Source: Convolutriloba macropyga (Eukaryota). From it: 64,000 bases of DNA. The number at the start of each line of letters is the position of its first letter. The stretch's first letter is position 1. Of the stretch, positions 1-64,000 are shown in pieces. Both the position numbers and the translations under genes were made by a program. The notes below the pieces were generated by a model. That model had not been told where the DNA came from. It saw only the letters and a program-made list of their open reading frames with translations, and searched no databases. The DNA is taken from positions 70,866,001-70,930,000 of the forward strand of contig NC_134471.1 of assembly GCF_964194025.1 (NCBI RefSeq), in the 5' to 3' direction.

Positions 1-294
1 AGGAATTTTCATGAAAAGGGATAAAATAATAGTAATTATACTGAAAAAGTTGATTAAAAATGACAGGTAACGCAAAACTCAGTGTGATGAATTATTATTC
101 GAAGATAATTCAAACAGCTGGCCTATGGCAGAAATATGAGACAAATGAGAAATATGAGACAAGTGAAAATGAGTCAAAAATTTCAGCCAAAAAATTTTAA
201 TTTCTTCAACTTTAGGATCTATACAACTTGGCTGTCCATGCACTCTGTTTGGTCTATTGGTTACTAATTCAGCCCAATGAAAGGAAACAAATCC

Positions 295-608
295 CTATTG
301 CGAATTAAAGCTGCTAATTGGTCGACTTTCTCAGCCAATAACTCTTCGTCATCGACAACGATATTCTGCCTTGATATGCTGAGTTGTTTGGAACGTTTTG
401 ATTGGTTGATAATTTTGATTGTATCTGCAGATGATTCTAGAAGCTTCAATTCTGACTCGTTCAGTGACTCGCGTGACTTCTGAAGCAATTTGGCAATATT
501 CTTGCGATGTTTCCTCTTTTGCTCTGCTAAACTTGCGGTTGGCGGAGGCCGTTTCCGCAACTTTAACATTTCACAACTACGAGATGCTAAACTCTCTACA
601 TCTATCCC
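295..608 (-). CDS. SIRT7: N-terminal coding exon of a SIRT7-like NAD-dependent deacetylase; rest of gene lies left of the window
   Basis: Translation IAKLLQKSRESLNESELKLLESSADTI...RQNIVVDDEELLAEKVDQLAALIRN aligns by eye with the SIRT7 N-terminus (VSRILRK...GRLLAESADLV...RQEEVCDDPEELRGKVRELASAVRN). Polypyrimidine tract + TTTCAG acceptor ends at 609, in frame with the ATG at 569. The donor is unresolved (see findings). Confidence 0.75.
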
Positions 609-1142
609 CTGAAAAAAAAACAGAAAAAATTATCAAAAAGCTTCCCTTAAACATAATGTCACCAAATAAACAAAAGTTGAACGTAAAACTCATTTCAGTT
701 GAACGTAAGCTAAGTAAGTAATGTGTGATCATCATGACATCTTCCTTCGTTAGGTTAAGCGCTCAAAAAACCAATCAGGTAGGACAACCGAAAAATTGAC
801 CGCACGACTCGGAAGATTCGTTCTTACTTAAAAACTTATACAGACATTCATACGCAGAAAACCTACTCAATCTTCTAGACCGACACCTATCCGTAAAGAT
901 ATTTTGTTTCAAGTAATTTATAATCTTTAATAAACAAACAAAAAAATACAGCAGGACAAGTCCAGAACAACACACCAACGAAGAGTAATTAAAGGAAAAA
1001 CTTGAAAATCTTTGACTTAATCATCATACCAATAAAATGGTAAGCTTTTAAACAGTTGGTGTTGGAAGAGAAATCTAGAAAAGAAGAGGCAGGCAAAAAC
1101 AACAGAAATTGTCAAAAAAAATTACGATAAAAAGATTTGATA

Positions 1143-2829
1143 AAAATAACCGACTAACGTCGGAGGAATTGCTCTTCAACGACAATTGGTAGCTCGAATC
1201 TATTACAGTCCTCTCCAGTCTGAGGGGGAGTTAACTAAATCCACTCAGAGGGGCTCAACATGACGTCATTAGAGGTTATTAAATACCGTGTATAAACTCT
1301 AAAAATTACACGAAGTTTGGCGCCCATTTCATTTCACTTTTAGTTAAGCATCTACAGCCACTTGAGTTTTACTGACAACTTGAACAAAAAAAGAGCAGGA
1401 AGGGCAAAACTTTCGAGGAACTGGAAAAACAGCAAACTGATTTGCTTGATTTTAATACTGCTTAGGTCTTCTGAACAAAGCTTTACCTGCTAAAATCTAC
1501 AAAATGGCTTATAACCAGGTTAGCAAAAACCCTGCACGACGTAAAAAGGACAAACAGGCAAAAACACAGAAAACACTCAAAAATGCAAGTTATCCAATTT
1601 CTCGAAGCTAAAAAATTACGCGAAGACCGCCGGAATTTGAACCATTGATCAGCCTTTACTGTGCAAAAAATCAAAACATAAAATAACGTGAGAAGACATT
1701 TTTGCTTTCACAAGCTGTCTATTAACTGTGCTCAAAGACGATTGAAGACCACAGTCCAAAAAAAACAAAACCAAAACAGCGCCATTTTGGGCTCAAAATC
1801 TACCAACATTGACTTCCTCAGGTGCAATTTAAACCTTCTCAACAAATTCTGAACACTCAGCTCTTAAAGTCAAAAAGATTGCCATACCCAGTTTAGGGCC
1901 TATACTGCCTTACGTGTTTATCCCGTTTCCAAAGCACAAAGCAATGGGAAAATAAAGACATCAATACTGAAATCCAAATTCTTTAGATTAAAATAAAATG
2001 TAAGAACCTAACGCCAGTAAAAAAAAACTGGCAACGAGTTGGCTGTCTTGAGCCAGCGAAGACTAGCCTGACTGGATAAAAGGCAACTTAATCTACCTCA
2101 TTCGCCTTTCACTCAATGAACTTATGCATCCTCAGCAGCTTCGGTGAACGAAACATCGTTTCATCCATATAACTCGTTTCATCCATTTAACTCGTTTCTA
2201 TCGATGCGAAATTGAATCGCTCAGAAAAAAATATCTAGCAAAAGTTTCCAGTAAAAGACCACCAGGGCGCAAATATTTGAGGCAAATTTTGTTGATAGTT
2301 AATTAATCTTCGATTTTAAGATTGCTCTACATGTAACCCACTGCTCCTTAGAAATTCCACATCTAAAATGTTAAAATATGAAACGATGAAAACGAGCATG
2401 TAACTCTAAAGAAATTAATGTAAATCAAAAGAACAAAATTTTTGCAAAACTTTTATCGTCATGAACATTTATACATTCGATGAAAAATAATTGAAGTCCT
2501 TCCTGCAAAAAAACTTCTTATAAAAAATTCTTTCCAAAATAGCAATTACAACCAAACAGGCATAAAAACACACACGCACACACTCCCGTCTATTCTCTAA
2601 AATATCTAATTATTGAAAAAAAACAATAAATTTTTAGAATTTAGTTTCACGCGCAAAAAAAAACATGAGACAAACTTTCGCTTGTTTTTCACCTAGCTTA
2701 AGTGGGAAAAAGTTTAGATAACATTGAAATTGCGAGAAGTCAATCATGATAAATGTGACCAGAACAGAGAAAAATCTGGAGCGGAAAGATACACAATACA
2801 ATAAGTGCTTGGCGTTTCCATAAGCAATT
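1143..2829. repeat. Long non-coding interspersed repeat with HINE-type hairpin end; diverged second copy at ~3910-6360
   Basis: Begins ATAACCGACTAACGTCGG.GGAATTGCTC and ends AGCAATTA. Colinear similarity (roughly 70-80% by eye) to 3950-5290 and 5800-6360, e.g. AAAAATTACACGAAGTTTGGCGCCC vs AAAAATTACACCAAATTTGGCGTCC. Confidence 0.7.
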
Positions 2830-3909
2830 ACAAAAACTGAATTCATTTCAGATGTCACACTTAATTCGGCAGTCTTTTAATTTGAATATCAATGTCAAAA
2901 TTCGAAAAAAATGAATAAAAGCGGTAAAAAATGAGGCCATACATGGAAAAACATCGAGAAGTAAATTCGGTCAAACAAAACGCTTCGAGATGACCAAAAA
3001 TCAGTCCTGCAAATTTGCCTGAAGGTCATTGAAACATTAAGAAAACTCAAGTTTGGATATATCTTGTTGACCCTACTTTCTAATACAGAAAAAATACAAG
3101 TATAGGTATTTTTACAACAAGTTTTGCTTACATCCAGCGACTCGAAAATAAACAATTTAGACTTCTATACAGAAATAGGTTATTATGACGCTATTAAGTC
3201 TGAATTTCTGCAAGCGGACTATTTAATACAGAATTACCATAAAATTTGAAACTTACTCAACTAGGTGCTTTTAAAGAAGTTTTGTTAACACGCAGCTTTT
3301 CAAAAATTATTGGAAAAAAAACCCAAGCTAACTTCATTAACTTCTTGGAAAAATTCGGGCTTCCAGGTGTTTCATAAATTTTCAAACTAATCCTCTCTTA
3401 CATGCAAATATAATCGGAAAAACATTTACCCAGTTATTTATTCAGTTGAGTTTTACAACTAAGGTATCAAAATCAGCATTGCGTTACAATTTTTATATCG
3501 TCTCTAGAATTTAGAACCTCAGAAACAACCGGAAAGGATGAAAACTCAACTGCAACTACTGAACAATTGAAAAGCATCCATTATAATCTTAAAAATAATA
3601 GAACATCTATTGGCAACACCAAAGATACGGGACTGAAAAAAATGAGCCTAGCTTTTATTTAAATGTCGGCAAAAAATATTTGATTGCTCGATTTAAATCC
3701 AAATTAGTAAAATAAAAAAAGGAAATAAATGAAAATAATTTTTATTGCTCGATAAAAGTAAAATATATTTGAGTGCTCGATTCAAATAAAATAAAATAGT
3801 AAAATAAAAAAGACATGCGCGGTTCGCCAGTTCGTTTATCGAATCAATAATTACAAATGTTTCCGAATAACATCCAAGTAAACCGAGAATCAGTTCATAC
3901 GTTTTACAG

Positions 3910-6360
3910 ACCACACTAACGTCGGAAAAATTGCGCACCAATGACAATTGGCAACTCGAAACTATTACAGTCCACTGCAGTTTGACGGGAGGGAATTAAA
4001 ATCACTTTGAGGTGCTTCAAATGACTTTGAGGTGCCATTAAAGGTTAATATTTATTGTGTATAACTACTAAAAATTGAAGTGAAAAAATTACACCAAATT
4101 TGGCGTCCTTTTCATTTGACTGTTAGTGGTCTGCAGCAACTTATATTGACAACTTGACCCCAAGAAAAAAGCAGGAAAGGTAAAATTTTCGAGGAGCTGG
4201 AAAACAGCAAACTGATTTGCTTTATTTTTTTTCTGCTGTCTTCTAAACAAAGTTTTAGCTGGTAAAAGCTACAGAATGGCTTACCACCAAGTTAGCAGAT
4301 AACTGGCTCGACGTATAAGGCAAACACATACTCAAAAATGTTTAAAACAGAGTAGCAAAACTCAATGCTTATTTAATTTTTCGTAGCTAGTGTCTTCCAA
4401 CCCAATCTCGTTCTGTCAAAAATTTGAAAATGACCGCCGCTAATTAAAACATCAGCCTCTACTGTGCAAAATATTTCAAAAATAAAATAGCTGTAAATAT
4501 TGTTATCACATTACATATGCCTCTATAAAAACATAAAAGACATTTTGCTTTCACAAGATGTCTATTAACTGCATTCAACGCCGATTGAAGACATCAGTCA
4601 ACAACAATTAACAAAAAATAAACAGCGAAATCACGAAAAACTGCGCCATCTTGGGCTTAAAAACTTCAAATATTGACGTTTTCAGCTACAATTCAGGTCT
4701 TCTCAGCAACTCGGCACATTTAGCACTTGAAATTAAAAAACTCCGTTTAGGCCCATAGTGCAAACTAAAGCCTTCTATGTTTTACCTGTTTATCACGTTT
4801 CGAAAGCTCAAAGTAATCGGAAAAACGTGAGAATATCACAAAAAATTATAGCAAACCCAAAATCCAAACTCAATAGAGTGAAATATAAGAAACTAACGCC
4901 GGTCAATAAATTGCGTCTAGATGGCTTTGGCTGTCTTAGGCTAGCAAAAACTGGGCTAACTGGATAGTAATGGTCATAGCCCACCATATTAGCCTTTCAC
5001 TCAATGAACTTATGTAGCCTCAGCAGTTTCGATGAACGAAAGACTTGGTGCCTACTAAATTTCAAAAAGCAGCGCACTGTAGCTTCCTGAAACCGAGTTT
5101 TATCCGTTTATCCCATTTCTATTGATGAAAAAATCGAATCACTCAGAACAAAATAAACTAGTATAAGTTTGCATTAAAAGAACACCAGGACACAAATATT
5201 TGAGGCAAACTCTGGTGATAGTTGATTAGCCCTACTAGGATTGCTCTATATTAAGTCGCTGATCTTTAGAGGTTCTCCATTTAAATTGTTAACATAAGGT
5301 TACTTTGTGAAAGAAGTAAGCATGCACTAGCGAGACAAATTTTCGGGCTTTTCGGTCGATAAGAGTGATCAACTTTGAAAAAAAAATAAAACACTTCCAT
5401 ATAAAACTTGATGTAAAGAACCAAAAAACACTCAAAAAAATAGCTTCGCAAAGGATTGGTAAAATCAAATAGGCAAGTTGAGAATTCACAATACAAAAAA
5501 GATAAAAGAATTAGGGAGTTTTGGAAAATGAGATGAAAAGTTCCAGCTTGATTGATTAAGATAATTACTTAATTGTAGAAGAAGTACTTGATTGATAATT
5601 ATTAGAAAACTTAACAACCTATTTTACGCAATACTGATCAATTGCGTCTCAAGATAACTCTGACAGTTAGATTCTCGTGCAACAAATTGTCAAAAAAATA
5701 CCTCATAGAAATGGAAATTGATACTTGATTTGAAATTTAACGTCTACCAGAAACCCATAAGTTTTTAAAGAAAAACCGGTTTCAAGAAACGACGGATACG
5801 AGCATGTAACTCAAAGAAATTAATGTAAATAAAACTAACAAAATTTTTGCAAAACTTTTATCGTCATGAACTAGGTATATACATACATACGAGGAAAAAT
5901 AACTGAGGTCCTTCAGGAAAACGTAAAGAAAAATTTCTCCCCAAAATANNNNNNNNNNNNNNNNNNNNNNNNNNNNNNNNNNNNNNNNNNNNNNNNNNNN
6001 NNNNNNNNNNNNNNNNNNNNNNNNNNNNNNNNNNNNNNNNNNNNNNNNNNNNNNNNNNNNNNNNNNNNNNNNNNNNNNNNNNNNNNNNNNNNNAATATCT
6101 AATTATAGAAAACAATATTTAATATAAAATAATTATTCAGAATATAAAATAATTATTCAGAATTTAGCTTCACAAGAAAAAACATAAAATACAACTTTGG
6201 CTTGTTTTTCTTTAGGCTTTAGTGGGAGAAATTTTGGATCACATGGAAATTACCAGAAGTCAAACATGACAAATGTGACTCGTACAGAGAAAAATTTGAA
6301 GCAGAAAGTTTGCATAAAAAGACACGACCACAATAATTGCTTCGAGTTTCATCCATAAGC
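3910..6360. repeat. Diverged second copy of the 1143-2829 repeat, with an internal insertion and an assembly gap
   Basis: Colinear shared blocks such as GCCTTTCACTCAATGAACTTATG, ACGAGCATGTAACTC and TTTTTGCAAAACTTTTATCGTCATGAAC. Confidence 0.65.
5949..6093. other. Assembly gap (N run)
   Basis: Run of n characters. Confidence 1.
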
Positions 6361-8403
6361 AAAGATACCCGGCAGACTGCCGGAAAATAGCCGCCGTTGA
6401 TTCCAATAAGCATGATTGGGATTGAAAGAATAGAATATATTGAAAAAAAAAGATTTTTGTACAAAAACATTTTTTAAGTCCGATTTAGTTTGATGGCATT
6501 TCGTAGTTGAACATAACGTACTTCTGTTTCTTAGAGAGAGGCTACAGGGGCTACTATCAATACCAATAAGCATTAGAGATGGTAACTAAGACTTATTTGG
6601 AACTAAGTTCAAATAGCGGGCATCTAAAACTGGGCTTTATGGGTTTATCCCGTTTCTATTTCTGACTTCGGTTTTTTATTCTGACTCTGTTCATTTTGAA
6701 TTGCTTTGCTGAGCAACTGATGTTCAATTTCACTTTAAGCGAGAAACTAGCCTAGAGAAGTCAAAAATATATCACGCAAAATGTTGAAAAAACGGCAAAA
6801 TGAGGTAAAGCGAAACATTTTTTATTCGACGAAGTGAAAAAACATAGCAGGACAAGTCCTGACGTACAATTCAAAGAACTTTCATTGACTAAACAGAAAA
6901 CTAGACCTAGAACGGACTATGAATGGATTGGAAAAACCATTTACAAAAATCCGATCCAAAAAATCGAAAAAACTGTAAAAATGAAAGTGTAATTGCCGCA
7001 TGTGAACAAAAAACCACTACCGATAAAGCGAATTTTTGTTCAAACACCGTATTCTCACTCTATAAAAATAGAGCGAAAAAATTTCACGCCGCAAAACCAC
7101 TCGCCTTTTCGCTCCATTTCCTGTTTCGGCGTGACCAAAATCACTACTCCAATTTGACTTCAAAAATCATGAAAATGTGTGAACAGATCTTTAAAAAAAA
7201 AGACAGCGCCCCAATACAATTCAAACTTTTTGAATTGTAAAAAAGAATAGGAGCGCTATAATAGCCGGTTGAGAAGATTAGGGCGGCTATTAATTACAAA
7301 AACTAACTTAAATTCATTTGTTACACTCTATTCGGCGCGCTTGTGATTTTAACTTCAATTGTCAACTTTTGAAAACAAAATTGAATGAGAGCGGTAGAAA
7401 ATCTCAGAAGCCACAAATGGGAACTTCTCGAGAACTAAAACAGGTCAAAGAAAACGCATTATAAAGATGACCAAAATCACTAATCCAAAATTTGCCTGAG
7501 AGTAATTGAAACACTGATCGGTTCAAAGTATTGGGAAAAAAACATGTTAACTTCATTGGCTTCTTGAAAAATTCGAGCTTAAAACTGATTCATAACTTTC
7601 AAATTATATTGTATTATTATACTGTATTATGTAACTTCTAATACGACTCAATCTTGAGCCAATGCCACCAGTTAATAATGACACTAAGAAACAGTACAGA
7701 AAACTTGGGCAGTACAATCACTCACATTTTATTAAAACAAAAACAGTGTCGAGGTCATGTAAACTAATAACTGCCCTTCAATGGATTCAAAAAAGATAGT
7801 TAGGAAGTAATAGAACACATCTTTGACCTTTGGAAACCATTAGTTAAGAAAATCAGGAGAAAAACAGCAAAAACGGAGGTCAAAAGGCCGTACAGAAAAA
7901 CTTCAAAAAATTGAAAATTTGTTTAAACACCAATTGCTCGCTAACTTTAAAGGTACTTTGAAAAAATCACGCTTATAACCTGCGCGGTTTTCGCTCCCTC
8001 TTCTACCCGTGTGATTGAATTCATCACTATATGACAAAGTCGAAAAAGTGTGAAAAGATCTTAAGGAAAAGACCGCACCAATACAGATCAAATCCTTTGG
8101 ATTGTTAAGAAAACCAAGAACACCGCAATATAGCTCCGCTCAGCTCATAGATATAAAAACTACATCAATTACAGCAGGTTTTTAATACACTCAGTTTAAA
8201 ACGAAGAGGCGGAGTACTATAATTTTCAATTTTACACCTAATAAGCTTCACCACATAGATGGAAATAAAGTTTTAACGAACACAAATGTTGAAAAAAAAT
8301 CAATTTAAAAAGCAATTACAAGAAATGCATATTTATATATATTGCACATTTACTATACTTCACTAAAAATTTTCAAAGGAAAAATTTAAAAAGCAAAGCA
8401 AAG

Positions 8404-8929
8404 CTACAGTTCAAACTTGGAGGTTAAATTTTTGTTAGCAAACACCAAAATATTCTTACTTTGACCATCATTTCTATCTGCGAAATGTGAATAATGAAAA
8501 GTTTTATCCAAATACATATCATCTCTTGATAATACATCTTTCAGATGTGAATGGACATAGTCAAACATAACCACATACGAAAAATTCGCAAACGTCCGTT
8601 CATTTCCGAAATTCTCCAAAACCCAATTATGAGGGTCCTCCAAAAATAGCTGAGTTTCAGTGTAATAATTCGGCTTATTTGACAAATTCGGCCTGCAATC
8701 CAGGGACCTGATAGTTAAGTTCGAGATATGCATGTGAGTTCGTCCGGGTAATGTGTAGCAGGGAGTCAAAATTGCAACCGATGGTGACTCGATGGATTTC
8801 AATCTGATGTTGAGGTAATGAGCTGCAAATATTGAGCCTGATTGGTGAGTGATGCTTAAGTATAGAGTTACTATTGCGTTTATTGAGGCCAACGACCATC
8901 TGCACAGGTTTTGTGTTCTTGTTGATGCA
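8404..8929 (-). CDS. PIGB: PIG-B terminal coding exon
   Basis: TTTCAG| ...SINAIVTLYLSITHQSG...LTPCYTLP...LDCRPNL...YVVMFD...stop. Confidence 0.9.
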
Positions 8930-11900
8930 CTGAAACAATTGGAAACGGGTTTAAAACATAAGGCAACACAATTTATAGTTGAAATTAAGCATGATTTTGG
9001 TCCGCCTTATTCATTTATAGTTTTAATCACGGTTATATCCTCGTAAATTAGAAAAAATGTTCTCGGAAGTAATTGCTTCTTCCAGAACCTAAGCACCGAA
9101 CACCTGTAATTCTGAGGTTGTAAATAGTTACGAGTTCTTTCTCCATTAAATACATAACCTCAGCTTTGACTAAGAAATACTTATGAATGACCCTAGCTTT
9201 TGATAACTAGTTGCGATCATTCTAGGACTCGACAAACGTTTCAATCTACAGTCCACTTAAGGGGCTACAACCCATTTTTACAACAGACAATATTGCATAG
9301 CATATAAATAATAATTTTGCTTACCAATTAGCAAAATAGTAGGCTGCATAGACCAGCATCAGAGGCAACACTGGTAAAATAAACCTCATCTCCTTATGCG
9401 GAGGAATACTGTATACAAACACGGCCCATGCTATTAAAAACAGCATCAATTTGGACATGCGTTTGTCAGTCCATGACTTGTACACTCCAAGCAGAAAGAA
9501 TGGCAGGAATGTTCCAAGAACTCCTGGAACTCCAGCGTAGAGATACCATAGAGGGTGATTCGTTCCGAAGATCTAAAACAAAAAGTTGGATGAAAAATAC
9601 AAAACATAACCGACTAACGTCGGGCGAATTGCTCAACTTTGAGACTAGTGAGCTGAAAGGCTCTAAGAAAACTTAATGCCCACTCGGCGCTAGCTCTTTA
9701 TCCGTTTTTGAGGACGAAAAGTGAAATGGGTCAGACGAAAAATCGCATAAAAAGACCGACAGGACTAATACAATGGCTACAAACTTCGTTTGAGGACAAT
9801 TAAATAACACGCTCTCTTAATTTGTTCAGAGGCTCAGGAAAAGTATGATTTCCAAACAAGGGAAGGAGATAGCCAAACGAAGTTCTTATGTGTTCATTCC
9901 AAACCTTACATTCCGACTTATAAGATCGCTACCCTTTTAATTTTGATTGTTCACTAAACATGAAACTACCAACGCATTGTCACTTAGCAATGCCTATATT
10001 TGTTCAATAGTTCAAAAAAGAATTAATTTATCGTTTTGGCACAACACAGTATATCAAGAAATATAAAGTCAAAGTCACCGCAACCAAACCAAAAGGACAA
10101 TCGACGAGATTTGGCGGTATCTACTTTTCAGATTGTCCAGAGTAATTGAAACATATATAGCTGACAAATTGGCACAAAGAGATTATTATTCAAAGGTTGT
10201 AAATGATTTTCTCAAACTCCCATTATTAATGAGGACTGATTCTTTAAGTTTTTGACAAAAATGCGTTACATCAACCATAGAAGGATTTTACATATGATCA
10301 GGTAATAATTTTAGGAATTTCAAATCATTGTATAGTTTAGTACATCGATATCGGACTGAATGACGTTCAGTTGGTATTTTCAGCAGCCCCGTTTCTGACA
10401 ATCTTGTCACACGTTTAATGCAATTGAAATCCAACAGGTTATTACAAAAATTATCTGAAAGTAAATTGTTGATTGACTTCAAGACAATTTTTTGTAGCTC
10501 ATAAAGATGAAGATCATATACAGTTAGCAAGGAATGTTTTTCAAATGTGTCTCGACAAGAATCAATCTTTCTGCGGAAATATATAAACTTCAGCACTTTT
10601 TTCTGCAATTGGTAGATTGGTAGGAGAGATGAATAATAGCAGTAACCATAGATAAGAACACCATATTGAATAATTGGATTATAATTAGATTGGTAGAAAT
10701 TGATCAGTTGCTGCCTGGGAACATAATGTATGTTTAGTAATTTGGCCGCAAGCTTACTCAATTTTGGCTTAGCATATGCTATATGACTTCTATAGGAGAG
10801 GTTTTAGTTTACATTTAGCCCAAGATAATTACAAACGTTATCGGTTTCAAGAGTCAAAATTTGAATAACACGTCGTCATTATCCTGATTGGAAGCAGTAG
10901 TATTAAACTTCAAGTTGTTTAACCAACTAAGAAAATTACAGGGATCTTGTTGAAAGTGTTTGTTATCGTGACCAATTGAGGTAAGGCTTGTGTCATCAGC
11001 AAAAGGTATCGTTTTCAGGAAATAAAATGCTTTTGGCATATCATTAATATATGAAATGAAACATACAATGGACCAAGAATCAGTCCCTGGGGCACTCCTA
11101 GTTTGATTTTTTTCCAAGTAGAGGTTATTCCATTGGGATCAACTCTCTTTAACCCATCCATCAAGTAAGATTTCCACCAACTAAGGCATACACATCTAAC
11201 TCCATAGGGTTCTTTGTCAAGCAAAATTTTGTGATTAATGGTGACAAAAGTCTTCCTGAAATCAAGAAAAATAACTTTTTATTTTGTGTTAGACTGCCTT
11301 ACATGTTGTTAATCCAACCAGAGCGGAAACCAAACTGTGGAAAACCAAACTGTTGGTTGTAAAACAAAGAGAATTTTTCGAAGCAGTTGTAAACCCTATT
11401 GAACATGACCCTTTCATAAATTTTGCTCCAAAAAACAAATAGAGACAATAGTCCACAGTTATTTTCATCTTGTTTTCAACCAGCTTTCTTTATGTAATGG
11501 TAATATTATCGCTTTTTTTCAATTGATCACTAAAAACGCCATCTCTTAATGACATGTTAATCAAATCCAGTAGGAAATTTACCGTTATTCAAAGAGATCT
11601 TCAAAATAACGTTATCTATATAGCGGGCTCCTGAGCATGCCTTACTTTAAAGTTATAAACAACACATTTTATCTCGTTATCATTGGCAGGGTATAAGTAA
11701 ACAGATTGGTCCTCCCTTTCAAAATTTTTGGATCCAAATGTGTAGGTAAGCGTTGACTAATTTCAATTCCAATATTGGCAAAATTGTTATTAAAAGTGCT
11801 AGCATTGTTTTCCGTTGAGGGATCAGTTATTTGATAAGAACAGCTTGCTAGAATTGGAGGCCTGGTCATTGAAGAAGTTTTTCTACTTAAGTCAGTAGTT

Positions 11901-14900
11901 ATTTTGTAAGTTTGGCGTGTGCCTTCTAGGCAATCGCTAAACTTTTCTCTATATTACTTATTTTTAGCATTTTTAAAGCTACTTTCAAACCGCTGTCTAA
12001 TTTCATGAAACATTTTAGGTTACTAAAAATTTCTCGATTAGAGTTCCCGAGTTTAAAAGCTTGTCAGATCGATCTTATAAGCAAGTTGGTCAACAACTAG
12101 AGATTTTCATCTTCAAGAAACAAATACCCAAAATTTAACCGAGATGGAAAAAAGTTAATTTTGAACAGTATCAGGAAATTTTCCACAAAACAATACACAT
12201 ATGAAAAATTACGGGAAACCCTAGATCGAATAAGGCAACACAAGTCCCTGGTTTGCCCTGCCTTCGGACAATTTTACAACGATCAAGCTTCTTGTTTTCG
12301 CATTAAAACTTAGGAAAACATTTTGCATGTTCACTTTGACTTTAAACACATTTGAGATTGCGCTCATATAGATCATGAAACGGCAGTGCGTTTTGTTCAA
12401 ATGCCATCAAATATGCGATAATGCTAAACTTCTCTAATGCCATTGCACAGATATCCATCCAATTTGAAGCCATGTGACTGGTTGATTGTTCAACGATGAC
12501 GAGGACAACACCTAATATCACGCAATTAATTCGAGGGTCACTCAATGAGGAACAATTTTACGTACATGTGACTGAACAATAATAGTTTTATCATCATCGA
12601 CAATTCAAACATGAACTCGACCAAATTAGATAATGAGAAATACTGGAGGTTTGCTGATTCTACGCTCGAGTCTTCAAAACAGCCATTTTCGAGCGCCAGA
12701 AACGCCAAACGCTTCCTTTCACCTCATGATCAAAATTATTGTTTCCATATACTGTTGTGAACAAACTAATGCACGTGCTTACAATGATACTGCTTTGCGT
12801 ATAGCCTTTTGAGGTGGGAATTGAACTTACAATTAACAGAACTTACTTTAAGTTAACTAAAAGGCTACCCAAAAACAATCAATTGGTATTATCCCTTTAT
12901 CAATTGAACAAAAAATCTAAGTGAACTGTAGGCTAAATTTTTTAGAATAAAATTTGTATTAATTCATAGGTGGTTGGCTTTTTAATTTTCCGGGAGCGTA
13001 TCTTCGGCGAACATTTTAAACACCTACCTACCTTATTTTTATCCGATAAGAAATTGAATTTGACAAAATTCCACAAGGGAAATGTTGTCTTTCCTCCGTA
13101 GAGTAATGAGTCTATGGTGATCTGTGTGAACAAAGCAGAGAACCCCACAAAACCCATTTGGAATATGATTGACATTTTGAAGTCCAAATTGTAGAGACAG
13201 TAGAGTGACATTGGCACGCTTAACACTGCTGATGTTGGGCGCGCTGAAACAAAAAATAAAATAGCTCAAAGAAGCAGTAGCTATACAGAAAAAAAAATCA
13301 AAATCGCATATATGAATTCCCCCCTTTTAAGAAAATGTTTGAAAAAAATCAAAAATAAGAGACCTTTCAATGCAAATGCTAGGGCACTGAAGATATTTAG
13401 AAAAAAAATTCTCCTATATTTTTCTCAGCAAGTAAAATAAAACAATTGTTCTTCAACAGCTCAATATATAAAGGAAAAATTATGAAGAACAAGTTCTACT
13501 CATAAGATTTCATATCTCAAGAAAAGCTAAGCTACTGACTTTTTGTGGCATTTTGAAACAATGAAAAAGCAGATTGCAAATTGCGCAATACTGTTCATTT
13601 ATTTGAAGCCGATGTCTTCAAAAAACTTAAACATGATTGCATCTTTTAAAAGGAACTGCAACTAAAAAAAGGCAAAGCTACACGAAACAAAACATTATAA
13701 AGTATCACATAGAACTTCATTAAGTATATTAAGTACTAACAAAGCTGGCAGATTGCCAGAAAATAGATCCGATAGCTTTTCTAGCCTGTAGTTGACACAT
13801 ACCAACAAAAGACCTTAAAAAATAAGGGAAAAATTGGTTTTTCTTATAATTGTTATCTGATGTCTTCAATTGACTCCCACATATATACTGTAAAGCTTTT
13901 CTCAAACAACCTTGATTTAGAGTGAGATACTCTTAACTTTCAATCATACCATCAAAGTAAACAAACGTCAATTTGAGAGCAAGGTTGTCACGTGCAACAA
14001 GAAAAACTATTTCCACGAATGAAATCTCACTTCAATAAGTGTTCAAAATAACATCACGCACGTATCTCAGTCAATAAATTGATTGATGAATCAAAAACAG
14101 CTGACTTGAATCGAGCGCGACGTCTAGTCAAAGTTGTAGCATAGCAGACGATTACGAAAAAAAAACCAAGAGATTGCTAATAATAGCTGCACTTAGCGGT
14201 CTCACCTATTAATAGATGATTTCATTAAACACGTACAATGTCATTGCGTTGCAAGGCTAAAGATTGTAGACAGTCAGCACTGAGAGACACCAATTTTGTT
14301 ATATATAAATAAAACACTTCAGGTTTCCGATCTAAATAAATCAGGTCAATTGAGAAAAATTCGCACACGGCTAGCTTTTAACTCTAGAGGAAAATCAAAG
14401 ACTTTTCACTATGTAATTTTTTTTAACTTCCTGACTATTCTAGTTCCTTTTTCCTTACATAAGTTCCCATACTACAGAAACTGTTAAACCCTTTGGCTCA
14501 ATAAAAAAAACTGTCATCGACTTGAGACAGTTTTCGAAGGTAATATAAATACAGAACAATAGGAAACACTTGAAAAATATAATCTTTCGCTAGATTAGAT
14601 CTATTCGCTTTTAGCAACACTAACACCAGACATTAAAAAACAAATAAAATTCAAAGGATTTAATTTTTCGTCAATATAAATTTGTAAACGTTTTCTTTTA
14701 TTATAAAGTAACGAAAGTAATGAAACATAACCGACTAACGTCGGGCGAATTGCTCCCAATCAACCGGTGAGCAATTGACGTCGTCAGTAGCTAGGCACGT
14801 TTTAGTGAGGTTAGCTTTAGCTAATTTGAAGGGGCGTAAGTGAGCGCAGCGGGGGGGGGGGGGGGTCCACCGGTGGGCAGATGGGGTGGCAACAGTGGGC

Positions 14901-16961
14901 GAGGGGGTCAATCTCTGAGAACCGCCCTTCGCACCATAAGTATAAGTCTCCAAAATAGATTCTGTGAATCGCATACTTGAAGACTATTGAGCTAAAAGTC
15001 TCCAAGAGCACTTAATGCACGCTGGGCGCTACCTGTTCATACCGTTTGTGAGGACGAAAAGTCAAATGGGTCAAGAAAAATCGGTCAAGCGAAAAATCGC
15101 ATAAAAAGACCGACAAGCCTAATATAATTGCTGCAAACTTAGTTTGAGAGCAATTAATTACTTATAGTATAGTGTCAATTGAATAAAACTTTTTCCAACT
15201 GGCGAGCAGGACGAACTAAAGTTATATTGAGAATCCAGTGGAATAAAAAATATCCATTTTTATCTTTTTAGAGCTTCCTCTGATTATATATTTAGTTATA
15301 TTCCAAGTACTTCATATTCCAACAATTTATATCGGTGTCCACTAACGCAAACCAACGTGTACTATAAAAACGATTAGATAAGTTTAGGAAATCACTGCTG
15401 AAAATTCTACTGCTCGAGTTTTAACCAACCAAAATCTTTGGAGAACACAACAAAGGAAGGAGTAAGAGATAAAACTAATTTTTCCAGAGGAGAGAAAAAC
15501 TAAAAATTTTGAGGTTTTGCATTTCACAAGTTCTGTATTCGTTATCAGTCCGATAAAAACAACAAAAATAATAAAATTGCACAATTCGTAGTTTTTTTAG
15601 GAATTTTAAAAATAAGAACGAAGAAAATGACTAGTTGTTCTACTCTTTTTTCGCTCTTTTGAAATATGCTACAACCTAATTATATAAAGTATGCTACAAC
15701 AAGCATTGTTTCAGCTGTTAAACATGTAAAAGTCTAAAACAATTAAGAGATAATTATCAATGTTATTCTAAGGTTTTCATAAAATAAAAAATCACTACTT
15801 CAGTAGCAATTATTTTTTGTCTAGTTCTATTTTATTCCAATTTAAAAAAGTTTTCAGACACATTAAGTTACTTTCTCAGCTACGGAAAATTAGTAAAAAC
15901 GGAAATCAATTCTTTTGATATTCAAAATAAACCCCTAAAAGTCCCCTCAACGCATCCATCAACTCGGAGGGATCATTTCCCGCTTGGTATTAAAAGGTGA
16001 TTTTTCTCTACAATACGTATACATAAAAAGTAAACATTTGACTGAAGAGAAAAGCAAGCAGCGCATTTATAAATTTCACTGGATATCACCAAATATCAAA
16101 TCTTCTAACCAAAACACGCCAGGGCGCTGAAGACAAGAAACTTGAAGAAATTGATTCTCCTGTTGTGTGTTCGCAGTAGACTCTCATTCCAAACGGGAAA
16201 ATATGAAAACGCCAGCATCATAAATGAAGTCTCCAGTGAATTACTGAGAGTTCTGGTTAAACAATGATTGGCGAAGATACCTGAAACCAATTCTAATAGT
16301 TTACTAGTAAAATTAGGGTCAGTTAGTTTCTGCTTCTCTTTTATTCATCAGAGACAATTAAAAATGACCTCCTATGCCATGAACTTAATGATATCTGTCC
16401 TATAATCCGAAACTTAGATTCTTGTGGTCTAAGTATTGCCCACATTGGTCAATACCAAGTAGTGCTTAAGAACAAAATTGAGCTTCACTAGCAAAAAGTC
16501 ACTCGACCTGCATTACTTATTATCAAAAGCTTTTAATTGATACTTTAGTTTCTTTTTGTAAACTCACATGTAGACAAACAAAAAGCAGTCCATGAAGCAA
16601 CAGCCATTCCAAAAACTTCATTGATTTTGACACAAAACATTGTCTCAGCAATAATTGATAAAACTGCGTGTTGAAGCCTCGGTAATATGACTAACAGGAT
16701 TGAGAAATCAAGTTCGTAACTTTTCAACAACTTGTAACCGAAAGCATAGAAAAGCGGATGCATGAAGCTTCTAAGTTGATATTGCCATTCCCATGTAAAT
16801 TCATTGTGTCCAAAAACAAGATTATAGGCAACTTCCGGTCCCTGGTAAAACTCGTCAGGTACATCTGAACTCATTTGAAGAAATGCTAGGGATAGTCGTG
16901 AGCAGCAAATAAAACGAAACCAGGTCAGGCGTTGGTAACTGACCTTTGTCATTCTGTCCAT
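8404..16961 (-). CDS. PIGB: GPI mannosyltransferase 3 (PIG-B/Gpi10-like, Alg9/GT22 family); 5 coding exons, 1551 nt, 516 aa
   Basis: Exons 16961-16568, 16280-16110, 13243-13032, 9572-9325 and 8929-8404 join through canonical GT-AG sites (phases 1,1,0,2) into one open frame. Motifs: VPDEFYQGPEVAY, TWEW..LRS..HP, TRTLSNSLET, RPTS, NFVKFN, FGTNHPLWY, HKEMRFILPVLP, HQSG, LTPCYTLP, LDCRPNL. Confidence 0.93.
9325..9572 (-). CDS. PIGB: PIG-B coding exon 4 (missed by the ORF track)
   Basis: TTTTAG| IFGTNHPLWYLYAGVPGVLG...PPHKEMRFILPVLPL...FAN TG|GTAAGC. Confidence 0.92.
9602..9803 (-). mobile_element. Helentron-associated (HINE/DINE-1-like) non-autonomous element, internally deleted copy
   Basis: Same ends as 14723-15157: AACATAACCGACTAACGTCGGGCGAATTGCTC at left and GGACAATTAA at right; shared internal block GAGGACGAAAAGT...CGAAAAATCGCATAAAAAGACCGAC. 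Confidence 0.6.
10020..12080 (-). mobile_element. Decayed 5'-truncated non-LTR retrotransposon (CR1/L2-group RT) in PIG-B intron 3
   Basis: Frameshifted RT fragments: FNNNFANIG, QFGFRS, GVPQGLILGPL, YINDMP, FADDT, C-terminal YGVLIYG...LQKK. Boundaries approximate. Confidence 0.85.
13032..13243 (-). CDS. PIGB: PIG-B coding exon 3
   Basis: TTTCAG| ARPTSAV...IDSLLYG...NFVKFNFLSDKNK |GTAGGT. Confidence 0.92.
14723..15157 (-). mobile_element. Helentron-associated (HINE/DINE-1-like) non-autonomous element in PIG-B intron 2
   Basis: Minus strand reads TT-AATTGCTC ... GAGCAATT-cgc-CCGAC GTTA GTCGG (hairpin)-ttatg-TTT, i.e. subterminal inverted repeats, a 3' hairpin and T-rich ends with no TSD. Contains a poly-G run at ~14851-14865. 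Confidence 0.65.
16110..16280 (-). CDS. PIGB: PIG-B coding exon 2
   Basis: TTTCAG| ... IFANHCLTRTLSNSLETSF...ALACF ... G|GTTAGA. Confidence 0.92.
16568..16961 (-). CDS. PIGB: PIG-B coding exon 1
   Basis: MDRMTK...PDEFYQGPEVAY...TWEW...CLST; donor T|GTGAGT; TTTTCAG acceptor ends 5 nt upstream of the ATG (exon starts 16966). Confidence 0.9.
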
Positions 16962-17082
16962 GAAACCTGAAAATAATAAGGAACATAGTTTATTCATCCA
17001 AACTATTGCAGTTTCCAACACGAAAAACGTATTCAACGATCTTCTTATTAATACACAATATATAATTGGGCGAATGCAAAGT

Positions 17083-17459
17083 AAGCCGATAGGCAAGCAA
17101 GCCGACAGAAAAGCAAGCTGAAAGTTATGTAATAGTTATGTAATCTATCAGAAATAATACATTGTCAGCCGTTACAATCAATACTGGCGCGTAGTATTAT
17201 AGTGCATAATGTATTCCAATGCACCAAAGAAACAAAACTGCGTCAATTTTTAGACACCTAGTGGGTACGGGCCTCAGCAGACCGCTGTCCATGGCCATGC
17301 CTCTCATCCGCTGTGGGATGTAATCTGGAAATAGCGGGCCGGTTATGCGCGAAGCGCGCCCACCGGCCCGCCAGGAGCAACTTAAAATACGGGGTATCCG
17401 AAAATTTTTTGGCTTACTTGACCTCATTTTCAAAATTCGGCTTGCTTGCCTATCGGCTT
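17083..17459. mobile_element. MITE-like element with 23-bp perfect inverted repeats and an internal GC-rich hairpin
   Basis: AAGCCGATAGGCAAGCAAGCCGA (17083-17105) is the exact reverse complement of 17437-17459. Confidence 0.6.
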
Positions 17460-17605
17460 GCTTGACCGCCACCATATAATTGCACTGAAACAAAACCAAC
17501 TTATTAAGCAGACAAAATATGCGAAAAAATGAACATGAACAAAATTGGAACCATTTCATTTTACCATATATTAACAGTAGTTGAGTAATTAGAGAACAGA
17601 AGTTT

Positions 17606-20460
17606 TAGTAGTATTAGTAGTTTAGGCTTCAGCATCGTGGCACTAGGGTTGCCATCCCTTTATTGGATGGCTAATTTGACCTTCTGTATTGGATTGCAGT
17701 TGCACAAAAAGGTCCAAGTACAAGAATTGGCTTTAGAGTAATGTCTAGAGAAATAATTCGGTTAATCGTTTTTTGTTTAAGCTTTCAATAGCTAAATTTG
17801 TGATCTTACAGATAATATTTAAAAGTTGACTAGAACGCCTCCAGAAATTTTCATCTGCCTTTTTCGTTCTTGTTTGATTTATGTTTATTATCTCAAATTG
17901 TCTGGCATTTGGTTGATCACCACAGTTTTGGTTTCTAGTGATCGGAATATTGATATTGTAATTTCCAGAGAGAAAAGCAATTAAGAGAAGTAGATCGTGT
18001 AGTTCTATATATAAGGAGAGAGGAAGTAAATTGAGTTTTCCAAGCCTTTTCTTGTAATTCAGTTCCCAGTTGTTTAGGCTCCAACTGGTAGCTTTCTTTT
18101 GAACGCGCTCAATCAATTTCGTCTCCGTTTTGTTAGCAAACCAGGCTTGAGTTGCAATGTAACAATTGGTACGACATATACTGCGTACGCATTGAGTTTT
18201 GCGCTGAGTTTCGTGGACGGTGAAGTGTTTCTTTTTAAGAAGTAGAAGGCTTTCAGTACCTTTGAGCACCTGTTTTCGACATTAGGTTTCCAGTTCAGCT
18301 TTGGCGCCATTGTAATGCCTAGATCTTTTTGCTAACTCTGGTAAATTAAAGTTTTGTTGTTTAAACTTAACTTGGGTTTGTCCTGACTTTTGATTGGCAG
18401 GATATACCAGTTATTTTCATTTAATGTCATTTTATTGTTTACACACCATTATTCTATTTGTTTTATATCGTATTGCATGTTTTCACTATTCGTTGCAACA
18501 AGCTTGAAATCGTCTGCATAACCAAAGTCTTCACACTTAGTTACTTTAAGCTTTACATATTGTTTTCTTTTACTTAAGTAGCTGGCAATAATTTTCATGA
18601 AAATACCGCAAAAGCCTAGCATTTCAATTTTCTGTAGCAACATGTCATGAGGAACGCTATCGAAGGCTTTTTAAGTCCAGATACAGAACCAAAAGTTCTT
18701 CTTTACCATCAAATTTGTTGTAAAGATGATTCAGGAACAACAACATATGCGTTACCACCGACCTGTGTCTTTGAAAACCATGTTGTGCATTGTGTAGTGT
18801 CGTTTTCACAATGTCATATAGCACGTTAAATATAACTTTTTCGAAAACTTTTGATGTATTGCAGATGTAAGGCAATACATCAAAAGATTTTGATAAATTG
18901 CAGATGTAAGGCTTATAGGTCTGTATTGCTTCACGTCTGCTCTGTCTTCGTCTTTAAAGACAGGAATAACTTCACTTAATTTCCAAAATGATGGAAAACA
19001 ACCTTTTGATATCGCAGCCTTAAACAATATCAGTAAGAATTTCGAGAGGGCAGGCAGGTTTTTGAGCACAAGATTACCTATGTTGTCCGGGCCCCATGCT
19101 TTACTAGTTTCAAGTTTTGATAGAATTTCTAAAATTGTTGTTTCACTTATGTTCACATGCTTACAAGTCTTTTTCGCGAAGGTTCGATTTTGATCAACTT
19201 GATTACTTTTTAGGAAAACACTCGCAAAAAAGTCGCTGAAAAACATACTTTTCTGTGCATCGTCATTCGACTTTTCATCTTCGTATTTCATTGTCTCGGG
19301 AAACCTACTACTTTTAAGGATGGATCGCAAATATTTTTGTAGATCTGAAAATTTTCTCCCTCGAAAAATTTTTTCTTCAAACTAAGCTTGGTCTTCAACT
19401 AAGTTTTTTCGAAGTTGATTTTCTGTTCACTTCAGTTTTAGACGTTTCGCCAGACTTGACACTTTCGAAATTTTTCTCTTTAATGTAGCGATAGATTTCA
19501 TGTGTGATGTTTCTTTTTCAACCCAGGGCGGCAGACTAGCCCTGTTTAGTTGTTCTTGGAAAGTTTTTCGCCAAAACTCAGCTATGATTGCGTTTAGCTT
19601 GTTCCAGCCAAGTTTATTGAAAGCACATTTTTGTCCTTTACATCTAAGAATGTTTTCATGTGTTAGTTGTAGAAATATTTTACATGCTTTATGATCTGAG
19701 CTGAATGATCTGTTAAATTCATTTACTTCTTACGTACGGCAATGAGGACTCCACCGTGTTTAGTTTTGCGCGAGTCATTTTTTCTGTCTCTCCTATGAAT
19801 CGTATAGTCTTCAAGGAAAAGGGCTTCGTCCGTGATATTACTAGTGATCCAGTTTTCTGTTAAGCAAGTAATGTCTAGATCGTTTTCAATTGACACACAG
19901 TTTGCAAAGTTACTTCGCCCTTTTAGATCAATAAGGCTTCGTACATTATAGGTTAAGATTTTCAATTCTGAGTGTAATAGTCATTCGTTTAAATTTGTGA
20001 CATTTTCATTTATTTGGACATTTGCCAATTTTCTGTTGTCTTCTATCTGGAGTACGAGATTTCGAATTCTAAGTTTTTTAGGATTTGTTCCTGTTTTGAT
20101 CATTTCTTTCCTTGTTTGGAGAATCTCGTTTTCGATAGCTTGTTCACTTGGGTTGAGTTCTTTTCTTATAAAAACTGGTTTGCCTTAATCTTTCATTTTT
20201 GCGACCGAGAGTAGAATATGCCTTTTTGCATAGTCACTGTCTATTTTAGCGACCAAGGTTCGACTTTTTACTTCCTAATATTTGCCTAATCTCTTTAGAT
20301 CTGTGACATTGCATGTGACTCTGAGATGTTTTGCGATAGCTTTTACCTCTTTGAAATCGTGTTCGTATCTGTCTCTACTATTAGTGGAGACTAGTTCAGG
20401 AATGCCTCTCAATCGGATACCATCATTTTGTCTTCTCGACAAACGTTTTGTCTTCTCGAC
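17606..20460 (-). mobile_element. Decayed LINE (CR1/L2 group): ORF1 remnant, APE endonuclease, RT, (ACT)n-like tail
   Basis: ORF1-like IRLRGIPE...RLGKY; APE MKILTYNVRSL..DITCLTENW..RRDR..GGVLIAV; RT KAWGPDNI, YRPISL, QHGFQ..RS, YLDL, YADD; internal deletions; 3' tail of (TAG)n-like units on the plus strand at 17606-17623. Confidence 0.9.
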
Positions 20461-20703
20461 AAACATAACCGAATACTGTCGGTCAAATTGCTCTCAACGG
20501 CCAGGCGGAGTATCAATCAGGGCATTGTATAAATGGGGCTTCAAACAATATTTTACAGCTAATTTTACATAGAGCGCATTTTTCCAAGAGAATTTAAATT
20601 GAAAAATGAAATCAATTCTGTCCCACTTTCAAATTTGACCATTGGTAAAAAAAATGTAGTTAATTAATTGAAGCTTCCTTAAATACTGAATGCGCGCAAT
20701 TTC
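20461..20703 (-). mobile_element. Related HINE-like element abutting the LINE 5' end
   Basis: AAACATAACCGA ATACTG TCGG TCAAATTGCTC end resembles the 14723 family; possible partner repeat GCGCAATTT near 20694-20702. Confidence 0.4.
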
Positions 20704-21666
20704 AAATTCGGTCTGATTACAATATTCAATTTCAATAGAACAATATTACCCAACAGGACAGAAAAACTCGATCTTCCTTCGAGAGCGTTTGATGATTTAC
20801 TAGATAAAAAAGGTCAATTAAAAGCAAAATCCTCCCCCTTAACAGAAAATGCTGTCAGCCAACTAAATATATCTATAAATGCTGACAGTAGTCGAATATA
20901 TGGAGCATCAAAAGCAAAGGGCGGAGAGAGACATCCAGCAGAAGAATGAACAATAAATTTGAATAATTGCTATCATTATGTTGAATATGATTTTGAATCA
21001 ATATTTGGAATAAATTTATAGATAGCCGCCTTTCCTCTACAATAGTTCCAATCAACTTAAGGTCTCGGGGGGGGGGGGGTTGTCCTTCTATGCCACTCAT
21101 CACGTTTTTCCAGTTTTCCCATTAATTAGGTTGAACTGTTTTCCAATTGTTGCAATAGGTGTACTTGCAAAGTATTCTCCGTGTACATCTTTTGTAACTC
21201 AGATTGTTGGCAAAGCAACACCAGCACCAGTATACCCTATTGATTGTGTCTTAACTGGATTTGTCTCCGTATTTAGTATAAGAGCTGATGAGTAGAGAAG
21301 TTTTGTCCACTTGAAAAAGTTTTCGCGCTCTGGAAAACTCTGAAGACTCCTCTATTTACCTCTTGTTAAGGAGTTATTAAGAAAGCATTGCTGATATGTT
21401 CCAAGAAAAAAGGGAGTACATCTCATCATAGGACAACCCCTGGCTTTCTTTGCTTCAGCCTAGTTTTCACTTTTAGTTTACCCACAGGAGAGAAAATAAA
21501 CGTCATTTTCTACCGCTCAATGTCTCCTGTTACCAGAAGGTCTACATATTTCATTTCAGGTTGAACATGGGAGCTATTAAAAATTTAAGGGCAAACAGGT
21601 AAAGGAAATACTAAATTTATTGGCGCAGAGAAGGAATTGTCATTTAAAAATTAAATTCATTTAAAA

Positions 21667-21705
21667 AAACAAACGTTTTCGAACATTGCTTACATCCTCA
21701 GGTTT
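21667..21705 (-). ncRNA. Degenerate minimal type I hammerhead ribozyme motif, Penelope-associated
   Basis: Minus strand AAAC-CTGAGGA-tgtaagcaatgttc-GAAA-ACGTT-T-GTTT: core boxes, palindromic stem III and 4-bp stem I present; stem II poorly paired. Lies ~400 nt 3' of the Penelope-like ORF end. Confidence 0.4.
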
Positions 21706-22064
21706 AACAATCAAATAAAATTATTCACAAAGTAAATGAACTTGTCTTTGAGTCTACTTCTAAGAAATGAGTTAAAATAACGAAACTTTGAAATTATATA
21801 CAGTTAAATTCACATTTACAACCTTTCACGTACACTTATTACACAAAGAATAATTTAATCTTTATTCCGACTTTATTACGAAGTTTACTTTATTTACTTT
21901 ATTCCGAAGTTTTTGAAAAAGTATTGTTTTCTTTTCCTGAAAGGAGTTTTTACTTTCATTTCTACCTGTTGTTATTTTTTACTTGTTGGGTTTGACAAAA
22001 TTTCGATTTATTATGTAAAAGTACATTCTGAATTTCAAAAGTCAAATTTTTGTATTTGAGCTAA

Positions 22065-22401
22065 AACTTCAATGTCGATTCCCGCCTCCGGTACTCGTCA
22101 AGCGTATTTAATTGCGGTTTCAGCTTCTATTGTCTATAGTTTTTCAACCCCGCGACATGCACCCAGAATCTCCTATTCAAAATTATGCTCTGTACCACAT
22201 TCAACGAGGTGTCCCTCAGGGGAAACCTTCTTTTGATCCTCCAAAATTTTAGTGGTTGGTAACATGTCGGCTGCTTTGGCCATCACAGATGGAACCGCAT
22301 CCATTACATATAATTTTATATACCACATGAGTTTTCAGATTCTTATCAAAAGATAATTTTAGGGCGTGCAAGCAAATTCTTAGTTTTCTCGTGGTGAAAA
22401 T
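22065..22401 (-). pseudogene. Penelope-like element GIY-YIG endonuclease remnant (3' part; continues at 40031-40100)
   Basis: IFTTRKLR..LK.SFDK.LKTHVVYKIICNGCGSICDGQSSRH (GIY-YIG N-terminal motif) and C-terminal TIEA...KPQLNTLDEYRRRE.TLK. Confidence 0.75.
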
Positions 22402-22831
22402 TGTGAGGGTCACACGTATGTAAAAAAAGGGTGTACTGAAAACCTTGGGTTTCAAGGTCAAAGATTTAGTTTAAATTTTAATTTATTACTTGATTAATGA
22501 CTGACACAATCTTGATAGGTGTCGACAGATTGAAATAGACAAAGCTCGGGCTTCGAGCAATACTAACAATTGTGACATATCAGTATTTACTTGGTTAATT
22601 TACCACAGTGATAGAACCGATATTGGGTACGAACAAAACTGAGGATAAAACTCATTCATTGAATAATAAACCTACCTTCACAGTCAATCACTCAATTAGA
22701 TCTTCATTTATTTGAAACCATTCTCTTCTGTTTTTATCTACTTATTAATTAAACTTCAATCCTTGTATTTTAAACAGGTACCACGCTCAATTACAAAAGA
22801 TTATACATATTGCGCACGGGCGGCTGCTATA
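22402..22831 (+). repeat. Gypsy 5' LTR
   Basis: TGTGAGGGTC...GGCTGCTATA, direct repeat of 39601-40030. Confidence 0.95.
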
Positions 22832-22832
22832 G

Positions 22833-22843
22833 TGGCGACAGAG
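22833..22843 (+). promoter_or_regulatory. Gypsy primer-binding site
   Basis: TGGCGACAGAG 1 nt after the 5' LTR; TGG complements tRNA CCA; resembles Ser(GCU)-type PBS TGGCGACGAG, but the tRNA is not confirmed. Confidence 0.7.
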
Positions 22844-23132
22844 ATTAAAAGTGGATCTTTTCCATTTGTGCCCCCCCAGTACGTTATGCGCCCCCCAGTC
22901 ACAGAGCACGAGCCATTACATAGTAAATTACTATGTAAAAATATTGCACGTGCGTCTGAGGGGTGCAAATAATATGCGCCCACTAAGCTGGGGGGGCACA
23001 AACGGAAAAGATCCTTAAAGGTAAATAGAAAACCACCACCCAATAATTTGAGCGTTGAACTAATTTCCAAGAGAAATCTATTTTTTTTGTTCGGAAACCA
23101 ATTTTTAAAATCGAGTTCGACGTCTTAACTTT

Positions 23133-23352
23133 TGTTGCGGTGCAACATTAATTGAATCACTTGCTTAGAAATGCTTTATTACAACGCTTTATGCTTAAAA
23201 ATCTCAAGCTCGAAAAGACCAAGTGAATGTGATAATATCGTTTGAAATTATGAATATTTGGTTTCAGCACGTGGTTAATTATCATTGTTTTCCTCATCTT
23301 GCTCGGATTGCATTGAAGGTCATTGTATCAAAGGCTATTGTAAATCGTAACA
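23133..23352 (-). repeat. BEL-1 3' LTR
   Basis: TGTTGCGGTG...ATCGTAACA; repeat of 30394-30613. Confidence 0.95.
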
Positions 23353-23563
23353 TACCGGCCTCCTTGAACTGGTTCAACTTTATTAATATATCATTGAAAC
23401 TGGCTTTCTGGCTAAGTGGTCAATTGCTGTAAATAGTTTTTCTCGGCAACCCATTACAAGTTTGTTGATACTTTCTTTAATTCAATCAGTTCTTGTTTGT
23501 CAGTTTTGTACAGTTGTAATTTACATTTCCTTGATGTCATTCCTCGTCTGCATCCTCTGTTGT

Positions 23564-26500
23564 TCATTCTTCATCTGTGTCATTTTCTTTGTCAGATCTT
23601 AATGACGGCATGTCAATATCCTCTTTCATTAACAAGACAAGCTTGTTGACTGGTCGTATAAATAGTCCAGATGATGTCTTCAGTTCAACAACTCGAACTA
23701 TTTTATCATTTCCGTCAAAGACCTTTGTTATTCGTCCCATTGGCCACAGAGTGGGTGGTGTGTTCTCTTCCTTGATTATTACTACATCATTGATGTCAAT
23801 ATTTGGTTGTCCCGTTTGCCATTTTTTCCGTGGTTGTAAATTTGACAAATATTCTGTTGACCACTTCTTCCAAAAGTCTCTGATAAGATTGTCCATCCTC
23901 TTCTTCTGTCGTGTCAATGAAATTGTTTTTTTTTCCTGTTGTTTTTGGTTCAGGCAATGCTGTGATTGGTCGTCCTATCAAAAATTGTCCTGGTGTAAGT
24001 GCTAAGGCATCATTGGGATCATTTGAAACGGACGTAATAGGCCTTGAATTTAAGATTGCTTCAATTTGTGTCAACAGTGTTGTGAAGTCTTCAAAAAACA
24101 ATTTTGTTCTTCCAATGCTGCGGTACATGTGGCGTTTCAAAGATTTGACAGCGGCCTCCCATAGTCCTCCAAAATTTGGTGTTCTCGGCGGTATAGTAAG
24201 CCAAGTAATATTGTTCTCCTTGCCGAACGTTGATATCAAATCTTCAAACTCGTGCGTAGCTAAGGCTTGTCGAAACTCCAACTCTCCCTTGGTCCCAATG
24301 AAAGTTGTTGAGTTGTCGCTGTATATTTCATCAGGAATACCTCGACGAGACACAAATCTTTTAATGGCTGCAAGACAGTCGTCCTTGGTCAGAGACATAA
24401 CTGGCTCTATGTGAACTGCCTTCGTACTGAAGCAAAAGAAAATTGCAACGTATGTTTTCAAAAGCGTTCGAGTTCCATTTTTCGTGTAGAACGGTCCACA
24501 ATAGTCGAGTCCGCAGTGACTGAACGCAAAGGATGGCACTACTCGCTCTCGAGGTAGATCTCCCATCTGAGGCTGTAACAATTTGGCATCAAAACGGATA
24601 CATGGCTTGCATCTGTATAAGACACCTTTCACTACAGAAAGCCCTCCAGGTATCCAAATATTTCGTCGAAGCGTGTATAACGTCAGTTGAGGTCCTCTGT
24701 GAAGACTTTTCTCGTGTGCTTCTCGAATAAGCATTTCAGTGATTGGAAATTTTCTTGGAATAAGAACTGAAAATTTTCGGTCTATTGTGTAGGGTGAATT
24801 GGCTAGGCGTCCTCCAACTCGAATCACCTTATTTTCTTCATCAAAAAATGGTGAAAGGCTGTTGAAACTGCTGCTTCTAGGAAATTTTCGTCTTCTGTGT
24901 CTCCCTTTAGTGGCTGCTGCATAGGCGTTAACGAAACATTTTATTTCTCTGGTGTCATCTTTGTTGTATTGATGTACTGTTTCGCTAGAATTGCCTGTAT
25001 TCCCGGTAGACACGATGTACAGTTGATCCCCAGGGCCCCCGGCCCAACCTATACCATGTCTGACATCCTCCCTTGAGACCCCGACAGCTTCTACGCTGTC
25101 AAGACATCCTGGGCCCCCGGCCCTCCCTATACCTAAGGAATTGGTAATAGAAACTGAGCTGGCATTTTCACCTGCGTCCCCGGCGCTGACAAGACTACCT
25201 GGGCCCCCGGCCCTACCTATACCTAAGGAATTGGTAGTAGAAACATCATCTGCGCCCCCGGCGCTGAAAAGATTACCAGGGCCCCCGGCCCTACCTGTAC
25301 CTAAGGAATTAGTAGAAACTGAGCTCGCATTTTCACCTGCGCCCCCGGCGCTGACAAGACTATCTGGGCCCCCGGCCCTACCTATACCTAGTGAACTAGT
25401 AGAAAAAGAGCTCGAACTTTCATCTGCGCTCCCAGCGCTGACAAGACTAAGACTACCTGGGCCCCCGGCCCTACCTATAACCTCAGGAGTACCGGCTGAA
25501 CTTGAGCTCCAATTTTCGTCCGCGCCCTTGGCACTGACAAGACATCCCGGGCCTCCGGTCCCACCTAAGTGTTGAGGACCACTGGTAACTAAAGAGATCC
25601 CCGTGCCCTTGCCAATCCTGGTGTTGATGTAAGCACCTGGGCCCCCGGCCCTACCAGTACCACCAACCCCCTCTGGTCCAGTGGATTTGATACGTTTCTG
25701 AACGTATTGTTTTGTCGCATCTCTGCTGCTGTTGTTTGCATCTTCAGTGGGCTGATTCATGATGATCTTGTATTCATGAAGAAAGTTTCGCTGTATGAAG
25801 CTGTACACTTGAAGTCGTCCTTCGTATAAATCTTTCCCTTGTAAAGAGACTGAATTATAAGTCCAGATCATTGGTTGAGACGTAGACTCATTACTATCAG
25901 TCCTTTCGTTTGGCGTTGAAGAGCATGCTTTTATGCTGTTCGACATTTTTGTTGTCCGTTGTTTCGCTTTTGAAGATTGAATTCTTCTCCTGATACTGCT
26001 GATGAACTTTTGGACATAGGTAAATATCCTTGTAACTTTATGTATTGACGAATGCCGATTTATCATCAAAACAATTGCGTTATCCTCTTTTGATGAAATC
26101 ATTGTCACGTTTTCAGATTGCACCTTTACTTCTTTTTTGGTCTCTTCTCCTGTAGGTGACAAAATGTCAAGTGAAGGCCAGGCGTTTTCAGGCTGCCGCA
26201 ACCACAATGGTCCATCCCACCAAAGCTTATGGTTCATCAAATCAGCTGCTGCTAATCCTCTGGAAGCACAATCCGCTGGATTATCTTCTGTTGGAACATA
26301 TTTCCAACTACTGGCTGGAATAATTTCTTGTATTTTCGCTACTCGGTTGGCGACAAATGAAATGTTTTCCTTTTCCTCGGATAATCTTGTAGCCAGGCAA
26401 TTGTAACTGTAGAATCTGACCACGCAAAAACCTTCGGAGTTGGAAACCGTTCATCGCTAATAGCATTTGTCACTGCCTCAACAAGCTTAGCTCCTAGCAG

Positions 26501-29500
26501 AGCAGCACAAAGTTCCAACCTTGGCACACAAACTGATTTGATTGGTGCAACTCTTGTCTTTGCTGTAAGCATTTTTGTTTCAATGAAATTGTCTGTCTCC
26601 TGTCTGATGAAAACGACAGAAGCATAAGCTGTAGTAGAAGCGTCGCAAAAGACGTGCAACTGCAAATCTGATTTCGTGGCTGGCTTGAGAATCTTCCGTT
26701 GAAGACTAATTTTTTCAAGATCCTTCAGTTGTGCTCGAAGTCGCAGGTACTGCTGTAGAATTGGGTCCGATAAAGGTTGATCCCAGCTAAGTTTGTCCAT
26801 CCACAACAGTTGAACAAAGGATTTATGTTGAATAGTCGTTGGTGATAGCCATCCCAGTGGGTCAAATAAACGTGAAACTTCTGAGAGGATTTGCCGTTTT
26901 GTAAATGGAGTTCCCTTGTCAAGTTTTACTGTGAAACCAAATTGATCAGGATTTAGATTCCACCTTATCCCAAGCGTCTTAATGGCATAGTCTTCGCTTT
27001 CAATTATCTTCTCGTCTTCCGTTTCTCTGAAAGTGGCAGCTAGTCTTGATACAAGTTTTGAGTCGCTAGATACCCATTTCCGTATATCAAAACCTGCTGA
27101 AGCAAGAAGCGTAATAATGGCGTCCTGAAGCTTCTCTGCGGCTTCTGAATCTTCGCATCCTGTAAGTAGGTCATCCACATACATATCAGTTGTTAGTGAC
27201 AAACGAAGTTTAGTGTTTGTTGTTTCTTCGGCAAGAACTTGTAGTGGTCGAATTGAATGAAAAGACGAAGACGCAATGCCGTATGTTACCCGAGTCATAC
27301 GATAAGTTTCAATCGCCTCTGAATTTGGATCTTTCCACAATAATCGGTGATAATCTTTGTCTTCCTTGTCCAATTCCACTTGCCTATACATTTTTGCAAT
27401 ATCAGCAGAAAGTGCTACTTGGTGTAGTCGAAATCGAACAAGAATGCTGAAAAGGTCTTTCTGAATTTTTGGTCCGACCATGAGTCTGTCGTTGAGAGAT
27501 ACTCCTGTTGTTGTCTTTGCGGATCCGTCAAAAACGACCCTCAGCTTGGTGGTACTGCTTGACTCCTTGAACACACAATGATGACAAAGATAGTAGCAGT
27601 TTTCGACAGGCTTGACAAGTTCTGATGTTGGAACTTTCTCCATGTGTCCGAGATGAAAAAACTCTCCAATGAATTCTGCGTATCTCTTATAAAGGTCGGG
27701 TTGTCTTTCCAATCTGAATAGAAGACTGCGGAGTCGTTTTTTGGCTTGTTGAAGTGAATCTCCCAATGCTTTTGTCTCTTTCTTGAAGGGAAGTTTCACT
27801 ATGAAGCGACCTTCAGGGCTTCTTCTAGTTGTTTCCTTGAAGTGATCATCGCAGCGTTTTTCTTCTGCTGTCCAAAGCTGCGCTGCTGGAACTTCTTCTA
27901 TTTCCCAAAAACGCTGCAAATTTTCTGGCTCTGAAGAAACAAAGAAAGTCTGCAGATCGTTTGTATAGGTTTTGTCTGTCTGTTCCCTTCCAATAACGAC
28001 CCAACCGAACATTGATAGCCTATATGTTATTCCACAGTTAGGCTCCTTTAGTCGATTGTTGCCAATCATTATATCTTCATAATGAGATGCTCCGATCAAG
28101 AGGTCAATTGATGACGGCTTGTTGAAATCTGGGTCAGCAAGCTCCAACTCCTTTACTGTTTCCCATTGGCTGGTGTCAAAGAACCGTGATGGCAGATTAT
28201 CAGTCATTTTTGTCAAAACTGACGCACTAATATTGACAGTGGACGATCTGTTCCTTGATGAGATAAGAAGGTCCACGCGACCTTTGTTGTCTTGAACCGT
28301 CCCACCTAGTCCAAAAACTTTTGTGTTGCTGCTTTTCTTCTTCAATTGTAACCTTTGTACTGCTGATTCAGTTATAAGGTTGTTTTGTGAAGCTGAGTCT
28401 AGAAGTGCCCTAAGTAGAATTGTCTCGCCGTGAACATTAACGGCAACAATTGCGGTTTGAAGAAAGACTTCTTCTGAAGTTCGTTGAGTCATAGCTCCTG
28501 TGAACTTGTTTTCATCCTTAGCTTTTGCAATTGCTGTTGTTGTTATAGCGTTGTTCTCCTGTTTGTCATTTGCTTGAGTGCTGGTTGTTCCGCTAGTTGT
28601 TTGCTGATTGGTGTTTTTGTTGTGAATGTTTTCACGATGAAGAAGAGTATGATGCTTTCTACCACATTGCTTGCATTTCGATCCATCACAATCTTCTGAT
28701 CTGTGTCCCGGTCGCAGACAATTGAAACAGAGTTTTCTAACCTTTATCAGCTCTGCACGTTCCCTCACTGAAAGTTTCTTGAACTTTCCGCATTTGAAAA
28801 TTTTGTGCGTTTCTTCACAACATTCGCATTGTTGCTCGGAAGTCGCCAAATGTGTGTGCAAATGTCGTTGGTTCCCGTTCATTTGAGTTTTTGTCGCTCC
28901 TACTCCATTTGGCGCTGTTGCCTCGAGTGCTTGTGCGCGTTCTTCTAAGAAAAGTCTGAGCTCTGCATACCTTTGAGGTTCCTTGCCTTTTGAAGACAGC
29001 TCCCATTGTTTTCTTGTCTCTGTAGGCAGCTTCTCACTGATCAAGTAAACAAAAAAGATGTCTTGACTATTGACTGGTTCTCCCAAATTCTGCAAGGCAA
29101 GTCGATGTTCGTCCATTGCTTCAATTAAATTTCTTAAGTCGCTGGCATTATCGGTTGTCAGTGATCGATACGAAACAATTGAATGCAGGTGTGTGCGAAT
29201 GATGATCCTCTTGTTCTCGTATCTGTTTATCAGAGTATTCATAGCAATGTCGAAATTGTGATCGGTAACTGGTATCGAGGCAAGCAGTTTGGCGGCATCA
29301 CCTTTTACAGATGCTTTCAGATACTGCAACTTCTGACTTCCTTGAAGAGAACTGTTGTCGATGACTGCTCCTTTGAAGAAATCAAAGAACGAAGTCCATT
29401 CCATATAATTACCCGAAAAAACTGGCAGATTGAGTTTTGGTAACTTGATGTTGGCTGAGCTCCTCATAGCATCGGAGAGCGTTGAAGTAGATGGTGTTGA

Positions 29501-29836
29501 AGTATCTGCTGCTGTTGAAGGTCCCTCAAAACGTTTCGTGAAGCGTTTGATTGCATCAATGTTCTGTGTCAACTTGTCATCAACTTCCTAGGACTCCAGA
29601 ATATCATTGTCCAGTGCTTCCGCCTCCGTCAAGTTCTGTTGAAGTTCTTGGTTCAAAGTTACCAGAAAATTCTGCTTTCGGGTGAGAAGTGTCGCTACCT
29701 GATTTAGCCTGTTGATGTCTGCTTCTGAAATGGTGTCTAGATCTTTTGACATGATATTTTCAGCCTCATTGTTAAACCTTGTAGCAACGCTGCGGTGTGA
29801 TCCCCCCGACTGTTTCTGCATTTCAAGATTGGACAT
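23564..29836 (-). pseudogene. BEL/Pao gag-pol polyprotein with one in-frame TAG (29588) and two frameshifts (~26365, ~23930)
   Basis: KLPKLNLPVFSG gag, triple CCHC (CFNCLRPGH..C), protease LLDSAS, RT YLCHHCV/VVFDGS/ADIAKMYRQV/YVDD, RNase H HVFCDAS..AKTRVAP..PRLEL, integrase GLDYCGP/SDN/GGLWEAAVKS, C-terminal WPMGRI..GNDKIVRVV. Confidence 0.93.
25025..25680 (-). repeat. In-frame Gly/Ser-rich tandem repeat inside BEL pol (8 GxAGGPG-type units)
   Basis: GGGCCCCCGGCCC-type cores at 25033, 25111, 25201, 25279, 25366, 25459, 25549 and 25639; all spacings are multiples of 3. Confidence 0.9.
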
Positions 29837-30393
29837 TTTGACTTGCTGTTGCCTCTGAGGGCGTTTTTTTTTCGTGTCTTTGATGCTGGTCTTTATTCGT
29901 ATTAGTTTCGTTTGTCTTTTTGTGGATTTTGCTGTGCTGAAAGCTAAAAACACACTAAAAGAACGCAAAAGATGGGAAATCGGGTTTCACTTAATCCCCC
30001 CTTCAAAAAATGCGGCCAATTTTTGCGCGCGAACTTAGTGCTATTACTTCGGGGGAGCAAACCTAAACTAAAAATTTCGAAATCTCCGCGAGAACTGAGA
30101 AAGAGATTGTTTTCCCCGAAGTTTCACAAAAAAGTTTTTGTAACCCTTGAGATATAGTTCTCCCACTAGATAACTTTACCGGGTCTCAGAATTAGGTTAA
30201 TCAACCTTGTTATACAAGTTAATCAACTTGTATAACATGAGGGGGGATGTGTTATCTAGTGGGGGGTCCGCTTTTAACTTCCCATTTAAGTTTCCCCTTT
30301 TAGATTTTTTGCTAAATTTTTTGAGAGAGTTAATGCTTTTGGTGCCTAATGCTTTGACTATTTTATCCTTAACCTATTTGTCGGCGGACCAAA

Positions 30394-30613
30394 TGTTGCG
30401 GTGCAACATTAATTGAATCACTTGCTTAGAAATGCTTTATTATAACGCTTTATGCTTAAGAATCTCAAGCTCGAAAAGACCAAGTGAATGTGATAATATC
30501 GTTTGAAATTATGAATATTTGGTTTCAGCACGTGGTTAATTATCATTGTTTTCCTCATCTTGCTCGGATTGCATTGAAGGTCATTGTATCAAAGGCTATT
30601 GTAAATCGTAACA
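30394..30613 (-). repeat. BEL-1 5' LTR
   Basis: Repeat of 23133-23352, adjacent to the PBS. Confidence 0.95.
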
Positions 30614-30686
30614 ACTTTACGACCCGGAAGACGAATTGTGGACTGCTGTCGGGATTCGACAACAACTGCCATCTTGGAACTTTCAA

Positions 30687-30692
30687 GTGAGT
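30687..30692 (+). promoter_or_regulatory. Candidate Gypsy major splice donor in the leader
   Basis: CAA|GTGAGT consensus donor, 273 nt upstream of the gag ATG. Confidence 0.55.
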
Positions 30693-30959
30693 ACTCCCTG
30701 AAAATTCGAATATCTTAAATCAGGGCGTACATGTTTTTGTGATAATAAAATAGCGTTCAGAAACATCAATATTTAAATTTGACTTAATTTGACTTAAACT
30801 CAAGCATTAAACTTCGAGTTTTTTTGCCTTTATTGTAGAGGGAATTAGAGTTTCAATCATATTTAAAAACTGTTAACTAGAGTGTCGGAAAAATAGTTCG
30901 CGTTTCGAACGGAATCAGTGAAATATTTTGAATAACAACAGCTTTTAAAGAAAATAAGG

Positions 30960-31981
30960 ATGGCGCGGCACTCCTCAAAAATGCTGTTACCGGAACCATT
31001 TACTGGATCAAATGATTTTGAAAGTTATATTACACACTTTGCGCTCTTGTCAAAAATTCAAACGTGGCAAAGAAAAGAAACAGTAAACGCCGAGACCGAA
31101 ATTGATGAACGGCCGCATTATTTTGCGTTAAGGTTACAAAAGTCGGCTATTGATTTCTATCGTACACTTTTGGAGGACACCAGAAAGAGTTATGACTAAA
31201 AGCTTTCAGACAACATTATAATGAGAAACCAGTATTGTTCCGGGGGAGGCTAGCTAGGAGAGTCCAGCAGCCTGGTGAAAAACTAACAGATTTTCTCGGT
31301 GATTTGCAAACTTTAGCCTTAAAAGCATACCCTCAGGAGTCTAATGAGATAAGAGAACATCTCATTTTGAGGGGATTCCTCGAAGGCATAGAAAATAGTC
31401 AGGTGCGACTCGACCTGTGAAAGAACTTGGGTGACGCGGAAATAACTTTAGACAAAGCTTTAGAAAGAGCACAACACATTGAAGCAGTCACGAGAATTGA
31501 GGAGGAGGATAATGAGCCACGGGTTTCTGCCATCCAGTCAAATGAAAACACACAACTGATTAATTCGATTAACGATTTAGTGCGGACACTGCAGACTAAT
31601 CAACCTAATATGCAAGAGAATCAAAAGTTTTCATCGCAAGGAGCGCGGCCAAAAGAGTTTCTGCGCGGTAGTGAGCGAAGTTCAAGAGAGAACAAAGATA
31701 GAAATAGAAGTACTAATAGCTATACCAGAAGCAGCGCTGAGCATAGACGAAATAATTACGAAAGTAGAGCGCGTTCGCTAACACCTGGAGGTGAGAACAG
31801 AAGCCGAGATCGATCGCCCGAAAGTCGTGCCGAGCAGTCGAAGGCAGCGGTGAGTTGCGAGAAAGAAAAATGTCGCCGTTGCGGTCAGCGAAACCATGCA
31901 TATAGGGAATGCAAAAACTGTTTCGAATGTGGGAGCCCAAATCACTTCAAACGAAATTGTCCGTACTTAAACGAAAATTAG
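30960..31981 (+). pseudogene. Gypsy gag (disrupted) with two CCHC zinc knuckles
   Basis: PEPFTGSNDFESYITHF, RVQQPGEKLTDF, FLEGIEN, CRRCGQRNHAYREC, CFECGSPNHFKRNC. Confidence 0.9.
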
Positions 31982-32015
31982 CTGGGCTTCCTTTTCAGCC
32001 GGCTACGTAAAAACT

Positions 32016-35000
32016 TTGCGTGGCGGAAACAGCCCAGTGGAGGCATTGTTTGCGAAAATAATGATAAAAGACAAATTGATAATGGCCTTAATTGATAGTG
32101 GAAGTAGTGTTAATATTATAAGCGACACACTCTACAAGCAATTGGGGGAACCGAGCCAGATCAGAATGTGCTATAAAAATATAATAGCTGCCGATAACGG
32201 GAAAATGCCTATAATGGGGTCAACAGATATTCAAGTTCAACTTCAGAAAGTTACATGTGAAATAACAGTTAAATTTCTAGTGACCAGAATTGAGATAACG
32301 CCTTGTCTTTTAGGCATGGAATTTTTGTACAATTTTGACTGTATTTTTAATCTCAGAAAGAACGAAATTTTTTGCGGGGCGATTGGGCAAACATTACAAC
32401 TGGCCCCATCCCAACGAAGTAATAAGAATCTGTTTTTAATTGCTGCTGAGGATCACGAATTACCTCGTCGCTGCGAGGGTTTCATTAAATGCAAAATTAT
32501 TGATGAAGAAGGTAACATAACACAGCAAACAAAAATTATAGTCGAACCCATGAAAGGGTTTGAAGAAAAATCACACTTACTAATAGCGAGATCGCTGAAT
32601 GACATGATTGATGATGTCGTATGGATTCGAGCTCTGAACCCTATATTAGAATCAAAGAAACTTTACAAAAATGCGAGAATCGCATGTGCGGAAAACATTG
32701 AAAAAATTTCAAGATTTCAACAAAATAACCCTGACAATAATAAAAGCATAGGGACGAATTTGATTTCGAGAAACACGTGAACTCAAGTTCAATGAGCTTG
32801 TCTTGTGAGGAAATGACAAAAGTGAGGTCACTTTGCCGAAAATATGAAGTGATATTTTCGCGAAACTCAAATGATATGGGATTTTGCGACCGAATTTATC
32901 ATAAAATAAAATTAAAAAAGGATGCTGTGCCATTCAGACGTACATACGGCAGCATGAGTTTTGAGAAAAAAAAAACTCATGAAGAAAATTGTGGAAGACT
33001 TGGAACGAGATGACTTAGTCGAACAAACACACTCTGATTGGGCAGCACCATCATTACTGGTACCAAAAAAAGACGGAACCTACCGCTTAGTTGTAGACTA
33101 CCGTGGTCTAAATAAACAAATAGAGAAAACATGCTGGCCTTTACCACGAATTAATGAGGTTATTGATTCACTGGAGGGAAACATGTACTTCTCAAACATT
33201 GATCTTCTGTCGGGATACTTTCAAATGGCGCTGGAAGAAGAGAGTCAAAATGCAACAGCTTTTATTACACCTTTGGGCCTATATAAGTGGAAGAGGCTCC
33301 CTATGGGACTAGCTTCTGCACCAGGAGCTTTTCAGAATCTATTGGAATTATTTTTTGCTGGTCTCTCTTACAAAGTAGCTTCAGTTTATCTAGACGACGT
33401 TATCGTTTTTGGAAGAAATTTCGAAGAACATCTTAAACGGTTAGAGCTGGTTTTGCAACGTTTATCGGAGAATGGATTAAAGATTAAAAGATCAAAATGC
33501 AATTTCTTCCAAAAGCGCGTCAGCTTTTTAGGACAAATTATATCTGAGAGTGGTGTCGAGGTCAACACAGAGAAAGTAAGAGCGGTAGAAAAAATGAAAG
33601 AACCATCATCCCTAAAAGACGTCAGGGCTTTTTTGGGCCTTGTGGGCTATTATCGAAAACTCAATCCGGGTTTCGGAAAAACATCAGAACCTCTTTACGG
33701 GTTACTAAATAAATCAAATAACTTTGAATGGAGTACAGAGTGCACAAGTGCGGTAGCAGAGTTGAAGGAAAAGCTTTTAGAAGCCCCAGGTTTAGGATAT
33801 CCAAACGATAGGGATCAATATACATTAACTACTGATGCATCGTTGACAGGCATCGGAGCAATTCTTACACAAAAACAAGGATCTGAGGATAGAGTAATTG
33901 CATATGCTAGCAAAACTTTTAGTAAAAGTCAACGAAACTACTCAGCAACTAAGCGGAAATTATTCGCAATAGTTCACTTTAACCATTATTTTTAAAACTA
34001 TTTACTTGGTCAGCATTTTTTAATTATAACGGACCACAGGGCTCTCATGTGGATCTATAGTTTTAAAGAACCAGACGGTATGGTCGCAAGATGGATAGAG
34101 AAACTTGGGCAATTCAATTTTGAAATCAAGCATAGAGCAGGAGAGAAAATCCCTTTCGCGCATAAACACAGAAGAAGAGGAACAAACAGCTTTCGTTAAC
34201 GCTATTTCGCTAGACGTAGAGCAAGACGATACCGACTATAGTAGTCTAGGTTGGCAGTTACACAAACTGCAGAGAGTAGAACTGCGAGATTCGCAGCAAA
34301 GTGACAATATACTCAAAGAAGTATATTCATTGGTCATAAACAAAAAAAGACCCGAACCACGGCAAATGAGAAACGGAGCTTCAAAGGAGTTATGGAAATA
34401 CTGGGTTCATTATAAAAATCGTTCTCTCATAGAAGGGATTTTGTATCAAAAACACCAAACAGAACCTAACTTTGAAACTGTTTACCAAATGCTGGTACCC
34501 TGGGGTAGAGTGTCGAACACGTTCTTGAGCTGTTGCATGATTCGCCTAGCGCAGGACACTTTGGTGTAGAGAAAACGTACAAACGAGCTTGCGAAAGGTT
34601 TTAATGGCCGTGCATGAGAAGGGACGTAAGAAACTGGATAGAAAGCTGTGACGTTTGCCTAAAAAGGAAAGACACTAAGCAGAAGCATCGGCATTCACTC
34701 ACAAAATGGAAACCTAGTCATCCATTTTGGCAAGTATCTCTTGATATCATGGGTCCACTTCCCAAAACTCAGGGAAACAAGTATATTTTGCTTATCAGTG
34801 ATAAATTCAGTAAGTGGTACGAAGCCGTAGCGTTACCAATCAAGAGGCAAAAATTGTAGCAAAAGCGTTTGTTGAACACTGGATATTAAGATTGGGCTGT
34901 CCAGTCAACCTTCATAGTGACCAAGGGTCAAACTTTATGACTAAATTGTCTCGTAGCCTTTGCAGTGAACTTGGAATTTAGAGAACATCAACCACATCCT

Positions 35001-35991
35001 ACCACACACAAGGGAACGCGATGATTGAACGAACAAATCGAACAATAGAAGAATGCTTCTCCAACACGAGTGGACTAATTTTCTACCTTTAGCGATGATG
35101 ACATATCGATCATCATTTCATAGTGTAACAAGATACAGCCCAGCGTTTGTGGTACTGGGTTTTCCACTGTCGCTACCTATAGACTGCATCTATAGCACAC
35201 CACAGACCACAATATATGCAACACCAGGTGACTATGTTTTCACGATGAAACAGAAACTACAAGAAACGCACCAGTTGATACGAGAGTATATGGATTTCAA
35301 ACAAGAACGCCAAAAATCGTATTATGATCGCAGTAAGTATGGGCCGAGCTATAAAGTTGGCGAAGAAGTGTTAATTTTCAACCCAACGGTTAGAAAAGGA
35401 GAAACAAGAAAATTTACTTCTTTCTATAGAGGACCATACATAATTGTTGAAAATATAAACGATTTGAATTTCAAGGTAGAAGATAAAAAGACGAGGAAAA
35501 CTATCAAGGTCCATTATGACCGACTGAAGAAATATAAAACACGAGAAAAACCATTCACGCCTGAGCCTCAGGCGAAACGAAAAACAACCAGTAAGGAGCA
35601 GAAGAATGGCGATTTGAACAGCCTAGACGATGGCGATATAATTGAAATAGAATCATCAACAGACAGTGAAAGCAATCTAAACACAGAAAATCAATCCGAA
35701 GCTGAGGATGCTAACGATTCACTAAATGTTACAACTGAAACGTCTGAGAATGAAGCTAAAGAATCAGAGCAAGAAACCTCTGAAGGGCAAGAGAAGGCAC
35801 AAAATGTTCCCGAGGGAAGAGGTGCAACTCCATCAAAAGCTACCGAGTACACTGAAAAAAAACCAGCAGAAACAAAAATTCCAAAACCAGAAAAAAAGCA
35901 ACAGGAATCTAGTAGTAAAACAAAAAATACTGAAGAAAAGATTAATAGTATTCCCAAGGCACCAAAAATGGCTACAAGGTCTAGCAGTTGA
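32016..35991 (+). pseudogene. Gypsy pol (disrupted): aspartic protease, dUTPase-like spacer, RT, RNase H, integrase, acidic tail
   Basis: ALIDSGS..LLGMEFL; LVPKKDGTYRLVVDYR, RLPMGL, YLDD; TTDAS..GIGAIL..IAYAS..YSAT; CDVC, VSLDIMGP, HSDQGSNF, GPY motif. Confidence 0.93.
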
Positions 35992-36064
35992 TTAAAATCG
36001 GTGCCTGAGAGATTATAAAATTACTTTACTGAGCAAGATGTGGAGTACTTTAGCTGCCAGGAAA

Positions 36065-36085
36065 CTGACGACGTTTTTGTTTCAG
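36065..36085 (+). promoter_or_regulatory. Candidate env splice acceptor
   Basis: CTGAC branch-like motif, then GTTTTTGTTTCAG|, 20 nt before the env ATG at 36105; same TTTCAG consensus as the host PIG-B acceptors. Confidence 0.6.
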
Positions 36086-36104
36086 GAAAATCCAGAAAGA
36101 AATA

Positions 36105-38100
36105 ATGGAATCGAAAAGAAAGACGAGTTCGTCTGGAGCATCGTGTGATTGAATATCACTATTTTTGTATCTGGCATTGCTAGCCATTTTTGCTTATCCT
36201 TCACTTTGTATTAAATTATACGGCTATGACTTTGACAATATCGTATCAAAAAATATATATTCTCTGGATCACAGTACAAACTGTGATAACAAAATTCGAG
36301 TATCGAAAACAATAGAAGGTAGTTTGATATATGCTGATGTTCAGCCCGAGATAAAATTAAGATTTTGCATGTATGGAGCGGCATATACTGTGTCTGCACT
36401 TAAAAAGAGCAATGTATATGACGATGTTGTCTTTATTACCAAGAACTCAAGACTCCTGAAATCCATATATCCATTCTACGAAGGAACCTGTAGGAGCATT
36501 TGGCAAAACAAAAACTTTGCTTTACCAGGTTTTGGAGATAAAAACCTTAAAGTCAACAATTCAGTGACGGAAAAGATTTTAGAACGATCAAGTGAAACTA
36601 CTTATGCCGAGGAGCACAGCCAGAGCTTCATCAAAAAAAACAATCGTGAAGGTGCTATGTATGCTGAGCCTGTAGAGTGGGTTTCACCTACAGGAGTAAG
36701 ACTTATTGGAAATGTGATGATCAATGCAAAACTTTACATCGGAACAATTTGGGGAAAGCTGATACGAAGAAACCTCTTAAGCTTTAAGGATCCCCTAGGT
36801 TTCTCGAAAACTGTTTTTTATCAAAACCACATATTTTGAAGACAATTTAGTAAACTATTTTTTTGAAAATCAAGGTTAGCAAACATGTCAAACGATCAAA
36901 CACTTTAATAAGGAGGACCCTGTAAAAATTTTTGGTAAAACCAAAACCACTTTTATCAGCGAAAAAAATTTACACAAAAACAAATATGAAGATTTTGGAT
37001 TAGAAATCTTAGAGGAAAAAGCAATTAATTTGTGTGGACAGCAGGTGAAAACAACCGGAGTTCCAGGTGTTTTTTACTCCGAGGAGAGTTCAGAACTGAA
37101 AACTGGTAATCTTAAAATAACCATGGAAATGTTTCTTTCAAGCGTTGTTGACACCTTAAATTTCGAACTTCTCAAGGAGAGAGAAATTTTTTTTATGAAA
37201 ATCAGAACGCTCCAATGCGAGATTCAACGACTAATAATTCAAACTATGATTGACGTATCAAAAAACATTGTTATTCCATCGGTAACGCTCTTTGAGAAAG
37301 GAACTCACGTCGAAAGAGCAGGATCTGTGTTATATGTTCATAAATGTGCAAAGATGGTAGCAACAATAACTAAACTTCATTTTTGCACAGAAGAAGTTCC
37401 TGTGTTAGTAGAGGGTCAGAATTTTTCTTCTATTAGATATATGGACCCTATTACAAAAATTTTGTATCATAATTATATAATCGCTGCATGCAACCCGCTG
37501 TACCCAAATGTTGTGAAATTAGAAGACGGCAGTTTTCAATATGCAGAAACGCTGAAGAAATTCAATCGTGAGATATATGAGTGGTCGATGAATAATAACT
37601 TAAACGTAAGTGATAAAAACCTGCATCGCAACCTCTTCTCCATATCAGACGTAAAACAGAGTCAAATTGCTCGAACAATTCGCCATAATAGTAAAGGAAT
37701 TATCAGTTGGGAAGCATCCCGAGATTCAGATGGAAAATACAGCCATGAAAATTTTTTTTCATTTGAACGCTCAGTTCCAAAAACAATTTGTTCTAACAAA
37801 TGAAATAACATTTTTTCATAACTTAGAACTGAAAGCTTATACGTTTGGTTAAAAGCTAAGGACATTGCTGTGTCAGTCTTAACAGTTTACCTCATATTCC
37901 AAATTGTGAAAAATTTTCCTAAAATGTTTATCTGTTTAGGATTAGTCATTAATGGAGCCTCCTGGCAACAACTGTTCCGGAATCTCGACCCTGTAACGGG
38001 AACACGTATGTATAATCAACGGCTCAAATTAATTAATGAGCGTCAAGAACAAAAGAAAAAGATTGAAGAGAAAGAGTCCTTGAAAGAGTCGGTTGTTTAA
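36105..38100 (+). pseudogene. Envelope-like glycoprotein (chuvirus-G-like), disrupted
   Basis: Signal-peptide-like FLYLALLAIFAYPSLC followed by LYGYD(F); N-glycosylation sequons; Cys pattern QCEIQR...AGSVLYVHKC...CTEEVPV...YMDPITKIL...CNPLYP; C-terminal hydrophobic segment and short charged tail. Confidence 0.75.
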
Positions 38101-38109
38101 AAAAAGAAA

Positions 38110-38522
38110 AACGAAATTGAGTTGTCTTGAGTTCAAGACCAAAAAAAATGAAAATGAGTTGTCTTGAGTTCAAGACCAAAAATAATGAAAATGACTTGTC
38201 TTGAGTTCAGAGCCAAAAAAAATGAATGAAAATGACTTGTCTTGAGTTCGGGACAAAAAAAAAATGAAAATGACTTGTCTTGAGTTCAGGACCAAAAAAG
38301 AAATTAAAATGAGTTGTCTTGAGTTCAAGACAAAAAAAAATGAAAATGAGTTGTCTTGAGTTCAAGACCAAAAAAAAAATCAAAATGACTTGTCTTGAGT
38401 TCAGGACCAAAAAAAAGTGAATGAAAATGACTTGTCTTGAGTTCAAGACCAAATAAAATGAAAATGAGTTGTCTTGAGGTCAAGACCAATAAAAATAATG
38501 GAAAAGTCTTGAGATCAAGACT
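38110..38522 (+). repeat. Array of 11 palindromic units GTCTTG-AGNT-CAAGAC with A-rich linkers (35-42 bp period)
   Basis: Cores start at 38124, 38161, 38198, 38239, 38277, 38316, 38353, 38392, 38434, 38471 and 38506. Confidence 0.95.
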
Positions 38523-38551
38523 AAAAATATTGAGAAACTTTAGAAGCAAAA

Positions 38552-39471
38552 ATGGTCTCTATTAAACATAGCAGGCAGTGAGACCCCACAAATTGGTGAA
38601 TATGTGTACTATATGCCAGAGTTGTGGAAAGTTATTTCGGAGATTTCCCCGGGAGTGTACCGAGTGGAATCTTGTCTGTCACGGACTCGGAAAGTGTCTA
38701 CACTAGAACCTCTGGCACCCGCCAATATTCGGTCCCGAGCTCTGCAGACTGAAGTGGAACTGCAAAACCAGTACGCGCAGTTAGAGAAATTGAAGAGTAC
38801 AAATTCTTTACTCCAAAAGGATCTTGTCGAGCTTCGACAAAAACTAGACAAACATTGCGACAAAGCCAAAGAGGCAACAAGAGAAGCATTGAGAAAACTG
38901 AGCGCCGAGTGTGAGGCGCTAAGAGATAACCTAAAGGCGGCGGCAGCTAGAAATGCCGAACAAGAGCAGTCAATCAACTTACTTAAGCAGGAGTTGGCCG
39001 ATCTAAAAGTCAATACTGATAAAAAAGAGCGAAGCCATGGAGAAAATGGAGAAAGAGAATGACCAATTGAGGTCAGAGCTTCAGCAGTTGGAAAACTATA
39101 ACCAGTACTTGGCGAGTGAGTGCCGAAGAAAAGACACTATAATTGATAGACAAAAGCATTCTTTGAAGAACGAGAAAGCCAAAACGAAGGCCACAGATAA
39201 GTGTTTATTCGAGATTCGGAATAAAAAGGTATTGAATCGGCCTGCGACATTGTACGAGATTTTGTTGGTAAAAAGTTCTGCTTCAAAAGATCAGATCAAA
39301 AAACACTACCACAAAATGAGTTTGTTGACGCACCCTGATGCTGGTGGAGATGAGGAGTTTTTCAAGAACATCAATCGAGCATAACAAATACTGATGAACG
39401 ATGGGGCGCGAGAAGTGTACAACAATTTCCGGCTGGACGAGGTAGAGAAAGTCATGAATGACGAAAACTGA
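38552..39471 (+). pseudogene. Extra Gypsy ORF: SH3-like N-terminus, long coiled coil, C-terminal DnaJ J-domain (frameshift ~39025, TAA at 39382)
   Basis: LYEILLVKSSASKDQIKKHYHKMSLLTHPDAGGDEEFFKNINRA*QILMNDGAREVYNNF is a canonical J-domain with HPD; heptad-rich stretch ELQNQYAQLEKLK...LKQELADLK...LRSELQQLE. Confidence 0.85.
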
Positions 39472-39587
39472 TAACTAAACTTTTTATATGAAAAGTACAA
39501 GATTTTTGTATTTTAAAACGTTCTTGTATCAAGAGCTGTAAATTTTGTTTGATTTTATGTGAGTGAGTGGCACACTCTATTCTTATT

Positions 39588-39600
39588 GAGAGGGGGGCAG
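39588..39600 (+). promoter_or_regulatory. Gypsy polypurine tract
   Basis: GAGAGGGGGGCAG immediately before the 3' LTR. Confidence 0.85.
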
Positions 39601-40030
39601 TGTGAGGGTCACACGTATGTAAAAAAAGGGTGTACTAAAAACTTTGGGTTTCAAGGTCAAAGATTTAGTTTAAATTTTAATTTATTACTTGATTAATGAC
39701 TGACACAATCTTGATAGGTGTCGACAGATTGAAATAGACAAAGCTCGGGCTTCGAGCAATACTAACAATTGTGACATATCAGTATTTACTTGGCTAATTT
39801 ACCACAGTGATAGAACCGATATTGGGTACGGACAAAACTGAGGATAAAACTCATTCATTGAATAATAAACCTACCTTCAGAGTCAATCACTCAATTAGAT
39901 CTTCATTTATTTGAAACCATTTTCTTCTGTTCTTATCTACTTATTAATTAAACTTCAATCCTTGTATTTTAAACAAGTATCACGCTCAATTACAAAAGAT
40001 AATACATATTGCGCACGGGCGGCTGCTATA
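39601..40030 (+). repeat. Gypsy 3' LTR
   Basis: Direct repeat of 22402-22831, preceded by the PPT. Confidence 0.95.
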
Positions 40031-40100
40031 AAATGATTTGAATATCACCGAATTTCTTCAGTTTACTTGCAAAATATTGAGTTGGGTGGCCTTCAACCCC
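40031..40100 (-). pseudogene. Penelope-like remnant, portion upstream of the Gypsy insertion
   Basis: Removing the Gypsy element and one AAAT copy restores the frame QYFASKLKKFGDIQIIFTTRKLR. Confidence 0.7.
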
Positions 40101-41849
40101 AAATATCGCAAAAGTAACAAAAGATAGGATTGAGATTGCAATTGAGGGCTAAATAACAAAATTTCAAAGTTCAAAAAACTCCAAAATGAAGATTATATCT
40201 TTTGGGTGTATTAAATGTGAATAAAAACGTTGTGAAAATAATTTAGAAAAACAATATATTTGCAATGAAAATTTCACTAAATTATTTTTTTGAGGCAGAA
40301 TTTTACGTTATCAACGTCAACTTAGGACAAATTTGACAAAAGCGGGGTTTGGTTCCAATAAACTTAGAACTTGTGTACTAAAAAAATAACGCTACGGCCT
40401 TAATTGGAATACTGGATAGCTTGTTAATTCTGAGTTAGTTTTCATTATGCATCAACATTGCTCAAAAACGGCAGAGTATTTTAAAAGGGACCCAAGAAGC
40501 GCGAAATCTTAGCTCCAAACATGTATAAAGATGTCGAAAAACTGTCAATCTCGATTGTCCGATTGCTTTAGCTATTAATAAACAATGCTGCTGATTGGGA
40601 TTGCATCAACTACCGGTATCGGCACAAGAAAACTTCAGAAAACAAGATAAACGCTTATGGGATATGGGCATTAAACTTTTCGATAATGTTTAATATTTTT
40701 AAAATTGTATTTGTGATTGTAGTTTTTCACTCTATTTTGTAGTTTTGCTCTGCATGCAGCGTTATATTAGAGAGTGAAATGATTAAAAAATATCCAGAAT
40801 GGCTGAATTAATACATTTACTAATCGTTTTATTATTTTTGAATTTGCTTCTAATTTTGGTTTTTTTCTAAGTTTTGGTGCTCTTTTCACCGATTTTTGTG
40901 ATGGAACGGTTATTTGGATGTTTTTTATGTTTTGTTAACTTATACTTTATTTTTATAAAGCATTTTTTGTTGCTTGCGTTTCACCTAAACATGACAGATG
41001 ACACCGATATAGGACATTACAAAAATTTTTTGAAGAACGTCAGTATTGTAAATATTCTGGACAGAAGTGTAAAAAATCTTCAGTAGTTTTTGATCTCACA
41101 ATGTTTTGAGAGAAGGCAATCTTATGGAGATTGTTGTTTCGTAGAAATATTTTTTAATTGAGACTTATGAAGAGAAAATTTTTTGGGTTGCTTTTTTGGG
41201 TACAGTTTTTATATAATTGGTAGGACCAAATGGGCCTGAAAAGTCTCGTCTTATCCGTGGTTGATTCCGCTTTGGAATTTTTTTACCCGGTTTTGACAAT
41301 ATCCACTATCTTGATTAACAATATCAATCTTTCTAGTGTCAAAAACATATTGAACATATATTCCGTTTAAATTGTCCATTTTGAGTTTATACAGATATTA
41401 ATTAACAAAGGAACATTATTTGCTTATTTTTATTGACTCCTGCAAAAAATCATTAGTTTTAATAATTTAGTCAGAAAAGCTACCGATAGAATTACTAAGG
41501 GTTAAAATGCGGTATAATCAGAGCACAATTTTTCCCATCAAAGCTGACTAGGGAGGAATATTGAGCAACAGAACGCTCATAACACTTTCTTCAAGTCACC
41601 CAAAGACGTCATACAATTATAATGAACTCAGTCAGCAGTGCGAATTGGGATCTCAACTATAAGAGTTCCACATGACAGCAACTTCAGTTCCCTGCGGTCC
41701 TTTATTTGTTGAATTGACTCCGCAAACAGTCGATACTCTAACATATTGTACAAGCAACAGTGCTTTAAAACCATCAATGATTTTTTTAAAACGCAAAGCA
41801 CGCAACAAGTTACTTTTCTGGATAATTAGTACACAGCATCCCTCTACTC

Positions 41850-42990
41850 TCATCCCGTTCCTGACTTTTTGCCATAATTTTCCACAAAAACTGACGTAAA
41901 GTCTTCATCCACCCTCTAACCGTATGCATTATATCTCTTCTAACAGGAGAGCTGAAGTTTAAAAACAAAAGGACATAAAACGCATAGAACAAGTTCATCT
42001 GCTTATACAAAAAAGAACTATTCTAAGTAAAAGAAGAACAATTCTGAGCCACAAAAATGGGATTGGTATTTTATCAATACAGAGACCACCACTCATTGGT
42101 TGTTTCGCTTGAAATAGATCACTCTGTTCTGATTCCTCAATAAACTTGGCCAAAAAGAAAGATTTGGTGTCAATAAATTAAAAACTTATTTAAAGAAAAG
42201 TTAACGTTAAAAAAAATCCTCGTACAAAGAATCAATTGTTCAATTTTGTTGAAAAAAGGAAACAAACATTCATTTAATGAATTTAAATACGCTCTAAAGA
42301 AAACAAACTTTTTGTATCCTTTATACAATTCTTGGCGTAAACGGTTTAAGTGCACGGAAAATTTTAAACAAATTTGTCAAAAGCATATTTATTATTTATA
42401 ATATGTCAAAAGACATTTTGCCCGTTCCAGAAATGTTGCCATAATTTTCCTCAAAAACTGACGCAAAGTCCCTATCCAACCTCTAACTGTCTGCATAGTA
42501 TGTCTTCTAAGAGGAGAGCTGAGAGAAGTCCAAAATTATGTCATATAAATGCCAAAAGCATTTTTCATAAATCTCCTCAAAAACTGACGCAAAGCATTTA
42601 TCCAACCTCTAACCGTGTGCATAGTGTCTCTTCTAACAGGAGAGCTCAGAAAAATCTGAAAACGGAAAGACATAAAACGCTTAGAACAAGTTCATCTGCT
42701 TATACAAAAAAGAACTATTCTAAGTAAAATAAAAACAATTCTGAGCCCCAAAAATGTGGTAGTGTTGTATCAAAATTGAGACCGTCAATTATTGTCCGCT
42801 TCGATTGGAATAGATCACTCTGTTCTGATTCCTCAACTAAATTGACAAAAAATTATTTGATGTCAATAAATTGAGAATTTGTTTAAAGAAAGGTTTACGT
42901 AATACAACAAACTTTTTTATATCTATTATATAATTCTTGACGTAAACGCTTTAAGTGCACAGAAAATTATAAACAAATATGTCAAAAGCA
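41850..42990. repeat. Degenerate local tandem duplication (~550-700 bp unit with a thrice-repeated ~90-bp head)
   Basis: CAAAAACTGACG.AAAG...CTCTAAC...GGAGAGCT at ~41885, 42452 and 42578; AGAACAAGTTCATCTGCTTATACAAAAAAGAACTATTCTAAGTAAAA at ~41986 and 42683. Confidence 0.75.
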
Positions 42991-43119
42991 AAGACCGAGG
43001 AAAGTTGATCCCGTTCAAAAATAAAAGAGTTCTACAAAAAAATATACCTGGAGGGAAAAGAGGCATATGGTTCACCTCAAAACCTTCAGAAAGCCAACTT
43101 GATATTTCAAAAGATTACT

Positions 43120-43776
43120 TGTTTCGTCAAAACATACCAATGAGATTTGGTGTCTTTCTTTGGCTTTTATGCGCAAATTATCCAAATTCAATACCAAAAA
43201 TGAAAAAAAATTGGTATGTGTTGATGTCTTTTCTTGTTTCGTCCTTTTTAAATCAATGAAATCAGAGTATTCTTCTGGTTCTGCAGCTGCATTTACAAAA
43301 AAGTTGAGAAAAAATATTAAATACGATAGAGTTTGTGTTCATCAATGTATTGAGTTCTGGAGGAAAGTCATCAAAATCTACTGCACAAGATGTGAACAAA
43401 ATGCTATTGCAGCAGAAAGAGCAATTAGATCTTTGAAACAAAGTTTTCATCGCCAAATGGATATGAACGGTGATAGATACGCCAACAAAGCAAACAATTT
43501 TTTTTCACATTATGAACCCATTTGCTAACAGATATAGATAAATCTTCCAAAGACGTAAAAAATCCAGATTTCTTGTCAGGTTTTGACAAAAAGACTATAA
43601 ATGAGTTTGAAAAACTACGCTTTAATTTTTTTGACAATGTTCTTATCTCCAAGTACGATTTTCTCATTAGAAAAAGATACAAATCACAAATGAAAAGTGA
43701 ACTTTTCCAGTTACTTAAATATGCAACTTTTAAATTCACTTTAAATTTTACTCTGTCCCAGATTTTAGACAATTAA
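43120..43776 (+). pseudogene. Degenerate Polinton/Maverick-type rve integrase
   Basis: NEIWCLSLAFM..LSKFN...LVCVDVFS..V..MKS...AF.K..., IYCT..E.NA..AERAIRSLK, and C-terminal F...DNVLISKYD..IRKRYK.Q..SELF: the c-integrase pattern of Polintons. Confidence 0.7.
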
Positions 43777-44797
43777 GATTTTTGACAAGCTGAATAATAA
43801 AGGAGGAAAACAAAAAAATTGATACTTATTTGATTTGGAAAAAGAGGAATACAAAAAATGGATCTTTTAAATGGAGTCTTTTAAAAGAACCAGTACTGAT
43901 CTTAAAAGAATTAGTTTATTTCGGAATATGTTTGATATGAGTCATTCTATACAAGAATGTGTTTTGTTTATCCAGCAAAGATCCAATTAGATGAATTGCA
44001 CTAGCAAAGAACGCAAAATCAGCGTTCATGGGACACTTAAAAGAATTCGTTAGCTTGCTGCAAATTTATCTTACGAGAACTGAGAGTCTTTCAAGCTACT
44101 TATTCAATTGAAATCACCAATATTGGCAGATTACATGTTACCACCGTAATAATTATCCTTTTGAACGCAGAAAATTTTGCTCTGCCTAGCTAATTGTTCA
44201 GAGACCAATATATACTTCTATTGGATCTTACATCCCTGCAAAAGACTGCTGAAAAATAACAATACTACAAACTCAATGGCAAAAGCTTGCGTCTAGAGCA
44301 ATTTTTTGACAGTACACCCATTAATACAAAGAACTCAATGTTAACAAAAACAAACGTTTGACGGAATCACACAATCCAAAAGTTGTTCCTTCAGGCAACA
44401 GATTGAAACCTTTCAGCTAGATTGTTCGATGGGAATGCTTGTAAAAATGGTGTCCAATAGTTACTGGTGATGGATAGTACCTCATTTTGTGTCATTATTG
44501 AAAGCATTCCAGAGCTAATATTTTGGTTCATTGGTCTTTTTCCAGCAGTTTTAGTTCCAACCTTACCCAATCTCAGTTTTGCAATCATCAACACTTCCCA
44601 TGAATTGTGGTCGGCAAAATTGGATAGAGATTGTTGCGCCCTAAAGAAGATACTTTTACGCATGCTTTTCGTCTAGCACGATTAGTCCTGAAGATGCTAA
44701 AATTGTGCATTTTCTGGAATGGTCTCTGTATCATTTTCTGATACTATGTAGTAGAAATTTTGTAATATGTGACTGAATGTGCTAGAAAATCAGCGTG

Positions 44798-47300
44798 TGT
44801 GTAAGTTTCTTGGGCCTGAGAAATGATAACTCAATGTTTGAAAAAGTATCATAAATTGATGTAGACCACTCCCAAAAATGCACAATTTGATTGGATTATA
44901 AACAATTTATGCTGCTTTTAAACTACATAATTTTTCACAAACAAACTTGAGCAACTTTCATAAGATGCGTGTGTTGAATTTATTTATTAATTTTATGTAA
45001 CATTCATCACTGGGGTATATAATAAGCTGATGGTAATAAACTCGGTTGTATTTTTCAATAATTGTACCAATTACTCAGTTAGTTATGCAAGATTTACATT
45101 TTGTTCCTTTTATTAACCGACTCGGCTGAATAGGCCTCAGTTTTCAGTTGTTATGTTACTTGTTTGTTGAAAATATTCGTGTTTCTTTGTAGTTTGGTAT
45201 GCATGAGTTATACTGTGTCTGTAGTTTGGTTTTGCATTACTAAATAATTAGAATTAGGAATTTGACATTTTTTACATCTATGACCAGGCAAAGAACAAAA
45301 AGCGCAGAAGTCATACTTGATAGAACCAGTCTTCGTACGGGAAAGCAATTCCCTATTTTAATGCACATGTACTTCTTCAAAAATTGCCCAAAAATGATCT
45401 ATAGGTATGTATTAACCGACTCGGCTGAATATGCCTCGGTTTTCAGTTGTTATGTTACTTGTTTGTTGAAAATATGTGTAAGTTTGTTGGGCCTGAGAAA
45501 TGATAACTGAATGTTTGGAAAAGTATCAAAAATTGATGCAGACCACTCCCAAAAATGCACAATTTGATTGGATTATAAACAATTTATGCTGCTTTTAAAC
45601 TACATAATTTTTCACAAACAAACTTGAGCAACTTTCATAAGATGCGTGTGTTGAATTTATTTATTAATTTTATGTAACATTCATCACTGGGGTATATAAT
45701 AAGCTGATGGTAATAAACTCGGTTGTATTTTTCAATAATTGTACCAATTACTCAGTTAGTTATGCAAGATTTACATTTTGTTCCTTTTATTAACCGACTC
45801 GGCTGAATAGGCCTCAGTTTTCAGTTGTTATGTTACTTGTTTGTTGAAAATATTCGTGTTTCTTTGTAGTTTGGTATGCATGAGTTATACTGTGTCTGTA
45901 GTTTGGTTTTGCATTACTAAATAATTAGAATTAGGAATTTGACATTTTTTACATCTATGACCAGGCAAAGAACAAAAAGCGCAGAAGTCATACTTGATAG
46001 AACCAGTCTTCGTACGGGAAAGCAATTTCCTATTTTAATGCACATGTACTTCTTCAAAAATTGCCCAAAAATGATCTATAGGTATGTATTAACCGACTCG
46101 GCTGAATATGCCTCGGTTTTCAGTTGTTATGTTACTTGTTTGTTGAAAATATGTGTAAGTTTGTTGGGCCTGAGAAATGATAACTGAATGTTTGGAAAAG
46201 TATCAAAAATTGATGCAGACCACTCCCAAAAATGCACAATTTGATTGGATTATAAACAATTTATGCTGCTTTTAAACTACATAATTTTTCACAAACAAAC
46301 TTGAGCAACGTTCATTAGATGCGTGTGTTGAATTTAATTAGTAATTTTTTGTAACATTCATCACTGGGGTATATAAAAAGGTGATGGTTAATAAACTCGA
46401 TTGTATTTTTTAGTAATTGTACCAATTACTCAGTTAGTTATGCAAGATTTACATTTTATTCCTTTTATTAACCGACTCGGCTGAATATGCCTCGGTTTTC
46501 AGTTGTTGTGTTATTTGTTTGTTGAAAATATTCCGCTGACTTTGTAGTTTGGTATGCATGAATTATACTGTGTCTGTAGTTTGGTTTTGCATTACTAAAT
46601 AATTAGAATTAGGAATTTGACATTTATTACATCTATGACCAGGCAAAGAAAAAAAAGCGCAGAAGTCATACTTGATAGAACCAGTCTTAGTACGGGAAAG
46701 CAATTTCCTATTTTAATGCACATGTACTTCTTAAAAAATTGCGCAAAAATAATCTATAGGTATTTATTAACCGACTCGGCTGAATATGCCTCGGTTTTCA
46801 GTTGTTATGATACTTATTTGTTGAAAATATTCGTGTGACTTCGTAGATTGGTATGCAAGAATTATACTGTGTCTGTAGTTTGGTTTTGCATTACTTAATA
46901 ATTAGAATTAGGAATTTGACATTTTTTATATCTATGACCAGGCAAAGCAAAAAAAAGCGCAGAAGTCTTACTTGATAGAACCAGTCATAATACGGGAAAG
47001 CAATTTCCTATTTTCCCGGGCCGAGGATTTTGCCCAAAAATAACGGGGAAATGTGTGTAAAGAGTGTAAAAATAATATTTTTACACCGTTAGTGCCCCCC
47101 TTATTAAGGGTGGAATTGCATATTAAAGTGTAATATTAGTGGTGTAATTTTAATATTTAACGGTGGAAAAAGAGNNNNNNNNNNNNNNNNNNNNNNNGGA
47201 CACCTCGGCCCGGGTTAATACATATGTACAAAAAAATGCGCAAAATTAATCTATAGGTATTTTTAATACATTGCGGCCGTTATGCCTAGTCTTAACAGTT
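44798..47300. repeat. Tandem array, 677-bp unit x3 plus partial, with an internal sub-repeat containing a hairpin
   Basis: Near-identical units (ORF track repeats at 45262, 45939, 46617); motif TAACCGACTCGGCTGAATA.GCCTC.GTTTTCAGTTGTT occurs twice per unit. Confidence 0.95.
47015..47214. mobile_element. TIR element (CCCGGGCCGAGG...CCTCGGCCCGGG) inserted in the tandem array; spans a gap
   Basis: 12-bp perfect TIRs; array sequence resumes after GGG|TTAA; N gap at 47175-47197 makes the true length unknown. Confidence 0.7.
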
Positions 47301-48137
47301 TTCCGCAGTTGTCCCTAATCCAAACACATGACAGCAACTCCTAATCTTAATACATAACGATAATCGAATAAATACAATCTATCCTTATTCATGGCATCTA
47401 TTTGCCATCTTAATATATTGGATCTATTCGGCATCTTAATTCATGGAATCTTTTGATACATGGCGACGGCTTTAACCTATCTTAATACAGGTAAAAGCTA
47501 TAACCGTTTTAGTGTCGACTCTAACTTGTGTAGACTACTTTGCTCTATCTAAATACTTGAGATCAACACCCCCGCGGGAATGGGGCTCAAACTTTCACTT
47601 ATTTGCTTTCATGACGTAAATTTGTATTGCGGAATTCATGGTTAGACATCCGATTAAGGTGGTTGCATTGCATTAGTTATGAGTCCTCATTGGCAAAAGT
47701 TAGTTAAAATAAAATTTTTATATAAAATTTATATGCTGCTCCTTTAGATAGCAAACAGCACAAAGTTTGCCAACTTTCTGTCAGAAATTGACAAACATTC
47801 TGCGTTAAATTGGAGATCATTTGTTTATCATTGCCGTTTTTGCCACATTTGTTTAAATATTTTGGCAATATGTAACTTTTTTTTGTTAAACAAATTGAGC
47901 CATTTTGTTACAATTTGATCTACGAATTTAAACTACTTAAAGCAAAATCGTCTTAAAGCACTTAAATTCTATTGTCGTCAATTCGTTATCTCGAAAAAAA
48001 TTTTAAACACCAGTGACCTGTTTTTGAATTCATGAACATTTGCTAAAAAGAACACGTTTAGTACAACAAATACGAAAAAACCTTGATTATAGCCCAATCA
48101 TGAGAAAAAAGTGTATTAGCTATGGAAAGGACAAACT

Positions 48138-48838
48138 GAGAACACTTCACTAAAAACAAAGCAATTAATTTTCTACAACTATTTTCGAAGTTGCTTTATT
48201 GTACTTTCTTTGAAAAGTGAAGCATCAAGTAGAATTAATAAAAATATCCAACCGGGAGTCAAGGAATGTGAAGTTGGTTATATATGTCAGGTTTCACAAA
48301 TTAAGTAGTTATAAGCATAACCGTATGAACCGATAAAGCAAAATTAAAATAATTAGTGACACAAAAAAATTTGACCATAACTCGTTTTTGCCATTCCCTT
48401 TGTTCACGGTTTTCAAAAATTTAGGCACAAAGAAGTTCTCAAAATGAAGAAGTTCCCTCAAGCATTCCTTTCCTAAGAAAACTCAAGTTTTTGCTCAATA
48501 ACACCATGTTTTGCAGAAGATTGCCAAGGCACAAAATTTGATGCTAAGATAAACCTTTGTTATTTTTTATTGTTAATACTTGTCGCATTGACCGCCTTAA
48601 GTATACTCAGAAAATCATTTTGCTTATTTGAATTAATAAAGGACGATACAAGCGTTTAAGATAAATAAATCAGTTCTCAGTTTTTCTAGTTTTGTGTGTT
48701 GAATTTCGACTGTTTTTCTTTGATTCCTTTTGTTTGTCACTTCTTCTCTTAACCTTTGAAAGTCTGTTTCGAGCGAAGATCCATAATAGTGCATAGATGT
48801 TCTCAAATGAATTGGGCATCAATGATTTATTGATGACA
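48138..48838 (-). repeat. BEL-2 3' LTR (about 110-bp internal deletion; outer end uncertain)
   Basis: High similarity to 56005-56805; lacks the block at ~56420-56520. Confidence 0.8.
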
Positions 48839-49349
48839 TAGCCGGCCCAATTTGAAAGAATGCAAAGAATAGTATACTAAGTCCATAAAATTAAAGACGA
48901 TTCTTGGTTGAAAAAAACAATCTTGGTAACGCATTAACAAAGAAATTAATTTCGAGATAAAAGAATAACTGACGTTATGCAAGAATATCAACCTTGATAA
49001 ATTTACGGATTTCAATGAAATTTTTTTGCAAAAATAAAACGAAGTACGGGAGAATAACGGTTAAAAAAGCGTAATAAACCGATAAACGCGAAAAAAACGG
49101 TAAAAATTTCCGCAAAACTACGGGTCCGCAGAAACTTAATGAGGAGGTCAAAATTTAGCTATCCGAACGAACGTTCTGAGGGGAGCAACAGGTTGCTACG
49201 GTGTAGCAATTTTTCTACCCGCAGAAAAGGCAGATTTTGAGTACAAACTGTCATGGAAAAATTGTTCTTTTCCTGAAAGAACTTACAAAGAGGCGAACCT
49301 TGTGAATTAGTGTTCGAATCAATGATAAAAATCAGTCAACTAGAACTTT

Positions 49350-52300
49350 GCTTAATTTAACAACAGGGCGAACTTTTTCACTAAACGCTGTCTTTAGTTT
49401 AACGGATCTCACAATTTGGTCCGAACCTGGGTATACTTCTATGACTTTGGCCAGTGGCCAAAGACCTCGAGGCGTGAAATCCTCCAAAACTCAAACAAGA
49501 TTGTCTCGTCTCTCTTCAAATTGGGACAACCTTTAGTCCATTTGCAAACTTTCTGCTGGTTTGGGAGATATTCTATGAGAAATTTGTTCCAGAAATGTTT
49601 GGCCAACTGTTGTGAAGTTCTCCAAGACTTTGAGATTGTAATCTTTTTCTCGGAGAAAACACCAGGTGGAAAATTGACAGTGAGTCTGCTCAACAGAAAA
49701 CGATTTTGTGTTAGGGGAAGTGGATCATTAATGTTACTCGAAGTGTTTGTGAGGGGACGAGAGTTCACGTCAAATTCTTTTTCGCAAGTGAAGGTAGACA
49801 AAGTTTCATTTGTTAGGGTTCTTGATCCATTGACCTTGTACAAAGACATTTTGAACAGTTGAATTAACCTTTCCCAACTACCATCAAAATGTTGTGCAAG
49901 AGGAGGACTAAACTTCCATTCAGTTTCAATATCAAGAATATGGAGTTTTGAGGCAAAATCCTTTGATGCTCTTAGTGATTCGATACCTTTCTTTAGTTCC
50001 GAACAAGAGCTGTGAAAAGATTTACCGTTTGCGGAAAAAATTTTCTGGGCTTTCCGCGGCGACTAATGAATCTGCGGATGCAATTCATTGTTGAGTCTGT
50101 AGACAGTTTTTCTGCTATCTCCAATTGGACTTCTCTTACCACCAAGCATTCGAACAGAAGTACGTAGCGTGTAGCGTCTCTGCCATATTGAGATACGGGG
50201 AAAGAACCTATGAAGTCAAGTCCTGTCGTCGCAAGACAAAGTGGTGCTCACTTGGTAACCGCTCGCATGGTAGATCAAGCATTTGAGGTTGCTGGATTTC
50301 TTGTATCATTCGTCGACAAGGAATGCATTGGCGGACTGTCTGCCTAACGACAGCTCGGCATTTCAAGACCCAATGGTATTGAATAAGGATGCACCGCGTT
50401 TGTTCAACTCCTGACTGAGCGTTAATTAGGTAAAAATTCTCGATTAGAAGCTTCACAACAGGGTTTAGACCATCCAGAAAGATTGGGTGTCGGGAAATTT
50501 CCAAATCCATTGCCTTGGACAACCGGACTTTGGCGCGGAGCTGATTATTGTTTTCAACATACGGACAAGGTCTTTCAGACAACTTGATTCTGAAAAGTCC
50601 TTGCCTTTACGTAGAGCAGATATTTTGTTTGCAATATTTTCAATCTGCGATACCTGGATAAGGTACCTGTACGCAAAAGTATGATGACAGAGAGCCAAAT
50701 GTTTGCTTCGCTTCTTGCAAAAGTCGCCGAAAAAGAAACAGTGCGCAGTCACTCTTATCAACCGATTCCAGTTGCTAAAAAGTGCAATATTTATTAGACA
50801 CCCTTGAGTTGACCGTTTAGGGGCTTCCGGTGGCTGTATTGAAAATACAAGTGGATGATGCTTCAAGAGATCTTGACAAGGCCATTCTTTCTCTTCGGAG
50901 CGCAGAAATGATGGTCCACTCAACCAACAAGAATTTGCATTCATCTGTCGAACCTCATAGCCTCTTGAGCCGTCATCAGCTGGATTATCAGATGAAGCGA
51001 TGTAGCGCCAATTGAGAGATGAGAGACGTCGAGAATCCTTGCCTATCTATCGCCAACGAAAATTCGATGACGCACTTCGGGATTTCTCAACCAATTAAGT
51101 ACAGTTATACTATCGGACCAGAAAAAGTAATTTCCGGTCTCCAAGTCTTGCTGTTTTTTGATAAATAGAGCAAATTGCGCGCCATACACTGCCGCTTGCA
51201 ACACCAGGTTTGGAATAGTCATCCTCTTGATCGGAGCTACTCTGGCTTTGCCCATCATGAAGACTACATCCACAGTTTTATCAACGTACTCAGTTTTTAG
51301 ATAAGACACTGCTGATAGAGCATAATCTGAAGCGTCTGTGAACATGTGAAGAGCTGTTGACTGAATTTTCGTGTTTCTACGGAAGAGAGCACGTGGAATG
51401 CTGATATTCTGGTAAGATGGAAGATCGCTTTTGAATTGAATAAATTCTAGGAACTGCTGAACGTCCAGTGGTGGGTCCCATTGTGGACCTTGATTCCAAA
51501 CCACTTGCAATATTTTCCTCACCCTGATTGTTAAAGGGGCTGTAACGCCAAGGGGATGAAAAGTTGAAGCAATGAACTTCAAAATTTCCTCATTGCTGTG
51601 CATTTATCCATGAGGAACTTTTTGAAAAGTCCTTTCTCAATGATGTATTCGTCAGTGCTTGCGTTCCACGTAAGACCCAAAACTTTTTGATGTTGAGGTG
51701 ATGGCACATCGGGCTTCAAAATATTATCAGTTGCGACATTTCTCAAGAACTCGTCGGAATTGAAATTCCACTTTGTGAGGTTGAAACCACCAAATGAAAG
51801 ACACTCTGTGGTTCTTTTCATAACGTTTACAGCATTTTCAATGTGTGCTGTCGAGATATATAGGTCGTCCTTGTAGATATTACGCTCAATGAAGTGTAAC
51901 ACTTGGGGAAATTTGTCCTGATTGTCACTGCTGAACGAAGAAGAGCGTCTGCTATGCATGTGGAAGATTTTCCGCCGAAAATTTGTCGTGTGTATTCATA
52001 CTCTTCAATTTTGCCACTGTAGTTCCATAGGAACCGAAAAAAGGCAGGATCAGAGAGAGCAACTTTAATTTGCATGAACGTTTGCTCAATATCTGCTAAA
52101 ATTGCCACTTGTTGCTCGCGGAATCTTTAGCGGACTCCCACAAGATTACTCAACAAACCGGGTCCCTTCAAAAAGTTTTAATTCAAGGATTGACCTTGAA
52201 AATCACTGGATGCATTTGTGACTCTTCTGACTTTTCCGGGTGTGTTATCATTTGAAACGGGATGTTGAAAAAGATAAGAACATGCTGGTTCTATGTCTGT

Positions 52301-55038
52301 AGCAGGATCAACTTTGACAACAGAGTCAATTTGAAGATCTTTTTTAAGCGTCTCGTCATATTTATTTTGTAAATCTGGTTTTGTTGAGAGCATTTTGTTT
52401 AATTGCTTTAACTCTTTTTCTGCTAGCCATCTGTTTTTAGGTAAATTGGCATTTTCCTTCCAAAGAAGGCCTATTTCGTAGTGACCATCAGAAAATTTTG
52501 TAGTCGACTCAAGGATTAGCAGAGCTTTTTCACCATTTTTAGACATAGCCTTTTTTGGTGAAGCTATACCGTAGTTCTTGATTTTCATCCACTGTTGTAC
52601 TTTTGTGAAAAATTCATTGTCTAGATGAAGATGAGAGTTGATTTGTGTTTTGAACACTGGGTTCCGTTTGTCTGCTGTGTCGCTATTTTTACCTGCACAT
52701 GTCCATACTAGAGGAGTTTCTACAGCCCAGGGGCGCGTGTTTTTTGGGCTTTTAATCACCTTACTGTAATGGACTAGTTCCAGACTGTCAATGCCGATGA
52801 TTAATGAGACTTTATTGTCATCAACATTAGGGAACGAAATGTGATTGAGATGTTCAAATTTCCTGCAAAGCTGGTTCAGCTCATTAGTGCTAACAGGGTT
52901 CATATTCAAATCGGAACTGCCAAGACTTCGTTTACGATGATTGGTGTCTTATTAGACTAACAATGTTTAACTTTTGAAGACACTGGAGGACACACTATTT
53001 CTTTTGTTGTGTGGTAGCCACTAATAGGCATCTTGCCAAAAGTGTTCAATTCAATACCTAGAATCAGAGCTGCGGATTGGAGGAGCAGGCTCTGGCAACT
53101 TCCGTTGTCGAAATAAGCACATGTCTCAAACGTTTTCTCCCCGTAAGACAGTTAGAGGGTAAGACGTAAGACGTTTTCTCCCCGTAAGACTGGTAAGAAA
53201 TCAATTTGACCTGTGCCATGCAATTGAACCAATTGAACAGTTGAAGAGCGTCGTATTTCTTAATTTTTTGCAATGAAGCTTTCATGGAGCATTGTGTGGT
53301 GCTTTTTCCCGCAGTCTGCAGAGCGGCATACATTTTTTGATGTGCATTGTTGTACACGCGGACTACCAGAACTGTTGAAAACTTTAATTTCTTCACGTGT
53401 TCTCGTCTCTCGAGTGAACAGATATTGGGAATGAGAGCATTTGAATAAATAGTGACAGCTACCGCTATTTGGACAAACAACATCTTTCGCAGGGCTTGGT
53501 TGAAAGCTATTTGACGGGTTTGTGCGTTGATCCTAGTGTGATCTGTTGGACGGACGATTGAATTGGTTTTGCTGATTCAATTGCTTCCAAAGGTTGATAG
53601 AGGCCTTTGAATGAGTGCTTGGAGGTTGAACTGATGCAGAAGAAGTGGGTAGACCTCGGCAAGCCTTTTCATAAATTAAAAGCCACTCCGAAAGCTCTTT
53701 CATAGATGGTTGAAGTAAACTTCTTTCCAATCCTGCCTATTCCATTCCAAGCGGACTGGTGTTGAAAGCTTGTTTAAGGCTTGATTGACATTAGTAGTGG
53801 AATGTATGTCATGGTTGAATCCAAGTTGCTGAAATGTTTGCACAAGGGTTAAAAGGAAAGCAGAGAACTGCGTATAACTGTCTGGCATTGTCAGGTTAGG
53901 AGGTCTAAAATGTGACAGTTTTTCGAGGAAGGCATTGACAAACCTGTTCGGATTACCAAAATGCTCTTCCAGACGTGCTAATGCGAGTGCGTACAGGCTG
54001 CCATTGCAGCCGTAGCCGTCAACCAGTGCTTTTGCAATCAGGAGCGACTGCAGATGAATCATTTTTTCTGCAGAGGACATTGGAGAACGATCAATTGTTG
54101 CTTGAAACACGCTGAACCATTTATCCCTTTTAGTGGATCTCCATCAAATTTTGTCGCCTGTAACTTCGGCACCGATTTCTGGAAACAAGAAGACATTGAG
54201 GTAGGAGTCTGTGGCCCAAAACCAACTGTTGGAAGTTTAAAGGATGGTTGCGAAGGTCTGATTGGCGGAGTCAAAGAAGAAGTTTGAGCCGCCTGATGAG
54301 AATCATGGAATGAAGGAAATGCGCCGTCAATTTTTGCGGAAGTGGTTTTGAAACCACCAAAGGCCACACCAAGGCATTGTTGATGGTGCTGGTGCTTGAT
54401 ACGTCAGCCAATGGGAGTTGTTGCGACAAATTTGCCGGCGGCAAAATAGTGTTTGAGTCTCCCATTAAGCTACTGGGTGCAGCATTGTTAGGGAAGGATT
54501 CTATGTAAGAACCGTATTCAGCTGGTGCCGGGAAAATGTTGGTCGTTAAGGATGGGTCAGTATGAGTTTGACATCAGCTGTCGTCAAAGGTCACCCTCGG
54601 GATGTTATTTGTTTGGTTGCATTGTGGCGCGGACACAAGATCCTTTTTGTATTTTCGGTATGCGGAAGTATTTTCCGTATCTTGAATTTGAGTTTGCATA
54701 AATGAGAGCATAGAGTTTCTGCGTCAGATGATGGTGCTTTGAAACAGTTCTTGAATTGTAAAGTCGTACTTCTCCTGAAGTTCCTTGATTTCTAAGAGAG
54801 TTTCCTCGATTGTTACTCGGTCCTCGCCGCAGTCAATGCCGGATGTAATAAATTCGATATACGACTCGGTTTCACTTTCGTACATCAACTTTAAGTTGGT
54901 CAGACGTTTTAATTGGGGATCTTCAGAGACCTGCTCGTGACTTTCGGTGTTGTCGTCTGAGTATTGTGTCTGCGAATTTGAGGAGTTCATTGTTTTGTTG
55001 TTACTTCCTGTAGATTTTCCAGTTCTAGTAAAAACCAT
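49350..55038 (-). pseudogene. BEL-2 gag-pol, many frameshifts and stops
   Basis: ORF fragments 54724-55038, 53700-54367, 52178-52909, 51043-52108, 50208-50944 and 49439-49849 carry BEL motifs. Confidence 0.88.
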
Positions 55039-55119
55039 TGAACTTCACAGCTCCAACAAAGACAACTTCTTTCTTCGAAGCGCTTTGAACCTTTGTCAGC
55101 AAGTCTGTTAGAAACTGCA

Positions 55120-55640
55120 ACACCTATCTAGAAAACCTAGCTGAATACCTAAAATCTACTAGATACCTACCTGAAACCTAAGCAGAAACCAAAATGAAAA
55201 ACTTCCTGAACAAACTTAGCTGAATACCTAAAATCTACTAAATAACTACCTGGATCTACCTGCAACCTGCCTGAAACCTACTCAATAACCTACCGGATAC
55301 CAATGAAACCTACCTGATACCACTAGATTAACCTACATGAAAACCTAATCGAATACTTAAGAAAACCTATATGCCTTCCTGGAACCTACCTGATTTTTAT
55401 TCAATAACCTACCTAATACCACTTAAACTTACCTGATACCACCAGAGAAACCTATCGGAAAACCTATCTGAAAACTAAAAACTCACATATACCTACCTGG
55501 GACTACCCACAAACTACCTGATACATAATCAATAACCATCAATAACCTGCCGAATACCACTGAAATCTACCTGATACCACCTGATAAAGCTACCTGAAAA
55601 AAAAAACGAAACCTGCCTGAATACTTTATCAATACCGACA
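55120..55640. repeat. Degenerate ACCTACCTGA-rich tandem repeat in the BEL-2 leader
   Basis: Recurring AAACCTACCTGATACCAC and TCAATAACCTACC units. Confidence 0.75.
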
Positions 55641-56004
55641 TTACATACTATTTGGAGAATAATGTCGTTATTTTTCCGGACAAAAAACAAAGAGAACGTT
55701 GTTGAAAAACGTGTTTCGTACGCTCGTGTTTAACTATCGTTTCGTAAAATTGGGAACGCAGATTAAAGCGCTCGATCTGAATTACGGGAAAACGCAAGAA
55801 GGTAATATTGTTGAAACATCGAAATTTTTTCAGTATTTTGTGGTCATATCAAGAAAAAATTCTTAGGTCGCAAGAAAGGGGTGAATAGTCAAAAGGGCGA
55901 AAAAAAATAACAAGGAAAGATAAATTGTAATAACTAAAAAAAAGTCCAGTTAAATATGAAGCTCGTCTTGTGATGGAATGGGTGTTCTCCCGGATGTTGG
56001 ATGG

Positions 56005-56805
56005 GAGAACTTTTCACTAAAAACAAAGCAATTAATTTACTACAACTATTTTCGAAGTTGCTTTATTGTACTTTCTTTGAAAAGTGAAGCATCAAGTAGA
56101 ATTAATATAAATACCGAACCGGAGTCAAGGAATGTGAAGTTGGTAATATATGTCAGGTTTCACAAATTAAGTAGATATAAGCATAACCGTATGAACCCAT
56201 AAAGCAAAATTAAAATAATTAGTGACACGAAAAAATTTGACCATAACTCGTTTTTGCCATTCCCTTTGTTCACGGTTTTCAAAAATTTAGGCACAAAGAA
56301 GTTCTCTAAATGAAGAAGTTCCCCCAAGCATTCCTTTCCTTAGAAAACTCAAGTTTTTGCTCAATAACACCATATTTTGCAGAAGATTGCCAAAGCACAA
56401 AATTTGATGCTCAGGTAAACTTTTCTTCGACATCATTTCAAACAGGGTGATATGATGTGTTTTATGCTTTCAAAAGCAACAGTGGGAATTTTTCAATGCC
56501 GCACACCGACTCATCCGAGCCTTTTTGTTATTTTTTATTGTTAATACTTGTCGCATTGACCGCCTTAAGTATACTCAGAAAATCATTTTGCTTATTTGAA
56601 TTAATAATGGACGATACCAGCGTTTAAGATAAATAAATCAGATCTCAGTTTATCTAGTTTTGTGTGTTGAATTTCGACTGTTTTTCTTTGATTCTTTTTG
56701 TTTTCACTTCTTCTCTTAACCGTTGAAGGTCTGTTTCGGGCAAAGATCCATAATAGTGCATAGATGTTCTCTAATGAATTGGACATCAATGATGTATTGA
56801 TGACA
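56005..56805 (-). repeat. BEL-2 5' LTR (inner end uncertain)
   Basis: Direct repeat of 48138-48838. Confidence 0.8.
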
Positions 56806-57276
56806 ATACTTTTGCTATTATTGTTATTATAATTAGCGTTCCTTTTAATAGTATACGAGATATCTTTTTAAAAGTTTTTTAAATTTTTTTGCTGTTTTTA
56901 GGAATGTTAAAACTGGATTCGGCAGAAAAGAACAACATTTATCTTATTCACAAAAAAAGATACTGAGCTCCAGTCGGACCCAATTTATAACGGAAACAAC
57001 TGTCAAGAGGTCTTTACTAATTTTGTGCAAATTAGGTGACAAAGTGATAAGAATTCGAAGGCACCTAAATTATTACAGAAAAAACCCGCCTGAGGGCTTA
57101 CATAATCTAAATGATAGCCTTATGATTTAATGATATAGTTTCCCGTACCTAACTCCAGGTTTGTTTCAGCACTGCACCAGTATAAATGCAATTCCTCATC
57201 ATTACTAAATCATAGACTGATTGATGTCACTTTTTTTGACTTGCGAGACTTGTGTTCATCCTGATTTTACAATGGC

Positions 57277-57372
57277 CAGACTTGCGCCAATTCTGATTTT
57301 GTACTTTTCAGACTTGCGCCAATTCTGATTTTATACTTTTCAGACTTGCGCCAATTCTGATCTTTTATTTTT
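57277..57372. repeat. 32-bp minisatellite x3
   Basis: CAGACTTGCGCCAATTCTGAT at 57277, 57309 and 57341. Confidence 0.9.
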
Positions 57373-57442
57373 CATACTTTTGGTCAAGTCTGATTATTCA
57401 CTTGTCAAACTGGCATCCATTCTGTATTTTTTTACTCAAAAA

Positions 57443-57803
57443 AATGTCAAAAATAGCCGGGGAAACGTCAAAAACAGCCAGAAGAAACGTCAAAAGTAAA
57501 CGAAAAACGTCAAAGTAGCCAAACAATCCTCAAAAATAGTCAAAAAACATCAAAAATAGCCAAAAAAATGTCTAAAACAGCCGGGAGAACGTCAAAAATT
57601 GCCACAGAAGGGTCAAAAATAGCCAAAAAAACTTCAAAAACAGCCGAAAAAACGTCAAAAGTAGCCAAAAAAACGTCAAAAGTAGCCAAAAGAAACGTCA
57701 AAAATAGTCGGAAAAATGTCTAAAACAGCCGAGGAATGTCAAAAATAGCCAAAAAGAAACGTCAAAAATAGCCAAAAAAAACGTCAAAAATAACCGAAAA
57801 AAA
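57443..57803. repeat. ~21-bp minisatellite (AAAATAGCCAAAAAAACGTC-like)
   Basis: Roughly 16 degenerate tandem units. Confidence 0.9.
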
Positions 57804-58060
57804 GTAATATTTACGTTAATAACTACTTTAACTTCCTAAACCTTAATTAGTATTTACTTAAATACTGGTCGAATCCGATCCAGTTATGGTTCATTAGAAG
57901 CGCCGTGAACAAAGCTTTAAGATCATTTATAGGACTCTGTATTTTGACCAGTGGTTCGGGAACTACCGGTCACCGAGCTCAACGCAAGCTGACCGATTTC
58001 GGCATATGCCACCCTGCTCTCGTTCGTAAAATTATGACTATAAACATTACATTAACTCAC

Positions 58061-58162
58061 TGAGGGCAAGAGCGGCTCTTTTACTAGCTGGTAACAAGAG
58101 ATACAACACATTTCTTCAAGAACTTCGCCCTGACTATCTTCGGGTTGAGACATTACAGCTAT
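58061..58162 (-). CDS. Probable first coding exon of a RING-finger (TRIM-like) gene
   Basis: TTTTCTTTTCAG| ...MSQPEDSQGEVLEEMCCISCYQLVKEPLLPS |GTGAGT: first CxxC and EP of a RING-HC; upstream 69-nt GT-AG intron (58163-58231). The next exon was not found. Confidence 0.5.
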
Positions 58163-59774
58163 CTGAAAAGAAAATTTCGTGAAATACCGGCCAAAAAGGG
58201 GCTGAAATGGCAGCAAAAGGGCGTAGATTACCTGAAATACCCTCAATTGCTCCAGCTTTGAGCAAAACAGACTTCCCGGGGTGCTATTGTACTGTTTGGT
58301 ACTCCCTGTCATCATTTCCTAGCACATCGGTAAAGGGACCACCCCGGAAATGCGAAAATCGTGGCACGTTATAACATTTTTTGGCCTTCGAAATTTTCAC
58401 ATGAATTTTTTTGAAAAGTTATTTTTCACTTGGGAATCACTTGCCAAGTGTAATTCAAGTCTGATATGACTAAAACACTTGATATTGTAATCAGCACTGA
58501 TTTTTGGAGAAAGACTTGCATTTATACTGGTTCAGTATTGATTTACACTTGGAGTTCGGTACGGGTTAAAACAGTTTTCAATAGATTTTTCATTTCAAAG
58601 CTTCTAAGATTTCCTTTAAGATGCAGAAGCTTCTAAGCACTCTTTAGTTTTGCTTTCGTGATTTTTAAGTAGATAAAAATCTGTGCAAAAGAGATAAAAA
58701 GAGAGAATTAACAATTTTGTTTAAATACAGAGTATCAACATTAGTAAAAGAAAATGCTGTATTCTTAAACTAATTAAGAGCTGAAATGCATTTGGAAAAC
58801 GTATGATAAAAATGTGAGACAATTCTAACCAGGACACATCATCCAAACTTAAGCTTCAATCTTAGTAATTCTGTTCAATTAATTTTCTTTAAGTTTGAGC
58901 TTATGAAGTGTTTAAAATCATAGCGATACAACTCTTTAAATAAATTTTACTTATTTTTCTTAGAAACAAAACTGATACTGAAACAGAACGCCTGTTCTTG
59001 CGATCTGCTTAGAAAAGCAGCATGAAAAAAATGAAATAATTAGACATGTTTTCTCGATATGTGTAAAATATCGAACTACAATGTACTGTGTTTGTGTCTC
59101 AGTCTATTGTACATTTCGGACACAAAAACCAGCAAAGTTGCTTCATTTTGTCAGAGGGAGGGGTAATCAGAGCTCATTTTTAGATTAGAATTATAAGCGA
59201 GCAAGGAAAACATGACATATAGGCAATTTTAGTTCAAATTGAGCAAGTTTGGAAAAATCCGTCACATTGTTCACAACTTGTATTTCTGAGCATTCATCAA
59301 TCAAAAATTGCTAACAAGGTGCCAATTATGTAAACATTAAAGAAAGCCTAATTGAATTTTAATAGTATAAAAGTTCTTCTTTTCAATTATTTCTGACTAA
59401 AAAGGCAAATTGCTGTCTTTAACCTAGTCCTTATATGGTAGTTAACAAAATTTAATTTATTGACTGTCTTCAATCATTATTATCAAAATCGAGAACTCTA
59501 GCTGTACGCTAATTTAATTCAGAAACGCCGGAAAGATTGGTGAGATAAATATTAGACAATTGTGACGAGGTACTGTCACATTTGTCCACGATTTGGTCCA
59601 CGCGGCCAAAAAAGGCTAAATGTACGTTTAGCGCCGTTATGTAAATGAGAGTCTCTTGCTGAAATTATTTTGCACTGTTGAGGGTTAATCTCTTTGGTAG
59701 CGTGGTAGTTTATAAATTTCAAATTTAATCCAAGTGTTTTTCTGATTCCTTCCAACTGTCTCCTTTTCGTCAAG

Positions 59775-60032
59775 TGGAAACTATTTATCAAAGTTTCAGA
59801 TATTTAGGCATTTAAAAAAGTATGTATTAATTGTAAGGAGTATTTGATCTATTATCAGTCCATACAAATCTCTCCTTGTGGTAACAGTGCTCATGCTTTT
59901 GTTCTCACAAAATAATTAAGAAAAATATTTTGTTCATGATGGGGCATATAGCCTAAGAGATATACCCATTACAATTAATCTTTACTTTTTTTGAAGTGCC
60001 TAAAATTCTGAAACTTTGTTGATTGGTTTCCA
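59775..60032. mobile_element. Foldback/MITE-like element with ~70-bp imperfect inverted arms
   Basis: TGGAAAC..T..CAAAGTTTCAGA.TTTAGGCA.TT.AAAAAGTA..ATTAATTGTAA at 59775-59845 is mirrored at 59960-60032. Confidence 0.65.
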
Positions 60033-63000
60033 GGACCATTTCTGTTTTTTTTCAAACATTCAACAAACCAACAAGCGGTAAAAATAAGCCACTATTTTAG
60101 CGGTAAAATTACTGTTTCTGTACTTGTTCTCAAACTCTCTCAGGATAGTTTACATATACTGTGATTCTAATATTATTCCCGAAACCGTTTAGGTTAAAGG
60201 ATTAGTATTGTGTTTTTGATTGGAGTATAACAAGTGAAGTGCTCGATGTTTCTTTTAATTATCAAGTTTGAACAAGGAGACTCGCTAATACGGTTCCGAG
60301 CCCGCTCATCCACAATTTTGGCATAACTGTCTACCAAATTGGGAACAGAGAGAAAACTCCAGAATTTCAAGTTTTTTTTTTCAAAAAAAATTGGTGTATG
60401 AACAAAAAGATAGCCTTCCAAGCAATTTACTGAGTGGAGTAAAAAACGACGCATTAGCTCGATGAGATATGTCAATATTAAGAAAGCGAGTCAAGACGAA
60501 CAGCAAATTCAATTAACAACAACAAACATTAATTACATCAAAAAATTTATGTCTGTTTAAAAAAAAAATATAATAACATAGTCAAAATAGCGTCATATAA
60601 AACTGAAACTAATGAAAATAACTTGTAATTCACCAACAAAGTGTTGGCAGCAGTCCATAATAAAGCTTGGTAACAATTAGACAATAAAGAACAAAAACAG
60701 TAAATTTGAAAAATTGGCTTATTTTTTTAAAAAAAACAATTAATTTCAAAGTAATGAAAATCATTAGAAATAAACTAAAAAATCCCAAAGGTTTACAATT
60801 GCAAGTGTTTCTAAAGATGCAAATTAAAAACTGTTGGCATTCGATTTTTAAGCGGTTACAAAAAAAAACCAACAAAAAGACAACAATCAAAAAATCAGTT
60901 AAGTTTTGCCAGAAAAAGCTTTTGAAGACGTAAAGCCACAGTTTGGTCCTCGAAAAATGTTTGATTGCGCCCTCTTCTAACACCGATAATTTCTCTTGTA
61001 ACCTTTTATTAGTGAAACCAATTAACAAGCAGATAAAAAGAAAAAGTGCAAAATTAAGTAAAAATTCTTTTATTTTCGCTAAAAAATTATCTCCAAAGAC
61101 GTGGAAAGCCATTAATTACAAAATGAAATAGGTAAATTGAATCGTTTTCTCTTCCAAAGGAAGCTTTTGAGACCTGTAACTATCCAGATTATTTATTTTA
61201 CGTTTACAAAAAGAATGTAAATTATCACAAAAATCAAAATTTAATTTAATTTTTTTGTGAGAAACCCGTGTCGAAGCCAGTAAAGTCAAAATGAATTCTT
61301 TAAAAACATTAGATTTTGTGACAATAATCACCTTGACAACCTCTTTTGACAACAAAATGGTCAACGTGGGCCTGTAATTAACGAGACTAGGTAACAAACA
61401 GACAATAAATGGAACAAAATCGCGAAGTTTAAAAGTGTTTTTTTTTAATTTCGGAAAACAATTGTTTTCAACGTCATCAAAGCCATCAGCTATCTAATAA
61501 TATTAAAAAATCAGCCCATCTATTCGTCAATGAACAGCTATTGAAACCGAGTCATTGTACAGGAAATTTCATACGACGAAAAAGACAAAGTAAATACGAC
61601 ATTAAGACAGAATCGAAAGTTTCAATTAAATTCTTCGAGAAAGTATTGTCGAAGTCGTTAAAACCAGAGCAGAGTCCATATACTAAAGATTTTAATATTA
61701 TCAACCATGTATTATTTTGAACGCCATTATTGTGATATATCAACTGTCAATAACGTGATAATGAGACACCACTAGAAAACGTGAAATGTGGGCAAACACC
61801 TGAAAATAAAAAAAATGAGAAATCTAGTAGTATAAAATCCAGAAAACCATAATTTAAGGTGTATATCCGCAGTGAAGATTGAGTTTGATTTCAGTAGAAA
61901 GATGAAGCAGTCTTTCATTGCTGACACAAAGCTACAAATTAGGAGAAAAAAGGAGGTAAATTTCATTGAGCCATTATTTATTTAAATATCAATTATTTTT
62001 AAAAGTCAAAAATACCATAAGCTTTCAAGTAATAAACTAGATACAATAATTTGGAGCTAAAAAGCAACCGTATTGGACCTATCAATAGTGAGCTTTGGAC
62101 TGAAATGTTCTGTTATTTGTTTATTTAAAATACAAAAAAGATCGAATTTTTTTTATAAATGAGACCGACTGATTACAATCCGAATTATTTTTGGAATGCA
62201 ACAGTCCAAGTTTGGTTCAAATCTAACTCTGCTAAAGTTGTTCGTCCATTGAGAATACCGAATGTTCCGAATGTTATGAATATAGATATTTTGTTAGTTA
62301 TAAAATCAAAAATAAATGCTGCGTTTTCGATAATCAACGAGTAAAGTCAGAAAAAACGGCAAAGTGTTAATTACGGAGCACTCGCAGAGGAAATTTAAGT
62401 AGAAATAGCCGCTTTTGAGTTTAAAATGATTGTGTTAGTGGTGTTTTGGTGTGTACTTCTTACGAATTTAGTCAAAGTGGACTAAAGAAACTTATTTCGT
62501 GCTGTTTTTAATGAAAAGGTCTGAATTTCGGAATATTTAGCCTGAATTTTCGACAAAAAATAATTAAAAAAGCCAACAATATTTTTTGTCTTTGAAATTA
62601 AAATAAACAACACTTTTTTTGAAAAATTTAGCAAATTTAAGCAAAATTAGCGAAATTTTAGTCAAAAATTCCGGGAAATGTGAATAAAATCAACGGAATT
62701 CACTCTATTTTCTGAAAAGTTTAACCCTCGATAACTCCTTGTAAAAAGCCATAATCGCAAAAGAAAAATTTTGATTCCATATTTCACGCTGCACAAGCTT
62801 TCTGTTGATACCAGTCTCAACTCTCTACGATGAATATATCGATCGGCCAAAATTGACTGAACAAAAAAAACCCATTTGAGTATATAGTTCCTCCCCCCCT
62901 CAAGAGGGGTCGGAACAATTAACAAACAGTGAAAGTCCATTGAATCTGGGCTGAACTGAACAAAAAAATAAACCGCTAAATGTAAAATGCAATAGAGAAC

Positions 63001-64000
63001 TTAAACATTTATTTGTTTGAGTCAAAAAAGAGCTCAGCATTGCTGGCGTCCTTGTTTGATCAAAAATGGTAGTAACAATTATTTCAATAACACAAAAAAT
63101 TTATTCTTTATTTTTTCATTATTACTAGGACGAGAACAACCAAATTACTTACTAAATAAAGTGTAATCTTTTGGTTATAATTTGATTTACCTAATTCGAC
63201 AAAAGAGTTAAATGATTTTTACAATCTTCAAAAATTGTTTACACGCTGTTCTTTCAAAACTACTGGTAAGATTTTTCGTTCATTAATAATCATAAAGTCA
63301 AAAAAAATGTCCAGTAAATTTACAACGCTAGTCATGGCTCTATTTTTGTTCAAACTTATACATTTATAAATTTATTTAACGTTGAGCGAAAATTTGAACG
63401 TGCTGTTTGCTCTGTTAAGAAGTTCTTCAAGTTGCACCAGAATATGCAAACATTGCGTTTGAAATAGAAGTACGCGGGTGAAGTTTGCTCAGACTAAACT
63501 CGACCAGAAACTTTAAATGTTATCAATATCAATGCAATCTTAAACATTGCTTTATTTACGAAAACGATCAATTTGTTCAGCTTTCTAATCTCCCAGAAAT
63601 CTATTTTGTCAGCACTGCAACTCGCTGAGCAAAATTTAAAATGTCGAAAGTACTTTTTGTAGTTTTTGCTGTTTTGGTACCTTTGAAACAAAGCCATAGT
63701 TTGAATATTTTATTCTCTGTACCCTGCTGGGGTGGACATTTTGGAACCATGTCACCTTTGTTTAGCCCAATTTGCCAAAAACATAATTGCACTCTGGTTG
63801 AGTGGGCGAAACTTTGCGAGCGCAAAATGAAACCATTCTACGAAAAGGTCAACTTTGAAGTGATCAAACGACACGGGTTACATGACGAGTACTCGTTCGA
63901 TGGGGCTTGGCATTTTCTGGTGAATTTTTGCCCACATTTAATTGAAACGCACACTTACATGCACACAGAGCTGTCAACTATTTTCGAAGCAAACCGTGGA

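Follow-up and report, generated by a model that had tools for sequence, protein, structure and literature searches.

The window, a 64,000-nt stretch of the acoel Convolutriloba macropyga (assembly GCF_964194025.1, contig NC_134471.1, positions 70,866,001 to 70,930,000), contains a decayed Ty3/gypsy LTR element at 22402-40030, into which a BEL/Pao element has inserted. The features of the Gypsy element lie on the plus strand. The 5' LTR (22402-22831; 430 nt, with TG...TA rather than TG...CA termini) is directly preceded by the target site duplication (TSD) AAAT, which recurs directly after the 3' LTR (39601-40030), and the two LTRs are 97.7% identical. A primer-binding site (22833-22843) can pair with the 3' terminus of tRNA-Ser(GCT) of the host, and a polypurine tract is present at 39588-39600. 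The internal region contains gag (30960-31981; with CCHC zinc knuckles), pol (31906-36105; in the Ty3/gypsy order protease-RT-RNase H-integrase), env (36105-38100; a class III glycoprotein of the HSV-gB/Monjiviricetes type), and a fourth gene, ORF4 (38544-39471), separated from env by 10.2 copies of a 37-nt tandem repeat (38107-38496). All four genes are broken in this copy, pol at many points. The frames of gag and pol overlap, and the start of env overlaps the stop of pol (TAATG); a pyrimidine-rich CAG at 36071-36085, 19 nt upstream of the env ATG, is a weak candidate splice acceptor in a sequence where acceptor-like sites have a background of 12 per 10 kb. The paired LTRs, TSD, tRNA primer site, polypurine tract, and pol order identify a Ty3/gypsy element, and the occurrence of gag, pol, and env within one multi-copy LTR element agrees with the operational definition of an HSV/gB-type errantivirus.

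The nested BEL/Pao element (23133-30613, minus strand) sits in the 5' leader of the Gypsy element, is younger, and forms no part of it. This element has 220-nt LTRs that are 99.1% identical, a 5-bp TSD (ACTTT), and Pfam matches to DUF1759, Peptidase_A17, and DUF5641; its RT is only marginally alignable to that of the Gypsy element, and no env-like ORF was seen in it. An 87-nt tandem repeat (25094-25488) lies in frame between its RNase H and integrase regions. Elsewhere, the window contains another BEL/Pao-like element, degenerate and in minus orientation (48138-56805; LTR-like repeats ~95% alike), as well as tandem arrays of a 677-nt unit (44798-47014) and a 21-nt unit (57437-57805). Outside the window, tRNA-Ser(GCT) genes cluster at L119, where four of them lie within 2 kb together with a tRNA identified as Arg.

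Eight of the ten other fetched copies of the window's family (fam1) have both LTRs, in direct orientation and 96.3-99.8% alike, and a clean 4-bp TSD is present in five of these eight. All four frames are open in none of the ten, which are a small part of the copies, and the window copy is also broken; sister families, unlike the fetched fam1 copies, contain long open frames. Pairwise dN/dS among the fam1 copies read is ~1. The spread of the family was recent, and these copies are in decay.

Within the window env, all of the motifs named in a preliminary description of the locus are present at 36216-37908, namely LYGYDF (36216-36233), QCEIQR (37213-37230), VERAGSVLYVHKC (37309-37347), CTEEVPV (37384-37404), YMDPITKIL (37438-37464), CNPLYP (37489-37506), and a hydrophobic segment (37861-37908). 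Two main frames, interrupted by several stops, share these motifs between them. A stop occurs early in the signal region, the reading frame changes near 36810-36860, and a brief segment near 37750-37830 is out of frame; further stops are also present. The open piece at 36880-37800 matches the Pfam family PF24664 (Monjiviricetes_fusion) with 41.5 bits (E 5.9e-11; curated cut-off 27), open fam1 env copies score 33.9-41.6, and none of 14 control genomes contains a PF24664 match; the match is therefore more than chance. A search of the 1.18-Gb genome, in which 129 of 2289 candidate places were scored (130 matches), recovered five loci among the scored places with the entire 677-codon env frame open. 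Counted from the ATG, the protein of open copies has 666 aa, 11 cysteines, five N-glycosylation motifs, and a hydrophobic N-terminus, and a furin-type (RxK/RR) site is absent from the env of all four families checked. The hydrophobic N-terminus agrees with the signal peptide proposed earlier, but the proposed membrane segment is less clear, since the C-terminal segment of fam1 env falls below the hydropathy threshold; it aligns with the membrane segments of the sister families, which exceed the threshold in all three. The GYDC motif of chuvirus glycoproteins, also invoked in the preliminary description, does not extend to the window's env family, in which the cysteine is missing (GYDF); the second env clade described below has HYDC or HFDC.

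The predicted monomer structure of an open natural env copy matches class III fusogens, with herpes gB and GP64 as matches in the PDB. Among viral models, a xinmovirus G ranks first, followed closely by G of the chu-like, qin-like, and rhabdo-like types, although the low TM-scores and 7-15% identity of these structure alignments speak to fold class only. With the G proteins of the Jingchuvirales and Mononegavirales (PF24664), herpesvirus gB, and baculovirus GP64, env shares the class III fold, a central long helix, and a C-terminal cysteine/proline pattern, and it differs from them in its low identity and probably in lacking the N-terminal cysteine of the GYDC motif that the preliminary description attributed to chuvirus glycoproteins. 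Because xinmo-, chu-, qin-, and rhabdo-like G rank mixed, chuviruses are not singled out as the donor, and the earlier term "chuvirus-like" is too narrow as a statement of nearest relationship. An F-type (baculovirus/paramyxovirus) errantivirus env (class I, furin site, Baculo_F) is excluded by the class III match and the lack of an RxK/RR site, and neither baculovirus F nor a host protein, either of which had been named in advance as telling against the class III assignment, appeared as the best match. Given the PF24664 score, the class III structure matches with a gB-like ectodomain between signal peptide and membrane segment (the latter weak in fam1), and the Gypsy pol order, the first proposal holds in that a Gypsy element here uses a chuvirus-like glycoprotein of class III as its env.

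The PF24664 genome search and its follow-ups revealed at least seven families with a gB-type env beside a Gypsy pol, falling into two deep RT clades; for an eighth env family, pol was not found in the stretches fetched. Trees of RT-RNase H and of env (9 and 13 rows, three of the env rows less than half filled, with all sequences from this genome) divide the families identically, fam1-4 (fam1 being the window's family) forming one clade with RT support of 97/100 and the others a second, and pair fam3 with fam4 in both cases. The two clades are 29-32% alike in RT and 19-25% alike in local env segments, and env diversity within the window's clade is deep (27-62%) and tracks RT. The families fam3 and fam4 are 72.9% alike in RT and 61.7% in env, and fam1 and fam2 76.8% in RT and 30.4% in env, a mismatch that could reflect either rapid divergence or an exchange of the 3' block.

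Several observations were made alongside these families. At least 30 near-identical open env copies of fam3 are present, with LTR pairs 99.8-100% alike (G000), a sign of very recent spread, and P0005 (77%) suggests a fam3-related family in another sample. At L045:6900-7559, directly upstream of a gB-type env, a 220-codon ORF encodes a hydrophobic N-terminus and a PAN domain (E 1.7e-4), with no pol found upstream of the pair in the stretches fetched. The "898" family (L043:3980-7800) has ~3.8 kb without a long ORF between pol and env. At L059:612-4073, on contig C315, long ORF pieces resemble, by eye, another env-type gene behind the end of pol. The same contig (L058:1-2433) joins a mitochondrial-type stretch (cox1, nad3, trnP, nad4L) to simple repeat and retroelement DNA; read with code 5, the stretch has nad4L-trnP-nad3 in one orientation and cox1 in the opposite one, the two blocks head to head. 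This order is listed for an acoel in Table 1 of PMC2973942, which describes the gene order of that acoel as unlike that of any other metazoan; the nad3-cox1 spacer holds trnT there and trnA in C315. This one locus points to a likely acoel host. The stretch is a nuclear copy or part of a chimeric contig.

The distribution of env within and beyond this genome bears on how the Gypsy lineage came to possess it. The preliminary description had proposed an independent capture by a Gypsy lineage and had placed such captures mainly in BEL/Pao elements of insects. However, Chary & Hayashi (eLife 2026, PMC13524379) report Gypsy elements with a gB/Chuviridae-like env across many invertebrate phyla and argue for an ancient origin. 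Because of this multi-phylum distribution, and because env follows RT in the present genome, that proposal is not supported. A lineage-specific capture, perhaps on two occasions in this host, of a glycoprotein from a chuvirus or another negative-strand RNA virus related to it would fit the proximity of the modelled proteins to xinmo- and chu-like virus G rather than herpes gB, the distance between the two env clades on their respective RT clades, and the mosquito BEL/Pao elements with captured chuvirus G (PMC10084718); it is nonetheless improbable in view of the deep, RT-following env diversity within the clade, the occurrence of the same env type in many phyla (PMC13524379), and a structure ranking in which none of the viral families is prominent. 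Far less credible still is a fossil RNA-virus gene that chanced to insert beside Gypsy fragments. PMC10084718 does describe insect chuvirus glycoproteins, and most of those in arthropods, as adjoining fragmentary Gypsy copies with no clear case of capture, but here env occupies a fixed place between pol and the 3' LTR in the fetched copies, with TSDs, and six more families have a Gypsy pol upstream of or alongside env; the conserved position of env inside paired LTRs rules out a chance neighbor. On the most plausible reading, the Gypsy lineage has long possessed its env and did not acquire it recently from a chuvirus.

The fourth gene, which the preliminary description missed, lies inside the LTRs between env and the 3' LTR and comprises ~308 codons where open. 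From N- to C-terminus, its product consists of a small beta domain, a long coiled coil, and a J domain (39250-39423 in the window, with the HPD motif at 39331-39339); the predicted structure (pLDDT 80) has a domain of three strands, a helix of 166 residues, and the J fold. The J fold superposes with an rmsd of 1.7 over 69 residues and the DnaJ match has an E of 1.9e-16; with the J fold and an intact HPD, ORF4 qualifies as a J-domain protein. A genome search for ORF4 scored 128 of 2588 candidates and gave 130 matches. All 12 fam1 copies read have HPD, 11 of them with env directly upstream; an in-frame ATG is present in one of 11 readable copies. A DnaJ search uncovered fam2 (ORF4 at L093:6596-7444), a second multi-copy family of like plan that retains both env and ORF4, with HPD in all four ORF4 copies aligned. 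Identity between fam1 and fam2 is 54% in gag, 57% in pol, 30% in env, and 27% in ORF4. Different ORFs without a Pfam family occupy the place of ORF4 in fam3, fam4, and the clade-B families. Extra ORFs of 284-611 codons behind env, with no Pfam family above cut-off, were observed at L108:2804-3793, L112:2519-3739, L044:2754-3605, L050:2617-4449, and L046:5466-6425. Extra 3' genes seem to be the rule among the env-bearing Gypsy families of this genome.

The retention of ORF4 can be weighed against its being a functionless passenger, a fragment of a host J protein acquired once. The fam1 copies, with an ORF4 dN/dS of ~1 and an uncertain start codon, are compatible with such an origin, but the open frame, domain order, and HPD are preserved across families whose silent sites are saturated, and the two element J domains are mutual best matches, each of the 13 host J domains in the comparison being more distant. 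Furthermore, fam2 ORF4 has a dN/dS of 0.23-0.62, below 1 in 10/10 pairs (non-independent pairs from five copies picked for open frames). A passenger is accordingly quite unlikely.

The element can be compared with several known systems. A polyomavirus T antigen structure is among the structural matches to the ORF4 model, and T antigen is a viral HPD J domain that uses host Hsp70. The likeness is that of an HPD J domain encoded by a virus or mobile element; the virus is unrelated, and the J domain of ORF4 is C-terminal on a long coiled coil. With the HSV/gB-type errantiviruses of PMC13524379, the element shares a Ty3/gypsy pol, the gag-pol-env order, multiple copies, LTRs, a tRNA primer site, and an env composed of signal peptide, class III ectodomain, and membrane segment with no conserved furin site; it differs in the fourth ORF with a J domain behind env, and the terms "DnaJ" and "J-domain" are absent from the main text of that study. 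The Anakin elements of mosquitoes (Dezordi et al. 2020, PMC7642597) are reported to carry a chuvirus glycoprotein of similar broad type as env, but are BEL/Pao elements in a mosquito rather than Gypsy elements in a non-arthropod host. Bdelloid rotifer LTR elements (PMC5408684) likewise have accessory non-env genes at the 3' end (a GDSL lipase or DEDDy exonuclease), but these occupy the place of ORF3, and the J protein of the present element is additional to env. Among openly available papers, PMC8616336 and PMC12924346 included, a literature search found no J or DnaJ domain reported in LTR elements, and found no paper on Gypsy elements with an envelope in acoel genomes. The J-domain fourth ORF in a gB-env Gypsy element appears, provisionally, to be new.

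Taken as a whole, this is a four-gene, multi-copy Ty3/gypsy element with a probably old env, whose intact copies likely bud as enveloped particles that would fuse with other cells, and whose ORF4 would recruit Hsp70. Reverse transcription would be primed by tRNA-Ser, pol would be read by frameshift from gag, and integration would generate a 4-bp target duplication. The TAATG overlap and acceptor-like site suggest that env may be expressed from a spliced or re-initiated RNA. The env protein would enter the secretory path, trimerise in the membrane, and fuse the particle with a target cell, so that the element could pass from cell to cell; this passage is suggested by analogy with Drosophila gypsy, which passes from soma to germline (PMC13524379). 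ORF4 would dimerise via its coiled coil. By analogy with viral J domains, ORF4 likely recruits host Hsp70, its HPD tethering the chaperone and aiming it at element proteins, most likely in particle assembly or uncoating.

The main rival to a role in assembly or uncoating is that ORF4 is an anti-silencing factor, its beta domain binding chromatin, RNA, or a silencing protein and its J domain lifting repression with Hsp70. The N-terminal 58 residues are the best preserved part of ORF4 between families (41-45% vs 27% overall), a J-domain protein works with Hsp70 in plant transposon silencing (SILENZIO; PMC8616336), and varied extra ORFs at the same place in other families are as expected for accessory genes in a conflict. 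However, the N-terminal domain, modelled at pLDDT 58-71, has no match to a chromatin-reader family and no fold match of its own, and the anti-silencing role is the less likely of the two, although it deserves more weight than a passenger.

As for env, it adds one more example to the kind published in 2026 (PMC13524379); what is more unexpected in the element is its J-domain gene. Xenacoelomorpha is not in the genome list of that survey, with no matches in its text and seven supplements, and appears to be new as a host phylum of Gypsy elements with a gB-type env; if so, a key branch near the base of the bilaterians joins the hosts of such elements. Because the genome harbors two deep clades with seven or more families between them, the LTRs of some being almost identical, it provides a direct test of ancient inheritance versus repeated capture. 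There is about an even chance that the element represents an old acoel errantivirus lineage with a four-gene plan like that of complex retroviruses and an Hsp70 co-chaperone of its own, constituting the first known J-domain gene in an LTR retroelement and adding Xenacoelomorpha to the known hosts. If ORF4 works, enveloped retrotransposons would resemble complex viruses in maintaining accessory genes for the control of host chaperones, and Hsp70 would be named as a host pathway that such elements depend on or fight.

Follow-up and report, generated by a model that had tools for sequence, protein, structure and literature searches.

An array of self-complementary 16-nt units between the env-like gene and a J-domain ORF of a Ty3/gypsy retrotransposon in Convolutriloba macropyga: a constrained sequence with a probable role at the RNA level

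Eleven self-complementary 16-nt units, strung together by A-rich linkers, separate an env-like gene from a J-domain ORF in an LTR retrotransposon of Convolutriloba macropyga, and the array that they form is real, element-specific and evolutionarily constrained. Judging from how its sequence varies among copies, the array would probably act at the level of RNA, and the chances are about even that it serves export or packaging as a cis-element of the plus-strand RNA, with units that would switch between small hairpins and extended duplexes. The window referred to throughout is the whole stretch of 64,000 nucleotides that was analysed (assembly GCF_964194025.1, NC_134471.1, positions 70,866,001-70,930,000 of the forward strand), and all coordinates are window positions.

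The array, its host element and their distribution

The core unit reads GTCTTG-AGNT-CAAGAC and occurs eleven times in the window, with starts at 38124, 38161, 38198, 38239, 38277, 38316, 38353, 38392, 38434, 38471 and 38506; a search of the window tolerating 4 mismatches again returned eleven units, TRF describes the array with a period of 37, 10.2 copies and a score of 507, and the linkers are 62-67% A. The 3' arm is changed to CAGGAC twice and to CGGGAC and CAGAGC once each, the third unit being broken, and the loop reads AGGT in the penultimate and AGAT in the last unit. Count, variants and loops are therefore as claimed by the original prediction, which had placed eleven hairpin-type units between env and the J-domain ORF. 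Its invariant 5' arm, by contrast, is a property of the window copy that is lost across copies, where 55 residual changes of the young subfamily described below fall in the 5' arm, next to 67 in the 3' arm. The A-to-G changes in the 3' arm, from which selection on RNA had been argued, are present but mostly belong to one inherited unit type (83 units in 34/39 young arrays), and as a window-level argument they are weak.

By its sequence features, the host of the array is a Ty3/gypsy LTR retrotransposon (22402-40030) laid out as follows.

22402..22831, + strand: 5' LTR, with 10 differences per 430 nt from the 3' LTR
22853..23014, no strand assigned: leader insertion of ~160 nt, skipped in alignments of other copies
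23133..30613, - strand: nested BEL/Pao LTR retrotransposon, unrelated to the array, with 220-nt LTRs that are 99% identical
30687..30692, + strand: predicted leader splice donor GTGAGT, 5' of gag, found in 25/30 copies whose leader was located
30960..35991, + strand: gag (zinc knuckle), protease, RT, RNase H and integrase C-terminal domain, broken here
36074..36085, + strand: predicted env splice acceptor, a U-rich tract plus CAG, its AG in 20/28 matched young copies
36105..38100, + strand: env-like gene (PF24664), several open stretches, broken in the window copy
38124..38521, + strand: array of 11 self-complementary 16-nt cores, A-rich linkers, spacing 35-42 nt
38556..38571, + strand: predicted J-ORF splice acceptor, 50 nt 3' of the array
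38572..39471, + strand: accessory J ORF, with an N-terminal motif, a long predicted coiled coil and a C-terminal DnaJ domain with HPD
39588..39599, + strand: polypurine tract
39601..40030, + strand: 3' LTR

The assignment draws on the paired LTRs, a PBS-like site, the polypurine tract and the order gag-PR-RT-RH-IN, with the integrase core broken. Pfam scored, in gypsy order, a zinc knuckle, protease, RT, RNase H and the integrase C-terminal domain (the sole integrase domain scored) and, downstream, the Monjiviricetes fusion glycoprotein PF24664 (E 6e-11) followed by a DnaJ domain (E 8e-11); in many copies the PF24664 glycoprotein lies within the LTRs, as a captured env should. The J ORF is broken in the window copy, its first Met being at 38613, and stays open over ~308 codons in many other copies. 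Modelled from its single sequence (pTM 0.33), the J protein shows a coiled coil and the J domain and nothing more; the model had no match in the PDB at E <= 0.001, a protein atlas search returned unnamed matches only (all <=0.78), and a search of viral contigs for relatives of env found none. Other repeats seen in the window are an in-frame 87-nt repeat encoding a G/P/A-rich peptide in the nested BEL/Pao pol (25055-25590), between the protease-side domains and integrase, a ~677-nt tandem repeat of about 3 copies at 44798-47014 (95-97% identical) and a 21-nt tandem repeat of 17 copies at 57437-57803.

The element family is large (150 scored J-domain matches among 1503 candidates), and the genome holds 910 matches to a 14-nt core pattern as against 36 for the reversed control. 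The first 30 of these 910 represent 13 distinct sites (16 of the 30 loci were read), 12 of them inside the element and one a lone unit, which argues against a genome-wide satellite independent of the element, the outcome that the original prediction had singled out as damaging. All 54 loci that were found by protein search and have both anchors carry the array. For the analysis of variation, 126 arrays were extracted, both anchors being required, and 95 remained after re-fetched or near-identical loci had been dropped; they fall into two subfamilies, 39 young copies (349 units) and 56 old ones (406 units), and are not independent, some being segmental duplicates. With 2-21 units per array, it is a family-specific 3'-internal tandem array of variable length, absent from sister families. 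In a deletion check, two of 40 near-full-length loci shared an internal deletion (one of the 40 was analysed in the wrong orientation); since the shared flanks mark this only sharing pair as a segmental duplicate, the check is uninformative about a cis role.

A resident CAAGAC-rich repeat was considered as the origin of the core and rejected, as the 12 of 13 matches that were read were all coding repeats in an unrelated ATPase-like gene; this multi-copy gene has an in-frame Gln/Asp/Asn hexamer repeat after a Walker A motif and is, at a guess, Polinton-like. Metagenome searches gave eight matches, with no env, J or RT found in any of them. Seven of the eight are similar 16-mers in dispersed CAAGAC/CGAGAC-rich repeats, often in the C-A version, which is not retained in the retroelement, and on this sequence evidence the matches are treated as unrelated to the element. 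On one metagenome contig (2808-2940), the same 16-nt core recurs between C-rich linkers in a 30-nt minisatellite that is unrelated, probably by chance.

Sister families provide natural controls. In two gypsy families of this genome, a Monjiviricetes-type env precedes an ORF for a coiled coil and a J domain with HPD. The env-plus-J sister family (about 40 places, from 43 matches) encodes a J-ORF homologue that is 27% identical, has an env-J spacer of ~50 nt and an acceptor-like AG in 17/20 copies, and the core unit was absent in 20/20 of its loci; the array is thus lineage-specific and dispensable for the env-plus-J layout. Another family, with copies >99% identical and a 684-codon env that is 28% identical, continues after env with a 330-codon ORF that belongs to no Pfam family, lacks a J domain, has a basic/Ser-rich C-terminus and is preceded immediately 5' of its ATG by an acceptor-like site; here, too, the array is absent. 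Nor did any of 20 loci from a PF24664 search have an array after env (20-23% identity where a match was given, i.e. in 9/20). At least three further PF24664-env families were seen (open frames of 769-902 codons), some of them followed by an ORF of 284 or 611 codons, the 284-codon one having no Pfam match.

Variation of the core and the comparison of strands

The commonest 16-nt core is identical in the young and old subfamilies, whose linkers differ, and net divergence between them, estimated without two poorly aligned copies, is 0.033 in the core (only positions 5, 12 and 13) as against 0.217 at 83 fourfold-degenerate sites. The order of unit types is likewise kept across arrays: young arrays end with an AGGT unit followed by an AGAT unit, and in old arrays two types alternate and a third is terminal. 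Even one very old copy with different linkers retains a decayed form of the same core.

Four stem variants are inherited, and all of them preserve pairing: C-G at 5:12 (114 units in 52/56 old arrays, a double change from U-A), A-U at 1:16 (the terminal unit of 36/56 old arrays, a double change from G-C), U-G at 4:13 (the young type mentioned above) and U-G at 5:12 (28 units in 20 arrays, in the other linker class, its mirror C-A being seen in 5 units of 5 arrays). Because only 6 of the 36 possible single stem changes preserve a pair, the symmetry of the unit is evidently maintained, and the inherited substitutions are, as originally supposed, non-random with respect to pairing. The residual changes of young copies (n=122) comprise 86 that break a pair and 36 that keep one.

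Is it RNA or DNA that this symmetry serves? The compensatory double substitutions at 5:12 and 1:16 do not separate the two, since at the level of DNA the core forms a palindrome with 7-bp arms, with which they are equally compatible. A strand test was built on mirror changes, G-U versus A-C, which arise in near-identical sequence contexts, with the inherited types set aside. In young copies G-U changes prevailed at 30:16 (p 0.054) and in the old subfamily at 68:46 (p 0.049), adding up to 98:62 (p = 0.0055, for copies that are not independent), and led in 10/10 comparisons; the corresponding ratios in control flanks, with five poorly aligned copies excluded, were 1.2 and 0.91, i.e. about symmetric. 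Decay of CpG does not produce such a bias, given that the four single CpG-decay products of the C-G type number 16, 13, 12 and 6, with U-G versus C-A at 16 versus 13. Among the inherited types, two are G-U and none is A-C; these are probably two events, for which the chance under a symmetric model is 1 in 4. The copy tree has a star-like shape with poor resolution, and the old G-U type is mostly confined to one position of the array, which fits a single origin. Taken together, the G-U bias lends modest support to a single-stranded plus-strand structure, although a G-T bias could also come from single-stranded DNA hairpins or RNA editing without any function. What persists of the earlier proposal of selection on plus-strand RNA stems is thus the pairing-keeping character of inherited changes and this modest bias, rather than the weak argument from the window.

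Predicted folding, transcript layout and a possible mechanism

Folding energies of the window array are -109 kcal/mol (z -7.2) for the plus strand and -90 (z -3.4) for the minus strand, and the plus strand is the better folded one in 39/39 young and 47/56 old arrays. A single hairpin is worth ~-6 to -9 kcal/mol and a full 16-bp duplex of two units ~-20, and the all-hairpin state of the window array reaches -64 versus the minimum of -109; at equilibrium, neighbouring units are therefore predicted to pair over 16-18 bp instead of forming eleven separate tetraloops, and on average a unit adopts its own hairpin with a probability of 0.10 in young and 0.18 in old arrays. When the pairing span is limited to <=30 nt, 10/11 hairpins form at >=0.99, and with a span of 60 nt ten of them fall to <=0.08 and the last to 0.32. 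The tetraloops would accordingly be the predicted kinetic state and the inter-unit helices the predicted equilibrium state, so the stem-tetraloop form envisaged at the outset is predicted under short-range folding only. Rfam gave no match at E <= 1 over 37900-40100, and hence none to a known export element of the CTE or RRE type. RNase III substrates of the Rnt1p type carry an AGNN loop on a long stem of ~14-16 bp; the AGNU loop would fit this class, but stems of only 6-7 bp led to its rejection.

Splicing is throughout a prediction from sequence. The array lies 50 nt 5' of a conserved acceptor-like site and is thus predicted to remain on genomic and env RNA and to be spliced from the J mRNA. 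The AG of this site is present in 39/39 young copies, and in old copies the A is found in 52/56 and the G in 51/56; a separate count gave the site in 37/37 copies. The 14 codons between the site and the first J Met (38572-38612) diverge at 0.32 in third positions versus 0.07 in first and second ones and match the start of the sister-family protein, which makes an upstream in-frame exon likely. No in-phase ATG is present in the leader exon. The first env codons contain a weak candidate donor, GTGATG, that is in phase (24/26 young copies and most old copies read), and as a putative source of the upstream J exon it would resemble the splicing layout of HERV-K Rec and HTLV Tax.

How could such an array act? 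In the favoured reading, one leader donor would be joined either to the env acceptor or to the J acceptor, so that the array would stay on genomic and env RNA and be missing from J mRNA, the layout of a retroviral response or transport element. During transcription, each unit would form a stem of 6 bp capped by an AGNU tetraloop, the A-rich linkers keeping hairpins apart; as stem and loop are self-complementary, units could also rearrange, pairing over 16-18 bp with an adjacent unit or with one on a second genome, in the manner of retroviral dimer-initiation hairpins. Repetition may then offer multivalent binding to a host export factor or to Gag. The J protein is conceivable as a partner but not required, since the sister family encodes J without an array. 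An extended version, which seems quite unlikely, pictures a 'complex' gypsy retroelement on the plan of a complex retrovirus, with a fusion protein of negative-strand RNA virus type (Monjiviricetes), a spliced J-domain accessory protein that would be an Hsp70 co-chaperone and the array as multivalent platform, in which the J protein or Gag would couple export and packaging to Hsp70; the array would then be a response element or a dimerisation platform of switchable hairpins on unspliced RNA.

Competing explanations and known systems

The main rival, which is somewhat unlikely, takes the units for palindromic DNA sites, with 7-bp arms, a 2-bp spacer and A-tracts between sites, that would be bound by a dimeric host factor and act as an internal enhancer, promoter or insulator, much as the Su(Hw)-binding region does in Drosophila gypsy. 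Both double changes preserve the palindrome, the loop changes fall within the 2-bp spacer, the U-G 5:12 type amounts to one half-site from each of the two main types, and the 16-mers in seven of the eight metagenome matches are similar in kind. A symmetric site, however, predicts as many G-T as A-C changes, at odds with both the 98:62 ratio and the absence of inherited A-C next to two G-U types. In the old subfamily, distances between units cover the range from 24 to ~45 nt without a break and show no helical phasing, the acceptor-like site of the downstream ORF would make an internal promoter unnecessary, and the search for a resident CAAGAC-rich repeat that could have been the source found none. 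Compared by eye, the motifs of p53, HSF, Smad and nuclear receptors fit the core in part. A neutral minisatellite, born of reverse-transcriptase slippage at a hairpin and kept palindromic by hairpin-templated correction rather than selection, is very improbable, even though copy number is hypervariable, sister families lack the array and the majority of rare changes disrupt pairing, as would be the case for changes acquired after insertion. The precedent is there, as family-specific tandem arrays are common in the 3' part of LTR retrotransposons, their origin and function being called unknown in the available text of PMC11963269. Against neutrality stand the unchanged core (at 0.217 per site, the chance of 0/16 changes is ~0.02) in the midst of diverging linkers and synonymous sites, the conserved unit order and the lack of any array-less copy among the 54 protein-found loci.

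Two further readings tie the array to expression of the J ORF. As a tuner of RNA processing, at the level of splicing or poly(A) addition, structure 5' of the J acceptor would set the balance between spliced J mRNA and env plus genomic RNA; the array ends 50 nt 5' of the acceptor-like site, its last one or two units are fixed special types, and A[AT]TAAA (AATAAA/ATTAAA) occurs in the last linker of 31/39 young arrays. We nevertheless give this option little credence, for the hexamer is found in just 6/56 old arrays, unit number ranges from 2 to 21, and the sister family manages an acceptor-like site without an array. A translation-initiation element for the J ORF (an IRES, a shunt or start-stop reinitiation), which the original prediction had also entertained together with AAAATGA start/stop motifs in most units, is extremely unlikely. 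The array does lie directly 5' of the ORF, the 14 codons preceding the Met look translated with their true start unexplained, and the motifs hold up in the young subfamily (ATGA in 236/310 linkers), but old linkers have ATGA in only 13/350, the conserved acceptor-like site 3' of the array would take it out of J mRNA, and the sister family has env and J without it.

Whichever reading applies, the combination of a Monjiviricetes-type env and an accessory J-domain gene in one gypsy element is notable in itself, and the published literature searched, which excluded most subscription papers and Repbase, yielded no account of the element, the array or a retrotransposon J-domain gene. Natural variants make function testable, as they include two compensatory pairs, two wobble types, ordered unit types and an array-less env-plus-J sister. 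Among known systems, the palindromic dimer-initiation hairpins known from retroviruses (MLV DIS-1/DIS-2, HIV DIS) are single or paired and sit in the 5' leader. The present units share with them the predicted ability to switch from the hairpin to a longer duplex between two identical units (-20 kcal/mol here) and differ in coming in 2-21 copies after env. The insulator of Drosophila gypsy has 12 sites with AT-rich spacers, lies in the 5' UTR and is not known to be palindromic. It has in common with the present case an array of ~0.4 kb with short cores and A-rich spacers in an env-bearing gypsy element, the available text of PMC3701704 describing a 340-bp Su(Hw)-binding region, whereas strand-biased pairing would not be expected there.

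Anakin, a BEL/Pao element with a chuvirus glycoprotein (PMC10084718, PMC12440569), is likewise an LTR retrotransposon that uses a Monjiviricetes-type fusion glycoprotein as env; the present element, however, is a Ty3/gypsy one, and the accessible portions of these two articles describe neither a J ORF nor an array for Anakin. For arthropods, the same portion of PMC10084718 reports no clear capture of a Jingchuvirales glycoprotein by gypsy elements. In plant Ty3/gypsy Retand elements (Tat/Ogre-related), tandem arrays that are specific to each family lie in the stretch from pol to the 3' LTR (PMC11963269), and these elements are thus alike in having a 3'-internal array of variable length beside an extra ORF. 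They differ in that the element described here is from an animal and has an env, that its extra ORF is in sense orientation and encodes a J domain, and that its units are self-complementary with compensatory changes; the available text of PMC11963269 has no match to 'secondary structure'.

Closest to the favoured reading are the retroviral RNA export elements, namely the CTE of M-PMV, the direct repeats of RSV, the RRE of HIV with Rev and the Rem system of MMTV, and extra copies can act more strongly, as in 4xCTE (PMC5035971, PMC4829213, PMC3856414). As far as the accessible parts of these articles go, the common ground is a structured cis-element, here a predicted one, that stays on unspliced or partly spliced RNA only, and an accessory ORF next to env. 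The differences are that the present array has no sequence or Rfam similarity to them and consists of numerous very short identical stems in place of a single large fold, and that its partner and any Rev-like role of its J protein are hypothetical. If the RNA reading is true, a gypsy element of the invertebrate type would carry, in this array, a signal for export or packaging made up of numerous minimal hairpins.
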